Shown here: positions 1-64,000 of the stretch, in pieces
Layout: each line of letters starts with the position of its first letter
Numbering within the stretch: the first letter of the stretch is position 1
DNA from: Candidatus Dadabacteria bacterium
GTDB lineage: Bacteria > Desulfobacterota_D > UBA1144 > Nemesobacterales > Nemesobacteraceae
Length of the DNA: 64,000 nt
Direction of reading: 5' to 3'
Assembly: GCA_022822065.1 (NCBI GenBank)
Contig: JAJECI010000001.1
Coordinates: 23,141-87,140 of the forward strand
Program-made: the position numbers and the translations under genes
The notes under the pieces: model-generated
What the model was told of the DNA's origin: nothing
Database searches by the model: none
Seen by the model: the letters and a program-made list of their open reading frames with translations, nothing else

Positions 1-1220
1 AGAAAATCCAGAGTGAGGTGAAGCACCCCGGAGACCTCCTCTCGTATCTGGTCGGGTCGGCAGAATATGTGAGCGTCGTCCTGGGAGAACCCTCTCACTC
101 TCAGAAGACCGTGAAGAACCCCCGAGCGCTCGTACCTGTACACGGTTCCTATCTCCGCCCACCTGATCGGCAGGTCCCTGTAGCTTCTCGTTTTTGACTT
201 GTAGATCAGTATGTGGAAGGGGCAGTTCATTGGCTTTACCTGGTAATCGGAGTTTTCAACCTCCATGCACGAGAACATGTTCTGCGAGTAGAAATCCACG
301 TGACCGCTCGTGCGCCAGAGATCGAGCTTGGCCATATGCGGGGTGTAGAGCAGCTCGTAACCTTTGGAGACATGCTCCTGCTTCCAGAAATCCTCTATCA
401 CACTCCTTACCTTAGCCCCCCTCGGATGCCAGAGGATAAGGCCGGGACCTATCTCGTCGTTCACGCTGAAAAGATCAAGCTCCCTTCCAAGCTTGCGGTG
501 GTCCCTTTTCTTGGCCTCCTCAAGGTCGCGCAGATACTTGCGCAAGTCCTTTTTGTCCCAGAAGGCCGTTCCGTAAATTCTCTGGAGCATCGGGTTGTTC
601 TCGTTGCCCCTCCAGTAAGCCCCGGCGGAACTCGTGAGCTTAAAGGCCTTTATGAGACCGGTTGAGGGAAGATGGGGTCCCCTGCAGAGATCATACCAGT
701 CAGTCTGATCGTATATGGTTATCTCCTCCCCTTCGGGAAGGTCGTTTATTATCTCAACCTTGTAGTTCTCCTTTATCCCGGAGAAAGTGGCGATGGCCTC
801 CTCCCTCGTGACCGTTTTCCTCGTAAGAGGCCGGTTCTTCTTTATTACCTCAAGCATCTTCCCTTCGATGTTCTCAAGGTCCTCAGGAGTGAAGCCCCTT
901 TCGAAATCAAAGTCGTAGTAAAACCCGTTCTCTATCACGGGACCTATGGTGACCCGGGCCTCGGGGAAAAGAGACTGGACGGCTTCGGCCAGGACATGGG
1001 CCGCGGTGTGCCTAAGGAGCCCCAAAGACGTTTCGGTATTGCTTTTTACGGGCAAAAGATCGCAGTCGCCCTCAAGACGGTGCCAGAAATCAACGATCTG
1101 GCCGTCTATGGCGGCGCCTACGGTGCGCTTGTCTCCGTCAAGCTCCGCCAGCACTTCCCCAACGGTGATTCCCGAAGAAAACGTCCCCTGCTTCGCGTCG
1201 ATATTTACCTGTATATCCAA
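1..1220 (-). CDS. thrS: Threonyl-tRNA synthetase, N-terminal ~400 aa (the gene runs off the window start).
   Basis: The minus-strand translation has a TGS-like N-terminus (…VGEVLAEL…IDGQIVDFW…) and class-II aaRS motifs (HRKLGRELDLF, MNCPFH, RVRGFSQDDAHIF). The ORF is open at position 1. The start is probably a TTG near 1220, since there is no in-frame ATG. The provided + strand ORFs 213..665 and 672..1397 are antisense artefacts. Confidence 0.85.
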   Translation of the reverse strand, partial: MDIQVNIDAKQGTFSSGITVGEVLAELDGDKRTVGAAIDGQIVDFWHRLEGDCDLLPVKSNTETSLGLLRHTAAHVLAEAVQSLFPEARVTIGPVIENGFYYDFDFERGFTPEDLENIEGKMLEVIKKNRPLTRKTVTREEAIATFSGIKENYKVEIINDLPEGEEITIYDQTDWYDLCRGPHLPSTGLIKAFKLTSSAGAYWRGNENNPMLQRIYGTAFWDKKDLRKYLRDLEEAKKRDHRKLGRELDLFSVNDEIGPGLILWHPRGAKVRSVIEDFWKQEHVSKGYELLYTPHMAKLDLWRTSGHVDFYSQNMFSCMEVENSDYQVKPMNCPFHILIYKSKTRSYRDLPIRWAEIGTVYRYERSGVLHGLLRVRGFSQDDAHIFCRPDQIREEVSGVLHLTLDF

Positions 1221-1242
1221 CCGATTCGTCCTTTGACATACA

Positions 1243-1317
1243 TGGTGAGCACGGCAGGATTTGAACCTGCGACCCCTTGCACGTCAAGCAAGTGCTCTGC
1301 CACTGAGCTACGTGCTC
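1243..1317 (-). tRNA. tRNA-Val, anticodon GAC, CCA encoded.
   Basis: The reverse complement GAGCACGTAGCTCAGTGGCAGAGCACTTGCTTGACGTGCAAGGGGTCGCAGGTTCAAATCCTGCCGTGCTCACCA folds as a cloverleaf. It has a 7-bp acceptor stem, a GCTC/GAGC D-stem, the anticodon loop TTGACGT and a GGTTCAAATCC T-arm. Confidence 0.9.
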
Positions 1318-1384
1318 AAAAACCTGATATTGTCTTTAATTATCGCATATTGTCAATAACTGCGGGGACGCTTGAGAATGACGG

Positions 1385-2341
1385 TGGTTTCGGGTAGTTT
1401 CACCATTCAGTCAAAGCATCCCGCAAAAACGGGAATCAAGTGGCGGAACCATTCGCAAAACTATACTCAACACGGATTTCATCGGATTCGCAGAATCCAC
1501 CAGAGGCAAGGTAAGAGACATCTACGATCTCGGCGAGCGTATCCTGATGATAGCCACCGACCGCATCTCGGCCTTTGACGTGATACTCCCAAACGGAATA
1601 CCCGCAAAGGGCGAGGTTCTAAACCGCATCTCCGAGTTCTGGTTCAGAAAAACAGAGCACATCATCCCGAACCACATGATCTCGACGGACCCCGGGGATT
1701 TTCCCGAGCCTTTCGGGAACCACGCCGAGACGCTTGCAGGCCGCTCCATGCTCGTGAAAAAGACCGATCCGCTTCCCGTGGAATGCGTCGTGAGAGGTTA
1801 TATAAGCGGCTCGGGGTGGGAGGAGTACAAAAAAACCGGCTCCGTCTGCGCGATACCCCTCGGTGAGGGCCTCGTTGAATCCCAGAAACTTCCGGAACCC
1901 GTCTTCACCCCGTCAACCAAGGCCGAGCAGGGAACCCATGACGAGAACATAACGTTCGGGGAGGTGCAGGATATGATAGGCGGGGAACTCGCGGGCAAGG
2001 TGCGGGACGCAAGCATCGAGATCTACGCTGCCGCCGCCGGAATAGCCGAGGAGAAGGGAGTGATAATAGCCGATACGAAATTCGAGTTCGGCATAGACCG
2101 CGACACTGAAGAACTCATCCTGATAGACGAAGCCCTGACGCCGGATTCTTCAAGGTTCTGGCCCCTGGCGGACTACGCCCCCGGCGGACCACAGACGAGT
2201 TTTGACAAGCAGTTCGTAAGGGACTACCTCAAGCAGACAGGCTGGGACCGGAATCCCCCGGCTCCCGAGCTTCCGCCCGACATAGTGAGGAAAACAAGCG
2301 AAAAGTATCTTGAGATGCTCAGGCTTTTCTGCGGAGGATAG
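1385..2341 (+). CDS. purC: Phosphoribosylaminoimidazole-succinocarboxamide (SAICAR) synthase, long form.
   Basis: Motifs are …[26 protein letters not shown]… and …IADTKFEFG…. The listed ATG at 1547 is internal, because the conserved GKVRDIY block lies upstream. The frame opens after a stop at 1379-1381. The only canonical upstream start is GTG at 1385, so the true start is uncertain. The stop is TAG at 2339-2341. Confidence 0.8.
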
Positions 2342-2345
2342 AACT

Positions 2346-2519
2346 TTGGCAAAGACGAGTTCTCCATGCAACGGCATATGCATAATGGACGAGGATACGG
2401 GGCTCTGCGTCGGATGTCTCCGCACAAGCGACGAGATAGCGAACTGGGAAGAATACTCAGACGAGCAGAGGACTGAAGTCATGCGTGAAATAACGCGGCG
2501 GGAAGCGGAGCAGGACTAG
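2346..2519 (+). CDS. Small Cys-rich DUF1289-family protein.
   Basis: Motif CNGICIMDEDTGLCVGCLRTSDEIANW (CxGxC…CxGCxRTxxEIxxW). The likely start is TTG at 2346, 7 nt after a GGAGGA (2333-2338). The listed ATG at 2310 would overlap the purC 3' end. Confidence 0.6.
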   Translation: MAKTSSPCNGICIMDEDTGLCVGCLRTSDEIANWEEYSDEQRTEVMREITRREAEQD

Positions 2520-3331
2520 TGAAGACCGTGAGCATCCTTGGCTGCGGCTGGCTCGGAGAGCCGCTCGCATACTCCCTCAAGGAAGCGGGTTTTTCGGTAA
2601 GAGGGTCGGTCAGGAAACCCGAGGGGCTCACCGCCCTTTCGCAAAAGGGAATAGAATCCTACCTTATAGACATAGCCCCCGAGGTAAACGGAGAGGAGAC
2701 AGACGAATTTTTCTCCTCGGACGTTCTTTTCATAAACTTTCCCCCCGAGCGAAGAGACGACATCGAGACTTACCACGAAAAACAGATCGAAAACCTCATC
2801 GGGGCGATACCGAACCCCCAGGGGAAAATGGTCATTTTTGCCAGTTCGACCTCCGTTTACCCGAATACAAACGGGGTCGTGCGCGAAGAGGACTCCCTCT
2901 ATCCTGACAAACCGTCGGGAAAGGCTCTTCTGCGCGTGGAGAGGCTTCTCACGGACCACCCTGAAATCGATACGACCGTCATACGTTTTTCGGGGCTCAT
3001 AGGCTACGACAGGGCGCCCATAAAATCGATCAGAAGAAAAAAACTGGTGCTTAACCCCAACTGCCCCCTTAACCTCATACACCGCGATGACTGCATAGGA
3101 ATCATTCGAAGCATAATAGATCTTGACGTAAGAAATACCATCCTCAACGCCACCTGCGACGAACATCCCACAAGAAGGGAATATTACTCGCGCGAAGCTC
3201 AAAAATACGGAATCCCGCCGCCGCTTTTCGAAACGGAAAATCCGCCGGAGTACAAGATAGTCTCAAACGAAAAGTTGAAGAGAACACTCGGGTACAGATT
3301 GATTTATCCGGACCCGCTCGGCATACCCTAG
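2519..3331 (+). CDS. NAD(P)-binding Rossmann-fold oxidoreductase, SDR/epimerase-like (YeeZ-like).
   Basis: N-terminal ILGCGWLG glycine-rich dinucleotide-binding motif, GTG start, 270 aa. Confidence 0.5.
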   Translation: MKTVSILGCGWLGEPLAYSLKEAGFSVRGSVRKPEGLTALSQKGIESYLIDIAPEVNGEETDEFFSSDVLFINFPPERRDDIETYHEKQIENLIGAIPNPQGKMVIFASSTSVYPNTNGVVREEDSLYPDKPSGKALLRVERLLTDHPEIDTTVIRFSGLIGYDRAPIKSIRRKKLVLNPNCPLNLIHRDDCIGIIRSIIDLDVRNTILNATCDEHPTRREYYSREAQKYGIPPPLFETENPPEYKIVSNEKLKRTLGYRLIYPDPLGIP

Positions 3332-3526
3332 AGAATGGACAGATTCCCCAGACAATGGGACATGATCTGAAAAGGGATAATTTCCTTTATTTTTAATAAG
3401 GCGCACATCTGGTATTCTTCATTCTTGGCAAACTACTTGTAGTTGCCTGTGCTTAATCTATTCTCAAAGTTGCGCTTCAGGGTCTAATTCACAGTTTTCG
3501 ATCGAGTTGCTTCTTTGGTTCACAAA

Positions 3527-3555
3527 TTGATAAGCTGAAACATACTTCTTAACAT
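3527..3555 (+). promoter_or_regulatory. Putative sigma70 promoter for the DUF262/DUF1524 gene.
   Basis: TTGATA (3527-3532), 17-nt spacer, TAACAT (3550-3555). An AGGAG RBS at 3571-3575 precedes the TTG start at 3583. Confidence 0.3.
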
Positions 3556-3582
3556 GTACGGATTTTTGTAAGGAGAAAATCC

Positions 3583-5691
3583 TTGAAAGCTTCAGAAGCT
3601 CAACTTTTTGGGGTTCTCAAGAAATCACCTCAATTCATCATTCCCATCTACCAGCGTACTTACTCGTGGAGAGAAAAAGAATGTCGTCAGCTATGGCATG
3701 ACATTGTCCGAGCTGGAAATAACGATGCGATACCGTTGCACTTTTTTGGTTCCATTGTCTACATCCAAGAAGGTCTTTCATTAATCACCCATCAAGAACC
3801 GCTACTCGTTATTGACGGCCAACAACGCCTAGCAACAGTTATGATACTCTTGGCCGCTTTGGCAGAAGCACTCGGCGACGAAAGCGAACCTATCGAGGGC
3901 TTTTCTGCCAGCAAACTACGCAATTACTATCTCTTAAACCCTAGCGAATCAGGTGAACGTCGCTATAAACTTCTCCTCTCCCAAACTGACAAAGAGACCC
4001 TTATTTCAATTGTTGATAAACGACAACTCCCTATGTCATACTCGCTTCGGCTCAAAAAGAACTTCGATCTATTCAAAGACCTTATTGCTGAACAACAAGG
4101 AGATTTAACCCCAATTTATAAAGGGGTGGCAAAATTAATTATCGTCGAAGTCGCCCTCGATCGTGATCAAGATAATCCACAGCTTATCTTCGAAAGTCTG
4201 AATTCGACAGGTCGCGAACTTAGCCAAGCAGATCTGGTCAGAAATTTTATTCTCATGGAACTGAAACCAGAAGCTCAAACCCGCATCTATAAAGAATTTT
4301 GGCAACCTATGGAGATAATGTTCGGACAAGAAGCGTATGAAACGGACTTCAACGAATTTATGCGATATTACTTGACTGTGAAAACAGGGGAAATTCCACG
4401 TCGCAATGATGTGTATGAAGTTTTTAAGGAATACGCCAGATCACAAAAGATTGCCGAGGAGAATATTGAGACTCTGGTCAACGATATTTACAGCTTTGCT
4501 AAGTTTTACTGTGCAATGGCTCTTGACCAAGAAACAGACTCTGACCTCAAACTCGCTTTTCATGACCTTCGAGAGTTGAAGATGGGCGTAGTCTACCCAT
4601 TCCTGCTGGAATTATACAAAGACTATATTGACGGACTGCTGACCAAAGAAAACTTTCTTAGGGCTATCAGGTTGATTGAGTCTTATCTTTTCCGGCGTTC
4701 TATATGCACGATCCCGACCAACTCGCTTAACAAAACTTTTGCCACGTTTACCAAGTCCTTGCAAAAAAACCGATACATCGAAAGTATTAAAGCACATTTC
4801 TTATTGTTGCAATCCTATCGCCGTTTTCCAGATGACCAAGAATTCAAACGTGATTTGCAGACTCGCAATCTGTATAACTTCAGAAATCGTAGCTACTGGC
4901 TACGTCGATTGGAAAACCACGATAAAAAAGAACGCGTTCCAGTCGACGAGTACACAATCGAGCATATTATGCCCCAGAACAAAGCCCTGCCCAATGGTTG
5001 GAAGGAAGCTCTCGGCAACGAATGGGAACGTGTTCATCAGACCTATTTGCATACATTGGGAAACTTGACGCTTACTGGGTACAACTCCGAGTATAGTGAT
5101 CACTCGTTCAAAGAGAAATGCAATATGGAAGGTGGTTTCAAGCACAGCCCTCTTAAGGTCAACTCAGGACTTAGTGAATGGAAAACGTGGGACGAAAATT
5201 CAATCAAATCCCGTGCTGAAATTTTAGCGGAGCAAATGGTGAAAATCTGGCAGGCACCCGTATTATCTGCCGAAATTCTTGAGAATTATAAGCCAAAAGA
5301 AAACAGAGCAATTGAGTACTCAATAGATAACTATTCGAATCTGTCGGACCCCCGAATTCGTGAACTCTTTGAAGCGTTTCGCAAAGAGGTTTTAGGGTTT
5401 GATCCATGCGTCTCAGAGGAACGCAGAAAAAACTATATCGCATACAAAGCGGAAACCAATTTCGTATATCTCAATCCGCAAGTAAATCAGCTTCGACTAA
5501 ACCTTATTATCAGCTTTTCAGACATAAATGACCCACGCGGTATTTGCGAGAATGTTCTTCCCAGCCAAGGACATAACCAAGCAAGCCGTGAAGTTGTTGT
5601 CAGGTTTAGAGAAATCGATAAATTACCTTACGTAGTCGGGTTAGCGCGTCAAGCCTTTGAAACACAGCTCGGAAATGGAGACAACACATAG
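3583..5691 (+). CDS. DUF262 (ParB-like NTPase/nuclease) plus DUF1524 (HNH-like) fusion protein. GmrSD/SspE/BrxU-family putative modification-dependent (type IV) restriction endonuclease.
   Basis: The N-terminus has IPIYQRTYSW and DGQQR motifs (DUF262). The C-terminus has …YTIEHIMPQN…LGNLTLTGYN… (DUF1524 HNH-like). It is 702 aa with a TTG start and an RBS, and sits in a lower-GC region. Confidence 0.75.
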   Translation: MKASEAQLFGVLKKSPQFIIPIYQRTYSWREKECRQLWHDIVRAGNNDAIPLHFFGSIVYIQEGLSLITHQEPLLVIDGQQRLATVMILLAALAEALGDESEPIEGFSASKLRNYYLLNPSESGERRYKLLLSQTDKETLISIVDKRQLPMSYSLRLKKNFDLFKDLIAEQQGDLTPIYKGVAKLIIVEVALDRDQDNPQLIFESLNSTGRELSQADLVRNFILMELKPEAQTRIYKEFWQPMEIMFGQEAYETDFNEFMRYYLTVKTGEIPRRNDVYEVFKEYARSQKIAEENIETLVNDIYSFAKFYCAMALDQETDSDLKLAFHDLRELKMGVVYPFLLELYKDYIDGLLTKENFLRAIRLIESYLFRRSICTIPTNSLNKTFATFTKSLQKNRYIESIKAHFLLLQSYRRFPDDQEFKRDLQTRNLYNFRNRSYWLRRLENHDKKERVPVDEYTIEHIMPQNKALPNGWKEALGNEWERVHQTYLHTLGNLTLTGYNSEYSDHSFKEKCNMEGGFKHSPLKVNSGLSEWKTWDENSIKSRAEILAEQMVKIWQAPVLSAEILENYKPKENRAIEYSIDNYSNLSDPRIRELFEAFRKEVLGFDPCVSEERRKNYIAYKAETNFVYLNPQVNQLRLNLIISFSDINDPRGICENVLPSQGHNQASREVVVRFREIDKLPYVVGLARQAFETQLGNGDNT

Positions 5692-6068
5692 AATAAGTTA
5701 GCTTCTGATCTTACGAGACAGAACCACCCCGTTCGTGTTTCTACATGCAAAGTCATTCAGGGCACTCTTGATTCCAATGCATGAATAATACCTCTCAAGC
5801 CACCTTTTAACCTTTAAAATTGTATTAAATATTGAAAACTTTCTTGGAATCCTAAAACATTTTTATACTATTTTCGCTGTCAAGATGCTTTGCAAATAGT
5901 CTTTAAGCACTTGTGCAATCCCGACCAACCATAGGCCGATTGGATGTCACCAGCGTTTCACCGCTGGACAGCAACAAAGTTCCACAGAAGAGGGAATTCC
6001 CGAATTTTCTTGAATTTTCCCGTTTTTTCTCACAAAATAATCAGCAACAACCAAGACGTGAGTCCGCT

Positions 6069-6248
6069 ATGTCCGATGAAATTATGACTCTCAAAGAAAT
6101 AGCTGAATACCTGAAACTGAAGGAGAAAACCGCTTACCGGCATGCTGCCGAAGGTATTTTGCCAGGGTTCAAAGTTGGTGGCGCATGGAGATTCAGAAAG
6201 GCGGACATCGATGCGTGGATCGAAAAAAACAAGAATTCCGCACAATGA
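6069..6248 (+). CDS. Small helix-turn-helix DNA-binding protein (excisionase/AlpA/MerR-like HTH_17 type), putative regulator coupled to the methyltransferase.
   Basis: MSDEIMTLKEIAEYLKLKEKTAYRHAAEGILPGFKVGGAWRFRKADIDAWIEKNK (60 aa). Its stop (6246-6248) overlaps the MTase ATG (6245) as ATGA. The listed longer ORF 5913..6248 has no support upstream of this Met. Confidence 0.55.
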   Translation: MSDEIMTLKEIAEYLKLKEKTAYRHAAEGILPGFKVGGAWRFRKADIDAWIEKNKNSAQ

Positions 6249-7783
6249 CGAAAAAGAGTAAAACCTATCCCGTAATTGATCTGTTTGCTGGGCCCGGAGG
6301 ATTGGGCGAAGGATTTGCATCTCTCAAAAATAAAAACGGCAAAGCTGCATTTGAGTCAGTTGCATCAATAGAAACGGACAAAACTGCTCATGACACATTG
6401 ACGCTCCGACATTTCTTCCGCTGCTTCCGGGAAGACCAGGTCCCCGAGGCCTATTACAGATATGTGTCTGGAGAAATTTCAAAGTCAGATTTAATCGAAC
6501 TTTATCCAAAGCAATGGAATATCGCCTGTGAAAGCTCATTGAATATAACTCTTGGAAGCGAAAACCACGAACTTGTAAAAAAGGCGATAAAAAAGCGTCT
6601 GGCTAGATCAAAAAACTGGGTTCTTGTTGGTGGGCCACCGTGTCAGGCTTATTCTCTTGTCGGACGTTCCCGCATGATGAGAATAGATGGATTTGAAAAA
6701 GATGAGAGACATTTTCTCTACCGCGAATACCTGAAGATAATTGTTGATCACAGGCCTCCGGTTTTCGTCATGGAGAACGTAAAGGGGCTTCTTTCTTCCA
6801 AGACCGATGGGGAATTTGTCGTTCAGAAAATTGTCGATGATCTTTCCAGTCCTATAAAAGCAGTTACGTCAAGACAGAATGGACTACGATACAACCTTTA
6901 CCCGCTTAGCTCTGCCCGGCTTTTCAAGCACGAAGTTGATCCTTGGGAATTCGTTGTCAGGGCTGAGGCTTATGGCATACCCCAAGCACGGCACCGGATG
7001 TTCGTTGTTGGCATCAGGGAAGATATTGATATCAGCCCATCCCCCCTTTCTCCTTCTGACCCTCCGAATGTAAAAAAGGTTATCGGCAACCTGCCTAGGA
7101 TCAGAAGTGGTGTATCTAAAGGCAGCGACTCTCCAGAAAGGTGGCGTTCTATTGTCTCAGAAGCTGCAGAAAGCACATGGCTGAGACAGTTAAGATCTTC
7201 TGATTATGAACGGCTAGTCTCAAAACTTGAGGCTGTAATTTCAAAAATTTCTCATGCTCCGCAACGAACAAGTGCAAAAACGTATAAATCGACACCTGTT
7301 CTGAATGGGTGGTTTTACGATGAACGACTGAAATCTCTTCTCTCACATGAAGCGCGCTCTCACATGCCCAGTGATCTTCATAGGTATCTTTTTGTATCAA
7401 CTTATGCTTCTGTTTTCAGATATTCACCAAAGCTTACAGATTTCCCAGATGCTCTTTTACCGAAGCATCGAAGTGCGTCTCGAGAAAGAAATCCTGTAGC
7501 TTTTTCTGATCGTTTCAGAGTTCAGCTTTGTGAGCGGGTAGCTACAACTATAACTTCACACATTTCAAAGGATGGTCATTATTTCATCCATTATGATCCG
7601 GTTCAATGTCGCAGCCTAACTGTTCGTGAAGCGGCAAGGTTGCAGACCTTTCCGGATAATTATCATTTTGAGGGACCCAGAACATCGCAATACCATCAAA
7701 TTGGTAACGCTGTTCCTCCCTATCTCGCAAGGCAGATTGCAGAAGTAATAAAAGAAGTCATGGACACACTGCCCGAAGACTGA
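6245..7783 (+). CDS. dcm: DNA (cytosine-5)-methyltransferase.
   Basis: Motifs are I DLFAGPGGLGEGF, IV GGPPCQAYS, VI VFVMENVKGL and X QIGNAVPPYLA. The start is taken at MTKKSKTYPVIDLF (6245). The listed start at 6185 overlaps the HTH gene. Confidence 0.9.
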   Translation: MTKKSKTYPVIDLFAGPGGLGEGFASLKNKNGKAAFESVASIETDKTAHDTLTLRHFFRCFREDQVPEAYYRYVSGEISKSDLIELYPKQWNIACESSLNITLGSENHELVKKAIKKRLARSKNWVLVGGPPCQAYSLVGRSRMMRIDGFEKDERHFLYREYLKIIVDHRPPVFVMENVKGLLSSKTDGEFVVQKIVDDLSSPIKAVTSRQNGLRYNLYPLSSARLFKHEVDPWEFVVRAEAYGIPQARHRMFVVGIREDIDISPSPLSPSDPPNVKKVIGNLPRIRSGVSKGSDSPERWRSIVSEAAESTWLRQLRSSDYERLVSKLEAVISKISHAPQRTSAKTYKSTPVLNGWFYDERLKSLLSHEARSHMPSDLHRYLFVSTYASVFRYSPKLTDFPDALLPKHRSASRERNPVAFSDRFRVQLCERVATTITSHISKDGHYFIHYDPVQCRSLTVREAARLQTFPDNYHFEGPRTSQYHQIGNAVPPYLARQIAEVIKEVMDTLPED

Positions 7784-8196
7784 TGACTGATATTTTGAGC
7801 AAAGAAAAGAGAAGCTGGAACATGTCCCGAATCCGTTCGGGAAACACAAAACCGGAAATTGCGGTTCGCCGTATTCTTCATTTCCTCGGATACAGGTTCA
7901 GACTGCACAGAAAGGACCTGCCCGGAAAGCCGGACATTGTTTTGCCGAAATACAAAACCGTTATCTTTGTTCATGGCTGTTTCTGGCACAGACATGAAAA
8001 CTGCCGGTACTCCTACAACCCGAAATCACGCACAAAATTCTGGCAGAATAAATTCGCAGCCAATATTGAGCGGGATAAACAGAATGCAGCAAAACTGGAA
8101 ATACTTGGTTGGCGACGGCTTGTGATCTGGGAATGTGAGACAAAGAACCCGGAGAATATTCGCTCCATTATTGAACGGTTCTTTGAAAAAATTTGA
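7783..8196 (+). CDS. vsr: Very short patch repair endonuclease.
   Basis: RSGNTKPE…GKPDIVLPKY…VIFVHGCFWHRHENC signature. The ATG overlaps the dcm stop (TGATG at 7781-7785). Confidence 0.9.
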   Translation: MTDILSKEKRSWNMSRIRSGNTKPEIAVRRILHFLGYRFRLHRKDLPGKPDIVLPKYKTVIFVHGCFWHRHENCRYSYNPKSRTKFWQNKFAANIERDKQNAAKLEILGWRRLVIWECETKNPENIRSIIERFFEKI

Positions 8197-8342
8197 GATT
8201 TAAAGGCCTTCTGCTCACATATATTAGCCCTCTTACTTTCATATATTCACTAATTTTCGACATATATACTGCATATATATCTGCATAGACGTATCAAATC
8301 TACCCTTAAAATGATACATTTGGCATTTATATATGAAATATA

Positions 8343-8371
8343 TTGACAATATTACATCGTTGGTGTATACT
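8343..8371 (+). promoter_or_regulatory. Near-consensus sigma70 promoter driving the four-gene candidate operon.
   Basis: TTGACA (8343-8348), 17-nt spacer, TATACT (8366-8371). An AGGAGA RBS at 8383-8388 precedes the ATG at 8395. It lies in an AT-rich region with CATATAT-type repeats. Confidence 0.5.
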
Positions 8372-8394
8372 TACCCTTAAACAGGAGACTGGTA

Positions 8395-8625
8395 ATGCGC
8401 GATAAACGTAAAAAATTTGTTGAGCTGGCAGAAGCCAGAGTGAACCGTGCAGTTAAAGATATCCGGCTTATCGGCAATCTCTCCAACCGAGGTTCTTATG
8501 AATATTCAGAGCAAGATGCGCGCGAGATTTTCAAGGCACTCCAAAAGGAACTTGACGCTGCAAAAAGCAGGTTCTCTGAAAATGGTGAGGGTGGAGTCGA
8601 TTCATTTCGACTGAGCAGTCGCTGA
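8395..8625 (+). CDS. 76-aa hypothetical protein, charged and probably helical or coiled-coil. It is the first gene of the candidate operon.
   Basis: Good RBS and promoter. No recognisable motif. A 6-bp-stem hairpin (8595-8612) lies in the 3' end. Confidence 0.5.
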   Translation: MRDKRKKFVELAEARVNRAVKDIRLIGNLSNRGSYEYSEQDAREIFKALQKELDAAKSRFSENGEGGVDSFRLSSR

Positions 8626-8672
8626 TATTTGAAACGCAGACAGTAAAGAACATTTGTTTATAAGAGGTACAA

Positions 8673-10598
8673 TTGATGAGTGAAATACGACTTGAATTTT
8701 TGCCCAATGTAGGAGGGGAAGCCGAGGGCCTCAGTGATGGGGGCATAGAAACTTTTCGCGAAAATCCATTCGCCGCTGTTGCCCGTGAAACAGGCCAGAA
8801 CAGCCGCGACGCCCGCGACGATACTAATAACCCAGTAAAACTTACTTTCGACATCGTGACGCTAGAGTCAGAGAAATTTCCGTCTATCGAGCAGTACAGA
8901 GAAGCCGCCGAACTTTGTCTGGATAAATCATCCGCGGCAAATAAAGAGAAGGAAACGGGCTTCTTCGGGAATGCTTGCAAAATTCTTAATGCCGAAAATA
9001 TCAGGATTCTCAGAATTTCAGATTTCAATACAAAAGGCGTTCGTGGACCATGTAAAGAGGGTACCCCCTTCCATACGCTTGCTAAAACTGACGGCGTCAG
9101 TGAAAAGGAGGACAGAGACTCTGGTGGTTCTTTCGGCATAGGCAAGAACGCAACCTTTGCCCTTTCAGATATCCAGACTGTCTTCATTTCAACTCTCTAC
9201 ACAGATGAGAACGGAAACGGTCAGGTTCTCTGTATGGGAAAAACATTATTTATTTCTCATAGAGGAAACGATGGGGAGGAGAAAAGGGGGAAAGGATACT
9301 GGGGCAAGTCAGAAAGATATATGCCGTTAGACAGCCCCAGTGAAATTCCGGAATGGCTTCTGCGTGATAAACAGGGAACCTCAATTTTCTCCATCTGCAT
9401 GCGTGACAACCGGACAGACTGGCGCTACGAAATGGCAGCAGCAATACTGATCAATTTTTTCTGCTCTATAGAGCGCCAAGAAATGGAATTTGAAATTGAT
9501 GAGGGGTCGATCAAAATTAATCGTGGAACACTTCAGGCACTTTTCAGCAACAGCCGGGTCAACAAAGCTGTAGATGAGCTTAATGCACGTGTCGCGTTTG
9601 AAACAGCGAGAACCCTCCATGCCTGTCTGATTGATGAGCAGACTTTCATAGAAAATCTGGAGATCGAAGACTTGGGAACGGTCCGCATGCATATGCTGAT
9701 GCGTGACGGCCTTGGATATACAATCGGTATCATCCGTAACGGCATGTATATCACCGACAATCTCTCCCATTTTAACGAACCCTTCAAACGCTTTCCGCTC
9801 CACCGTGATTTTGCTGTAATTATTGAGCCCGTCGGTAAAAGAGAAGGTGAGTGGTTCAAACGACTTGAGAATCCCAGTCATAACAGTCTGTCTGCAGAGG
9901 GAATAACCGACCCTGAACTCAGAGCCAAGGGGCGTAAAGCTTTTGAGAAACTTGCAAAAAAAATACGCAGCAGAATCCAAGCGTTGGCCAAGTCACAGCC
10001 GTCGAATACACTGGAGCTCGATGAACTGAATGATTTCTTCGCCTCGGATGAAACAAGAAGCGAAGATGATGCCGGAATGGAAACAGATCCCCAATCAAAA
10101 AAGCCCACGCCTGTCAGGCCTGTAAAACCCAAGCCACCAACTCCTGATTCCCGCAAACAAACTTCACCAGATGACCCTCCTATCCCCGGACCCGAACCCG
10201 GACCTGAACCAGTTGATGAACCCTCTCCAGATCCGGAGCCACGACCGGAGCCCGGACCAGTACCACATCCAAGGAAGATCATGAAACCAGTTGAATTGAT
10301 ATCAGAACGTGCCCTGATACCGGACAAGTCAAATGCGAGCAGAAGGCAGTTCAGATTCACTTCGCCCATTTCTGCAGAGATCGTGCTCTATGCCGATGCA
10401 ACCGGCTTGACAAACTCTGAACGTCTAAACCCAGTAAGCACATCGGAAGGCCGAATCGAGAACAGTGCTATTGAAGTGTCTTGCACAGCGAATCAGCGTA
10501 ACAGCATTGATGTGGTCTTTGATGCCCCTTATACCGGCCCTGTCGAAATCTTAGCTTACCAAGTTGAAGAAGAACAACAGGCAGGAGAGTCGGCATGA
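8673..10598 (+). CDS. GHKL-superfamily (MORC/MutL/Hsp90-like, HATPase_c_3-type) ATPase with a Pro/Glu/Gly-rich linker and a C-terminal domain of unknown function.
   Basis: Bergerat-fold motifs are the N-box AVARETGQNSRDA (ExxxNSxDA, nt ~8787-8816), a G1-like ISDFNTKGVRG and the G2 box GGSFGIGKNA (nt ~9124-9150). A PEPGPEP-rich linker is at ~10080-10280. The start is TTG at 8673 or ATG at 8676, with an AAGAGG RBS. The stop overlaps the next gene's ATG (ATGA at 10595-10598). Confidence 0.7.
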   Translation: MMSEIRLEFLPNVGGEAEGLSDGGIETFRENPFAAVARETGQNSRDARDDTNNPVKLTFDIVTLESEKFPSIEQYREAAELCLDKSSAANKEKETGFFGNACKILNAENIRILRISDFNTKGVRGPCKEGTPFHTLAKTDGVSEKEDRDSGGSFGIGKNATFALSDIQTVFISTLYTDENGNGQVLCMGKTLFISHRGNDGEEKRGKGYWGKSERYMPLDSPSEIPEWLLRDKQGTSIFSICMRDNRTDWRYEMAAAILINFFCSIERQEMEFEIDEGSIKINRGTLQALFSNSRVNKAVDELNARVAFETARTLHACLIDEQTFIENLEIEDLGTVRMHMLMRDGLGYTIGIIRNGMYITDNLSHFNEPFKRFPLHRDFAVIIEPVGKREGEWFKRLENPSHNSLSAEGITDPELRAKGRKAFEKLAKKIRSRIQALAKSQPSNTLELDELNDFFASDETRSEDDAGMETDPQSKKPTPVRPVKPKPPTPDSRKQTSPDDPPIPGPEPGPEPVDEPSPDPEPRPEPGPVPHPRKIMKPVELISERALIPDKSNASRRQFRFTSPISAEIVLYADATGLTNSERLNPVSTSEGRIENSAIEVSCTANQRNSIDVVFDAPYTGPVEILAYQVEEEQQAGESA

Positions 10599-11428
10599 AG
10601 CTGAATGAGAGAATGCGTTATCCGCACCCTGTTCTAAGCAAATTTTCCTCCGATTATACGACTGGGGAGTTTTCTGCGGCTTTCTCTCATCAGGTTACTG
10701 ATGACGACCAGTTGAAAATTGCTTCAGACTTGTCCACTGACTGTGATGAATTGAGAGTTCTTATCGAAGATCAGAAGGCTTCCGCAGGATATTTTGTTGT
10801 ATGCAGACCCACATATTTCAACCACCTTCAGCTCGTTCCACTCGGAGAGTCAGAAAAATTCTTTGAATTGAGTCAACTTTATGGAGCGGTTTCTCTGCGT
10901 CCCGTAATATGGACCCTTGAAGATGTCGAAAATTATTCGAGCCCTTTAATTGACGCTGAATTCGGCAAGGAAATTGTCATAACAAAAGGTGTAGTTATAG
11001 CTATGGGGCGAGAGTTCCAGTTTTCTATTGATCAACAGAAATTCAAACCATTTGAAACCATATTCGACCTAGCTCAGAGCAAAGACATCAAACCGGGAAT
11101 GATCGAAGTTGATCCTGAAGGGGACAAAATTACAATTCTAGCAGAACCGGAAACCTACAATTCTATCGCCAACATGCGAAATATCCTTCAGGGACGCACA
11201 ATTCTTATTAACGCTGTCTACATGCCAGCCGTCATGGACATTGTCTCAAGACTTCAGACAGACGGCCCAAGCTTGGAGAGCAAACGCTGGTACAGAGTTT
11301 TCAAGGCAAAATGCGACGATATTGGCATCAATCCGTCAGATAAGACCTTCTTGCCTCTTGAGGTTGCACAGGAACTTCTGAGAGGCCCTCTAAAGGCAAC
11401 CATACAAGTCATGGAGTCCATGAGATGA
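10595..11428 (+). CDS. 277-aa hypothetical protein, third gene of the candidate operon.
   Basis: Translationally coupled on both sides by ATGA overlaps. I recognise no conserved motifs. Confidence 0.5.
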   Translation: MKLNERMRYPHPVLSKFSSDYTTGEFSAAFSHQVTDDDQLKIASDLSTDCDELRVLIEDQKASAGYFVVCRPTYFNHLQLVPLGESEKFFELSQLYGAVSLRPVIWTLEDVENYSSPLIDAEFGKEIVITKGVVIAMGREFQFSIDQQKFKPFETIFDLAQSKDIKPGMIEVDPEGDKITILAEPETYNSIANMRNILQGRTILINAVYMPAVMDIVSRLQTDGPSLESKRWYRVFKAKCDDIGINPSDKTFLPLEVAQELLRGPLKATIQVMESMR

Positions 11429-12180
11429 ATGAACCTCTTAAGTATCTCTCGGACAGGGCGTTGTCAGAACTTAGAAACTCTATCTCGGAAAATATTGAGC
11501 GGTATACAGGCAATGGTTTTGAGGAATATGCTTTTCTGCCGTCATGGGATATCTCTCTGAAAATCAACTTCGACAAGAATCTCCTTGCTACGCTTGATAC
11601 GAAACGGCAACGCGCAATTGTCGAGATTGATCTTGCAAATTCAAAAATTGTCGGCAAGGCACTGGAAAACCTGACGCCATCACTGGCGAATGAAGAGCGC
11701 ATCTGGGTTCGTCTTTCTCATCTGGAAGCATTTGAATACAGTAGAATACGCTGGCTTACAGGAAAAGAAGGTGAGTATCTTGTTTCCTCCATAGAAAGAC
11801 ATTTCTTTGCGCCCACTCAAACAATCATCCGTGATGACCATGCACTGTCGCGACTATGGTGGAACTATCATATTGCACGAACCTGCATGCCAGACAATAT
11901 AGATAAGGCTTTAGAGCTTATCCTGAAAACCGCTGACATCAGAAGTAACTTTGTCGAGCGAATCTGGATGAGCAGCCGCAGAAACATCGCAGGTGCTGTT
12001 CTGCGGGCAATGGATACACAGGAATGGATTACCGATGCCGAACAGAACTTTCGCGAGTTCATGAAAGTACTCAACCGTCAAGGCGGCGGAATCGTTTTTG
12101 AAGCCCTGAGCGAGTCAGAAGCCGATGCATTTGTTCAGGAATGTACAGACCGAGCAATGAACATAATGGGAGCAGTTTAA
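11425..12180 (+). CDS. 251-aa hypothetical protein, last gene of the candidate operon.
   Basis: ATGA overlap with the upstream gene. No recognisable motifs. An AT-rich non-coding region follows. Confidence 0.5.
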   Translation: MNEPLKYLSDRALSELRNSISENIERYTGNGFEEYAFLPSWDISLKINFDKNLLATLDTKRQRAIVEIDLANSKIVGKALENLTPSLANEERIWVRLSHLEAFEYSRIRWLTGKEGEYLVSSIERHFFAPTQTIIRDDHALSRLWWNYHIARTCMPDNIDKALELILKTADIRSNFVERIWMSSRRNIAGAVLRAMDTQEWITDAEQNFREFMKVLNRQGGGIVFEALSESEADAFVQECTDRAMNIMGAV

Positions 12181-12430
12181 TTCTAAATATTATTCCAATT
12201 CAGGGTTGTGCCCTCAGCGGACTCCAAGAAAAAATAGACGTTTCACAAGGCTCGGGTTCGTCTGCGCCCGCCGTCGATTTGTCATTCCGTTTGCATACCC
12301 CCGTTCGCCACGAGGCTTGTTTGCCCTTGCTTTTATGTTCTTAAAAGTTATTTTTTCGTTTTTTCTTCATTCATTATGGATAATAATTCACCTGAAAATA
12401 GTAAAAATATCAGAGAATTAGAACAAAAAA

Positions 12431-12459
12431 TTGATATTTCTTCAATATACCGTTATTAT
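12431..12459 (+). promoter_or_regulatory. Putative sigma70 promoter for the Panacea-domain pair.
   Basis: TTGATA (12431-12436), 17-nt spacer, TATTAT (12454-12459). Confidence 0.35.
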
Positions 12460-12488
12460 CATGACCGAAAGTCAAATGGGAGAGTCCG

Positions 12489-12962
12489 GTGGCACGGATT
12501 AAAAGTACCGTTCAGGATGTCGCAAAATATATCCTGAAGAGGCTTGCTTCTAAGGGTGAAGATAACATCACTTCTTGGAAGCTTCAAAAATTAGTTTATT
12601 ACTGTCAAGCGTGGTCGTTAGTCTGGGAGGAGGCCCCTCTTTTCTTGGAAGAAATACAAGCTTGGGCCGATGGGCCGGTCTGTCCTGACCTTTACCATAA
12701 ACATAAGCGTAAATTCAGGCTTGACCCTGATGATATTAAGGGAAACACAAGGAAGTTGTCTCCCAGTCAGCGAGAAACGATTAATGCTGTTTTGGACTAC
12801 TACGGAGATAAAACAGGACGCTACTTAAGCGACCTTACACATCTTGAAAGACCATGGATTGAGGCTCGTGCTGGTTTACAACCTGGGGAGAGAGGTAGTG
12901 TTGTAATTGAGTATAACGACATGGTTGATTACTATGGCGGCTTAATTAATAGTGCCGAGTAG
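12489..12962 (+). CDS. Panacea-domain (DUF4065, SocA/GepA-like) protein, putative antitoxin.
   Basis: …SWKLQKLVYYCQAWSLVWEEAPLFLEEIQAWADGPVCPDLY… matches the DUF4065 core. GTG start, 157 aa. Confidence 0.65.
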   Translation: MARIKSTVQDVAKYILKRLASKGEDNITSWKLQKLVYYCQAWSLVWEEAPLFLEEIQAWADGPVCPDLYHKHKRKFRLDPDDIKGNTRKLSPSQRETINAVLDYYGDKTGRYLSDLTHLERPWIEARAGLQPGERGSVVIEYNDMVDYYGGLINSAE

Positions 12963-13407
12963 TAAAAAGAAGAAACTAACTAGAAAACCTAAGCAAGACC
13001 AAAACCCAGCAACTCTTTCAAAGACCCCTAAATCGATTTCCACAAGTGTTAGCAATGAACACTTCCGCTGGGATGTAAGGAACGCTGACTTTGATGGCGA
13101 GTACGGATGGAAGAAGGTTGAGATAAAAACTTTGTTCCGAGAAATCATTCCTAAACTCAGACAGTTTGAAAGCATGAAGTGGGGAGAAATTGAGGGAGAG
13201 GATAGTCATTTTGTTGATGTGGATAAGTGTAGTACAGAAGCTCAGAAACGCTTGAAAAGAATTAAACTAGATGACTTGGAACAGCTGTTCTCTTTGCGAA
13301 TAGGGGGCAAAAAGCGGATATTTGGCTGGCGGGAAAAATCAGTTTTTCATGTGCTTTGGTGGGATCCAGACCATAAAGTTTATCCGTCAAAAATGAAGTA
13401 CACTTAA
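12952..13407 (+). CDS. 151-aa basic hypothetical protein, putative toxin partner of the Panacea protein.
   Basis: Its GTG start overlaps the upstream gene by 11 nt. It has a Lys-rich N-terminus and a conserved-looking FHVLWWDPDHKVYP block. Confidence 0.4.
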   Translation: MPSSKKKKLTRKPKQDQNPATLSKTPKSISTSVSNEHFRWDVRNADFDGEYGWKKVEIKTLFREIIPKLRQFESMKWGEIEGEDSHFVDVDKCSTEAQKRLKRIKLDDLEQLFSLRIGGKKRIFGWREKSVFHVLWWDPDHKVYPSKMKYT

Positions 13408-13636
13408 TTCCTAACTGACATTGTATACAATCTCCCAAAGTCCCCTTTTCAAAAATCCCCTGAATTTTTGGCTAGCTATGTATGTTATTCCCTCTGAAAG
13501 CTGTTGAGAAAAACCTTAAAAAAGGGGAAAATAGACGGAAGTGGAAAGCGAAATTGCACAATATCGTTTTCGGGTGGGAGCAAAAACCATAAAATTTCCA
13601 GACACGGAGCGTAATTTCTCCCGCGCGGCAGCCTAG

Positions 13637-14632
13637 GTGCCTATGGACGGAATCAGGGAACTTGAACTTGAGAACATAGAAGCGGTAAAGGTCCTCTACG
13701 GGGAACTTAACTCGAATCTCAAGGAAATAGAAAACGAATTCGACATAAGCATCCACACCCGGGGCAACAAAATCACTCTCAAGGGGAATGAGGAAAGGAC
13801 CGCGGAAGCGGGCATGCTCATGGGGCAGATGTACTCGCTTATAGAGAAGGGCTATGTTCTCCAGCCTTCCGACATAAAAATAGCGAAGAGGCTTCTCAGC
13901 CAGAAAGACGCCTCCCTTGAAGAGATATTTCTCGACACGATCTGCATATCCGTACGGAAAAAAATAATAAGCCCCAAGACCATAAACCAGAAACTCTACA
14001 TCGACGCGATAAGAAGAAACGACATGGTGTTCGGCATAGGACCCGCGGGAACGGGAAAAACCTATCTGGCAATGGCGATGGCCGTCTCGGCGTTTACGAA
14101 TAAGAAGGTGAACAGAATAGTGCTCGCGCGGCCCGCCGTGGAGGCTGGAGAGAAACTCGGGTTCCTCCCCGGCGATCTTCAGGAGAAGGTGAATCCCTAC
14201 CTGAGACCTCTTTTTGACGCTCTTTACGACATGATGGAATTTGAGAAGGCAAACAGGCTGATTGAAAAGAACATGATTGAAATCGTTCCGATAGCCTACA
14301 TGAGAGGAAGAACACTGAATGACGCGTTCATAATTCTCGATGAAGCCCAGAACACAACGGCGATACAGATGAAGATGTTCCTCACCCGACTCGGGTTCGG
14401 CTCAAAAACGGTCATAACGGGAGACATAACCCAGATAGACCTGGCCAGGGACCAGAGCTCGGGACTTATCGAAGCCATGAACATCCTCTCAGGAATAAAG
14501 GGGATAGAGTTCGTCAACTTCTCAAAGACCGACGTCATAAGGCACCCGCTGGTCATGAGAATAATAGACGCGTACGAAAAAATTAAGGATAATGTCAGCG
14601 GACGTACCCCCGCAACAGGAGAAAACGAATGA
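13637..14632 (+). CDS. phoH: PhoH-family ATPase (phosphate-starvation-inducible protein).
   Basis: Walker A GIGPAGTGKTYLAMA and a typical PhoH C-terminal region. The start is GTG at 13637 or ATG at 13643. Confidence 0.85.
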   Translation: MPMDGIRELELENIEAVKVLYGELNSNLKEIENEFDISIHTRGNKITLKGNEERTAEAGMLMGQMYSLIEKGYVLQPSDIKIAKRLLSQKDASLEEIFLDTICISVRKKIISPKTINQKLYIDAIRRNDMVFGIGPAGTGKTYLAMAMAVSAFTNKKVNRIVLARPAVEAGEKLGFLPGDLQEKVNPYLRPLFDALYDMMEFEKANRLIEKNMIEIVPIAYMRGRTLNDAFIILDEAQNTTAIQMKMFLTRLGFGSKTVITGDITQIDLARDQSSGLIEAMNILSGIKGIEFVNFSKTDVIRHPLVMRIIDAYEKIKDNVSGRTPATGENE

Positions 14633-15018
14633 AAATACTCGCCGTCTTTTTTCTCGCAGCCATGCTGCTTGCTCCCTCGTGCAGGAGATGGGAGAACCCG
14701 GCGACTTCCATGGTGTCGGCCGACAAATCCGTAGCGGTTCTTATTCTTAACCCCTCTGTGTACACGATGCAGGAAGTGCGCGTCAGGGGAAAGGTGTGGG
14801 AAATTAAAACAACGGAAGAACCGGCAGAATCAACGATCTTCAAACTGGCCGACAGCGACGGAAACTACATAACGGTCGTCTGGGAAAAGGAACTCTTCTT
14901 CTCAGAAGGAAACATAGTCGAAGCGGCAGGCCTTTTTGACAGCAACTTCATCTCCTCTGAGAACAGGTTTGACCCCAAGCTTACGGCGCAGACAATCGAG
15001 GTTCTGAAAGGGGACTGA
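14629..15018 (+). CDS. Lipoprotein of unknown function.
   Basis: Signal peptide plus lipobox (LLAPSC). ATGA overlap with the phoH stop. Confidence 0.5.
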   Translation: MKILAVFFLAAMLLAPSCRRWENPATSMVSADKSVAVLILNPSVYTMQEVRVRGKVWEIKTTEEPAESTIFKLADSDGNYITVVWEKELFFSEGNIVEAAGLFDSNFISSENRFDPKLTAQTIEVLKGD

Positions 15019-17574
<2,556 letters not shown>

Positions 17575-17582
<8 letters not shown>

Positions 17583-19173
17583 CTGAAAAACTGACTTGGG
17601 TTACCGAAATAATATTCTCTATGGTGGAAATTTCCCGGATAACTTCCTCGCTAACCTCGACATCGACGTTCGTAAACACTATAGCTTCCCCGCCGACGGA
17701 TTCTCTTCCAAGATGCATCCGTCCGATGTTTACGCCGTTTTTCCCGAGAACGGAACACATTGAGCCTATGAAGCCCGGGCGGTCATAGTTATGGCTAACG
17801 AGCAGGAATCCCTCGGGAACGACGTCTATCTCAACCCCGTTCACCTTGACTATCCTTTCGTGGTTCCCGCCGAAAACACTCCCCGAAATCTCGTTGGCCC
17901 CCTCGCGGGTCGTGACAGCCACGGTAATGAGGCTTGTGTACTGGCTCATGGCCGCGGATTTCGACTCCACCACTTTTATCTTCCTCTCCTCGGCTATCGA
18001 CGGAGCGTTCACGTAGGTCACCGAGATGTCCATTATATGCGAGAAAAAGCCTTTCAGCACGGCAACCGTGAGGTGCTCGGAGTCCATTTCGGCCGCCTCG
18101 CCCTCGTAAGTTACCTCTATCGTGCGAACCGCACCCTTGCAGAGCTGCCCGTGAAGACTGCCTATCTTCTCGCAGATTGACATATACGGCCTCATGACGG
18201 CAAGCTGCTCCGTCGTAAGCGACGGCATGTTAACCGCGTTTCTGACAACCCCTTTCTGCGCGAAATCTATAAGCTGCTGCGCCATGGTGGTCCCGACCTT
18301 TATCTGCGCCTCCTCCGTGGAAGCACCGAGATGCGGGGTAAGCACTATGTTCTCATCAATGGAAAGAACCGGGTTTTCGGGGTCTATCGGTTCCGAGGTG
18401 TAAACGTCAAACGCCGCTCCTCCCACCTTGCCTTCGCGGAGAGCCTCGGCCATATCCGCCTCGTTCACTATGCCCCCCCTGGCGCAGTTAATCACTATGA
18501 CCCCTTCTTTCATCTTCGCAAAAGACTCGGAGTTTACAAGATCCCTTGTCTCGTCCGTAAGGGGCGTGTGTACCGTTATAACGTCCGAGCGGTGGAAAAG
18601 CTCGTCCAGGGAGACAAGCTCGATGCTGAGCTTCTTCGCGGCTTCCTTGCTGAGGTAAGGATCGTACGCGATCGCCTTCATCTTAAGACCCATGGCGCGC
18701 TCCGCCACCAGCTTTCCTATGTTTCCGAGGCCCACGAGTCCTATCGTCTTTCCGTAGACCTCGACTCCCTTGTACTTGTTTCTCTCCCACTTGCCCGATT
18801 TTATCGAGGAGTGAGCCTGGGGGATTCTCCTGGCGAGGGAAAGCAGCAGCGTGATTGTGTGCTCCGCAGTGGTTATCGAGTTTGACTCGGGGGTGTTCAT
18901 AACGGCCACCCCGTTTCTGGTCGCGGCGTCAAGATCTATGTTGTCTATTCCTATGCCGGCGCGTCCTATGATCCGAAGCCTGCCGCCCGAAGCCTCTATG
19001 ACTTCCTTGGTGACCTTCGTGGCGCTTCTTACCACGAGGCCTTCGTAGTCCTTTATTATATCCGCAAGCTCGTCGGGAGAGATGCCTTTTCTCTCGTCAA
19101 CCTCGACTCCCTCGGCCGCCTTGAGAAGTTCAAGGCCCTGCTTAGCAAGTCCGTCAGTTATAAGTATTTTCAA
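17575..19173 (-). CDS. serA: D-3-phosphoglycerate dehydrogenase with C-terminal ACT domain.
   Basis: NAD-binding [13 protein letters not shown] and a 2-hydroxyacid dehydrogenase fold. The likely start is TTG at 19173, 5 nt after a GGAGGA, giving MKILITDGL…. The listed ATG at 19206 would add 11 residues. Confidence 0.85.
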
Positions 19174-19333
19174 GAGATTCCTCCGGGATGGCGGGATAAA
19201 AACCACTAAGATAATAGTTAAACGAAAGACAATGTCAATCAGTCAGGCCGTGTTTTGAGAGCGGGCGCGCGGAACCCGCGGGGAAGCGTAAAATTGTTAA
19301 AAACCGCGATTTGGGTTAACCTAACCTGCTGCA

Positions 19334-20095
19334 ATGAAAGAAGAAAGCGGCATGAACTTTATTGAGCACGCAGAGGAACTCAGAAAAAGAATCATATATT
19401 CCCTGATTCCGATACTTGTCTTCTTCGTCCCCTGCTACATTTTCTCAAAGCAGCTCTTCGACCTGCTCATGGGACCCATAATAAGGAGCCTGCCGGAGGG
19501 AAGCTCCCTAATATTCACCCGTCCGGCCGAGGGGTTTCTTACCTACCTCAAGGTATCGCTGTTTTTCTCCTTCTTCCTTTCTGTTCCGTTCATTCTGTAC
19601 AACGCCTGGCATTTCGTTTCCCCGGCGCTTTACAAGAGGGAAAAAAAGGTCGTTATCCCGCTCGTGACGGTCGGAACCCTGTTTTTCGTCCTGGGAGCGC
19701 TTTTCTGCTATTTCGTCGCCGCCCCTCAGGGACTGCGGTTCCTGCTCGGCGAATACACGACCGAGTACGTAAAGGCGTTTCCGAGCATAAAGGAGGCTCT
19801 ATCGTTCCTTACGGCGCTCATGATAGGTTTCGGGCTCGTGTTCGAGTTTCCGCTCGTGATCTTCATCCTGTCGAGGCTGGGCCTCGTTACGGCCGGGTTT
19901 CTCGCGAGGCAGAGAAAATACGCGCTTTTGATAAACGCCATACTGGCTGCTTTCATTACCCCGACAACAGACGCCGTGTCGATGATGTTCATGCTCGTTC
20001 CGCTTTTCATTTTCTACGAACTGGGAATAGTTATCGCAAAAATATTCGCCAAGAAAAGACCCGAAACGGAACCGGCGGGGGAAGAATTCAGCTAG
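19334..20095 (+). CDS. tatC: Sec-independent protein translocase subunit TatC.
   Basis: Six TM helices and a typical TatC sequence (…HLEELRKRII…FTRPAEGF…). Confidence 0.9.
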   Translation: MKEESGMNFIEHAEELRKRIIYSLIPILVFFVPCYIFSKQLFDLLMGPIIRSLPEGSSLIFTRPAEGFLTYLKVSLFFSFFLSVPFILYNAWHFVSPALYKREKKVVIPLVTVGTLFFVLGALFCYFVAAPQGLRFLLGEYTTEYVKAFPSIKEALSFLTALMIGFGLVFEFPLVIFILSRLGLVTAGFLARQRKYALLINAILAAFITPTTDAVSMMFMLVPLFIFYELGIVIAKIFAKKRPETEPAGEEFS

Positions 20096-20154
20096 ACAGA
20101 AAGACCTGACCCTTGATCGGGAGCCCACCCCCCGACGGGGAAAAGGAGGAGAAA

Positions 20155-21861
20155 ATGACAAGAAAAAAACCCAAGGACCTGATGCATCCCGTCACCTATA
20201 AGCGTGAGAACGGGAAATTCGACGTCAACTGGTACCTGAAGGAAGACAGGGCAGACTGGGTGCTTCCCAAGGTACTTCGAGAACAGGCCCAGAAACTGGG
20301 CAAAAAGCCCTTCCTTCAGTTCGGCTACAAAAAGCCCCTGAGCTTCTACCAGACAAACCGTCTCGCAAACCGCGTTGCAAACGCCCTCTCCTCTCTCGGG
20401 GTAGAAAAGGCGGAAAAGGTCGCCGTTTACATGCCGAACTCAGATGACTACGTAATAACATGGTTCGGAATACTCAAGGCGGGAGCGGTCATGGTGCCCA
20501 TAAACACGGCCTACAAGATGGACTTTCTTGAATACATAATCGACAGTTCGGACGCCGAGGTGCTCTTCATAGCGGAAGAGTACCTGGACCGGATGCCCCC
20601 AATAGCGAAGAATCTCCGAAAGCTCCGCCACGTGATAGTCTGGACAAGGAGCGGGGAGAGGAAGTTTAAAAGGCACGGATACAGGTTCCGCAGGATGACC
20701 TCCTACTCGGAGTTTCTAAACTCGGGCTCTGGCAAGGAGCCGGACGTCGAGGTCACCTTCATGGACTACGCGAGGCTCATGTACACCTCCGGCACCACGG
20801 GCCGCTCAAAAGGAGTCATGAGACCCTGCGCCGCCGATTACAGCAGCGCGAGGAACTACGCCGAGATAATGGACATCGGCCCGGACGACGTCTGCTTCAC
20901 GTGCCTTCCGCTTTTTCATTCAAACGCCATGGTGATGACCGTCTATCCAGCCTTAATAAAAGGGGCGAAGACAGTAGTGGAGGAGAAATACAGCTCGAGC
21001 CGCTTCTGGAAATGGATGGTCGACCACGGGGTGACAAAGCTCAACACCGTGGGGACCATGTCGTACTTTCTCTGGAACACTCCTCCCGTACCTGAAGAGA
21101 GTCAGCATAAAATAAAGCTTGTTCTGGGCTCCCCCGCCCCCCACGACATGATAGAGGATTTCATGGAGCGCTTCGGGATAAAGTTCATGGAGGGCTATGG
21201 TCTTACGGAGATAGGACAGTGCACCTGGATGAGGCCTGGAGAGCCCTTCAGGGTGGGATCCTGCGGAAAGGAAGCCCCCAACTACGAGATAAAGGTCGCC
21301 GACCCGGAAACGGACGAGGAGGTGCCGAGGGGAAGCATAGGGGAGATCATAGTGCGCCCTAGGATCCCGAACGTGATGCTTCACTACTATCACAAGATGC
21401 CTGAGAAGACCGTGGAGGATTTCAGGAACTTCTGGTTCCACACCGGCGACGCGGGAAGAATGGACAAGGACGGCTACATATATTTTGTTGACAGGGTCAA
21501 GGACTACATAAGAAGAAGGGGCGAGAACATAAGCTCCTTTGAGGTAGAGAAGGTCGTTAACTCCCACCCGGATGTCGAGGAATCAGCCGCCATAGGCATA
21601 AAGTCTGAAGCCGGGAAATACGCGGAAGACGAACTCATGATACTAGTGATTCCGAAGAAAGGAAAAGAGATAGATCCCCCGGAACTGATGGATTACCTGC
21701 AACCCAGGATGCCCTATTTCATGATTCCAAGGTTCATAAGGTTTGTCGACTCCTTTCCTAAGACTGGCACGCAGAGAACCCAGAAGAATAAGCTTCGCGA
21801 ACAGGGAGTGACAAAAGATACCTGGGACATGGTGGAGGCCGGCTACAAGCTAAAGAGGTGA
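20155..21861 (+). CDS. AMP-dependent synthetase/ligase (acyl-CoA synthetase family).
   Basis: YTSGTTGRSKGVM P-loop, YGLTE and GDAGRMDKDGY motifs. ATG at 20155 after GGAGGAG. The listed 20113 start is less likely. Confidence 0.85.
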   Translation: MTRKKPKDLMHPVTYKRENGKFDVNWYLKEDRADWVLPKVLREQAQKLGKKPFLQFGYKKPLSFYQTNRLANRVANALSSLGVEKAEKVAVYMPNSDDYVITWFGILKAGAVMVPINTAYKMDFLEYIIDSSDAEVLFIAEEYLDRMPPIAKNLRKLRHVIVWTRSGERKFKRHGYRFRRMTSYSEFLNSGSGKEPDVEVTFMDYARLMYTSGTTGRSKGVMRPCAADYSSARNYAEIMDIGPDDVCFTCLPLFHSNAMVMTVYPALIKGAKTVVEEKYSSSRFWKWMVDHGVTKLNTVGTMSYFLWNTPPVPEESQHKIKLVLGSPAPHDMIEDFMERFGIKFMEGYGLTEIGQCTWMRPGEPFRVGSCGKEAPNYEIKVADPETDEEVPRGSIGEIIVRPRIPNVMLHYYHKMPEKTVEDFRNFWFHTGDAGRMDKDGYIYFVDRVKDYIRRRGENISSFEVEKVVNSHPDVEESAAIGIKSEAGKYAEDELMILVIPKKGKEIDPPELMDYLQPRMPYFMIPRFIRFVDSFPKTGTQRTQKNKLREQGVTKDTWDMVEAGYKLKR

Positions 21862-21930
21862 AATACAGCATCTCGCAAAGAGAAACACCTATCGGACACC
21901 TTTTAGCGGTTATATAACCACGTATTAATT

Positions 21931-23490
21931 CTATCTTCTAAGATTTGAAGTCTTATACGACGCCTCTCCCGATTCCTCCCGAGCGATCGTCTTGTAATCG
22001 CATCCGACGGCCTTCGCAAGAGCCCCTAAACGACGGCCGACGGTCTCAGGATGCGGTATCTGGTCAGGCATATGCAAAGTAAGTTTTTCTCCGGTCCTCT
22101 CAAGCCTGGTACTTTCAAGAATCCGCGTCACCCCTCCAGAAACGGTGTAGGCCAGACGAAGCGCAAGCCCAGTAACTCTGGCTTCTTCAATATCATCTCC
22201 GGAAAGAAAATCTGAGACTTCCCAGCGACGGATCAGGTTCCCAATCGCCGCATGCCTTGAGGCAACCGAAAAAGCCACCCTTACCCTTTCGGGATGGGTG
22301 ATTCCTACAAGCGGCATCCGCAGTATCCTCAAAAACACCTGCTCCGCCCGGTACTCGGGATGTTCGGAAATCCCTATGTCGGAAAGATGGCAGGCGGCTA
22401 ATCTCAGCCTTGGATTCCCGGAGGACTCATCAGGAATCGCCGGCTCTATCCACCTGCAGAAAGCCTCGCCGTCCCCGATCGATCTTCCCGTCTTGAGCGC
22501 GATTTCCTGGCACATGACAATGAGAGGGTCCAGGGAACGCTGCTCCGGTGGAAGATCATCATATATGCACCCTTCCCGAAGGCCGTACGTACAGAACATA
22601 AGATCCCTTACTCCTGTTCTTTTCAGAAGACTTTTCATAAGCGCCGCGGCGTAGGGAGCGGATTCCATTCTGTTTCTTCCTATGATCCAGAGACTTCGAA
22701 GCGAGCCCGGGGATATATCAACCACCTCCCGAGTCATCTCAAGCGCCCTTGAACTCGAAAGACTGTAGCCGTGAACTATGCGAAGCGGGTAGTCCTCGGT
22801 TTCCATGTGTTTTTTCGCCAGAGCGCGCCACGACCCTCCGACGGCGTAGAAAGTTTTCTTTTTTGCGTTTTTAAGCCAAGGAAGTTCTTCAAGACGGGGG
22901 ACGATCAGTTTCTTGGCGGCTTTTCCTGGACTGAGGCCGCTTTCAAGAAGCGGAATGGTACCCAGCGGCAATGTGGCGTGATTTCTTATTTCTCCCTCGC
23001 AAATCTCTACCAGTTCAAGGCTTCCGCCTCCTATGTCCCCCATCACGCCGTCAGCGTCAGGAATGGCGCAGAGGGTGCCGAAGGCGGAAAGCCTCGCCTC
23101 CTCAATGCCCGAGAGCACCAGAAGCGAGATCCCGCATTCCCGCTCGACAGCCTCCTTGAAGTCGGAGCCGTTTGCGGCGTTTCTCACCGCGGCGGTGGCA
23201 ACTGCCTTTATTCCGGAAACTCTCATCGAGCGCGCGATATCCACAAAGCGGCTTATGGTCCTAAGGGACAGATCCATGCTTCGGGGTGACATCCTGCCCT
23301 CCGCGTCCATTCCGCGCCCTAAGCCGCAGGAGACTTTTTCATCAAGTATAGGAAGCGGGGCGCGTCTCGGTCCCTTGTAGACAACGAGACGTATGGAGTT
23401 TGATCCTACGTCGATTACGGCCACGGTCCCACCCTCGCCGAACGGCGTGGCGGGAGGAGATATTTCTGTCATAAGATTATTCCTGAACAA
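21931..23490 (-). CDS. ppx: Exopolyphosphatase / guanosine-pentaphosphate phosphohydrolase.
   Basis: N-terminal [15 protein letters not shown] (Ppx/GppA ASKHA fold). It overlaps the ppk 3' end by 14 nt. Confidence 0.85.
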
Positions 23491-25626
23491 ACTCAGCCGG
23501 CATTAGCGGCCGGGATTCGGCAAGTGCCTTGCCTCTCCCCGAAAGACTCGGGTTGGTCATAAAGTACTTGTGGGCCGAAAAATTGTCCCCTTCTTTTTTC
23601 AGTTTGTGGAAAGAGCCGTCCGGTCCCATTTCCCAGCTGTTCACGACATCTTTTAGATTAGCGACCATCACCTGCTCAACGAGTTGCTTTTTCACAGTGG
23701 CGTTTTCGATCGGAACAAGCGACTCCACCCTGCGGTCAAGATTGCGGGGCATCCAGTCTGCAGAGGAGATGAAGACCTTGCAGGCATTAGAGGGAAGCCC
23801 CTCCCCGGCGCCAAAGCAGATGACCCTGCTGTGTTCGAGGAAACGCCCCACGATGCTCTTTACCCTGATGTTCTCAGAAAGCCCAGGCACCCCGGGCCGC
23901 AGGCAGCATATTCCCCGCACGAAAAGCTCGATTCTTACCCCCGCGCGGCTCGCCGCGTAGAGCGCGTCTATGATCTTGCTGTCCACAAGAGAATTCATCT
24001 TGGCCCATATCACCGCCGGCCGGCCTTCGCGTGATCTATCTCGTCCCTTATCAACTCAAGCACCTTCGGGCGCATCGTGACGGGAGAGAAAAATATCCTC
24101 TCCATCTTCTCCGGAGTGGCGTAACCGGTCATGTAGTTAAAAAGCTTGGCGGCGTCCCGACCGAGCGCCTCGTCGGCCGTGAAGTAGCTGAGATCCGTGT
24201 ATATCTTGGCGTTTACGGGGTGATAGTTGCCGGTACCGAAGTGGGTGTAGGTGCGGATGTCAGAACCCTCCCTTCTCACCACCAGCGACACCTTGGCGTG
24301 GGTTTTAAGATCAATGAATCCGTAAACGACCTGAACTCCCGCGTCCTCGAGGTCATGAGCCCAGCGGATGTTGGCCTTCTCGTCGAAACGGGCCTTGAGT
24401 TCCACCATGGCGGTTACGGATTTTCCGGCCTCGGCGGCTTCTATGAGCCTTTTCACTATCGGGGAGTCTTCCGAGGTGCGGTAAAGCGTCTGCTTGATCG
24501 TGAGGACCGCCGGATCCGCCGCGGCCTGCTTCAGGAACTCGACCACGACGTCGAAACTCTCGTATGGGTGGTGGACGACAAAATCCTTCTGCCGTATGGC
24601 CGCTATCACGTCGCCTCCGAATTCCCTTACCCGCTCGGGGTAGCGGATACTCATGCGCTTGTAAAGAAGGTCGCTTCGCTCATCCAGTATTATCTGCTTC
24701 ACGCTCTCAAGCCCGAGCATCCCCTTGATTCTGAAGAAATGCGCGTCCTGGGCCTCAATCTTGTCCATTATGAAGTCGACGATCGCGTCCGGCATGTCCG
24801 CGTTGACGTCAACCCTGATCACGGATCCTCCCCTGCGCTGCTGCTTAAGGGCAGTTTCAAACGTTTCGACCAGGTCTTTCGCGTCCTCGTCTATCTCAAG
24901 AAGGCTGTCGCGGGTGATCTGGAAGATCCCCTGATCTTCGACCTCGAAACCCGGGAAAAGAGATTTCATGTTGTGCTCGATGACCTTCTCGATCGGGACA
25001 AACTGGATCTTCTTTCCTCCTGGAACCCTTATGAAGCGCTCAACCTGGGAAGGAAGCAGTATGAGACCCGTCATGCGCTTTTCGTCCTCGGCGCGGCTCA
25101 GCTGCACGGCGCACACTAGGCTTTCGCTCTGTATGAAGGGAAACGGATGCGCCGGGTCTATGGCAAGCGGTGTAAGCACCGGAAAAAGCTTTTTTGAGAA
25201 CCACTCAGAAAGCCACTCCGCGCTCGAGCGGTCGAGGCTCTCGGGAGTCACGATCTTGATCTTCGCCTTCTTGCAGAGGGAAAACAGTTCCTTTTCGCAC
25301 TCGTACTGGCTGTCAAGCAGGAAGCGCACCTTCTCCCTTATGGCCTCGAGCTGCTGGGACGGCGTAAGACCGTCTTTGCTGCGGTCGGTCACCCCTTCCA
25401 TTACCTGTCCCGCAAGACCCGCCACCCTTACCTTGTAGAACTCATCGAGGTTGCTCGCGGAGATGGATAGAAATCGCACCCTCTCAAGAAGCGGAACCTT
25501 CTTGCTTGCCGCCGTCTCGAGAACCCGCAGGTTGAAATCAAGCCAGGAAAGCTCCCTGTTAAGATACTTCTTGGAAGAACCCTTGGAACCTCTCTTGCTC
25601 GCGATGTCCGTTATCGAAGAAGCCAC
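23477..25626 (-). CDS. ppk: Polyphosphate kinase 1, read as two ORFs (24010..25626 N-part, 23477..24013 C-part) because of an apparent 1-nt frameshift in a GGCCGGCCGG tract.
   Basis: The N-part ends …[11 protein letters not shown]. The other frame continues [21 protein letters not shown]…, which aligns with the contiguous E. coli Ppk sequence (…GKPAHIIAKVNSLTD…). One extra C/G at ~24012-24020 would restore a single ~716-aa ORF. Confidence 0.85.
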
Positions 25627-25714
25627 TTACAACCTCCCGAGGGCGTGACATGCTGCGTCTTAACACCCACAACCCGTGAGTTTACATAATTCCTCGCTGC
25701 GTGGAAAGCCGAAC

Positions 25715-27292
25715 TCACTCCGCCACCTCCCAAAACGGCGTAATCCTCCCGAGGCGCTTCCACTGCGGCTGCGCCGTGCGAAGGCACTTTCTCACCCTGG
25801 CCTGCGACCATTCCTGCGCAAGGCGTACTACCGAAGGATCAAGCCTTCCGGGCTTGACCGCCGCCAGGATGTGCCGCGCGACTATCGCATCGTTTGTCTT
25901 TCCGAGGCTGTCCTGAAAGCGTCCCATGAGCTTCATGAAGGGCGGAACCTGGGGGCCGCTCCAAAGCGAATTGAAAAACTGCGTTGCGTAGCGGGCCTTT
26001 TTCCCCCGCTTTCTTATTTCGTGAAGATCCTCGTCAGGAAGGCGCGAAAGAGGCCTCGTATCCTCGAGAAAATAGCGCCACGTTCTTCTGAGCACGCTTT
26101 TCGCAAACGGTTTTACCGGCTGACTGAAAGCCTTGGAACCGGCTTCCTTCTCTACAGACGCGATCCATCGCTCGAACTGGAGCAGCAGGCGGGCGTAGCG
26201 GCGGCTCTCAAGATAGGAGGCCGCGTCCCCGACGGCGCGGCGCCGCTCGGCGCGAGCGATGCGTCTAAGACGCTCTATCGCAAGATCCTGCCCGGGAGCC
26301 GCGGAGGCTATCCTGGGAAGGGTCTCGCTTAAAAACACCTGCCAGTCCCGGGCCGGGGCCAGACGCTGCTGGAACCAGCGGAACTCTCCGTTAAAGGCCT
26401 TCCGCTTGTCATAGGGGAGTATTTTTTTGAAAGCCCGAAGCGCCGCGCGCACGCGTCTCATCGCCACCCTCGTCTGGTGCACCCCTTCCGCCCTTCCCTC
26501 GATGGTCGGAATCTCGTTTGCGAACATGTGTTCAAGCGCGCCCGCGATGATGAAATTAAACGCCTCCCCGACGCTCATCTCCTCCGTGAGCAGAACCTTC
26601 GGGGCCTTAAGCGGTCTTGGCCGAAGGGCCGGCCTCGCAAGAGCGTAGCCCCTCTGCGCCTTGGTAAGGTGGCCGAGACGTATGTCGTAAGCCTCGCAGA
26701 TCTCAAGGGCCACGTCGAACATCCGCGCCGGGTCCCCCGAGAGCAGTTCGAACTCCGCCTCGCAGATAGGCTCCTCAACGCGTCCCCCGGGTGTTTCGGC
26801 GTGAATCACTCCCTGATCCACCGCCAGTTCGAATTCGGCGCCCTTGGTCCTGATGCGAACCGCCTCGCGAAAAAAGTCCGTGGTGAACACGGGGCCGAGG
26901 CGCTTTTCGTAGCGCCGGCGGGAGAGCCTGCGGGCAAGCGCAGGATCGTCCACGGCGCTAAGATTCGGGGAATCGCCATTCACCGGAACGGTCCATTCGC
27001 AGAAATTCTGAAGGCCCGCGGGGCCTCGAAACGGCGCCTTTATGGTCTGCTCCCTTCCATTCCCGTTATCACGCACCCGAAGCACTATGTCGGATTTTCT
27101 GAGCGCATGGCGCGGGGTATCGAAATAGGTGCTTACGAGATGGCGCTTTGAGCGGCGGCCCTTGCGAAGGGGCTTAAGTCCCTTGTAGCGCAGAATCCGA
27201 TTCGCCACGGCGGGCGAAAGGGACAGCTTGAACTCCGTTTCCTCGTACACGACGTAAAGATTTAACCACCCGTTTTGTCCGCAATAGGACAC
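25715..27292 (-). CDS. CYTH-domain (triphosphate tunnel metalloenzyme) plus CHAD-domain protein.
   Basis: N-terminal ExExK signature (YEETEFKLSL) and a C-terminal helical CHAD region. It is the first gene of the operon with ppk and ppx. The start is uncertain (GTG at 27292 or GTG at 27250). Confidence 0.7.
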   Translation of the reverse strand: MSYCGQNGWLNLYVVYEETEFKLSLSPAVANRILRYKGLKPLRKGRRSKRHLVSTYFDTPRHALRKSDIVLRVRDNGNGREQTIKAPFRGPAGLQNFCEWTVPVNGDSPNLSAVDDPALARRLSRRRYEKRLGPVFTTDFFREAVRIRTKGAEFELAVDQGVIHAETPGGRVEEPICEAEFELLSGDPARMFDVALEICEAYDIRLGHLTKAQRGYALARPALRPRPLKAPKVLLTEEMSVGEAFNFIIAGALEHMFANEIPTIEGRAEGVHQTRVAMRRVRAALRAFKKILPYDKRKAFNGEFRWFQQRLAPARDWQVFLSETLPRIASAAPGQDLAIERLRRIARAERRRAVGDAASYLESRRYARLLLQFERWIASVEKEAGSKAFSQPVKPFAKSVLRRTWRYFLEDTRPLSRLPDEDLHEIRKRGKKARYATQFFNSLWSGPQVPPFMKLMGRFQDSLGKTNDAIVARHILAAVKPGRLDPSVVRLAQEWSQARVRKCLRTAQPQWKRLGRITPFWEVAE

Positions 27293-27383
27293 TTTAGTTT
27301 ACTTGATTAAAACCCGGCTGTCATTTTCTCGAGTTACTGGATGAAACCGAAAGAAAATGTATAATTCAATGTCGTAACCCGCA

Positions 27384-30300
27384 ATGGCAGATTCCTTCGT
27401 TCACCTACATTTACATTCGCAGTACTCGCTTCTTGACGGCTCGATAAAGTTCGACGAACTGATCGAAAGGGCCGAGTCCCACTCCATGCCCGCCGTCGCC
27501 GTAACCGACCACGGAAACCTCTTCGGAGCGTACGAGTTTTTCGAAAAGGCAAAGGCCCGGGGCGTAAAGCCCATAATAGGCTGCGAACTCTACGTGACCC
27601 CGACGCTTAAACTCGAAAAGCCTTCCGACGGAAAGAACTACCACCTCACGGTGCTCTGCATGAACGAGCAGGGATACAGGAACCTCTCGAGGCTCGTCAC
27701 GAGAGGGTACTTCGAGGGTTTTTACCGCCGTCCGCGCGTTGATCACCAGATGCTGTCCGAGCACAACGAGGGGCTCATAGTCCTCTCCGGGTGCATGAGC
27801 AGCGAACTCTCCCAGGCCATTTTCAAAAAAGACCTTAAGGAGCAGGCAAGGATCGCGTCGATATACAAGGAGATATTCGGGGACCGCTACTATCTTGAAG
27901 TGCAGGCAATCGGCCTTGAGGAGCAGCGGAGGGTGAACAGGGGGCTCAGGAGAATAGGCGAGCGCCTGGACATACCGCTCGCGGCGACCAACGACTGCCA
28001 TTTTCTCACCAGGGAGGACCACAAGTCGCACGACGCGCTTTTGTGCATCCAGACCGGAAGCATGGTAGCCGACCAGAAAAGAATGAGGTTTCCAAGCGAC
28101 GACTTCTACGTGAAGACCAGGGAGGAGATGGCCAAGGACATGGAGGGTTTCGAGGACGCGCTTGAGGAGGCGGTGAAAATCTCCGAGCGCTGCGATTTCG
28201 AGTTCGAAAACGTGGGATACAGGTTCCCGGAATACGTCCCTCCCGAGGGAAAATCGCTTGATGAGTTCATGCGCGAGATCTCGAGCATGAATCTCGAGAA
28301 AATGCTCCGGGAAAACGAAGTGCCCGAAGAGGCTCACGATACCTATCGCGAGCGGCTTCGCTCGGAGCTTGACACCATCTGCAAGATGGGATTTTCCGCG
28401 TACTTCCTCGTGGTGTCCGACTTCATATTCCACGCCAAGAAAAACGATATCCCGGTGGGACCGGGGCGAGGAAGCGCCGCCGGGAGCCTGGTCGCCTACG
28501 CCCTCGGCATAACGGCCATCGACCCCATAAGGCACAACCTTATTTTCGAGAGGTTCCTTAACCCCGAGAGGGTGAGCATGCCCGACATAGATGTCGATTT
28601 CTGCGGGGAGCACCGCGACGAGATAATAAGGTACGTCACGGAGAAATACGGGGCGGACAAGGTGGCCCAGATCGGCACCTTCGGAACCATGTCCTCGAAA
28701 GCCGTGATAAAGGACGTGGGAAGGGTTCTGGGGCTTCCCTACTCGGAAGTTGACCGGCTCTCGAAAATGGTCCCCTCTTTCCGGGGGAAGGTATTCAGCA
28801 TAGAGGAGGCCGTAAACAAGGTAAAGGAGATAAGGGAGCGGCTTTCCGAGAACAAGGAGCTCGCCGAAGCTGTGGAGCTCGCGAGGTCGCTTGAGAACAT
28901 GGTGCGCCATTCCTCAACCCACGCGGCGGGCGTGGTGATATCGAACGAGCCGCTTGCCGACTACATACCGCTTTACAGGGGAAGCAAAAACGAGATCGTG
29001 ACCCAGTTCGACATGAACTCCATAGAGAAGCTCGGCTACGTGAAATTCGACTTCCTCGGCCTAAAGACCCTTACCATACTGGACAAGGCGGTTAAGTACG
29101 TAAGGGAAACCCAGGGGGAAAATGAAAAGGAATTCGACCTTGACAGGGTCCCCCTTGACGACCCGAAGGTCTACGCCCTGCTTAGCGAAGGCGCGACCAT
29201 GGGGATATTCCAGGTTGAATCCCAAGGAATGAAGGATCTTCTGGCCAAGCTGCGGCCCGCGGAATTCGAGGACATAACGGCCGCCCTGGCGCTTTACCGC
29301 CCCGGCCCTCTTGACAGCGGCATGGCGGAGGAGTTCACCCGGAGAAAAAACGGGGATGCGGTCGATTTCCCGCATCCCGCGCTTCGAGAGATACTGGGAG
29401 GGACATACGGCCTCTTTGTTTACCAGGAGCAGATAATGCAGACCGCGAGCGAGCTTGCGGGCTTCACCATGGGGGAGGCGGATCTTCTCCGCAGAGCCAT
29501 GGGCAAAAAGAAATCAAGCGAAATGAGGGCCCAGCGCAAGAGGTTTCTTACGGGAGCGGAGAAAAAAGGAATCGAGAGCAAAAAAGCCGCCGAGCTTTTC
29601 GACACCCTCGAGAAGTTCGCCGAATACTCCTTTAACAAGAGCCACAGCGCGGCCTACGCCATGATCACCTACCAGACGGCCTACCTCAAGGCGCACTACC
29701 CGGCTGAATTCATGGCAGCCTTCTTGTCCGTCGAGGCCCACAACGTGGGCAAGGTGATCTCCGGCATAACCGAGTGCAAAAAACTCGGAATCGACGTTCT
29801 GCAGCCCGACATAAACCGAAGCTGCTCCGGGTTCACGGTGTCGGAAGGAAAGGTGCTGTTCGGATTCACCGCAATCAAATACGTCGGGGACGGCCTGACC
29901 GAGGAAATAGTCAGAAGCAGGGAAAAAGACGGGGTATTCGAATCCGTCTTCGACTTCTGCGCCAGGGTGGATTCAAGAAAACTAAACAAAAAGGCGCTTG
30001 AAAGCCTGATAAAGGGAGGCGTTTTCGATTCTCTGGAGCCGAACAGGGCACGGCTGCTTGCTTCCTGCGAGTCCCTGCTCGGGTACAACTCCATGAAACA
30101 GCACACGCCGGTTAACGGACAGGGAATGCTGTTTGACCTTCCGGATTCCGTGACCGCTCCCGAGCTTGCAGAAACCGAGCGGTGGGATGACCGCACGAGG
30201 CTTGAGAACGAGCTTGACGTGCTCGGGTTTTTCATATCGTCCCACCCGCTTCAAAAGTACTCTTCCGAGCTTGAAAAACACAGCCGCCTTCGCGACACCG

Positions 30301-30833
30301 AATCCATAAAGCTCGTGAAGGACGGTTCCGAGGTGAGAATAGCCGGGGTGGTGAGATCGTTCGAAACCAAAAACACCCGCAGGGGAACCGGCCTCATCGG
30401 CTACTTCACCCTGGAGGATCTGAACGGCTTCGTGGAGGCCATAGTGTTCAACGACACCCTGCGCACGTCCAGCTCCCTTCTGGAACAGAAGGTGGAACCG
30501 GTGATAGTGAAGGGGAAGGTCGAGGTCTCAGACGACAAGATACGCCTTCTCGCAAGCAGCATCTCCTCGCTCAGGGAGACCAGGACGAACTCCGCGGTCT
30601 GCATAAGCATCGCCCGTAAATCGGTAAACGAGCAGAACATACTCAGCCTGAGGGAAATCCTTGAGAAGTTCCCGGGAGACTCGACCGTTATAATCGACAT
30701 GAAGACCGATCGCTCAGAGGCCACGCTGAGGGTCGGAAACTGCAAGGTCGACTTCGGGAACGAGCTAATAGAAAACATCGAGGGGCTGCTCGGGGAAGGC
30801 GCGGTGACCCTCAGGGAAAGCTCATTCGCCTAG
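27384..30833 (+). CDS. dnaE: DNA polymerase III alpha subunit.
   Basis: PHP domain N-terminus (HLHLHSQYSLLDGS…), 1149 aa. Confidence 0.95.
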   Translation: MADSFVHLHLHSQYSLLDGSIKFDELIERAESHSMPAVAVTDHGNLFGAYEFFEKAKARGVKPIIGCELYVTPTLKLEKPSDGKNYHLTVLCMNEQGYRNLSRLVTRGYFEGFYRRPRVDHQMLSEHNEGLIVLSGCMSSELSQAIFKKDLKEQARIASIYKEIFGDRYYLEVQAIGLEEQRRVNRGLRRIGERLDIPLAATNDCHFLTREDHKSHDALLCIQTGSMVADQKRMRFPSDDFYVKTREEMAKDMEGFEDALEEAVKISERCDFEFENVGYRFPEYVPPEGKSLDEFMREISSMNLEKMLRENEVPEEAHDTYRERLRSELDTICKMGFSAYFLVVSDFIFHAKKNDIPVGPGRGSAAGSLVAYALGITAIDPIRHNLIFERFLNPERVSMPDIDVDFCGEHRDEIIRYVTEKYGADKVAQIGTFGTMSSKAVIKDVGRVLGLPYSEVDRLSKMVPSFRGKVFSIEEAVNKVKEIRERLSENKELAEAVELARSLENMVRHSSTHAAGVVISNEPLADYIPLYRGSKNEIVTQFDMNSIEKLGYVKFDFLGLKTLTILDKAVKYVRETQGENEKEFDLDRVPLDDPKVYALLSEGATMGIFQVESQGMKDLLAKLRPAEFEDITAALALYRPGPLDSGMAEEFTRRKNGDAVDFPHPALREILGGTYGLFVYQEQIMQTASELAGFTMGEADLLRRAMGKKKSSEMRAQRKRFLTGAEKKGIESKKAAELFDTLEKFAEYSFNKSHSAAYAMITYQTAYLKAHYPAEFMAAFLSVEAHNVGKVISGITECKKLGIDVLQPDINRSCSGFTVSEGKVLFGFTAIKYVGDGLTEEIVRSREKDGVFESVFDFCARVDSRKLNKKALESLIKGGVFDSLEPNRARLLASCESLLGYNSMKQHTPVNGQGMLFDLPDSVTAPELAETERWDDRTRLENELDVLGFFISSHPLQKYSSELEKHSRLRDTESIKLVKDGSEVRIAGVVRSFETKNTRRGTGLIGYFTLEDLNGFVEAIVFNDTLRTSSSLLEQKVEPVIVKGKVEVSDDKIRLLASSISSLRETRTNSAVCISIARKSVNEQNILSLREILEKFPGDSTVIIDMKTDRSEATLRVGNCKVDFGNELIENIEGLLGEGAVTLRESSFA

Positions 30834-31106
30834 AAGCTCTATAACGGCTCTTAGCCCCTCGGGGTCCTTCGTGATGACAAACACCTCCTGCACAGAAGTG
30901 CCGCTTCTCGCTATGAGCTTGGCCCCGCTCAGGGTGCTGTACTTGTAGCTCACCGCGAGATTCTCCCCCGTGGCGCGACCGACCTTTATCTCGCCGGGAA
31001 TGATTCCCGTCACGTGGTCAAGGTCCGAGATGTTGTCCTCAAGAAAACGCCTTAGTCCCTTTATTATCGAATGTTCGGTTTTTATCTTGTTTTTTCTGTA
31101 TTTCAT
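30822..31106 (-). CDS. 94-aa hypothetical protein, convergent with dnaE.
   Basis: ORF with a 12-nt 3' overlap with dnaE. No recognisable motif. Confidence 0.35.
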   Translation of the reverse strand: MKYRKNKIKTEHSIIKGLRRFLEDNISDLDHVTGIIPGEIKVGRATGENLAVSYKYSTLSGAKLIARSGTSVQEVFVITKDPEGLRAVIELLGE

Positions 31107-31236
31107 GATTTCCTAGGGGAATATTATACTTCCTTACAGGGTCGAGGTGTAGCGGGCACCCGGGCGCGGGGATTTCTCCCGGCCGCCCGGTCCTCCGCCG
31201 GCATAACGCGCAACGAGGCGCAGAGGGCGCCGTGAG

Positions 31237-32712
31237 ATGAAAAAAATAACGGATCTTCGCTTTGAGAATTCCTACGCGGAACTGCCGTCCGGGTTCTACC
31301 AGAAAAAAGATCCCGTTCCGTTCAAGAGCCCTCATATGGTGGCGTTTAACGAAACCCTGGCGGCGGAACTCGGCATAGACCCGGATGAGAAACGAAATCC
31401 CCTTCTCGCCGAGTATCTCTGCGGGAAAAAGCCACTTCCGGGCACAGACCCCCTCGCGATGTACTACGCCGGGTGGCAGTTCGGAGTCTACAATCCGCAC
31501 CTTGGAGACGGAAGGGCGCTTCTGCTCGGCCAGATAGTCGACGAGCGCGGCCGCGGATGGGACCTTCACCTAAAGGGTTGCGGAGCGACCAGATTCTCAA
31601 GGGGCTTTGACGGAAGGGCCACGCTCAGGTCCTCCATAAGGGAGTATCTAGGAAGCGAGGCTCTCCATCATCTGGGCATTCCGTCCACGAGAGCGTTCTG
31701 CGTGGTGGGGAGCACGGAGAAAATCGAGAGAGAAACCCGAGAACCCGCCGCGATGATGCTCCGGGTCGCGGAAACCCACGTGCGCTTCGGTTCGTTCGAA
31801 GGTTTTTACTACCGCGGCGAGGAGGCAAGCGTCCGGACGCTTGCCGATTACGTGATCGCCAGCCACTACCCAGATATTCCGAGCGGAACAAAGGAAGGCT
31901 ACGGGTTCTTTCTTATAGCGGCTGCGGAGAAAACGGCGGTCACCGCCGCCAAGTGGCAGGCTTTCGGCTTCACCCACGGAGTGATGAACACCGACAACAT
32001 GTCCGTAACGGGTCTCACCCTTGACTACGGACCGTACGGATTCCTGGAAACCTTCGACAGGGATTACGTCTCTAACCACTCGGATCATTTCGGCAGGTAC
32101 AGCTACGGAAACCAGCCCGCGATCGCGCGCTGGAACCTTGAGAAATTCGCAAAATCCCTGGAAAGTCTCGTGGACGAAAAACAGGCCGCCCGCGCGATTG
32201 AGGCCTACAACAAGACATTCTCTCGGACTTACAGAGAACTCATGCTGCGCAAGTTCGGCTTTGAGAAGGAAAAAAAGGAGTCCCTCCGGTTTGTTGAAAA
32301 AACCCTCGGGACGCTTGCCGAATCCGGGACGGACTACCATATCTTTCTAAGAAGCCTCTCCGACGTAAGCCGCGACGGCTCTTTCGGAGAAAACCCCCGG
32401 CTCGCGGAACTCTGCGCGGCCTCGGAAAAGTGGCGGCAGTGGATCTCGGAGTACGCCGGTGAGCTTAGGGGAAATTCGCTTCCCGACCCAGAGAGAAAGA
32501 AGCTCATGGATTCCGTAAATCCCAGGTACGTTTTGAGAAACCACATAATGGAAACCGCCATAAGGGAGGCCCTTGAGCGTGGGAACTACTCGGAGATAGA
32601 AAAAGTAAGAAAAATATTCGAGAATCCCTTCTCGGAGCAGCCGGAGCATGAAAGCTACGCGGGGGTCTCTCCCGAGTGGGCCAAAGACCTCGTCGTTAGC
32701 TGCCTTTCCTAG
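31237..32712 (+). CDS. selO: Protein adenylyltransferase SelO (YdiU/UPF0061 family).
   Basis: Pseudokinase-fold motifs …GDGRALLLGQ…HLKGCGATRFSRGFDGRA…GVMNTDNMSVTGLTLDYGPYGFLE…. Confidence 0.85.
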   Translation: MKKITDLRFENSYAELPSGFYQKKDPVPFKSPHMVAFNETLAAELGIDPDEKRNPLLAEYLCGKKPLPGTDPLAMYYAGWQFGVYNPHLGDGRALLLGQIVDERGRGWDLHLKGCGATRFSRGFDGRATLRSSIREYLGSEALHHLGIPSTRAFCVVGSTEKIERETREPAAMMLRVAETHVRFGSFEGFYYRGEEASVRTLADYVIASHYPDIPSGTKEGYGFFLIAAAEKTAVTAAKWQAFGFTHGVMNTDNMSVTGLTLDYGPYGFLETFDRDYVSNHSDHFGRYSYGNQPAIARWNLEKFAKSLESLVDEKQAARAIEAYNKTFSRTYRELMLRKFGFEKEKKESLRFVEKTLGTLAESGTDYHIFLRSLSDVSRDGSFGENPRLAELCAASEKWRQWISEYAGELRGNSLPDPERKKLMDSVNPRYVLRNHIMETAIREALERGNYSEIEKVRKIFENPFSEQPEHESYAGVSPEWAKDLVVSCLS

Positions 32713-34840
32713 TCGGCGAGAAAGCTCGCGAGGATCTTTTTCACGCCGGAGCCGAAAAAATCAACCGTGGCAGCCGCTTTATCTCCCTTTCCGTCAATCC
32801 GTTTAACGACCCCGGGACCGAAAACGCTGTGGGTAACCCTCTGTCCGGGCCTCAAGCTCCGACCGGTGTTTTCCGGTTCATACGCCTTCTCGCTTGAAGC
32901 CGAATCGGAATAACCGCGGGAATCCCGGCCGGAGAGTTCTCGCTTGCGGGATTCGTAGATGACATGCTCGGACGGGAGATCATCCAGAAAAACTGACCTA
33001 TGGGTGCTGTATACGCTACCCGAGGCGGTTCTTGAAGAAGTGTAGCTAATGTGGAGAAGTCTCTCGGCGCGAGTAACCGCAACGTAGAGAAGTCTTCTCT
33101 CTTCCTCAAACCCCTCCGGAGTTATCATGGATTTTTGATGCGGAAGCAAGCCGTCGTTTACCCCGATCACGAACACCGCCGGGAACTCAAGCCCCTTGGC
33201 CGCGTGAATCGTCATGAGGGAGACTTTTTCCTCTCCGGAATCCCCCCTGTCCTCATCCGTCGCAAGCAGAACGAGGTCAAGAAAATCAGAAAGAGTGATA
33301 TCACTCCAGTCCTCGGCCGCGTTTAAAAATTCCTCGATATTCTCACTCCTCTGGAGATCCTCTCCCAAATAATCCATATAGCCAATACGCTCAAGAAGAG
33401 ACTTAATCACGCGCGCCACCGGCTGACTCTCCGCCATCGAACCAAGCTCCTTTATGATCTCAAGAAAACGGGATAGGGCGCGCAGAGCCTGCGCAGGCAG
33501 AAGATCATGCTCCCGGCAGTATTCGGCCGCTTCGAAAAGGGCGAATCCACCGCCTTGAGATACCTCGCGAAGCTTCCGAAGCGTGACTCCCCCTATCTTT
33601 CTCGGCGGAACGTTCACTATTCTAAGGAAGCTGACGTCATCCCTCGGGTTCTGAACCAATCGCAGGTAGGCAACTATGTCCTTTATCTCCGCTCTCTGGT
33701 AAAAGCCGACTCCCGACACTATCCTGTAGGGAATTCCTCCAGCCCTCAGTGCCTCCTCAACCACTCTAGACTGAAAGTTGGCCCTGTAGAAAACCGCCAC
33801 GTCGCTCCACTTGAAATCTCCGGATTCGACCAGACCTGAAATCCGCTCCACGACAAACCGCGCCTCGTCGGCATTGTCGAGAGCCTTGAACACCACCGCT
33901 TTCTCCCCCTCGGGATTCTCAGTCCAGAGGGTTTTTTCCTTCCTCCTCTGGTTTTTCTCTATTACCGAGTTTGCAATTCCAAGTATAGTGGACGTTGAGC
34001 GGTAATTACGTTCAAGCTTCGTAATCTTCGTCCCGGAAAAGCTCTCCTCGAAATTCAGGATATTGTTTATGTCGGCTCCCCTCCACCCGTAAATCGACTG
34101 GCTGTCGTCGCCCACGACGAAAAGGTTGCGGTGGTGCTGCGAGAGAGTCTTTGCAAAACGATACTGAGGAACGTTGCTATCCTGATACTCATCAATGAGT
34201 ACGTGAAAAAATCTGTCCTGACAGCGGGTGCAAACATTTTCGTTCTCAGAAAGAAGCTTATTTGTCTGGAGAAGTAAGTCATTAAACGTCATGGCGTTTC
34301 GCTTCACAAGCTCGTTTTTGTATAAACCATAAAGCTCGCTGAGCCTGTGACCGTAAAAATCGTCCTTGAAAAACACGTCTCCTCGGTTCTCAACAGCGTC
34401 AAATTCGAAAAGCACTCCCTTGGGCGAAAAAAGGCTTTCCCCGTAGTCAAGTTCCTTCAGGCAGCTTTTTAAAAGGCTGAGTTGATCACCTTGGTCATAG
34501 ATGACAAAATCCTTTGTGTAGCCCTCGAGAAAATCTGCCTCTATCTTGAGAATCCGAAGGCAGATCGAGTGGAAAGTGCCGATCCAAGTACCGTTTATCC
34601 GATCGCCTACCAACTCCGTTGCTCTTTTTTTCATCTCCGCTGCTGCCTTGTTGGTAAAGGTTACGGCCAGAATGTTCCAAGGAGGAATCAAAAGATCGGT
34701 TATGAGGTAGGCAATCCGGTGGGCTATGACCCTGGTTTTCCCGGAACCTGGACCCGCAAACACAAGCAAGGGACCTTCTCCGTGGCTTACGGCTTCGATC
34801 TGGGAAGGGTTAAGTCCTTTAAGAGAATTTTTCGGCACGG
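32709..34840 (-). CDS. uvrD: UvrD/PcrA-family ATP-dependent DNA helicase.
   Basis: Walker A AGPGSGKTRV and SF1 helicase motifs. The likely start is GTG at 34840 (MPKNSLKGLNPSQIEAV…). The listed ATG at 34901 would run into tRNA-Gln. Confidence 0.85.
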
Positions 34841-34859
34841 GCTCTTGAACCGTTTTTTC

Positions 34860-34933
34860 TGGCTGGGGCGGGAGGACTCGAACCCCCACTACCGAGACCA
34901 AAACCCGGTGTCCTGCCGTTAGACGACGCCCCA
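34860..34933 (-). tRNA. tRNA-Gln, anticodon TTG, CCA encoded.
   Basis: The reverse complement TGGGGCGTCGTCTAACGGCAGGACACCGGGTTTTGGTCTCGGTAGTGGGGGTTCGAGTCCTCCCGCCCCAGCCA folds as a cloverleaf. It has a 7-bp acceptor stem, the anticodon loop TTTTGGT and a GGTTCGAGTCC T-arm. Confidence 0.8.
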
Positions 34934-35111
34934 GTCGGCAAGAATTCTTATGTTACCACATTCGTGCGACTGTTAAAGAAAAAACCAAAACTGCGAGCAT
35001 GGGTTAAGATCAGATAGGTCAAACCGCTGATATTCAACACGGATCAGGCAAGGAATGGACCGTTAAATACCAACTTGGCAATAGCCCGACCGCTACTGAC
35101 GGAGAGAAAAA

Positions 35112-36371
35112 TTACCGGGAGCCCGAAGCGGTCTCGCAAGTGACGCCGGCGTATTCCCAGGAAGTGCAGTCATGCACTCCGGGTTCTGAATACGCACACT
35201 CAAGCAGGGCTTCTTCCGTACCGTCGCACTCCACATCGTCAAGCAGGAAAAGCAGCGAGGGCTGCCCTATCCAGATTACGCCTGTTACGGCGGTGCCTCC
35301 GGATAAACCCAACTGGCTGCACGCAACAGTCGCGTCGTCGTCATCCCAGAGGTCATCGCATATCCCCTTCCATTGCTTGGTATGATCATCGAATATCTGA
35401 AGAAGACCCGAGCTGGAATCCGACACCTCGCCGGTCTCAAGGCTGGTAGTGGAAATCAGTCGAAGGCTGCCGTCGGGAAGGTCGGGATAAACCGGCCCCA
35501 CGTCGAAACTTTCGACCTGCTCCGAATTGCCCGCGTCATCGGTGAATCTGATTCTTACCTTTACCCAGTTCTCCTCGTCCCCGGACTGAAAAACGTAGAC
35601 GGAATTCGTCGCGTCCGGAATTTCGGTCTCGTTGTAGGCTAGATCGGACCTGATCCATTGGTAGGAAAACGAACTCTCCTCCGCAGGCTTGCCGTCTGCG
35701 TCAGTGATCCCGGAGTGGTCTGCGGTCACAGAAACTCCCGTTTTGGTCTCCGTGCCCCTGATCGCGATATGGCCGACGGCGTCGTTGTTCGAGGTTTTGG
35801 CTTCGCAGCTGACGCCGAAAGCCTCGTTGTCGCCGCAGTTGTTCTCCCCGTGCACCGAATGCTTGCACTTGTCCTCTCCAAGAATCCTGGCCTCAGAACC
35901 CGAGCATTCAAGATCGTCGAGCAGGTAATACACCGACGGGTCCTCCGCGGCGCTTGCGGGCACCGCGAGCCCGGTAAGCGGAGTTCCTCCCGAGAGACCC
36001 AGCTGGCGACAGGCGACCTCCGCCTCCTGCCTGCCGATCACCCGAATATTGTTGTCCTCTTGCGTTCCCAGCGTCCCGAGTCCGTCATCGCATATCCCCT
36101 TCCATTCGCCGGTGCCGTCACCATCGGGGTCATCGAATATTTCAAGCCTGCCCGATGGGGCGGGAACAATAACAAGGCTCACTACCGTGTCCGTAGTCGT
36201 ATCCACCAATCTGAGATCGCCGTCCACACTGGTCTCCTGGGTGTTGACCTCAGCAGGCCCTCCCATAAGCAGAAGCCCTAGCAGAAGCCCGGCGGCCACA
36301 ACGAAAACGCGCGATACACTCAAGGCCTTAGTGACTCCTCCTCCAACGCGTACCGCGGAACGCCTCCGCAT
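35112..36371 (-). CDS. Secreted protein with two SRCR (scavenger receptor cysteine-rich)-like domains flanking a central beta-rich domain.
   Basis: N-terminal signal/TM segment. Two ~105-aa repeats match the SRCR pattern (GRLEIFDD…WKGICDD…ACRQLGLSGG…LDDLECSGSE…C…HNCG…GVSCE and the second copy LLQIFDD…WKGICDD…ACSQLGLSGG…LDDVECDGTE…HDC…GVTCE). Confidence 0.6.
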   Translation of the reverse strand: MRRRSAVRVGGGVTKALSVSRVFVVAAGLLLGLLLMGGPAEVNTQETSVDGDLRLVDTTTDTVVSLVIVPAPSGRLEIFDDPDGDGTGEWKGICDDGLGTLGTQEDNNIRVIGRQEAEVACRQLGLSGGTPLTGLAVPASAAEDPSVYYLLDDLECSGSEARILGEDKCKHSVHGENNCGDNEAFGVSCEAKTSNNDAVGHIAIRGTETKTGVSVTADHSGITDADGKPAEESSFSYQWIRSDLAYNETEIPDATNSVYVFQSGDEENWVKVRIRFTDDAGNSEQVESFDVGPVYPDLPDGSLRLISTTSLETGEVSDSSSGLLQIFDDHTKQWKGICDDLWDDDDATVACSQLGLSGGTAVTGVIWIGQPSLLFLLDDVECDGTEEALLECAYSEPGVHDCTSWEYAGVTCETASGSR

Positions 36372-36587
36372 CCGAGGAGATTTCTCGATTGTCCCAAAAG
36401 TGTTGTCCTCATCTTAAAGACTGTCTTAAATCAGGCAAGCTTTCCGGTTCCGATCGGCTTTTCGCCGCTCTTAGGCATTTTACTTTCACTACCCGGTTTT
36501 TGCAAGCAAAACAGATATTTAGAAAATGCAGAACTGCCGGGCATAAGAAAGGTCTGCAACCGGGAACACGGGTTGTCAGTGACCAGA

Positions 36588-37454
36588 TCAGTCCGCAAGA
36601 AAATGCCAGCCGCTTATCCCCCGGGCCAGGAAAACGTCAAATTCGGAAGAGGTTCCCAGGTACCCGTAGACTTCCTCCGCCTCACGCTGTTCCCCGAAAA
36701 CGGAAAAAACCGACGACCCGCTTCCCGAGACGAGCACGAAGCGCGCCCCGAGCGAGCGGAAAATCTCTCCCAAGGAAAGAATCTCGGGAAACATCCCGAA
36801 CACCGCCGCCTCAAGACCGTTTTCAAGGGGGAAATCCCCCCTGCGGAACCGCTCCGCAAGAGAAACGGGATCGACTTTTTCGGGCGGGCGCTCCGGGCGC
36901 TCCCAGTTTTCGTAGACTTCCCGGGTCGAGAGGCTTTTTCCGGGGAAAAGGATAACGTAGTGAAAAAGCGGGAAATCAGAAAGCACCCTCACCCTCTCCC
37001 CCGCTCCCTCGACAAACGAAGAGGTGGATCTTACGAAGAACGGGACGTCGGATCCGAGAGATGCGGCCATCCGGAGCAGGTCCCGGTCGGCAAATTTCCC
37101 GAGGACCCTGTTAAGGCCCACCAAAACCGCCGCGGCGTTTGAGCTTCCTCCGCCTAGGCCGGCGCCTAGGGGAATATTCTTTTTTATCCCTATGGAGACC
37201 TTTCTCTGAATCCCGGCTTCCTCAAGATAAATGTGGGAGGCGGCCACGGCGAGATTGTCTTTTCCGGAAGGCATTTCCCTCCCCGAGCATGAAAGACTTG
37301 ACCCTCTCCCCGGTTCTACCGAAATGCTTACTTCGTCAAAAAGGCTTACCGGCTGCAGGACGGACTGGAGTTCGTGATAACCGTCGGAGCGCTTTCGGAG
37401 GATCCTGAGAAACAGGTTCACCTTCGCGGGGGAGAGAAGCTTCACGAAACTCAT
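36588..37454 (-). CDS. ispE: 4-diphosphocytidyl-2-C-methyl-D-erythritol kinase.
   Basis: GHMP kinase motifs (PLGAGLGGGSSNAAA). 4-nt overlap with the upstream gene. Confidence 0.9.
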   Translation of the reverse strand: MSFVKLLSPAKVNLFLRILRKRSDGYHELQSVLQPVSLFDEVSISVEPGRGSSLSCSGREMPSGKDNLAVAASHIYLEEAGIQRKVSIGIKKNIPLGAGLGGGSSNAAAVLVGLNRVLGKFADRDLLRMAASLGSDVPFFVRSTSSFVEGAGERVRVLSDFPLFHYVILFPGKSLSTREVYENWERPERPPEKVDPVSLAERFRRGDFPLENGLEAAVFGMFPEILSLGEIFRSLGARFVLVSGSGSSVFSVFGEQREAEEVYGYLGTSSEFDVFLARGISGWHFLAD

Positions 37455-38221
37455 TTTCGCGCCACATCCGGCTCGAAATTCATCGCGAGCCTCACGCTTC
37501 TAAGCGGAAGCACCAGTCTTTTCAGCTTCCCGGTTTCTTCATTGAAGCTTAGAAGAAGCTTGAACACTATGTATTTCCCCTCCGGGTTTTTCTCCCGAAG
37601 CCTGTACCTGTAGACGAAAACGCGGCCTTCCTCCTCGTTTAACTTTGCGTACGGGCGGCCGAGAATCTCTATCACTTCCGAGAAGTTCGGGATTTCCTTG
37701 GGTTCAAGTGATTTTACGGCCGCGGTGCTTGTTTTCGCGAGTTTTTTCACTTCGGCCCCGCCCACCGAGCCCATCACTTTCCCGAGAACTTCCTTGTTTA
37801 TATACTTGGTGAAGCGCTCGGGAAAGACAATCTCGCAGAGCTTTGCCCGACAAAGCTTCATCCCCATCGCCAGATCGAAATTCCCCCTTTCGCTCTTTCT
37901 ACCCGGGTACTTCTTCACCAGGGGATAGGTCCAGAGCTCAGTGTCCGCGGCAACATGGGTTTTTACGGGCGGCGAGTAGACCATGAGCCACTCCACATCT
38001 CCCGCGAGCAGCACGGGTTTCTTGAAGATGAGGCGGAGACCGTCGTGGTCGCTCACGCTGAAATTCTCGCTGAAATCCCCGAGATGGCTTTTTACCTCAA
38101 GGAACCTGAAGAGCCGGCATCCCCCCACTCCCAGACACAAGACAAGCAGAAAGGATATGAGAATTTTTCTTTGCGAAGGCGACTTTCCCATCGGCGATTT
38201 GGCATTTTCCTCCAGATACAT
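37451..38221 (-). CDS. lolB: LolB-like outer-membrane lipoprotein (DUF4292/LolB family).
   Basis: Lipoprotein signal (…LVLCLGVGGC), position immediately upstream of ispE as in lolB-ispE operons, and a beta-rich sequence. The start is taken at ATG 38221 (AAGGA RBS 9 nt upstream). The listed 38248 start would read into the IS inverted repeat. Confidence 0.5.
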   Translation of the reverse strand: MYLEENAKSPMGKSPSQRKILISFLLVLCLGVGGCRLFRFLEVKSHLGDFSENFSVSDHDGLRLIFKKPVLLAGDVEWLMVYSPPVKTHVAADTELWTYPLVKKYPGRKSERGNFDLAMGMKLCRAKLCEIVFPERFTKYINKEVLGKVMGSVGGAEVKKLAKTSTAAVKSLEPKEIPNFSEVIEILGRPYAKLNEEEGRVFVYRYRLREKNPEGKYIVFKLLLSFNEETGKLKRLVLPLRSVRLAMNFEPDVARK

Positions 38222-38224
38222 TAG

Positions 38225-39484
38225 AGAATTATCCTTTTTAGTTAACAAAGGTTTCTGAGTCTCTTATGAGTTAGGTATAATATAGTAATGATAAGGACTT
38301 ACAAGTGCAGGGTGAGATTATCCAAGCCGGGGCATGAGAGGCTTGGGGAGATATTCGCAATGTCTGCGGAACTGTACAATGCCTGCCTTGAGGAGCGTAT
38401 TGACTGCTACAGGAAGACGGGTGAATCCCGTTCGTACTATGACCAGTGCAAGGCGTTGACCGAGGTGAGGGCGGAATTGCCGGAGTTCGCAGATATAAAC
38501 CTTCAGGTGTTCCGTGGTGTTCTCGGTCGTATAGACAAGGCGTACAAGTCATTCTTTCGCAGGGTGAGAACCAAGGAGAAAGCCGGTTTCCCCCGCTTCA
38601 AGAGTGGTCGGAGATGGCGAACCATCGAGATTAACGACCAAGCTTGGCATATGCTCAAGCGTGAGGGAAGCAAGTTCGTCCTCAAGGTAAAGGGGCTTCC
38701 CCGCATAGAAGTGAAGCCTTCCCGGGAACTCCCGCCTAATAATCTGCTTAAGGCAATACGAATTACCAGAAAGCCTTTGCGTACTGAAGTGGCCCTGTCT
38801 TACGACCTGCAGGCTCCCGAGGCAAAACCAGTCAGCAATCCCGTCGGGATAGACATGGGGGTATCGAAGCGTCTTACCTTAAGTAACGGGGAAACCGTGG
38901 AGAAGAGGGAGATAGACAGAAAGAGGCTGATACGCCTGCAACGCTCCGTCTCACGAAAGAAGAAAGGTTCTAACAACCGGAGAAAGGCCGTATCCCTGCT
39001 CGCAAAGGAATGGCAAAGGCTTACGGATAAGGAAAGAGACTATCTTCACCGTCTGAGTGCGGAAATAGTAAAGATGTACGGATTCATAGCGGTAGAGAAA
39101 CTAAGAACAAAGAGCATGCTCCGCAACAGGAATTTAGCAAAGAGCATCCAAGAGCAGGCTTGGGGCAGGTTCATTACGCTACTTAACGAGAAGGCTGAAA
39201 GCGCTGGCGTTAAGATGGTGGAAGTGGACCCCAAGGGAACCTCGCAGGAATGCTCAAGTTGCGGAGCAACGGTGCAGAAGAATCTGTCCGTCCGGACGCA
39301 TAAATGTTCATGCGGATATGAAGCGGACAGGGACGTGAACGCTGCGATAAACATCCTTCATCGAGGTATCTCGATTGCGGGCGGGAATCTTACCCGCATG
39401 GCCGGAAGGATGAGAGAGAAGCGGGGGGTTGCCCTCGCTCGGCCAAGAACAGTCCTTGAAAGTGTCAACTAAAAAGGATAATTC
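38225..39484 (+). mobile_element. IS200/IS605-family (IS1341-like, tnpB-only) insertion element bounded by 18-bp perfect inverted repeats.
   Basis: GAATTATCCTTTTTAGTT at 38225-38242 and its reverse complement AACTAAAAAGGATAATTC at 39467-39484. It encloses a single tnpB gene. The element interrupts the presumably ancestral lolB-ispE / fxsA intergenic region. Confidence 0.6.
38288..39472 (+). CDS. tnpB: TnpB (OrfB), RuvC-like RNA-guided nuclease of IS200/IS605 family.
   Basis: RuvC-I GIDMGV, a zinc ribbon CSSCG…CSCG and RuvC-III DRDVNAAINI. A TATAAT box lies ~10 nt upstream of the ATG. No tnpA is adjacent. Confidence 0.85.
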   Translation: MIRTYKCRVRLSKPGHERLGEIFAMSAELYNACLEERIDCYRKTGESRSYYDQCKALTEVRAELPEFADINLQVFRGVLGRIDKAYKSFFRRVRTKEKAGFPRFKSGRRWRTIEINDQAWHMLKREGSKFVLKVKGLPRIEVKPSRELPPNNLLKAIRITRKPLRTEVALSYDLQAPEAKPVSNPVGIDMGVSKRLTLSNGETVEKREIDRKRLIRLQRSVSRKKKGSNNRRKAVSLLAKEWQRLTDKERDYLHRLSAEIVKMYGFIAVEKLRTKSMLRNRNLAKSIQEQAWGRFITLLNEKAESAGVKMVEVDPKGTSQECSSCGATVQKNLSVRTHKCSCGYEADRDVNAAINILHRGISIAGGNLTRMAGRMREKRGVALARPRTVLESVN

Positions 39485-39538
39485 CCATGTATTATTATAC
39501 CGTACAGACAACCGGGATTTACCTCTAAAAGACTTCAA

Positions 39539-39937
39539 ATGTTCGCAAGACTGATAATTCTGTTCACCGTGGTTCCGCTCATTGAGCTCGCGCTGCTCAT
39601 AAAGCTCGGGAACGTGATAGGACTCTGGCCGACCATACTCATAGTCATAGGGACGGGGGTGCTGGGAGCGGCGCTTGCCAGAAGCCAGGGAACGCAGGTC
39701 GTAAGCGCGATAAGGGCTGAGCTCGCCGAAGGCAGGCCGCCCACCGAAAGCCTCTTAAATGGTCTTTTAGTACTCGTGGGAGGGGTCGTGCTTATCACCC
39801 CCGGGCTACTCACCGATCTTCTCGGCTTCTCCCTTCTTGTTCCCTCCACCAGAAACTGGTTCAAGAGAAAACTTCAAGGCAGGCTGAAGAAATACGCGCA
39901 GAGAAGCTCAGGCTCCGCGACCATAATAATACGCTGA
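39539..39937 (+). CDS. fxsA: FxsA family cytoplasmic membrane protein.
   Basis: Two N-terminal TM helices, then …ITPGLLTDLLGFSLLVP… (FxsA signature PGFxTDxxG), 132 aa. Confidence 0.8.
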   Translation: MFARLIILFTVVPLIELALLIKLGNVIGLWPTILIVIGTGVLGAALARSQGTQVVSAIRAELAEGRPPTESLLNGLLVLVGGVVLITPGLLTDLLGFSLLVPSTRNWFKRKLQGRLKKYAQRSSGSATIIIR

Positions 39938-39957
39938 AGGTCCGAGACGGCGCCCGC

Positions 39958-40533
39958 TCACGGCTGAAACGGCTCGTGGCTTATCTTGTGTATTATCGGC
40001 ATGGAGAAACTCACCGACTCCATGAGCTTCTGTCCGTACTCAATCACCCACTGCTCGGGAGCCAGGGAATAGAAGTCCGCAAGCGTCATCCACTCCCCTC
40101 CCCTCACTATCTCCCCGTGGTCCGCGCTTACCAGAAAAGCGGTCATGTCTCCGCCGTCCATGGCGTTTAGCACCGAGCACTCTGCGTAGGAATGTATTCC
40201 CTCTAGGACGGGACAGCCGTTTTTGCCCTCGAAATGGTCTATGCCGGTAAACTTTTGTTTTTCCCTGCCCGAATAAAAGCCGAAGTTCCGCACAAGGGCG
40301 ATCTGATCCCTTTTGAGGAGATGAACCACGAGATTTCTGCTTTCCATTATGAACCCGTGGGTGTGGTTTCCCTTCCATATCCCCACAAGAAGCCTGGGCA
40401 CCGTGTGGACTATGGAGGAGGTGACAAGCGTCACCGCCACCTGGCCGTTTATCTCATCCTCCCGCCTGCTGGTTATGACCACCACCGGGCAGTTGTGCCA
40501 GAAAATTCCGGAAACTGAAGGCGCGTCGTTCAC
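39958..40533 (-). CDS. Flavin reductase-like FMN-binding protein.
   Basis: Split-barrel flavin reductase family resemblance (…VAVTLVTS…), 191 aa. Confidence 0.5.
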   Translation of the reverse strand: MNDAPSVSGIFWHNCPVVVITSRREDEINGQVAVTLVTSSIVHTVPRLLVGIWKGNHTHGFIMESRNLVVHLLKRDQIALVRNFGFYSGREKQKFTGIDHFEGKNGCPVLEGIHSYAECSVLNAMDGGDMTAFLVSADHGEIVRGGEWMTLADFYSLAPEQWVIEYGQKLMESVSFSMPIIHKISHEPFQP

Positions 40534-40676
40534 TGAAAAACTCCTTGTTTTTATCCCGGGCGGAAAATGCCGCGGGAAAATTGAAAAAACATCCCCCGTG
40601 TGCTATAGTAACCCCGTCTTTTAAGTTTACCCGCTACACTGCGGGAACGCCTTTTAAACGGACTGAAATCCTGATC

Positions 40677-41441
40677 ATGAAAAAAATAATCCCGGCGGTC
40701 GCTTTTCTTTTTCTGCTAGTGGGTGTTCTGCACATCTCGGGGTGCTCGAAGAAGGTTCCCCCGCCCACTCCCTCGGCAGACACTCAGGAAAGAGTCTTGG
40801 CCCTATCGGAGAGGCTTGAAGAGGCCCGGGCGGAGGGTGCCGAAGACACTTGGGAGTATGAAGAGGCGCAAAAGCTTTTCGAGAGGGCCCAGACCCTCAT
40901 AAGCGAAGGGGAACTTGAGGAAGCCGAGAAAGTCCTTGCACAGGCGGAACTAAAGGCCACGCAGGCAATCGGCGCCGCCAGGGAAGGCGCCTACATGGAG
41001 GGCTTTGACGAAGAAGCCCAGGAAATGCGGAAATCCCTGCTAAGCGACGCCTTCTCCAGGGAAAACCTGATAGACCTTCCCACCTCGGACGTGTTCTTTG
41101 AATTTGACAGTGCGGAGATATCGGAAGAGGGAATGGAGATAATCGACGGCAACATAAGCATCTTCGAAAAAAACAAAGACAAAATCAAATTCATTCTCGT
41201 CTTCGGTTTCTGCGACATCCGCGGGACGGAGGAATACAACCTCTCCCTTGGAAAGAAAAGAGCGGATGAAGTCAAGAAATACATGATCGGAAAAGGGATG
41301 TCTCCCGACATGCTGCACTCCATCAGCAAGGGAGAGACGGAAATATGGCAGGAGGGAACATCGGAGGAGGCTTACAGCCGCAACAGGCGAGGACACTTCA
41401 TGGCCCTCTCCGACAATAATCCCCCACCCCCAGAAAACTAA
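40677..41441 (+). CDS. pal: Peptidoglycan-associated lipoprotein (OmpA C-terminal domain).
   Basis: Lipoprotein signal (LHISGCSKK) and an OmpA-like C-terminus (VFFEFDSAEI…FGFCDIRGTEEYNLSLGKKRADEV). The start is ATG at 40677. Confidence 0.8.
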   Translation: MKKIIPAVAFLFLLVGVLHISGCSKKVPPPTPSADTQERVLALSERLEEARAEGAEDTWEYEEAQKLFERAQTLISEGELEEAEKVLAQAELKATQAIGAAREGAYMEGFDEEAQEMRKSLLSDAFSRENLIDLPTSDVFFEFDSAEISEEGMEIIDGNISIFEKNKDKIKFILVFGFCDIRGTEEYNLSLGKKRADEVKKYMIGKGMSPDMLHSISKGETEIWQEGTSEEAYSRNRRGHFMALSDNNPPPPEN

Positions 41442-42241
41442 TGAGAAAAAAATATCTGGCCGTCGCCGTAGTGTCGTTTTGCTCCATGCTCATGTACGGG
41501 TGCGTAGCATCGGAAGGAGACCTGGATTTTCTTTACTCGAGGCAGAGGGAAATTCAAACGAGTCTCAAAAAGATGCAGAAGGATATCGACCAGCTGAATG
41601 CGGAGGTAAAAAAAGAAGAGAATATCACTGATCTTAGGGAAAAGACTTTCGAACTCGAAAACAAGCTTCTGGAACTCGAGCAGATAATAGGCGAAATGCA
41701 TACGCGGTTCAAAAAAATAGAAACCGGACTGCCAGCAGTTGCAGATGCCAAACCCCAGGCCGCGGTTCCCAAGCCGAAAACGCCTTCCGCCGCCCCCAAG
41801 CAGGCCTCTGAAAGCCCGGGCGGGAAACCCGGAACGGAACCGTCCACCGCGGAAAAGAATTCCAAGAAGAACTACAACCTGGGCCTGAAGGAGTTTTCCA
41901 ACGGCAACTATGAGGGCGCAAGGGCGCTGCTTCGAGAGTATCTCGCCACCGCCCCCAGAAGCGATGAGGCCGCAGACGCGATGTTCCTCATAGCAGATTC
42001 ACACTTCAAGGAAAAATCCTACGAGGAAGCCATACTCGAATACCAGAACACAATCGAAACCTGGCCCACCAGCCCCAAAGTCCCGCTTTGCCAGCTCAAT
42101 CAGGGAATCGCGCTCCTGGAAATAGGGAAACCGAACGAGGCGAGTCTCTTTTTTGAATCGCTGATCGAGGCGTACCCGGACTCACCCGAAGCCGCGACGG
42201 CGAAAAAACACCTTGAGGCCTTGTCTGCGCCGGGAGAATAG
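41441..42241 (+). CDS. cpoB: Tol-Pal system protein CpoB/YbgF (coiled coil plus TPR).
   Basis: Signal peptide, coiled-coil region and C-terminal TPR repeats (…YNLGLKEFSNGNYEGA…). It lies immediately downstream of pal. Confidence 0.75.
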   Translation: MRKKYLAVAVVSFCSMLMYGCVASEGDLDFLYSRQREIQTSLKKMQKDIDQLNAEVKKEENITDLREKTFELENKLLELEQIIGEMHTRFKKIETGLPAVADAKPQAAVPKPKTPSAAPKQASESPGGKPGTEPSTAEKNSKKNYNLGLKEFSNGNYEGARALLREYLATAPRSDEAADAMFLIADSHFKEKSYEEAILEYQNTIETWPTSPKVPLCQLNQGIALLEIGKPNEASLFFESLIEAYPDSPEAATAKKHLEALSAPGE

Positions 42242-42275
42242 AAGCTCCGGCCGTGGCCGGCACCGAACCGTTTTC

Positions 42276-43568
42276 ATGAAAACCACCAATTCAGAGAAGC
42301 TTTTTCGCAGAGCGAGAAACGTTCTTGTGGGCGGGGTGAACAGTCCCGTGAGATCTTTTGCGGCCGTGGGAGGTTCGCCGCTTTTCGTATCAAGGGCCGA
42401 AGGTTCCTACGTATACGACGCCGACGGCAACAGGTTCATCGACTACGTGGCCTCTTGGGGTCCGCTGATTCTGGGACACTCGCACCCCTCGGTGGTAAGC
42501 GCCGTCGGGGAAAGACTTCCGCTGGGAACGAGCTTCGGCGCTCCCTGCGAGCTGGAAACGGACCTAGCGGCGCTTATAGCAAGGCACTTCCCCTCGATTG
42601 AGAAGGTTCGTCTTACCAATTCCGGAACCGAGGCCACCATGAGCGCCATAAGGCTTGCAAGAGCGGTCACCGGAAGGGAGTACATAATCAAGTTCGAGGG
42701 ATGCTACCACGGACACTCGGATTTTCTGCTAGTGAAATCCGGTTCGGGGGCCACGACTTTCGGGAATCCAAGCAGCGCTGGGGTCCCGAAATCGTTTGTA
42801 AACAGAACGCTGCTAGCTCGGTACAACGACATAGATTCCGTCAAAAGGCTTTTCGAGAAGCATCCCCGGAAAATTGCCGGAGTGATAATCGAACCCGTGG
42901 CGGGAAACATGGGAGTGGTGACCCCGGAGAAGAACTTTCTGAAGAGACTACGCTCCACATGCAGAAAACACGGAGCGGTTCTCATCTTCGACGAGGTGAT
43001 AACCGGGTTTCGCCTCGCCAGAGGAGGCGCGCAGGAGCTGTTCGGCATAACACCGGACATAACCTGTCTCGGGAAAATAATAGGAGGAGGTCTTCCAGTG
43101 GGAGCATACGGAGCCAGCGCGGAAATAATGCGGATGGTTTCCCCCGAAGGCCCCATGTACCAAGCGGGCACCCTCTCGGGGAACCCGCTCGCCATGGCGG
43201 CGGGGATTGCGACAGTAAAAGAACTTAACCCCAGAACCTACAGGCGCCTTGAGAGCCTGACTGCCTCTTTGGTATCCGGAACAAGGGAGATAATAGCGGA
43301 ACTCGGCGTTGCCGCCACCGTAAACTCCGTCGGCTCCATGTTCACCGTGTTCTTCACCGACCAGAGAGTAACGGACTACGCCGGGGCGCTCGGATGCGAT
43401 ACCTCGAAATACGCGAGATTCTTCAGAAACCTTCTCGAGAACGGAGTCATGTTCCCGCCGTCTCAGTTCGAAAGCGTATTCGTTTCGACAGCGCATACGA
43501 AAAAGCAGGTAGGCCAGACCCTTAAGGCTGTCTACGCGTCACTTAGGGAAATTTCCCAGGGAGAGTGA
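42276..43568 (+). CDS. hemL: Glutamate-1-semialdehyde 2,1-aminomutase.
   Basis: MKTTNSEKLFRRARNVLVGGVNSPVRSF… and a class-III aminotransferase fold. The start is ATG at 42276. Confidence 0.9.
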   Translation: MKTTNSEKLFRRARNVLVGGVNSPVRSFAAVGGSPLFVSRAEGSYVYDADGNRFIDYVASWGPLILGHSHPSVVSAVGERLPLGTSFGAPCELETDLAALIARHFPSIEKVRLTNSGTEATMSAIRLARAVTGREYIIKFEGCYHGHSDFLLVKSGSGATTFGNPSSAGVPKSFVNRTLLARYNDIDSVKRLFEKHPRKIAGVIIEPVAGNMGVVTPEKNFLKRLRSTCRKHGAVLIFDEVITGFRLARGGAQELFGITPDITCLGKIIGGGLPVGAYGASAEIMRMVSPEGPMYQAGTLSGNPLAMAAGIATVKELNPRTYRRLESLTASLVSGTREIIAELGVAATVNSVGSMFTVFFTDQRVTDYAGALGCDTSKYARFFRNLLENGVMFPPSQFESVFVSTAHTKKQVGQTLKAVYASLREISQGE

Positions 43569-43569
43569 A

Positions 43570-43797
43570 ATCGGAAATCCCAACTGGCCTTTTTTCATCG
43601 TAATCGGAATTGAGTTCGCTTTTTCCGTCATAGCGGGGCTCTTCCTCGGGGACTACATCGACGGGAAACTTGACACCGCTTTCCCTTTCTTTACCCTGCT
43701 AGGTCTTGTGTGCGGAGTGATAGCGGGACTGACCCTGCTTTTGCGTACACTTAAACTGAGGCAGAAAAGAAAAGACGGGAACGATGAAAAACCTTAA
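43570..43797 (+). CDS. AtpZ-like small membrane protein (putative F0F1-ATPase-associated protein, PF09527 family).
   Basis: The frame after the hemL stop translates …NPNWPFFIVIGIEFAFSVIAGLFLGDYIDGKLDTAFPFFTLLGLVCGVIAGLTLLL…RQKRKDG…, typical of AtpZ. There is no canonical ATG/GTG/TTG start in frame. The frame opens at 43513, and the candidates are ATC at 43570 or CTG at 43528. Confidence 0.45.
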   Translation: MGNPNWPFFIVIGIEFAFSVIAGLFLGDYIDGKLDTAFPFFTLLGLVCGVIAGLTLLLRTLKLRQKRKDGNDEKP

Positions 43798-44125
43798 CCT
43801 CGGCGTCGAGAAATTCTCCCTGGCCGTAACGGCGCTTCTTTTCGCCGTGAATATCGCCATCGGGCAAAGGGAAATTGCGGTGGGCATAGCGGTTGCCGGG
43901 GTCCTTTTTCTGCTCGACTACGTGGCCATAAGATTCATCGTAAAGGCGCTTGCGGAAAGAAGGTATTCACTCGCATTTTCCATATTCATACTGGTCATGA
44001 AAATGCTCGCGCTGCTTGCGATAGTGGCGGTTTTGCTCGTATTTGCAAAACTGAATATTTATGGTTTAATGATAGGCTTAACTTCGGTGGTGATAGTAAT
44101 AATAGGTAAAGGTTTGAAGGGCTAG
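43784..44125 (+). CDS. atpI: ATP synthase protein I.
   Basis: 113-aa hydrophobic four-helix protein immediately upstream of atpB. Confidence 0.6.
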   Translation: MKNLNLGVEKFSLAVTALLFAVNIAIGQREIAVGIAVAGVLFLLDYVAIRFIVKALAERRYSLAFSIFILVMKMLALLAIVAVLLVFAKLNIYGLMIGLTSVVIVIIGKGLKG

Positions 44126-44127
44126 AC

Positions 44128-44817
44128 ATGGAACATTTCAGCTGGTTTTCCCTCGCCGGTCTCATAGAATACGACCATATTCTGGGCGGAGTGCTGGTAC
44201 TTCTGTTCATACTGTTTATCGGCCTGAGGGTGACAAAACATTACTCCAGAGAAGAATCCGTAATCCCCGAAGAGAAGCCGTCGATGAACATCTTCTTCGA
44301 ACTCGTGGGGCTCGAGTTCCTTTTCAACACGATTGAAAACGTTTTCGGATCCCGGGAGAAGGCGAAGAAATACTTCCCGCTTCTGGCCGGGTCGTTTTTC
44401 TTCGTACTGTTTGCTAACCTGCTGGGAATGGTCCCGGGCTTTCTTCCGCCGACCGGAAATCTGAACACCACCGTGGCGTGCTCGCTTCTCATATTCGTCA
44501 TGTACAACTACTACGGAATAAGGGAGCACGGATTCGGGTACATCAAGCATTTTCTGGGCCCGGTAATCTTCCTCGCGCCGCTTATGCTCATCATCGAGAT
44601 AATAAGCCATCTCGTAAGGCCCCTGTCATTATCTCTCAGGCTTTTCATGAACATAACCGGCGACCACATGGTGCTCGGGGTGTTTACCAACCTCACGCAT
44701 ATACTGATTCCCATGGCGTTCGTGGGACTCGGTATTTTCGTGTCTTTTCTGCAGGCTTTTATATTCACCATACTTTCGACCATATATATCGCGCTTGCCG
44801 AAGCGCATGAACACTGA
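44128..44817 (+). CDS. atpB: F-type ATP synthase F0 subunit a.
   Basis: Conserved C-terminal …LSLRLFMNITGDHMVLGVF… with Arg in the LSLRLF motif. Confidence 0.9.
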   Translation: MEHFSWFSLAGLIEYDHILGGVLVLLFILFIGLRVTKHYSREESVIPEEKPSMNIFFELVGLEFLFNTIENVFGSREKAKKYFPLLAGSFFFVLFANLLGMVPGFLPPTGNLNTTVACSLLIFVMYNYYGIREHGFGYIKHFLGPVIFLAPLMLIIEIISHLVRPLSLSLRLFMNITGDHMVLGVFTNLTHILIPMAFVGLGIFVSFLQAFIFTILSTIYIALAEAHEH

Positions 44818-44838
44818 CACAAATCTAGGAGGTAAGAA

Positions 44839-45165
44839 ATGAAAAGGTTGTTTTCTTTTATAGGTCTTGCGGCGCTGGCTTCGTTCGGCGTTTTCGTTCC
44901 CGACGCGTTTGCCGCGACTGAGGGGGGCTTAGGAGAACTGGCGAAAATGGGGCTTGGAATCGGCGCCGGAGTAGGCATAGGCATAGCCGCAGGCGTCGCT
45001 GGAGTAGGTCAGGGACTCGCCACGGCTTCCGCTGTTGACGGCATAGCCAGAAATCCGGGCGCTTCCGCGAAGATCCAGACGCCCATGATTATCGGTCTCG
45101 CCCTGATCGAGTCTCTGGTAATCTACGCCCTGCTGATAGCGTTTCTGCTTCAGGGAAAAATCTGA
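44839..45165 (+). CDS. atpE: F-type ATP synthase F0 subunit c (with N-terminal signal-like extension).
   Basis: The C-subunit hairpin has the [13 protein letters not shown] glycine-zipper and ion-binding E in …[16 protein letters not shown]…. Confidence 0.85.
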
Positions 45166-45178
45166 CGCACATAAGATA

Positions 45179-45219
45179 AAGACGGGGAATGCCACAGCAA
45201 AAAGGTTATTCCCCGTCTT
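45179..45219. terminator. Rho-independent terminator hairpin, potentially bidirectional (atpE on + and cca on -).
   Basis: Perfect 12-bp stem AAGACGGGGAAT / ATTCCCCGTCTT with a 17-nt loop. A/T-rich runs lie on both sides. Confidence 0.5.
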
Positions 45220-45284
45220 ATTATCTGCCGTTGCGCAGTACGGTTCCGTGCAACGAGTTGTAACCGGAACCCAAACGATAATCT

Positions 45285-46640
45285 CTAACCGCGGTTATCG
45301 GGATAATTCTTCAGCACAAAATCTATGGCTTCCTCTTTCGAGGCAAGCCCGTTTTCAAGCTGGAGTTCCTCCACCCTTCCCAGTATTTCCGAAAAAACGG
45401 GGCCGGGAGAATATCCGAGATCTATAAGATCCCGTCCGCTTAGAAGCGGCGGGGGCTTTATTTCCTCCCTCCCATACTCTTCCATCTTTTCCCTGATGAA
45501 ATCGTAGGCGTCGGTTTGTCCGTGACTTGCCATGCAGTCAGCGAGATGCATCTGCATGTGCTCCTCAAAATACGGAAGGGAAAGAAACCTCTTCAGGGTG
45601 CTTTCTCTCATGTTGAAAACATCCTTGAACTTAAGATGCTCGAGGATAAGCTCGGAAATTCTCTTTATCTGCTTTTTGGAAAATCTGAGCCTCCTGCAGA
45701 TATCCTCAGACATCTTGGCCCCTACCCTGTCGTGCCCGTTGAACCTTATCCTGTCAGACTCGCTGTAAGTAGGCGGCTTGCCCACGTCATGGAGAAGCGC
45801 GGCGACGGCAAGCTCCTCAGAGTAACTGCCGCCTGTGTTACCGTAGAGCATGTCCATAACAAGGCAGGTATGCTCAAACACGTCTCCTTCGGGATGAAAC
45901 TGGGGAGGCTGTTGCACCCCGTGCATGCATTCGACTTCCGGGAGGAAATGTTCGAGAAGACCGCTAGAGCTAAGAAGCCTGAGCCCGTCCCCAGGATTTT
46001 GGCGGGTGAGTATCTTGACGAGCTCTTCGCGTATCCTCTCCCCGCTCACGACGGATATAGCGGCGGCCTCGTCGCGTATAGCCGAAAGGGCCGCTCCGTC
46101 GAGCCGAAAATCGAGACATGACGCAAAGCGCACCGCCCTCATCATTCTCAGCCTGTCCTCGCCGAACCTTTCCTCGGGATCCCCTATGGTCCTGACAAGC
46201 CCCCGCTCAAGGTCCCCGAGACCCTCCACGTAATCGTAAAGCTCTCCGGAAACCGGATCGTAAAGCATTCCGTTTATCGTAAAATCCCTTCTGCGGACGT
46301 CTTCTTCCGGGCTTTTCGTGTAGTCGACGCGTTCCGGGTGCCTTCCGTCGCCGTAACTCGATTCCCTCCTGAAGGTGGCAACCTCGAATTTTATGTCTCC
46401 TTTTATCACCAGCACCACGCCGAAGCTCTCCCCCACGGCCACGGTCTTCGCAAACGCCCCCTGAACCTGCTCCGGAGTCGCGCTTGTCGCTATATCGATC
46501 TCGTCGCACTCAACGCCGAGCAGGGCGTCACGCACGCAGCCGCCCACGAAAAAAGCCTCGTGTCCCTTCTCCCCGAGGGTCTTTACGATCTCAAGCGCCC
46601 CCGCGAAATTTTTCTTCTCGAAATCAAGTTCCCTTTTCAT
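45285..46640 (-). CDS. cca: CCA-adding tRNA nucleotidyltransferase / poly(A) polymerase family with HD domain.
   Basis: Pol-beta NTase motif GGCVRDALLG…DIDIAT, RRDFTINGMLYD, and a C-terminal HD domain (ALLHDVGK). Confidence 0.85.
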   Translation of the reverse strand: MKRELDFEKKNFAGALEIVKTLGEKGHEAFFVGGCVRDALLGVECDEIDIATSATPEQVQGAFAKTVAVGESFGVVLVIKGDIKFEVATFRRESSYGDGRHPERVDYTKSPEEDVRRRDFTINGMLYDPVSGELYDYVEGLGDLERGLVRTIGDPEERFGEDRLRMMRAVRFASCLDFRLDGAALSAIRDEAAAISVVSGERIREELVKILTRQNPGDGLRLLSSSGLLEHFLPEVECMHGVQQPPQFHPEGDVFEHTCLVMDMLYGNTGGSYSEELAVAALLHDVGKPPTYSESDRIRFNGHDRVGAKMSEDICRRLRFSKKQIKRISELILEHLKFKDVFNMRESTLKRFLSLPYFEEHMQMHLADCMASHGQTDAYDFIREKMEEYGREEIKPPPLLSGRDLIDLGYSPGPVFSEILGRVEELQLENGLASKEEAIDFVLKNYPDNRG

Positions 46641-46727
46641 AAATTCGCCACCATGGCGTGCAAACCGGTTAAGTTATAATTTTAAATTCTACCCGAATCA
46701 TAATCCGCAAAGGCGGTCCGAACAAGA

Positions 46728-47723
46728 ATGAACGAAAGGAACTTCCGCAATTTTCTGGTGCGAAGAACAAAGGAAAACGGCTCAAGGCTGCTGTTTCAGA
46801 AAAAAGACGGATGGAGCTGGAAACAGATCACCTGGCCCGACCTTGTCACTGAGGTTGAAAGCATAGCCTGCTTTCTTCTGAATTCGGGGTTCTCAACGGG
46901 AAGCAAAATCGTTGTTCTCTCGCCCAACACGCTGGCGTGTCTTTTCTTCGAACTGGCGGTATTCGCGCTTGGGGGGATCTGCCTGCCCGCAAGAAACATG
47001 AAGGAAGCAAGGGAAATCCTCATGAGTTCGTCCGGAAACTGCTTTTTTCTTTGCACAAGCGCGGATGAGGCGCGAGAACTCGTCGAGACCCCAGTGCTCG
47101 GAGAAAAAATAAAAAAGGCTTTTCTAAGCGTAAACGAGAAGATTCCCGTGGAGGAAAAAACGGTCAGTTACTCTAACGTCGTAAAATTCGGCTTTCTCGG
47201 CAGAAAAAAGCTCAAGGACGAAATAAGCGCGATTGGAAGCTCGGTGAAAGAGGACTCCCCGGCCGTAATATTTGATGCGGGAGCCGCCGCGGCCGAGAGC
47301 AAAAGCTTTTCCCAAGGAGACATACTCGATCTCCTGCGCCTCTCAGAACAGGAACTGGGGGAAATCTCTGTTGAGGATCAGACATTCTCCTACCTTCCCG
47401 GCTGCGGTTCTTTTTCCAAATTCGCCAACCTGCTTAACCTGCAGACCGCGGCCAGGGGAGCCATCGCGGAAGGCACGGAAGACTTTTTCGCCGATGTCCC
47501 CGAGATAATGCCGGTCATGCTTTTTCTTCCGGGTGCCGAGATCGAAAACGTCGTTAACGGTCTCCGGGGCGAAAACGGTTCGGCAAAGAATCTCAGAAGC
47601 GATCTCGGGGGAAGAATAAGGCTTCTGCTTACGGATGTCCTGCCGCCCGAGAGAACAAGGGATCTGCTGGCTGCGCAGAACATATTGGTCGTCGAGCTTA
47701 AAAGTCTTTCGGTCGTTCCCTGA
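46728..47723 (+). CDS. ANL-superfamily (acyl-CoA synthetase-like) N-terminal-domain homologue with degenerate P-loop, a putative pseudoenzyme.
   Basis: Recognisable ANL N-domain layout (…WSWKQITWPDLVTEVESIACFLL…GSKIVVLSPN…). The AMP-binding P-loop position reads AVIFDAGAAAAESKS instead of T[SG]GTTGxPKG. There is no C-terminal subdomain (331 aa). Confidence 0.45.
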   Translation: MNERNFRNFLVRRTKENGSRLLFQKKDGWSWKQITWPDLVTEVESIACFLLNSGFSTGSKIVVLSPNTLACLFFELAVFALGGICLPARNMKEAREILMSSSGNCFFLCTSADEARELVETPVLGEKIKKAFLSVNEKIPVEEKTVSYSNVVKFGFLGRKKLKDEISAIGSSVKEDSPAVIFDAGAAAAESKSFSQGDILDLLRLSEQELGEISVEDQTFSYLPGCGSFSKFANLLNLQTAARGAIAEGTEDFFADVPEIMPVMLFLPGAEIENVVNGLRGENGSAKNLRSDLGGRIRLLLTDVLPPERTRDLLAAQNILVVELKSLSVVP

Positions 47724-47732
47724 AGATCAGAC

Positions 47733-48911
47733 CTAGGATTCGTTCTCCGTTCCCTCAACGCTGCAAAACGCCCTGCCCCTGCTTAGCCTCAAAACGAGTT
47801 TCTCCTCGCGCTCAAGCGTCCGGGAATCCCGCACTATCTCCCCGCTTTCTTCCTTCGAGACTATGGCGTATCCCCTCTCAAGGACGCCGAAAGGGTTCAG
47901 CGAGGTAAGTTTTCCCGAATAATTCTCGATGCGCCGTTCAAGGTTCTCGATCCGCGAGGTCATATGATGCCTGAAACTGGCTGCGAGCCCGTCAAGCTGC
48001 ATGGAGAACATGTCCATGCGGCTTGTGAGGGAAAAATCGAGGCGGCGGCGAAACTGCGCAAGATCTTCTAGGACTTCCCTTTTTTCCCTTACCGCAAGCT
48101 CGGCGGCCATTGAGGGGGTGGCCGCCCTCACGTCGGATACCAGGTCGGCTATCGTCACGTCCACTTCGTGTCCCACGGCCGAGATCACGGGAAAGGGGGA
48201 AACGGCGATTTTTCTTGCGACCCCCTCGTCGTTAAAAGCCCTGAGATCTTCTTTCGATCCCCCTCCCCTGGTCACGATCACGAGATCAAGTCCCTCCATG
48301 CCGTAGAGCCTGTCAAGGGCTCTCGTTATCTCGGCCGGGGCGCTGTCCCCCTGAACGCTCGCGGGAGAAATAACAACCTCTACATTGGGAGACCTCCTGT
48401 ATACGACTTTTATGACGTCCCTCACGGCAGCTCCCGAAGGGGAGGTAACCACCCCTATTCTGCGGGAGAGAAAAGGAAGGGGGCGTTTTTTCGAGACGTC
48501 AAAAAGTCCTTCTTCTGAAAGATTCTGCTTGAGTTTTTCAAGCGCGAGCGCGTCGGCCCCCACTCCCTTCGGCTCCATCGCGCTTACGTACAGCTGGTAC
48601 TTGCCGTCTTTCTCGTAAACCCCGACGCGCGCGGAACAGATGACGTCCATTCCGTTCTCCGGCGTGAATTTTATCTGCTGATTACTGCCCCTGAAGCAGA
48701 CCGCGGAGATCTGGCTCTGCTTGTCCTTCAGGGAGAAATACCAGTGGCCGCTTGCGTAATGCCCCTTGAAACCGGAAATTTCCCCCGCGACCCATATTGT
48801 CTCTCCGCCGAACTCAAGCTCAATCGCATCCTTTATCGAGGAATTGAGTTCCGATACGCTGTAGATTTTCCTGTCCATTCTTAAAAGCACCTTCCCGGGC
48901 GGAGGACTCAC
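47733..48911 (-). CDS. xseA: Exodeoxyribonuclease VII large subunit.
   Basis: N-terminal OB-fold (…IWVAGEISGFKGHYASGHWYFSLKD…) and a typical XseA catalytic region. Confidence 0.85.
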   Translation of the reverse strand: MSPPPGKVLLRMDRKIYSVSELNSSIKDAIELEFGGETIWVAGEISGFKGHYASGHWYFSLKDKQSQISAVCFRGSNQQIKFTPENGMDVICSARVGVYEKDGKYQLYVSAMEPKGVGADALALEKLKQNLSEEGLFDVSKKRPLPFLSRRIGVVTSPSGAAVRDVIKVVYRRSPNVEVVISPASVQGDSAPAEITRALDRLYGMEGLDLVIVTRGGGSKEDLRAFNDEGVARKIAVSPFPVISAVGHEVDVTIADLVSDVRAATPSMAAELAVREKREVLEDLAQFRRRLDFSLTSRMDMFSMQLDGLAASFRHHMTSRIENLERRIENYSGKLTSLNPFGVLERGYAIVSKEESGEIVRDSRTLEREEKLVLRLSRGRAFCSVEGTENES

Positions 48912-49405
48912 TCAAACAGATGCGGAGATTTAGTTTTCACCTTTTCGAGGATTTCGTCTGAAACCTTGAGATTTTCAAGATCCTTGAGATGAAACAGCTG
49001 GGAAGCCCGCAATTTCCTCACTCCCGCAAGATCGGCATCCCTGAGAATCGCCCCGTCGAAATTCGCGAGCTTGAGGTTAGCTCCGGCGAAATCGGCGCCC
49101 GTAAGATCAGCGCCCAGCATGTGGGCCCCTTCAAGGTTGGCGCCTCTGAATACCGCGCCGCGAAGATCGGAGCCCTCAAGGTTCACTCCGCGCATGTTCG
49201 CCTCGGAAAAATCCGCGCCCACCATGCTGCACCCCCTGCAGAAGGCAAGCTTGAGAACCGACTTCGTAAACACTGCGCCGTCAAGATTAACCCCGTTAAG
49301 ATTCGCCCAGCCGAGATCCGGGATAACGTCGGGCTCCTCCTCCCGCCACCGGTTCCACGCGGCCGCACCCTCTTTTACCCTAGAGACATGCTCCGAATCA
49401 GCCAC
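48908..49405 (-). CDS. Pentapeptide-repeat protein.
   Basis: Tandem A(D/N)LxG / A(N/D)FxG pentapeptide repeats through most of the 165 aa. Confidence 0.75.
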   Translation of the reverse strand: MADSEHVSRVKEGAAAWNRWREEEPDVIPDLGWANLNGVNLDGAVFTKSVLKLAFCRGCSMVGADFSEANMRGVNLEGSDLRGAVFRGANLEGAHMLGADLTGADFAGANLKLANFDGAILRDADLAGVRKLRASQLFHLKDLENLKVSDEILEKVKTKSPHLFE

Positions 49406-49619
49406 AGCAGCCCACCGCCAGTGACAGTCCGAAAACCTTAAACGCGGACAGAAGTATGTAAATCGCGACCGCTATAAGTATCACGCTCCGAAGAAGTCCC
49501 CTGACTCCACTTTTCGCCCTGCGCCGCATACTCTCTCCGCAGGAAAGGCATATGTCCGTTTTCGCCGTGGTCTCGTAACCGCATTCTTCACATCTTCTGA
49601 CAGGCTGAAGCGACATCAA
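49398..49619 (-). CDS. Small zinc-ribbon membrane protein.
   Basis: CEECG…CLSCG zinc ribbon followed by a single TM helix. 73 aa. Confidence 0.4.
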   Translation of the reverse strand: MMSLQPVRRCEECGYETTAKTDICLSCGESMRRRAKSGVRGLLRSVILIAVAIYILLSAFKVFGLSLAVGCCG

Positions 49620-49637
49620 GCTATCCCTTTTTCTTCC

Positions 49638-51131
49638 CTAACCAACCCTTTTCAAAGCGGAACTAACAAAACCCGGATGCACCTTGCCAATTTCCTGCGC
49701 AAGCTGCCCAATGACGTTCTTTATATCCCATTGCGCCCCCTCCGACATCCGCAGGTTCGTCAGGTGGTATAGCTCCCAGAGATCGAAGCTGCCGCAGACT
49801 CTCCTGTTGTGGGCGTTTGTGACAACGTAGCTCGCCACATCGCGAAGACCGGCATCGACGAGTTTTTCATAGAACCGCTCGCTTCGCCCGACGGCCTCGA
49901 GCAGAAGCTCCTCTGTTCCCGATTCCGTAACGTGCGGTGGAATCGTCACGCCCTCTCCCACGGAAGGCTCCTTTATGGTCCAGCTGACTTTCCTGTGCCT
50001 AAGCAGCTGATGCCACGCCGCCTCGCTCAGGACAAACTCCGCGCTGTAGTTAACCGATCTGAATATGCCCGCCGGGTTGTCGTGCTTCCCGAGTTCCCGA
50101 ACGGCAATTGAAAAAATTCTCTCAAGCTCAGGGGTGTTTTCGGAAAGGTGTTTTTCTATGTCTGCAACTGAAAGTCCCGAGAACTCGAAAAGAAGGCCTC
50201 TTGCGATCTCCCTTAGGGCCTCGACCTCGGGCTTTTCCTTTCCCCGCCCCGTGTACTCAAAAAGGGTGACCGAAGATCCGTTGCCGGGCACGCTCCCTCC
50301 GGCGTCGCCGAGACCGTGTGAGATCTCCTCGAGCGTCTCCCGCATTCCAACAATGTAGGGGTTCTCGTTTGCGTACTTAACAAGCGTCGGAACCGAAAAC
50401 CTGACCTCGCTTTTTATCTCCTCGGCCCTGTTTCTCGCTTCAAGGTAGCGGCTCGAGAGAAGCGCGGAGATGGTCTGCTCCATGGCCCTTGCGTTCGCCG
50501 TCATGCCGAGATTCGTAAGCGTGGAGAGATTAAGGGCGTACCTCGCGTCCTCAAACGCTATTTTCTCAAGCGCCCTGAAGTGGGCTTTTTCCTCCTTGCC
50601 TTCGGGAACGGGAAACTTCTTTTTCAGAAAATCAAAGAGCTCGGTGTTGAGCTGCGAGTAAACCTCGTACTGAAAATCGCAAAGCTCCTCGAACTCCTTT
50701 TTAAAGGCGGGGTGCGGGTCAAGCTCCTGGGGAATATAGTTATCGCCCTTGCGCGGTCTCTGGTATCTCTGCGAGTACTCGGTAAACGAGAGGAATTCGT
50801 TTACGCACTCAAGCAGGGATGAGAAAAGCCTCGAAACCCTCTCAACGCCTATGTGCACGGTCGCGTGCTCGGCAACAGAAGCGTGACCGTAGTTAAGAAC
50901 CCACTTCTCGTGGAACTTCTCCGCCCTGTCCCTCCCCATCTCCTGCTCCCTTATCACGGTGTCTATGTTTTCCCTGAAACTTTTGGGGCTTCTGCTTACG
51001 TAGGCGAAGATGACGGCGACGACTTCCTCGGGAATATTGCTTATGGTGTAGATGTCCCTGTCGAGATTCGAAACGTAGCGTTCCATCTCCCGGGCGACAT
51101 CTTTATCATCCATTTCTATCTCTGCGGACAA
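49638..51131 (-). CDS. thyX: FAD-dependent thymidylate synthase, tandem-domain long form.
   Basis: The first half has GHASVAEHATVHIGVERVSRL…YSQRY. The second half has a second ThyX-like core with LLRHRKVS. At 497 aa it is about twice a canonical ThyX. Confidence 0.6.
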   Translation of the reverse strand: MSAEIEMDDKDVAREMERYVSNLDRDIYTISNIPEEVVAVIFAYVSRSPKSFRENIDTVIREQEMGRDRAEKFHEKWVLNYGHASVAEHATVHIGVERVSRLFSSLLECVNEFLSFTEYSQRYQRPRKGDNYIPQELDPHPAFKKEFEELCDFQYEVYSQLNTELFDFLKKKFPVPEGKEEKAHFRALEKIAFEDARYALNLSTLTNLGMTANARAMEQTISALLSSRYLEARNRAEEIKSEVRFSVPTLVKYANENPYIVGMRETLEEISHGLGDAGGSVPGNGSSVTLFEYTGRGKEKPEVEALREIARGLLFEFSGLSVADIEKHLSENTPELERIFSIAVRELGKHDNPAGIFRSVNYSAEFVLSEAAWHQLLRHRKVSWTIKEPSVGEGVTIPPHVTESGTEELLLEAVGRSERFYEKLVDAGLRDVASYVVTNAHNRRVCGSFDLWELYHLTNLRMSEGAQWDIKNVIGQLAQEIGKVHPGFVSSALKRVG

Positions 51132-51168
51132 AACTGCTCTCCCGTTCCCCTCCCATGGCTCCCGCAGT

Positions 51169-51933
51169 TCAGGAGACCGTATGGGTTTCCTTGAGTTTAT
51201 TGACTATGTAAGGCATGACCTGGCTCGGGCTTCCGTATATGACGGCGCTTACGTATTCATCGGCCGGAGTGTTCCTCTCGCCGATAATAACGACCTTGTT
51301 CCCCTTGTTCATGACCTGGAAGGGAAAAGACGCCACGGGCTCGATTTCCAGATTCGCCCCGACGATTATGAAAAGATCGCAGTGCTGGAGCCTCATCCAG
51401 GACTCCCTTATCTCCCAGTGAGGAAGCGGCTGTCCGGGGAAGGACAGCGGAGGCTTCATCTGATCGCTCTGGCATTCCTTGCATTTCGGAATGCCGGTCT
51501 TGCTGTCCTCAAGGGAAAGCAGAATGCCATCGGTGCGGTAATCGTTTCCGCATTCATGGCAGTGGATCCAGTTTATCGTCGAGTATATCTCTATTATCTT
51601 CTCGCTGCCGGTTTTGCTGTGCAGGCCGTCGGCCGCCTGGGTCAAAACGCAGTCGACGTTGCAGAGAAACTCCATCTCGTAAATGGCTTCGTGGGCGGGA
51701 GAGGGCCGAGCCTCCGAGATCCTGGGATAAAAATCCTTTATCTTTTCCCAGTACTCCTTTCTTACCTCCGGGCGATTCTTGAATTTTCCTATGTCGGGAT
51801 TGAAGCTCAGATCAGAAACGTCGGGCAACCCGACTTCAAGAGAGAGTTCAACTCCCGTCAGAAAAACTATCTGAGAGGCTTCCTGAATCCATTTGACTGT
51901 CGCCGAGAGCGCATCCTGTTCCTGCTCGCTCAT
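51169..51933 (-). CDS. Sir2/CobB-family homologue with substituted catalytic motifs, a putative sirtuin pseudoenzyme.
   Basis: It is collinear with CobB. The changes are GAGIS to GVELS, QNIDxLH to QAADGLH, the catalytic HG to YS and GTS to GAN. The zinc-binding CHEC…CKEC pairs are retained, and the C-terminal YGSPSQVMPYIVNKL is CobB-like. Confidence 0.55.
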   Translation of the reverse strand: MSEQEQDALSATVKWIQEASQIVFLTGVELSLEVGLPDVSDLSFNPDIGKFKNRPEVRKEYWEKIKDFYPRISEARPSPAHEAIYEMEFLCNVDCVLTQAADGLHSKTGSEKIIEIYSTINWIHCHECGNDYRTDGILLSLEDSKTGIPKCKECQSDQMKPPLSFPGQPLPHWEIRESWMRLQHCDLFIIVGANLEIEPVASFPFQVMNKGNKVVIIGERNTPADEYVSAVIYGSPSQVMPYIVNKLKETHTVS

Positions 51934-52087
51934 TTCAGGTTTTGATTATAACCGCTCGCGTTAACTGTCCGCAAATTGATCGCAGCCCGCCGATGCCGGG
52001 TGAATTCAGGACGCGAAAAACCCCGCCACAGCGCAATTAAACGGGTTTAAATCGATTGCGGCGGAGCGGGCGGGTAGAATATCGTTT

Positions 52088-52408
52088 GTGGACGCAAAAC
52101 CTAAGGAAATAAACGAATTTACCGAAAAAGCCCTTCAGATCGTCTGGGACAACGGTGAAGAAAGCATATTCTTTTACGAAGAACTCAGGGAGATCTGTCC
52201 CTGCGCCACCTGCAGGAGACTCAGGAAAAAAAGCAGAACCGGGAAACTTCCGTTTAAAAAACGTATACCCCTCGGAAAAAGCAGCTTGGCACCGGAGAGA
52301 ATAGAGTACGTCGGGAATTACGCCATAAGGTTCATAGGCGAGAACTGGTGCGAAACCGGGTTCTACACATTCGATTTTTTAAGGAAAACCAGCGTTCCGG
52401 GCGGATAA
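52088..52408 (+). CDS. DUF971 (gamma-butyrobetaine hydroxylase-like N-terminal domain) protein.
   Basis: …LQIVWDNGEESIFFYEELREICPCATC…NYAIRFIGENW… GTG start. Confidence 0.5.
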   Translation: MDAKPKEINEFTEKALQIVWDNGEESIFFYEELREICPCATCRRLRKKSRTGKLPFKKRIPLGKSSLAPERIEYVGNYAIRFIGENWCETGFYTFDFLRKTSVPGG

Positions 52409-52426
52409 GGTCCCCGCGGCGGAAAA

Positions 52427-53323
52427 TCACGCGCGCGCGCTTATGGAAAGCCACTTCCTGGTAACAAAGCGATTGCCGTCCTCGTCCACTTCCCCGTGGA
52501 GAAGAATTGCCGGCTCAACAGCGTTTTTCATGGCGTCGGAAACGGCCTCATCCGGATAGCCGTGAAGGGCGCCGGCGGCATACTGCTGGAAGGAACTTAT
52601 GTACTCCCACGCTTCTTTCGTAAGGTCGGCGGCGAACTCCTGAGCGTCGATAAGGTCAAACCCTACCTTGCCTACTAGCTCTTCGTAGTAGGAGCGCGGA
52701 TGAAACTTCGCGGCTTCGGCCTTTTTCTCAACCTTTACTCTTCTCACTCCCTGTTTTCTCAGGACCTGGACGGCGTTTCTCACCTGGGTCCTGTAGAAAG
52801 GTATGGTCTCCTCGGGTCTTGCCCCCTCGTAAAAGGAGGTGTTGAAAAAGAACCAGCCTCCAGGCTTAAGCGCTTTTTTGATCGCCTTTAGGCTCTTCAG
52901 CTGCTCTTCCTCGTCAAGGTAGTGGATGCCGTTACCCCATACAGCCACGTCGAGGCTTTTCGGAGGGAGATCAAGCTCCTGTATGGATGAATTGATAAGA
53001 GTCAGCTTGTCAATCTCTTTTTCAAGCCTGCTTTTGGCAAGCTTGAGCGCGCCAGCCGACTGGTCAAGACAGAACACCGCGGACTCCTTCAGATTTGCGG
53101 GGAGCATATCAAAGAAAAGCTGCGCCATGGTTCCCGCGCCGGTAGCGACATCAAGGAACCTGTCGAGACTCTCGACCCCTCTGTCAACCATTATCTGGAT
53201 CCAGTTTCTGGTCATATCGCCGTTTACCTTTCTGTACTCCTCGGTATCGGCAAAAGGCTCATAGTTGTAATCTTCGGTATGCTTTTCCATCGTTTCTCTC
53301 CTCGGCTCTTGACCGGCCCGCAC
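52427..53323 (-). CDS. Class I SAM-dependent methyltransferase.
   Basis: Motif I LDVATGAGTMA and post-I …FCLDQS…. 298 aa. Confidence 0.6.
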   Translation of the reverse strand: MRAGQEPRRETMEKHTEDYNYEPFADTEEYRKVNGDMTRNWIQIMVDRGVESLDRFLDVATGAGTMAQLFFDMLPANLKESAVFCLDQSAGALKLAKSRLEKEIDKLTLINSSIQELDLPPKSLDVAVWGNGIHYLDEEEQLKSLKAIKKALKPGGWFFFNTSFYEGARPEETIPFYRTQVRNAVQVLRKQGVRRVKVEKKAEAAKFHPRSYYEELVGKVGFDLIDAQEFAADLTKEAWEYISSFQQYAAGALHGYPDEAVSDAMKNAVEPAILLHGEVDEDGNRFVTRKWLSISARA

Positions 53324-53421
53324 AACCTATTTCTTATACCCTGAATTCTAACATAATAGCAACAAGAACATTAAAAAAAATTAAAAACTGAGCCAAGAAA
53401 GTTTTAAGGCAATGAAAGAAA

Positions 53422-54066
53422 TCAGACTCCCCTTTTCTCTCCCCAGAATATCTTGTGAAGCTGCGGAAGCACTCTTACGTTTTCCATTCCGTCGCTCAGG
53501 ACCCTCTCTGCTATCCAGTCCGCTTTTGTGCCGTAAACGGGCTGGAATATGATTGAAGCCCTTATGCGGCACTTCGCCATAACACTCCTTGCGTACTCGT
53601 AGTCCGCACTGTCCGCTATCACGAACTTGAGCTGATCCTTTTCCCCCAGGGCGTCATAAAGCGAGAAATCCATTCTGGAGGCCATGCCCGAACCGGGACA
53701 CTTGCAGTCCATGCTCACAATTGAGTTGGGATGGGAGAAAATTCCGGGCGGCTTCTTGTTCCCGCTTGTTTCAAGCACGACCACGAAATCCCGCTCGAGG
53801 AGAGATCCCGCTATCTCCTCCACTTCATCCCGCTGGATAAGCGGCTCCCCGCCGGTTATGCAAACGCGGGAGCATCCGTACTCAAGGATCCTGCCGAGGA
53901 CCTCTCCGGTTTCCATCTCCCGGAAGTCAGAGCCCTCAACGGCGTACATGGTATCGCACCAGCTGCATCTGAGATCACAGGCGAAAAGCCTGAGAAAGAC
54001 CGTCGGCAGCCCGATATGGACCCCTTCACCCTGTATTGAAAAGAAAATTTCGCTTACCTTCATCAC
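53422..54066 (-). CDS. queE: 7-carboxy-7-deazaguanine synthase (radical SAM).
   Basis: …IFFSIQGEGVHIGLPTVFLRLFACDLRCSWCDT… (CxxxCxxC-type QueE motif). Confidence 0.85.
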   Translation of the reverse strand: MMKVSEIFFSIQGEGVHIGLPTVFLRLFACDLRCSWCDTMYAVEGSDFREMETGEVLGRILEYGCSRVCITGGEPLIQRDEVEEIAGSLLERDFVVVLETSGNKKPPGIFSHPNSIVSMDCKCPGSGMASRMDFSLYDALGEKDQLKFVIADSADYEYARSVMAKCRIRASIIFQPVYGTKADWIAERVLSDGMENVRVLPQLHKIFWGEKRGV

Positions 54067-54068
54067 AG

Positions 54069-54743
54069 TTACGCCTCGTACTCAGTCGGATCGTCCACGC
54101 CCGCTTCGATAAAGGCCCTTTTTCTCTCCCTGCACGAACTGCAGGTGCCGCAGTGCATACGGGAACCCACGTAGCACGACCACGTGTCTTCGAAAGGAAC
54201 CCCGAGATCCGCGCCGAGCCTTACTATCCCCGACTTGTCCATATCTACAAACGGGGCGACTATTGTGAGGCGTTCGTTATCAGTCGCGAGTCTCTCCGCT
54301 TTTTCGAAAGCCGAAACGAATTCCACCCGGCAGTCGGGATACACCCCCCTGTCGGAATGATGCGCTCCGTAGAACACGGTGTCGCAGCCGATGCTCTGTG
54401 AATAGGCGACCGCAAGGGAAAGAAAGATGGCGTTTCGGTTCGGAACGACCGTTGCCGAGAGGGTCTCGTAGTTGCCCGCCGTCGCGGAAACCCTAGGGAT
54501 CTCGACGTCCCGGTCGGTAAGCGCGGAGGAACCGAAAAGAGTCCTTGCGGAGGAAAGATCGATTATGTTGGGAGAAAGCCCCAGACGGCGGCATATATTC
54601 TCTGAGGAACGGATCTCCTTTTCGTGTTTCTGTCCGTAGATGAAGGTAAGAGGAAAGACTTCGTATCCTTCCCGAACCGCCTTGTAGCAGAGAGTAGAAC
54701 TGTCCACGCCTCCAGAGACCATCACAACCGCTTTTCCAGACAC
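54069..54743 (-). CDS. queC: 7-cyano-7-deazaguanine synthase.
   Basis: PP-loop KAVVMVSGGVDSST and C-terminal zinc Cys cluster (CGTCSSCRER). The start is probably GTG at 54743 (MSGKAVV…). The listed start at 54779 is a TTG. Confidence 0.85.
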   Translation of the reverse strand: MSGKAVVMVSGGVDSSTLCYKAVREGYEVFPLTFIYGQKHEKEIRSSENICRRLGLSPNIIDLSSARTLFGSSALTDRDVEIPRVSATAGNYETLSATVVPNRNAIFLSLAVAYSQSIGCDTVFYGAHHSDRGVYPDCRVEFVSAFEKAERLATDNERLTIVAPFVDMDKSGIVRLGADLGVPFEDTWSCYVGSRMHCGTCSSCRERKRAFIEAGVDDPTEYEA

Positions 54744-54911
54744 TTCCTTAATATTAAAGCCGAAAAAAACAAATAACAATTTTCCAATCGAACCCTTCCC
54801 GTGAAGGCAGGCGGGAGAAATTGAAACTTAAACAGTTTCAGTATGTTGGCAGAAGCAAATCGGAATTATATACTTATTTACCCGAGAGTCCGGGAAGGCG
54901 CGGAGAATTCT

Positions 54912-56819
54912 ATGAGTGAAACGGAAAAAAAACATGGACAGACCCTTCTTTTCGATGATTTTCCAAGCGTCTCGAAAGAAAGCTGGAAAAAAGAAGCCGA
55001 AAAAAGGATTTCCTACGAAGATCTCATATGGCATACCGAAGACGGCATAGAGGTCGAACCCTTCTACACAGAAGAAGAAGCCAAGGGCTTTTTCCCGGGG
55101 GAAACCCCGCTTCCGGGAGAATTTCCGTTCGTCCGGGGAACCGGCAAAAAAGATAACAGCTGGCTTCTTACAGAAGAGATAAAGCTCACCACACCGAAAA
55201 AGACTGGAGCCGCGGCACTCGCGGCAGTAGAGGGCGGGGCGGATTCTCTTACCTTCATCCCGCAGGCGGGAATGAAACGCAAGGTCCTCGAAACTCTCCT
55301 AGAAGACATAGATCCCCTGCGCATCAGCATAAACTTCGCCTTGAGAGAGGATCCGGAAAAGGCCTGCGCCCTTTTCATGTCCTCCTGCGCCAGAAAAAAA
55401 ATCGACACGCAGGAATTAAGCGGGGCCATGTTCTTCGACCCTCTATCGCATCTGCTTGGACACGGATCCCCCGAAACGCCGCTTGACGAGAATGTGGATA
55501 AAATCGCAGAAGCCATCGGATATCTTTCAGACACCGCGCCCGGCTACGGGGCGTTTTCGGTAAAAAGCGCGACGTTTAAAGACTCAGGCGCGACGATAAC
55601 CCAGGAGCTCGCCTTCACCATCGCCGCGGCAGTCGAATATCTGGTCATGCTTCGCCAAAAAGGCGTTGATACCGACAGCGCCTGCCGCCACTTCGTTTTT
55701 TCCTTTTCCACGGGCTCAAGCTACTTCGCGGAAATCGCCAAGCTTCGCGCCGCGAGAGCGCTCTGGGCAAACGTCACGCAGCAGTTCTCCCCCGCCTCTG
55801 CCGAATCCGCGAAAATGAGGATCCACTGCCGCACCACAGCCTTCAACAAAACCGTTTACGACCCGCACACAAACATATTGCGGACGGCACTTGAAGCCAT
55901 GGCGTCTGTAATCGGGGGGACAGACTCCCTGACCGTGGAGCCCTTTGACGCCCATTACAGGGAAGCCGACGGATTCTCAAGGAGAGTGGCGAGGAACATT
56001 CAGCTTCTCGCAAGAAACGAATCCCACCTCGACGCGGTGACCGACCCTGGAGCCGGTTCCTACCACATAGAGAAACTGACGCAGTCCATTTCACAGAAAT
56101 CCCTCGGGCTGTTCCAGGAAATAGAAAGAAAAGGAGGCTACCTTGAGTGCCTTAAAAGCGGTTTCATACAAAACGCGGTCGAGGAAAGCAGGAAGAAAGT
56201 CCTGAGCGACATTTCCCGGAGAAAAAAAACGCTTGTCGGAACAAACGAGTTCCCCAACCCCCTGGAAAAAATGGCGGGGGATATCGGGAAAACCCTACCC
56301 GCGGGAAAAGGGACAAACGGTTCGGCCCCGACGGTAGCGCCTCTTACGGAATCTAGGGCGGCCCAGATCTTTGAGGAAATAAGGCTTCTAAGCGAACAGT
56401 ACGCGGAGAAAACGGGCGAGGCGCCCAAAGTTTTTCTGCTTCACCTGAGCGGTTCGCCGCAGACGGTCGCAAGATCGGTTTTCTCGATGAATTTCTTCGG
56501 ATGCGGGGGGTTCGCTATAGTCGACGGAGCGGAAAATCCGGGCGTTGACGAGGGAGTCGCGGCAGCCTTGCGCGAGAATCCGCTCGCGGTAGCGCTCTGC
56601 GGTTCCGACAAAGATTACGAGGAGTTCGCCGAGGAGGCCGCAAGAAAACTCAAGGACAAGGGAGCGGAGATAAAAGTTGTGGTTCCAGGCGGCGGACAAA
56701 ACGAATGGGGAGAACTCGCTCAGGCGGGTGTGGATGATTTTATCAATTCGGATTCGGACGTCCGTGACATGCTTGAGCGATACCAGCAGCTGGTTTTCTC
56801 GGACGAGGTGGGACCATGA
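54912..56819 (+). CDS. mutA: Methylmalonyl-CoA mutase small (beta) subunit.
   Basis: MCM-like TIM-barrel region without a conserved B12-binding DxHxxG. ATG at 54912 after a GGAGA RBS. 4-nt overlap with mutB. Confidence 0.75.
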
Positions 56820-58954
56820 GACCTGATTTTTCGAAAATAGATCTCGGCTTCGGTTCAGACGGCAGCGGCAACGCACGCGCTAACGGAGAAATCGTTAGGG
56901 AGTCACCGGAGAAAATAGACATAAAAACGTTTTATGTCCGCGACGACCTCAGCGATTCAGAACATCTGGGATTCGTCTCCGGAATTCCGCCCTACCTTCG
57001 CGGACCCTACCCGACCATGTACCTAACGAGGCCCTGGACCATCAGGCAGTACGCGGGATTCTCCACCGCGGAGGAATCAAACGCCTTTTACAGGAGAAAC
57101 CTGGCCGCGGGGCAGAAGGGGCTTTCCATAGCTTTTGATCTTCCTACTCACAGGGGATATGACTCGGACCATCCCAGGGTTTCGGGAGATGTCGGAAAGG
57201 CGGGGGTGGCGATAGATTCGGTACTCGACATGGAGATTCTTCTCGATCGAATACCCCTTGACCGAATCTCGGTTTCCATGACCATGAACGGCGCAGTTCT
57301 GCCGATCATGGCTTTCTACATAGTCGTTGCGGAGCGGCAGGGAGTGAGGCCGGAAAAACTCAGCGGGACGATCCAGAACGACATACTCAAGGAGTTCATG
57401 GTAAGGAACACCTACATTTACCCGCCCGAATTCTCGATGAAGATAGTCTCTGACATTTTCGAATATACATCGAAAAACATGCCGAAGTTCAACTCGATAA
57501 GCGTAAGCGGCTACCACATGGAAGAAGCGGGCGCCACGTCGGACATAGAGCTTGCCTACACGCTCGCCGACGGCCTTGAGTATTTAAGGGCGGGCGTCGG
57601 GGCGGGACTCAACATCGACGATTTCGCTCCCAGAATTTCCTTTTTCTGGGGAATAGGCATGGACCATTTCATGGAAATCGCGAAAATGAGAGCGGCAAGG
57701 ATGCTCTGGGCCAAGATCGTCAAGACCTTTGAGCCCAAAAAGCCGGCGTCGCTCATGCTCAGAACCCACTGCCAGACTTCGGGATGGAGCCTCACGGAAC
57801 AGGACCCTTTTAACAACGTGACCAGAACGTGCGTTGAAGCCCTGAGCGCGGTGCTCGGCGGCACTCAATCGCTCCACACAAACGCCCTGGACGAGGCGAT
57901 CGCACTTCCCACCGACTTTTCCGCCAGGATAGCGAGAAACACCCAGCTTTATCTTCAGAAAGAAACAGACGTATGCAGGCTGATCGATCCATGGGCGGGA
58001 TCCTACTATGTCGAGTACCTGACTCACAATCTGGCAAGAAGGGCCTGGGAACTCATAATGGAGATAGAAGAACTGGGAGGGATGTCCAAAGCCATAGAAA
58101 CCGGTCTGCCGAAAATGAGAATAGAGGAAGCGGCGGCGCGGAAACAGGCGAGAATAGACTCGGGAAAAGACTTGATAGTAGGGGTCAACAGTTATAATTC
58201 GGACGCGCAGGAAGAATTCGATATACTGGAAGTGGATAACCGCAAGGTGAGGGAGAACCAGATTAAAAGACTAAGGAAGCTCAAAGAAAAGAGGGACTCT
58301 GAGGCGGTTGGGCGCGCGCTTCGCAAAATCACTGAATGCGCAGAAACCGGGCAGGGCAACCTTCTCTCCCTGGCAGTCGATGCCGCAAGGGAAAACGCCT
58401 CCCTCGGCGAAATATCGGACGCGTGCGAGGAGGCTTGGGGAAGATACAGGCCTGGATGGCGCACGATCTCGGGAGTATATTCATCGGAAATTTCGAAGGA
58501 CGCCGGGTTTGCCAGGGCAAGAGAACTTGCCGACCGTTTCGCCACTCTGGAAGGGAGAAGACCCAGGATACTGGTCGCAAAAATGGGGCAGGACGGCCAC
58601 GACCGCGGGGCGAAGATAATAGCGACGGGCTTTGCCGACCTCGGTTTCGACGTGGACATAGGCCCGCTCTTTCAGACCCCTGAAGAAGCGGCGAGGCAGG
58701 CGGTTGAAAACGATGTCCACATAATCGGAATATCAAGCCTTGCCGCCGGCCACAAGACGCTCATTCCCGAACTCATAGAAAAGCTCAGCGAGATGGGAGG
58801 CGACGACATAATGGTGGTCGCAGGAGGGGTTATACCCAAACGCGATTACGACTACCTCAGGAACTCCGGAGTCTCGCAGATATTCGGTCCGGGGACCGTG
58901 CTGTCCGAAGCGGCTGAAGCCATACTCGCGCCCCTGACAGAAACCCGAACATGA
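56816..58954 (+). CDS. mutB: Methylmalonyl-CoA mutase large (alpha) subunit.
   Basis: …[44 protein letters not shown]… and a C-terminal B12-binding domain (…[23 protein letters not shown]…). Confidence 0.9.
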
Positions 58955-59961
58955 CCCCGCGCAGAAAAACGGAGGCGGAAACTTACCGCCAGGGCATAGC
59001 CAAGGGAGAAATACCCGCCCTGAGCAGGGCGATAACCCTCGCGGAGAGCACCCTCCCCGAGCACAAAAAGCTCGCGCGGGAGATAATCACGTGGTGTCTG
59101 CCGCGGTCCGGAAAATCGATAAGGGTGGGAATTACGGGCATCCCCGGAGTCGGGAAGAGCAGCTTCATAGAATCTCTGGGTCTCTATCTGGCCCGCGAGT
59201 GCGGAAGAAAGATAGCGGTGCTCGCAATCGATCCCACGAGCAGCGAAACCGGGGGAAGCGTTTTGGGCGACAAGCTCAGAATGCAGGAGCTTTCCCGGCA
59301 CGAAAACGTCTATATAAGGCCTTCCCCGTCATCCGGCTCCCTGGGAGGAGTCGCAAAAAAGACAAGCGACGCCGTGGTTCTCTGCGAGGCGGCGGGATTC
59401 GACACGATCTTTATAGAAACGGTGGGAGTCGGGCAGTCCGAAATTACCTGCCACTCCATGGTCGATTTTTTCATGCTGCTCATGATTACCGGAGCGGGAG
59501 ACGACATCCAGGGAATAAAAAAGGGAATAATAGAGCGCGCCGACGCCGTACTGGTAACCAAGGCGGACGGGAGAAACAAGAAAAAGGCGGAGCTTATGAA
59601 ACAGGAAATGGAAGAGTCGCTTGGATTTCACAGACCGCCCGAATCCGGCTGGGTTCCCAAGGCTTATACCTGCTCCTCCGTTACGGGTTACGGAATAAGG
59701 GAAATCTGGCAGTGCGTCATGGACTATGAAGATATCTGCAGAGAGAACGGATACTTTACGGAAAAAAGAAGAAAGCAGGCTAAATACCGCCTGCATGAAG
59801 CCCTCCTCCAGAATCTTGAGGACAGCTTTTATGAAAACTCCCTCATCAAAGAAACGCTCGGCAAAGTGGAAAAAGAAGTAATGGAAGGAAAGACGGATCC
59901 CTACACGGGAGCAGCGAATCTGCTTGACCTTTATTTTGAAACGATCCGTCCGCCCGAGTAA
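58951..59961 (+). CDS. meaB: Methylmalonyl-CoA mutase-associated GTPase MeaB/ArgK.
   Basis: P-loop [12 protein letters not shown], switch motifs and the NKAD-like TKADG. Confidence 0.9.
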
Positions 59962-59972
59962 GCACAGGGAAG

Positions 59973-60446
59973 ATGATCATAAAACACCTCTCACCGAAAT
60001 ATATAAACGAGATCGTGAAGATCGAAAACGAGTCCTTCATCTCCCCATGGCCGAAACAGGTGCTCGCAGATTACATCAAAAAATCCGGGTTCTTCTGCAA
60101 CGTAGCCGTAAACGGAAGCGACGAAGACGTTGCGGGCTACTCGATATCCACCCTTGTCTACGACGAGATCCACGTATTCAAGATCGCCGTGGCATCCTGC
60201 CACAGGAGAAAGGGAATAGCGATTGAACTGCTCTCGGACACGTTTAATTTTTATGAAAAAATGGGGGCTCTATCGGTTATTTTGGAGGTAAGAACAACAA
60301 ACACCCCGGCGATCACGCTTTACAAAAAGCTCGGGTTTGAAATTCTCAGAACACGCAAGAACTATTACGGCAGGGGAAAAGGAGACGCCTATGTCATGGG
60401 TCTTGCGCTTGACAGCTACTATCAGAAGTTTCTCTCAGCCACGTAA
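59973..60446 (+). CDS. rimI: GNAT N-acetyltransferase (RimI-like).
   Basis: Acetyl-CoA binding motif A …VASCHRRKGIAIELL…. Confidence 0.65.
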   Translation: MIIKHLSPKYINEIVKIENESFISPWPKQVLADYIKKSGFFCNVAVNGSDEDVAGYSISTLVYDEIHVFKIAVASCHRRKGIAIELLSDTFNFYEKMGALSVILEVRTTNTPAITLYKKLGFEILRTRKNYYGRGKGDAYVMGLALDSYYQKFLSAT

Positions 60447-61405
60447 TCGGCAAGGCAGCCGAGGGATTCCTTGTAATCGCTCTGCGTTATCTCGTCCAGA
60501 GATTTTTTCGCTTCAACTACAAACTCTTTTGCCCGCTGTCTGGTCAAATCGACCCCGCGGTAGTGGGCTACTATCTGCGTTATCTCCGCTATCTCGGAGC
60601 TATCGAGATCATCTTCCTTATCAAGCGTTTCGATCACTTTGCGTTTCACGTCCCCCGGGGCGTTTTCAATTGAGTAGTAAAGCGGGAGGGTCATCTTCCG
60701 CTCAGCCAGGTCCTGTCCGGTCTTTTTCCCGAACTTGTTTTCCTCGGAACAGTAATCAAGCGCGTCGTCTATAAGCTGAAACGCTATTCCTATGTTGCGT
60801 CCGTAGTGTGAAAGAGCCTTGACCGCTCCGTTTGAAGTATTAGCCAGAAGCGCTCCGGTCTCGGTCGAGCACTCAATGAGCGCGGCCGTTTTGTGGTCAA
60901 TCACGGAAAAACAGAAATCCTCCGAGATCTCAACCATTTTTCTTTCGCTCATGATCTCAAGCACATGGCCCTCGGCAAGGCGCGACGAGGCCCTGGAAAC
61001 CACCCTCAGGAGTTCGAGACTGCCGCAGCTGTATATAAGCTCAAGACCCCGGGCCAGCATAAAATCTCCCACGAGCACGGTGGGTTTGTTTCCCCAGACC
61101 ATATTGGAAGAGGCGTTTCCCCTTCTGAACTCCGCCTGGTCAACCACATCGTCGTGAAAAAGGGTGCCGGCGTGGAAAAGTTCAATCCCGGCGGCGGCCG
61201 CGATCCGGTCTTCCCCATCGGCAAGCCCGCAGGCGGCGCTTGAGAGAAGAACGAGGGAAGGCCTGATTCTCTTTCCTCCCCCGCCAAGCAGATACTTGGC
61301 TATTTCGTAAACCAGAGGAACATCGGATTTTATAAATTCATCGATTTTCCTCTCCGTTTCCGCTAGGCTCGGGTGAATTATCTCAATTATGTCTGAGAAC
61401 TCCAT
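60422..61405 (-). CDS. ispB: Polyprenyl diphosphate synthase (octaprenyl/heptaprenyl).
   Basis: FARM LFHDDVVDQAEFRRG and SARM GIAFQLIDDALD motifs. Confidence 0.85.
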   Translation of the reverse strand: MEFSDIIEIIHPSLAETERKIDEFIKSDVPLVYEIAKYLLGGGGKRIRPSLVLLSSAACGLADGEDRIAAAAGIELFHAGTLFHDDVVDQAEFRRGNASSNMVWGNKPTVLVGDFMLARGLELIYSCGSLELLRVVSRASSRLAEGHVLEIMSERKMVEISEDFCFSVIDHKTAALIECSTETGALLANTSNGAVKALSHYGRNIGIAFQLIDDALDYCSEENKFGKKTGQDLAERKMTLPLYYSIENAPGDVKRKVIETLDKEDDLDSSEIAEITQIVAHYRGVDLTRQRAKEFVVEAKKSLDEITQSDYKESLGCLADYVAERNF

Positions 61406-61535
61406 CGGACGGTTAGACTATATGAACCGACCCGACAAGTCAAAGACTGGACACCACCGTTAACCTGATGTAAGTTTCCTTTTTCAAAGGGAATTTTTCG
61501 TAAAACAGCCCACAAGAGCGTAACGGTAAACCGTT

Positions 61536-62072
61536 TTGAACCTGTTTGATATCTTACTCTTATTCATGATCTTGGTCTGCTTCGGGGCAGGACTCAGGTC
61601 AGGCCTTATAAAGCAGATTTTCTCCCTGACCGCCATAATAGGGGGAGTAGCGCTGGGCTTTTTCTTCTATGAGCCGCTGGGGACCATCCTGCTCGAAAAA
61701 AACATTATCGCCGAACCGAGAATCGCCGATATTCTGGGATTCGTGATCGTAGCCTGCCTTGCGTACATGCTCATACATTATCTTTCCCATTTCCTTACAG
61801 ACCTGCTGGAAAAGATCAGGATGGGATGGATTAACCACCTCCTCGGCGGAGCGATAGGCTTTATAGTCGGCCTGCTGCTCTGCTACCTGGCGGTAACCGG
61901 GGTCAAGCAGTTTGTGGATGAGGATGCTCCTTTCCTCAGAAACTCCGTTCTGGCCCCAAAAATCATCACCGGATATCACATTATCAGGGAACAGGCGCCG
62001 GGGGATCTTGACGAGGGCCTGGAAAAACTGCGGGAACTGCGGGAAGAAAAACTGGAGCCAGGCTTCGAGTGA
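61536..62072 (+). CDS. cvpA: CvpA-family membrane protein.
   Basis: Four TM helices and CvpA-like N-terminal MNLFDILLLFMILVCFGAGLRSGL. Confidence 0.7.
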   Translation: MNLFDILLLFMILVCFGAGLRSGLIKQIFSLTAIIGGVALGFFFYEPLGTILLEKNIIAEPRIADILGFVIVACLAYMLIHYLSHFLTDLLEKIRMGWINHLLGGAIGFIVGLLLCYLAVTGVKQFVDEDAPFLRNSVLAPKIITGYHIIREQAPGDLDEGLEKLRELREEKLEPGFE

Positions 62073-62274
62073 GCGAGGATGAACCGCGGAATCCTGATAG
62101 CAGTTTCTCCGCGGCACCGCCCAGAAATCCCGCCCCTCTGGGCACCTTTTGAGGCCGAAGCATTTTTCTTCAGTCACCGTTAATCAACACTCCCTTAATT
62201 AACTGCGCCGATTCAGTTAGACTCTTACGGGAAGAGCGTTTTGTCCATGGCCTTTCTCTAGAACAACTCGCGAC

Positions 62275-63294
62275 ATGGTTTCGATAACTACTCTTGACGA
62301 ATTCATCATAAGAAATCAGTATGAATTTCCCTATTCCACCGGGGAGCTCTCAAGACTGCTTCGGGATATAGGGTTCGCGGCGAAAATAGTTCACAGGGAA
62401 GTAAACAAAGCCGGTCTGGTCGCGGATATTCTGGGCAAAACAGGCCAGGTAAATATCCAGGGAGAAGAGGTAAGAAAACTCGATTCCTACGCGAACGAAA
62501 AGTTCCTGACCGCGCTTGAACATGGCGGAGAATGCGCGGGGGTGGCGTCCGAGGAAAACGAGGATTTCATAGCATTTTCCGACGAGAACTCGAGAAACTC
62601 GAAATACGTCATAGCGATCGATCCTCTCGACGGGTCCTCCAACATAGACGTTAACGTGTCGGTGGGAACCATATTCTCCATATACAGGAGAACGTCCAAG
62701 ATGTTCTCCCCGTGCCTCAAGGAGGATTTCCTGCAGCCGGGCAAGGCCCAGACAGCCGCCGGATACATAATATACGGTTCTTCTACCATGCTGGTGTACA
62801 CTACCGGCCACGGAGTGAACGGGTTTACCCTTGACCCGTCGATAGGAGAATTCTGTCTCTCCCATCCGAACATAAAGATCCCGAGCCACGGCAGTATCTT
62901 CTCGGTCAACTACTATAACTACTCGAAATTCCCGGACAGAGTAAGGGAGTATCTCGATCACTGCAGGGACGGGGAAGGCAGTTCCAGCCTATCGCTTCGC
63001 TATGTCGGGTCCATGGTCGCCGATATACACAGGAACCTGCTCAAGGGAGGAATATTCCTCTATCCACGGACTTCGGACTCTCCGGACGGAAAACTCAGGC
63101 TTCTCTACGAGTGCAATCCGATGGCCTTCATCGTGGAGCAGGCAGGAGGAGCGTCGTCAAGCGGAACGGAAAGAACTCTTGACATTCAGCCGACGGAACT
63201 TCACCAGAGAACCCCCATATATATCGGTTCCTACAATATGGTAAGCAAGTTTGTAAACTTCTTAAAAGACGCCAAAGAACCCGAGGAGGAGTGA
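62275..63294 (+). CDS. fbp: Fructose-1,6-bisphosphatase class 1.
   Basis: …[25 protein letters not shown]… metal-binding motif and [21 protein letters not shown]. Confidence 0.9.
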
Positions 63295-63297
63295 AAA

Positions 63298-64000
63298 ATG
63301 GATGAAAAAATAAGCTTCGGGCTTACAGCCCCCCTTCCGGGCAAGCCGGTTACGGAACTCGTGGACTTCGCCGTCAGCTGCGAGGCGGCCGGTTTCGACG
63401 CCGTATGGTATCCAGACCACATACTGTTTATGGCGAAAAAACTGACCCCCGAAGTGTGGTCGGTAATCACGGCCGCGGCGGTAAAGACGGGCAGAATACG
63501 CCTTGGGGCCATAGGGGACCCCCACAGGTCTCATCCCGCGATGTTCGCCCACAGGCTCGCGACCATAGACAATCTCTCGGGGGGAAGAGCGTTCAGCTGC
63601 CTTGGGTACGGGGAGAAGATGAACCTTGACTACTACGGCATAAACTGGAACAGGCCTCTTGCGCGTTTGCGGGAGTCCGTGCCGCTTATGAGGCGGCTTT
63701 GGGCCGGGGAAGCGGTAACCTTCAAGGGGGAATTTTTCTCTCTAAGCGAAGCCGAAGTAAGAGTAAGCCCCGTCAACGGAGAAGTTCCGGTATACATAGC
63801 CGCGACCGGCCCGAAGGCTCTAGGGGTCGCTGGCACGCTCGGAAACGGCTGGGTAACAAACGCGATGCCCACATGGGTTTTTTCGAGCAAGCTCGGCGAA
63901 GTGGAAAAAGCCATGGGCGAGAATTCCGTTGCCCCGGAGAACTTTGAGAAGTGCATATACATTTTCGTGTCCATCGCCAGAGACAAGGACACGGCCTACG
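63298..64000 (+). CDS. Luciferase-like (LLM class) flavin-dependent oxidoreductase, 5' portion (truncated at the window end).
   Basis: …GFDAVWYPDHILF… and …RIRLGAIGDPH…, TIM-barrel LLM family. The ORF is open at 64000. Confidence 0.6.
   Translation, partial: MDEKISFGLTAPLPGKPVTELVDFAVSCEAAGFDAVWYPDHILFMAKKLTPEVWSVITAAAVKTGRIRLGAIGDPHRSHPAMFAHRLATIDNLSGGRAFSCLGYGEKMNLDYYGINWNRPLARLRESVPLMRRLWAGEAVTFKGEFFSLSEAEVRVSPVNGEVPVYIAATGPKALGVAGTLGNGWVTNAMPTWVFSSKLGEVEKAMGENSVAPENFEKCIYIFVSIARDKDTAY

Follow-up and report, generated by a model that had tools for sequence, protein, structure and literature searches.

Does a gene for an animal-type SRCR protein belong to the bacterial genome in which it is found and, if so, how did it arrive there and what does it do? 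The question is raised by a gene located between ispE and a tRNA-Gln gene within the window, the 64,000-nucleotide stretch of DNA analysed here (Table 1). The gene belongs to the MAG of a marine, Dadabacteria-type bacterium.

Gene organization and 5′ end

The gene product is organized as a signal peptide, an SRCR domain, an Ig-like domain, and a second SRCR domain, and is very acidic (pI 4.05). Public data hold an identical protein (P0001), and NCBI already names the homologues after the SRCR domain.

The 5′ end of the window copy departs from that of its relatives. Translations of the relatives place their start codon at an ATG equivalent to position 36412 (MKTTRLGKLRN...), and nucleotide alignment reveals a 1-nt deletion in the window copy near 36363/36364 that throws this ancestral ATG out of frame, such that the ORF start has moved to 36371. 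The deletion may be genuine or may have arisen during assembly; in the former case, the frame change may reduce expression in this genome. A consensus scan upstream of the gene gives a number of sigma-70 matches that by itself is not above chance, and one candidate (Table 1) keeps both hexamers, with a variable spacer between them, even in relatives whose proteins are as little as ~60% identical.

Table 1. Features of the SRCR locus (window coordinates).
Feature	Coordinates	Strand	Basis and remarks
tRNA-Gln(ttg)	34860..34933	-	ARAGORN; downstream edge of the insertion site
SRCR gene	35112..36371	-	ORF list; ATG start, 419-aa precursor, stop codon counted
C-terminal SRCR, residues ~302-414	35130..35468	-	PF00530 best stretch (residues 317-413); six Cys, insertion-free
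Central Ig-like beta-sandwich, probably of AIR9-A9/SCAB-Ig type, residues ~195-295	35487..35789	-	Repeat identity and fold
N-terminal SRCR, residues ~50-190	35802..36224	-	PF00530 on residues 73-190; six Cys
Predicted Sec signal peptide, residues 1-44	36240..36371	-	Hydrophobicity and family alignment A1
Ancestral 5′ end of the SRCR gene	36363..36412	-	Translations of relatives and nucleotide alignment
Sigma-70-like promoter candidate, TTGCAA-17-TAAAAT	36477..36505	-	Consensus scan; upstream of the SRCR gene
ispE (GHMP kinase)	36588..37454	-	Upstream backbone neighbour, synteny conserved

Two SRCR domains with an animal-type fold

The initial annotation of this DNA proposed two SRCR repeats, and profile searches bear this out. 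The whole protein matches Pfam PF00530 (SRCR) in two stretches with E=7.2e-30 and 103.7 bits (gathering cut-off 26.1), and both domains pass the cut-off, the N-terminal half alone giving E=8.4e-11 and 42.5 bits. Aligned with one another, the repeats show 38% identity (BLASTP E=1e-23), and the N-terminal one carries an insertion of ~18 residues between C94 and C121. Sequence matches in the PDB are to CD163, SCARA5, MARCO, DMBT1, and CD5L. Pfam matches of the whole protein are confined to SRCR families, with no collagen or coiled-coil, and no NCBIfam family matches it.

The AlphaFold model of the 419-aa protein (mean pLDDT 83.5, pTM 0.74) contains the SRCR fold, a beta-sheet cradling one alpha-helix. 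Foldseek aligns it with single SRCR domains of MARCO, SCARA5, M2BP, DMBT1, and SCARA1 at TM 0.78–0.86; for the C-terminal SRCR the values are TM 0.86 and rmsd 2.2 Å with MARCO (2oy3) and TM 0.83 with SCARA5 (7c00).

Each SRCR has six cysteines (C94/121/156/169/179/189 in the N-terminal and C338/351/382/392/402/412 in the C-terminal domain), and these are kept in 82–85 of the 85 homologues, a pattern that corresponds to group A rather than to group B with its eight. The other traditional mark of group A, encoding by two exons, has no meaning for a bacterial gene. Three disulfides are predicted per SRCR, and would form in an oxidising compartment.

The putative cation sites can be aligned with those of SALSA. 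Sites 1–3 are matched in the C-terminal SRCR at identical spacing (39/23/5), with D339, D340, E406, D378, D379, and D401 corresponding to SALSA D1019, D1020, E1086, D1058, D1059, and N1081; by the same token of identical spacing, D343 and D346 correspond to D1023 and D1026. The N-terminal equivalents are D95, D96, E183, D152, D153, and N178. Site-2 positions (D95, D96, and E183 in the N-domain) are kept in 81–85 of 85 homologues and site-3 positions stay D, E, or N in 77–85 of 85 (77–80 for N-domain D152, D153, and N178); in a few divergent paralogues the N-terminal SRCR is missing a disulfide along with some of the site residues. Both SRCRs retain the acidic cation-binding cluster of animal SRCRs, and cation and ligand binding are predicted for each. 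Experiments on SALSA show that the residues of these sites underlie the Ca2+-dependent recognition of widely differing ligands (PMC7043408); for the Dadabacteria protein, calcium dependence is predicted.

A central Ig-like domain

A central domain containing 'SFSYQWIRSD' and 'VKVRIRFTDDAGNSE' had also been noticed between the SRCRs; it is real, and is an Ig-like beta-sandwich. When modelled alone by AlphaFold it has seven strands and a pLDDT of 89.8, and Foldseek ranks the SCAB1 Ig domain (4dix_A; E=7.6e-5) first among its matches. Sequence searches with the domain are less informative vs Pfam, where nothing lies above threshold (Big_3_2 at E=0.079 only), and a PDB profile search returns only spurious polyubiquitin sums. 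However, it is 40–47% identical to tandem repeats of two ORFs (P0092 and P0100), both of which match PF23197 and PF16709, and one of these repeats (P0092 residues 168–260) coincides with the matches to those families. Such AIR9-A9/SCAB-Ig repeats occur in surface-protein-like ORFs of Dehalococcoidia/Chloroflexota MAGs and share the Ig-like fold, but the ORFs contain at least four tandem copies and no SRCR, whereas the SRCR gene has a single copy as a spacer.

Export signal

Residues 22–36 (VFVVAAGLLLGLLLM) are the sole strongly hydrophobic segment of the protein (Kyte-Doolittle 2.86) and form the h-region of a predicted Sec signal peptide, with a basic n-region on one side and, on the other, a GGP break and a c-region whose last residues, V-N-T, precede Q45. 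A [V/I/A/L]-x-[T/A] motif preceding Q, resembling the –3/–1 site of signal peptidase, is kept through family alignment A1, and cleavage probably occurs before Q45. The N-terminal signal/TM segment of the initial annotation is therefore upheld as a single hydrophobic segment followed by a conserved signal-peptidase-like site. Residues 1–45 have low AlphaFold confidence.

The need for 12 disulfide-bonded cysteines would place the mature protein outside of the cytoplasm. No sorting tag, lipobox, or autotransporter part is recognisable in the 419 aa, so the protein may simply remain periplasmic. The clade to which sponge Dadabacteria belong reportedly possesses type II secretion.

Distribution and the insertion site

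The SRCR family is present in ~26 species-level genomes of Dadabacteria, with one to five or more copies per carrier genome including tandem triplets. Full-length members are found only in Dadabacteria-type MAGs, apart from one record labelled Spirochaetia. As judged from recognisable bin names only, carriers with an identifiable source are sponge bins (CAR2, RHO1, the SB-series/VXNA01, the ROBB21 sample, and Langseth); the label 'Thermodesulfobacteriota bacterium' is the one applied to sponge cobiont MAGs.

The order ispE, SRCR, tRNA-Gln, uvrD is found in every carrier examined and spans independently assembled genomes, many with chromosome-scale contigs of 1.5–2.4 Mb. Homologues of ispE in Candidatus Dadabacteria are named 4-(cytidine 5'-diphospho)-2-C-methyl-D-erythritol kinase. 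The tRNA-Gln(ttg) neighbour reported in the initial annotation lies 178 bp downstream of the SRCR gene, and a tRNA-Gln gene is downstream in 15/15 primary-locus relatives checked. In two more distant sister Dadabacteria (L080 and L081), ispE, tRNA-Gln, and uvrD are directly adjacent without the SRCR gene, and this empty site shows that the gene was inserted after ispE and ahead of the promoter of the tRNA gene. The shared locus in ~26 species-level genomes and a codon usage equal to that of housekeeping genes, and unlike that of the defence island in the window, indicate that the insertion is old. The gene is under purifying selection, with dN/dS of 0.12–0.19 vs relatives over the mature protein and constraint on all three domains. 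These observations point to an old, fixed acquisition.

Horizontal acquisition had been proposed at the outset from the mostly eukaryotic occurrence of SRCRs and the adjacency to the tRNA gene. Acquisition is supported, by the empty site in the two sisters, but the tRNA argument does not hold. A recent tRNA-linked island was considered and rejected: neither an integrase nor an att-like repeat lies near the gene, the codon usage is native, the gene is situated 5′ of the tRNA promoter rather than at the tRNA 3′ end, and it is present at the locus in every carrier examined, the empty site being that of the two more distant sisters.

Other bacterial SRCR proteins and the donor

Other bacterial carriers of SRCR domains encode them in giant ORFs, located in Bdellovibrionales (L037/L038/L045), Paracoccaceae (L039), the Myxococcota-type Deltaproteobacteria OFTM157 (L040), and Gammaproteobacteria SB0662_bin_58 (L064). 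Their PF00530-type domains are 35–49% identical to the Dadabacteria SRCRs, but 3–8 of them occur per ORF, the ORFs range in length from 692 to over 4500 aa, and neither architecture nor synteny is shared.

A neighbour-joining tree of SRCR domains (142 domains, 98 columns, 60 bootstraps) recovers the Dadabacteria N-domains as its sole clade (77%), and supports neither bacterial monophyly nor any eukaryotic sister group; the tree thus establishes neither the donor nor a transfer from eukaryote to bacterium. In an exhaustive HMMER search with the C-terminal SRCR, the best 150 of 9,524 matching clusters are multi-SRCR giants ranked by summed score, none more than 44% identical, and there is no close donor among these 150. 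Searches of mobile elements also returned little: tblastn gave nothing against 50,697 phage records and only two weak matches in plasmids, both to the central Ig region, and IMG/VR matches are to the Ig region only.

Comparison with known SRCR proteins

The Dadabacteria domains share a fold of ~100 residues with the group A SRCRs of MARCO, SCARA5, and SR-AI/SCARA1 (TM 0.83–0.86, rmsd 2.2–2.5 Å, 32–40% identity), and have the six cysteines and acidic cation cluster in common with class A scavenger receptors. The architectures differ. Class A receptors are type II membrane proteins that carry their SRCR at the C-terminus, beyond a stalk that is collagenous, coiled-coil, or both, whereas the Dadabacteria protein has neither anchor nor stalk but a Sec signal peptide and two SRCRs parted by an Ig-like domain, with the insertion in the N-terminal SRCR. 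The region from the signal to the C-terminal SRCR is occupied by an SRCR and the Ig-like domain, which sets the protein apart from class A.

SALSA/DMBT1/gp340 and CD163 resemble the Dadabacteria protein in having several SRCRs per molecule. However, they are group B proteins (8 Cys) with CUB/ZP or transmembrane parts and far more SRCR repeats. A DMBT1/SALSA-type protein would have tandem group B SRCRs, SIDs, CUB, and ZP, and here the Pfam matches are solely to SRCR and the domains have six cysteines.

Eukaryotic-like proteins of sponge symbionts include ankyrin, LRR, TPR, WD40, and HEAT classes as well as fibronectin- and cadherin-binding genes, and are believed to sustain the association with the host and to pass laterally between symbionts (PMC8163846). 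The Dadabacteria SRCR similarly is a eukaryote-typical module of apparently sponge-associated bacteria, but is a disulfide-rich extracellular binding domain rather than a repeat of intracellular type; SRCR does not occur among the eukaryotic-like classes of that study. The literature search gave no paper on SRCR proteins of bacteria or on SRCRs in Dadabacteria. The sponge literature found treats host SRCRs only; in sponges, SRCR domains belong to the expanded families of immune recognition that are believed to tell symbionts apart from food bacteria (e.g. PMC4772301).

Proposed function and alternatives

We favour, with moderate confidence, the interpretation that this is a selected Dadabacteria gene encoding an exported, two-site Ca2+-dependent binder at the bacterium–host interface, acquired once and then inherited vertically. 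The final location, calcium dependence, ligand, and host-interaction role are those that we infer to be most likely from the sequence. The Sec pathway would export the small acidic protein from the cytoplasm with loss of the signal peptide before Q45, and the mature protein would fold in an oxidising compartment as SRCR, Ig-like domain, and SRCR. The acidic clusters of the SRCRs would constitute two Ca2+-dependent binding sites, as in SALSA/DMBT1, MARCO, CD6, and CD163. Candidate ligands are polyanions or proteins, for instance those of the sponge matrix, of cell surfaces, or of other microbes, and binding may serve to anchor the symbiont or, alternatively, to conceal it from recognition by the host. 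The SRCR module would have been gained once by the clade ancestor, combined with an Ig-like domain common among co-resident bacteria, and placed between ispE and tRNA-Gln; vertical inheritance with repeated duplication of the gene would have followed. The copy-number changes (one to five or more, with tandem triplets) resemble those typical of interaction genes, and a putative host-interaction role fits the recognisably sponge-derived carrier MAGs.

A broader reading, possible although somewhat doubtful, is that sponge and coral bacteria of several unrelated phyla have captured SRCR, an expanded pattern-recognition module of their hosts, and export it as a decoy or 'self' mimic; the exported SRCR would then compete with host SRCR receptors or occupy the ligands of those receptors. 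The phyla concerned are Dadabacteria, Bdellovibrionota, Alpha- and Gammaproteobacteria, and Myxococcota.

A role in periplasmic housekeeping, in which the SRCRs act on the bacterium's own envelope (LPS, peptidoglycan, or polyphosphate-like anions) or buffer cations with no host contact, is unlikely. It accords with the Sec-type signal unaccompanied by any outer-membrane targeting feature, with the strong acidity of the protein, and with the position of the gene amid housekeeping genes. However, sister lineages with the same locus manage without the gene, genes for envelope housekeeping would not usually vary from zero to five or more copies or be duplicated in tandem, and other bacterial carriers place their SRCRs in giant multi-domain ORFs of 1351 to more than 4500 aa. 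More improbable still is a secreted agglutinin-like binder directed at bacteria or phage of the sponge microbiome, serving in competition or as a phage decoy in the manner of DMBT1 agglutination. Animal SRCRs bind bacterial surface polyanions via the same conserved cation sites, and two binding domains per molecule could permit cross-linking, but the gene lies outside of the window's defence island and no known defence or phage family is matched; PADLOC and PHROGs give zero matches to the protein, leaving a defence or phage role without support.

That the gene is an artefact, either sponge DNA that has been mis-assembled or mis-binned or a decaying pseudogene, might be suspected given that SRCRs are overwhelmingly eukaryotic and that the window copy has a 1-nt deletion at its 5′ end. 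We regard this as scarcely credible, as the gene is one unbroken ORF whose neighbours, ispE on one side and tRNA-Gln/uvrD on the other, recur across many genomes of separate assembly, and as it has a bacterial signal peptide, a bacterial Ig-like domain, native codon usage, and the low dN/dS values given above. Contamination with host DNA is ruled out by synteny, selection, and codon usage.

Implications

An SRCR with intact ligand-binding residues, fixed and multiplying in a sponge-linked clade, is a testable candidate for attachment to the host or hiding from it. It also widens the range of eukaryotic-like proteins, so far mostly ankyrin, LRR, and TPR-type repeats, to include an extracellular domain rich in disulfides. 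As a small soluble two-SRCR protein it is also a potential recombinant model for SRCR ligand binding. Should it act only in the periplasm, it would still be an unusual recruitment of an animal-type fold into bacterial envelope biology. If instead the decoy or 'self'-mimic reading were true, these proteins would form a class of extracellular, eukaryotic-like symbiosis factors not described before, which would control recognition and phagocytosis.

Domain organization of the SRCR protein

The gene between ispE and tRNA-Gln encodes a member of the SRCR superfamily, as seen in its profile matches, fold, cysteine pattern and binding-site residues. A Pfam scan of the whole protein matches PF00530 (SRCR) in two stretches (E=7.2e-30, 103.7 bits; gathering score 26.1), with weaker SRCR_2 and Hepsin-SRCR matches in the same region. 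The N-terminal 197 residues by themselves retain a PF00530 match (E=8.4e-11, 42.5 bits, residues 73–190), and each repeat is thus an SRCR domain in its own right; the two are 38% identical (E=1e-23) and contain six cysteines each. PDB matches obtained with phmmer are CD163, PIT54, CD5L, SCARA5, neurotrypsin, MARCO, DMBT1, M2BP, CD6 and LOXL2. An AlphaFold2 model of the whole protein built with 21 family members (mean pLDDT 83.5, pTM 0.74) is disordered only at residues 1–45, and Foldseek superposes it on single SRCR domains of MARCO (TM 0.86, rmsd 2.2 Å, 38% identity) and SCARA5 (TM 0.83, rmsd 2.3 Å), and also of M2BP, DMBT1 and SCARA1. The two SRCR domains proposed in the initial annotation are therefore borne out by profile, cysteines and fold; the profile search was not blank and the fold is not an unrelated one. 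The six-cysteine pattern is group A-like. Lacking a collagenous or coiled-coil stalk, the protein falls outside the class A scavenger receptors, and it is not of the DMBT1 type either, having neither CUB nor ZP domains and six cysteines instead of eight.

The central domain (residues ~195–295) has no Pfam match when scanned alone, and is 40–47% identical to tandem ~100-residue repeats of two proteins, P0092 and P0100. Both match PF23197 (AIR9 A9) and PF16709 (SCAB-Ig) in Pfam, and in P0092 these matches coincide with the repeat at 168–260. Modelled by itself the domain has seven strands (pLDDT 89.8), and its top PDB match is the SCAB1 Ig domain (E=7.6e-5), followed by fn3/Ig-type sandwiches. 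Its nearest relatives are in Dehalococcoidia/Chloroflexota MAGs of the same data series, which suggests that the SRCR/Ig-like chimera was put together within the bacterial community.

Residues 22–36 (VFVVAAGLLLGLLLM) are the sole strongly hydrophobic segment. Across the aligned family it gives way to G-G-P and then to a conserved (V/I/A/L)-x-(T/A) ahead of Q, a candidate cleavage motif that reads VNT/Q in the window protein and ASA/Q, VGA/Q or ISA/Q in relatives; we infer a Sec signal peptide that signal peptidase I would cleave ahead of Q45. Neither a lipobox cysteine nor a C-terminal sorting domain is present. The mature protein is strongly acidic (pI 4.05; 72 D+E versus 21 K+R).

Genomic context and age of the insertion

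The window is ordinary chromosomal DNA, and the genes of this locus run in the order aminotransferase, BamD-like, OmpA, flavin reductase, TnpB, 265-aa unknown, ispE, SRCR gene, tRNA-Gln, uvrD, selO and dnaE, and the same gene order surrounds a 63%-identical homologue in four independent assemblies. In 15/15 primary-locus relatives checked, tRNA-Gln(ttg) comes after the SRCR gene or after the SRCR and dCache genes; in some relatives the dCache sensor gene separates the SRCR gene from the tRNA. Two more distant Dadabacteria (IspE 60–67% identical) have the same backbone, at loci L080 (1.98-Mb contig) and L081 (663-kb contig), where ispE is followed by tRNA-Gln within 47–75 bp and then uvrD, and the SRCR gene is absent from the 15-kb locus of both. 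A tRNA promoter-like 'GATGTGGTAAAAT' box is alignable in carriers and SRCR-less loci alike and, together with the empty site, places the SRCR gene in DNA inserted between the stop codon of ispE and the promoter of the tRNA.

Judged from these two SRCR-less lineages alone, a gain by the carriers and a loss by their sisters require equal numbers of events; acquisition somewhere on this branch is the sensible reading because the domain is nearly absent from bacteria at large. The insertion is an old event. The SRCR gene has a GC3 of 0.674 and a codon-usage distance to pooled housekeeping genes of 0.114 (housekeeping genes 0.07–0.13 versus 0.21–0.25 for the defence island at 3.5–10.6 kb), it lies 5′ of the tRNA, and no integrase or repeat was found at the locus. 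A recent tRNA-linked island is rejected on these grounds; the tRNA-Gln adjacency, initially taken as a sign of horizontal acquisition, does mark the insertion site but not a recent arrival.

Compared with ten relatives, dN/dS is 0.12–0.19 for the mature protein, 0.05–0.13 for the Ig-like domain and 0.10–0.29 for the SRCRs; synteny, codon usage and dN/dS exclude both host-DNA contamination and a pseudogene. A conserved leader lies downstream of the promoter-like element. A 1-nt deletion near 36363/36364, which may be genuine and truncate the 5′ end or may be an error of assembly, takes the ancestral ATG (36412) out of frame, and an internal ATG (36371) opens the ORF instead; the protein is intact from the signal peptide onward.

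Elsewhere in the window, the defence island (3583–10598, rightwards) has a low GC3 (0.37–0.46) and codon usage clearly foreign to the rest. TnpB looks like an insertion specific to the window; FxsA occupies the interval between the 265-aa ORF and the flavin reductase gene at six Dadabacteria loci (L001–L004, L080, L081), where TnpB is not called. The 265-aa ORF matches nothing in Pfam, PADLOC or PHROGs, and every Dadabacteria locus examined has a counterpart upstream of ispE, including the SRCR-less loci (as a gene of 246–247 aa).

Features of the window
Feature	Coordinates	Strand	Comment
GmrSD-type restriction endonuclease	3583–5691	+	In defence island
C5 cytosine DNA methylase	6185–7783	+	In defence island
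641-aa ORF	8673–10598	+	PADLOC candidate PDC-M33A, E=7.9e-97
Polyphosphate gene cluster	21931–27292	-	Exopolyphosphatase (ppx), polyphosphate kinase (ppk1), CYTH-CHAD protein; few kb from SRCR locus
SRCR gene ORF	35112–36371	-	ATG start, 419 residues
Ancestral 5′ end	36363–36412	-	Relatives start 16 codons upstream, MKTTRLGKLRN... (MKTTRLGKLRNRLGCKGC...)
Promoter-like element TTGCAA-17-TAAAAT	36505–36477	-	Both hexamers kept, spacer variable, in relatives to ~60% protein identity
265-aa ORF	37451–38248	-	Overlaps ispE start; codon-usage distance 0.237 (high)
TnpB/Cas12f-like gene	38288–39472	+	OrfB_IS605 + TNB domain; between 265-aa unknown and flavin reductase genes

Family members and their carriers

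The database protein P0001 is identical to the window protein, and full-length relatives form ~90 clusters (397–460 aa, 39–91% identity). Named relatives are entered as 'scavenger receptor cysteine-rich domain-containing protein [Candidatus Dadabacteria bacterium]'; NCBI's pipeline thus already calls homologues after the domain, and the SRCR call itself is therefore not new. A species-level scan (a single genome for each GTDB species) finds full-length members in ~26 genomes, labelled Candidatus Dadabacteria or 'Thermodesulfobacteriota bacterium', many on contigs of 1.5–2.4 Mb. One carrier record is labelled Spirochaetia, which is probably a naming or binning error, given an SRCR copy 76% identical and the gene order of the window. 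Two contigs of a MAG labelled 'uncultured Spirochaetia bacterium' (CAYSDX01; L013 and L017) contain SRCR genes 68–76% identical to the window protein; this MAG is probably a mis-assigned Dadabacteria bin.

The carrier sources that can be recognized are sponge bins (CAR2, RHO1, VXNA01/SB-series, the ROBB21 sample and Langseth). The sponge MAG study of Robbins et al. includes 22 Dadabacteria MAGs (PMC8163846), and a Sanger sponge genome note labels a 1.7-Mb sponge cobiont 'Thermodesulfobacteriota bacterium' as well. According to Graham and Tully, Dadabacteria from sponges belong to an 'organic carbon-associated' clade, which differs from the pelagic clades in having a type II secretion system.

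Copy number varies among the Dadabacteria. One genome has a tandem triplet (L014, 6547–10559), in some two copies are separated by a few kb (listed for L011, and for L025/L026/L028 at ~13.2–14.4 kb), and in some lineages an extra single-SRCR ORF lies beside the main gene (listed for L001–L004, 5264–5830). The 1.9-Mb genome OZ240231.1 (L032–L036) has at least five SRCR paralogues dispersed over the chromosome.

Origin of the SRCR module

The same scan reveals SRCR domains in other bacterial MAGs, including Bdellovibrionales (L037/L045/L038; OZ240230.1, OZ245336.1) with ORFs of >4500 aa containing 6–8 SRCRs and a 2006-aa ORF containing 5, a Paracoccaceae (L039; 1351 aa, 4 SRCRs), the Deltaproteobacteria bin OFTM157 (L040; 692 aa, 3 SRCRs) and the sponge Gammaproteobacteria bin SB0662_bin_58 (L064; >3263 aa, 3 SRCRs). 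Sandaracinaceae, Polyangiales and Azotimanducaceae MAGs also have the domain. The occurrence of these multi-SRCR ORFs in other phyla from similar MAG collections suggests that SRCR is a recurrent module of host-associated bacteria.

Mean identities of the Dadabacteria domains are 36–38% to other bacterial and 33–36% to animal domains, and 41% between the N- and C-terminal domains; the last value is consistent with internal duplication, for which the domain tree gives no support. Neither bacterial monophyly nor a eukaryotic sister group is supported in that tree, and none of the top hits in an exhaustive search matching 9,524 SRCR clusters exceeds 44% identity. Transfer from a eukaryote to a bacterium would be the more parsimonious reading, as few bacterial lineages have SRCR. 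Searches of phage, plasmid and IMG/VR collections yielded no SRCR.

Cation sites and proposed function

SRCR8 of SALSA (DMBT1/gp340) uses cations held at site 2 (D1019, D1020, E1086) and site 3 (D1020, D1058, D1059, N1081) to bind hydroxyapatite, heparin and a streptococcal protein; mutation of D1019 or D1020 abolishes binding, and MARCO, CD6 and CD163 use the same cation site (Reichhardt et al., PMC7043408). In the C-terminal SRCR, D339, D340, D378, D379, D401 and E406 reproduce the SALSA spacing exactly (39, 23 and 5 residues), and D343 and D346 match structural site 1; the N-terminal equivalents are D95, D96, D152, D153, N178 and E183. Of 85 full-length homologues, 81–85 conserve the site-2 positions, 77–85 have D, E or N at the site-3 positions, and 82–85 retain the 12 cysteines.

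From the conserved cation-site residues and the export signal, we propose that the protein would be exported from the cytoplasm via its predicted Sec signal and would bind ligand through calcium at two SRCR sites. The 12 disulfide cysteines need an oxidizing compartment, which agrees with export. In view of the hosts of the carrier genomes, its probable targets are molecules of the sponge matrix or cell surface, where it may serve in attachment or masking. A purely periplasmic role is the main rival to this two-site exported binder, and a binder directed at microbes or phage is also possible.

No papers on bacterial SRCR proteins were found in the literature library searched, and the eukaryotic-like classes that the sponge MAG study (PMC8163846) describes do not include SRCR. 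The protein fits the concept of the eukaryotic-like proteins of sponge symbionts and, with its putative function directly testable, is of interest to the symbiosis specialist.
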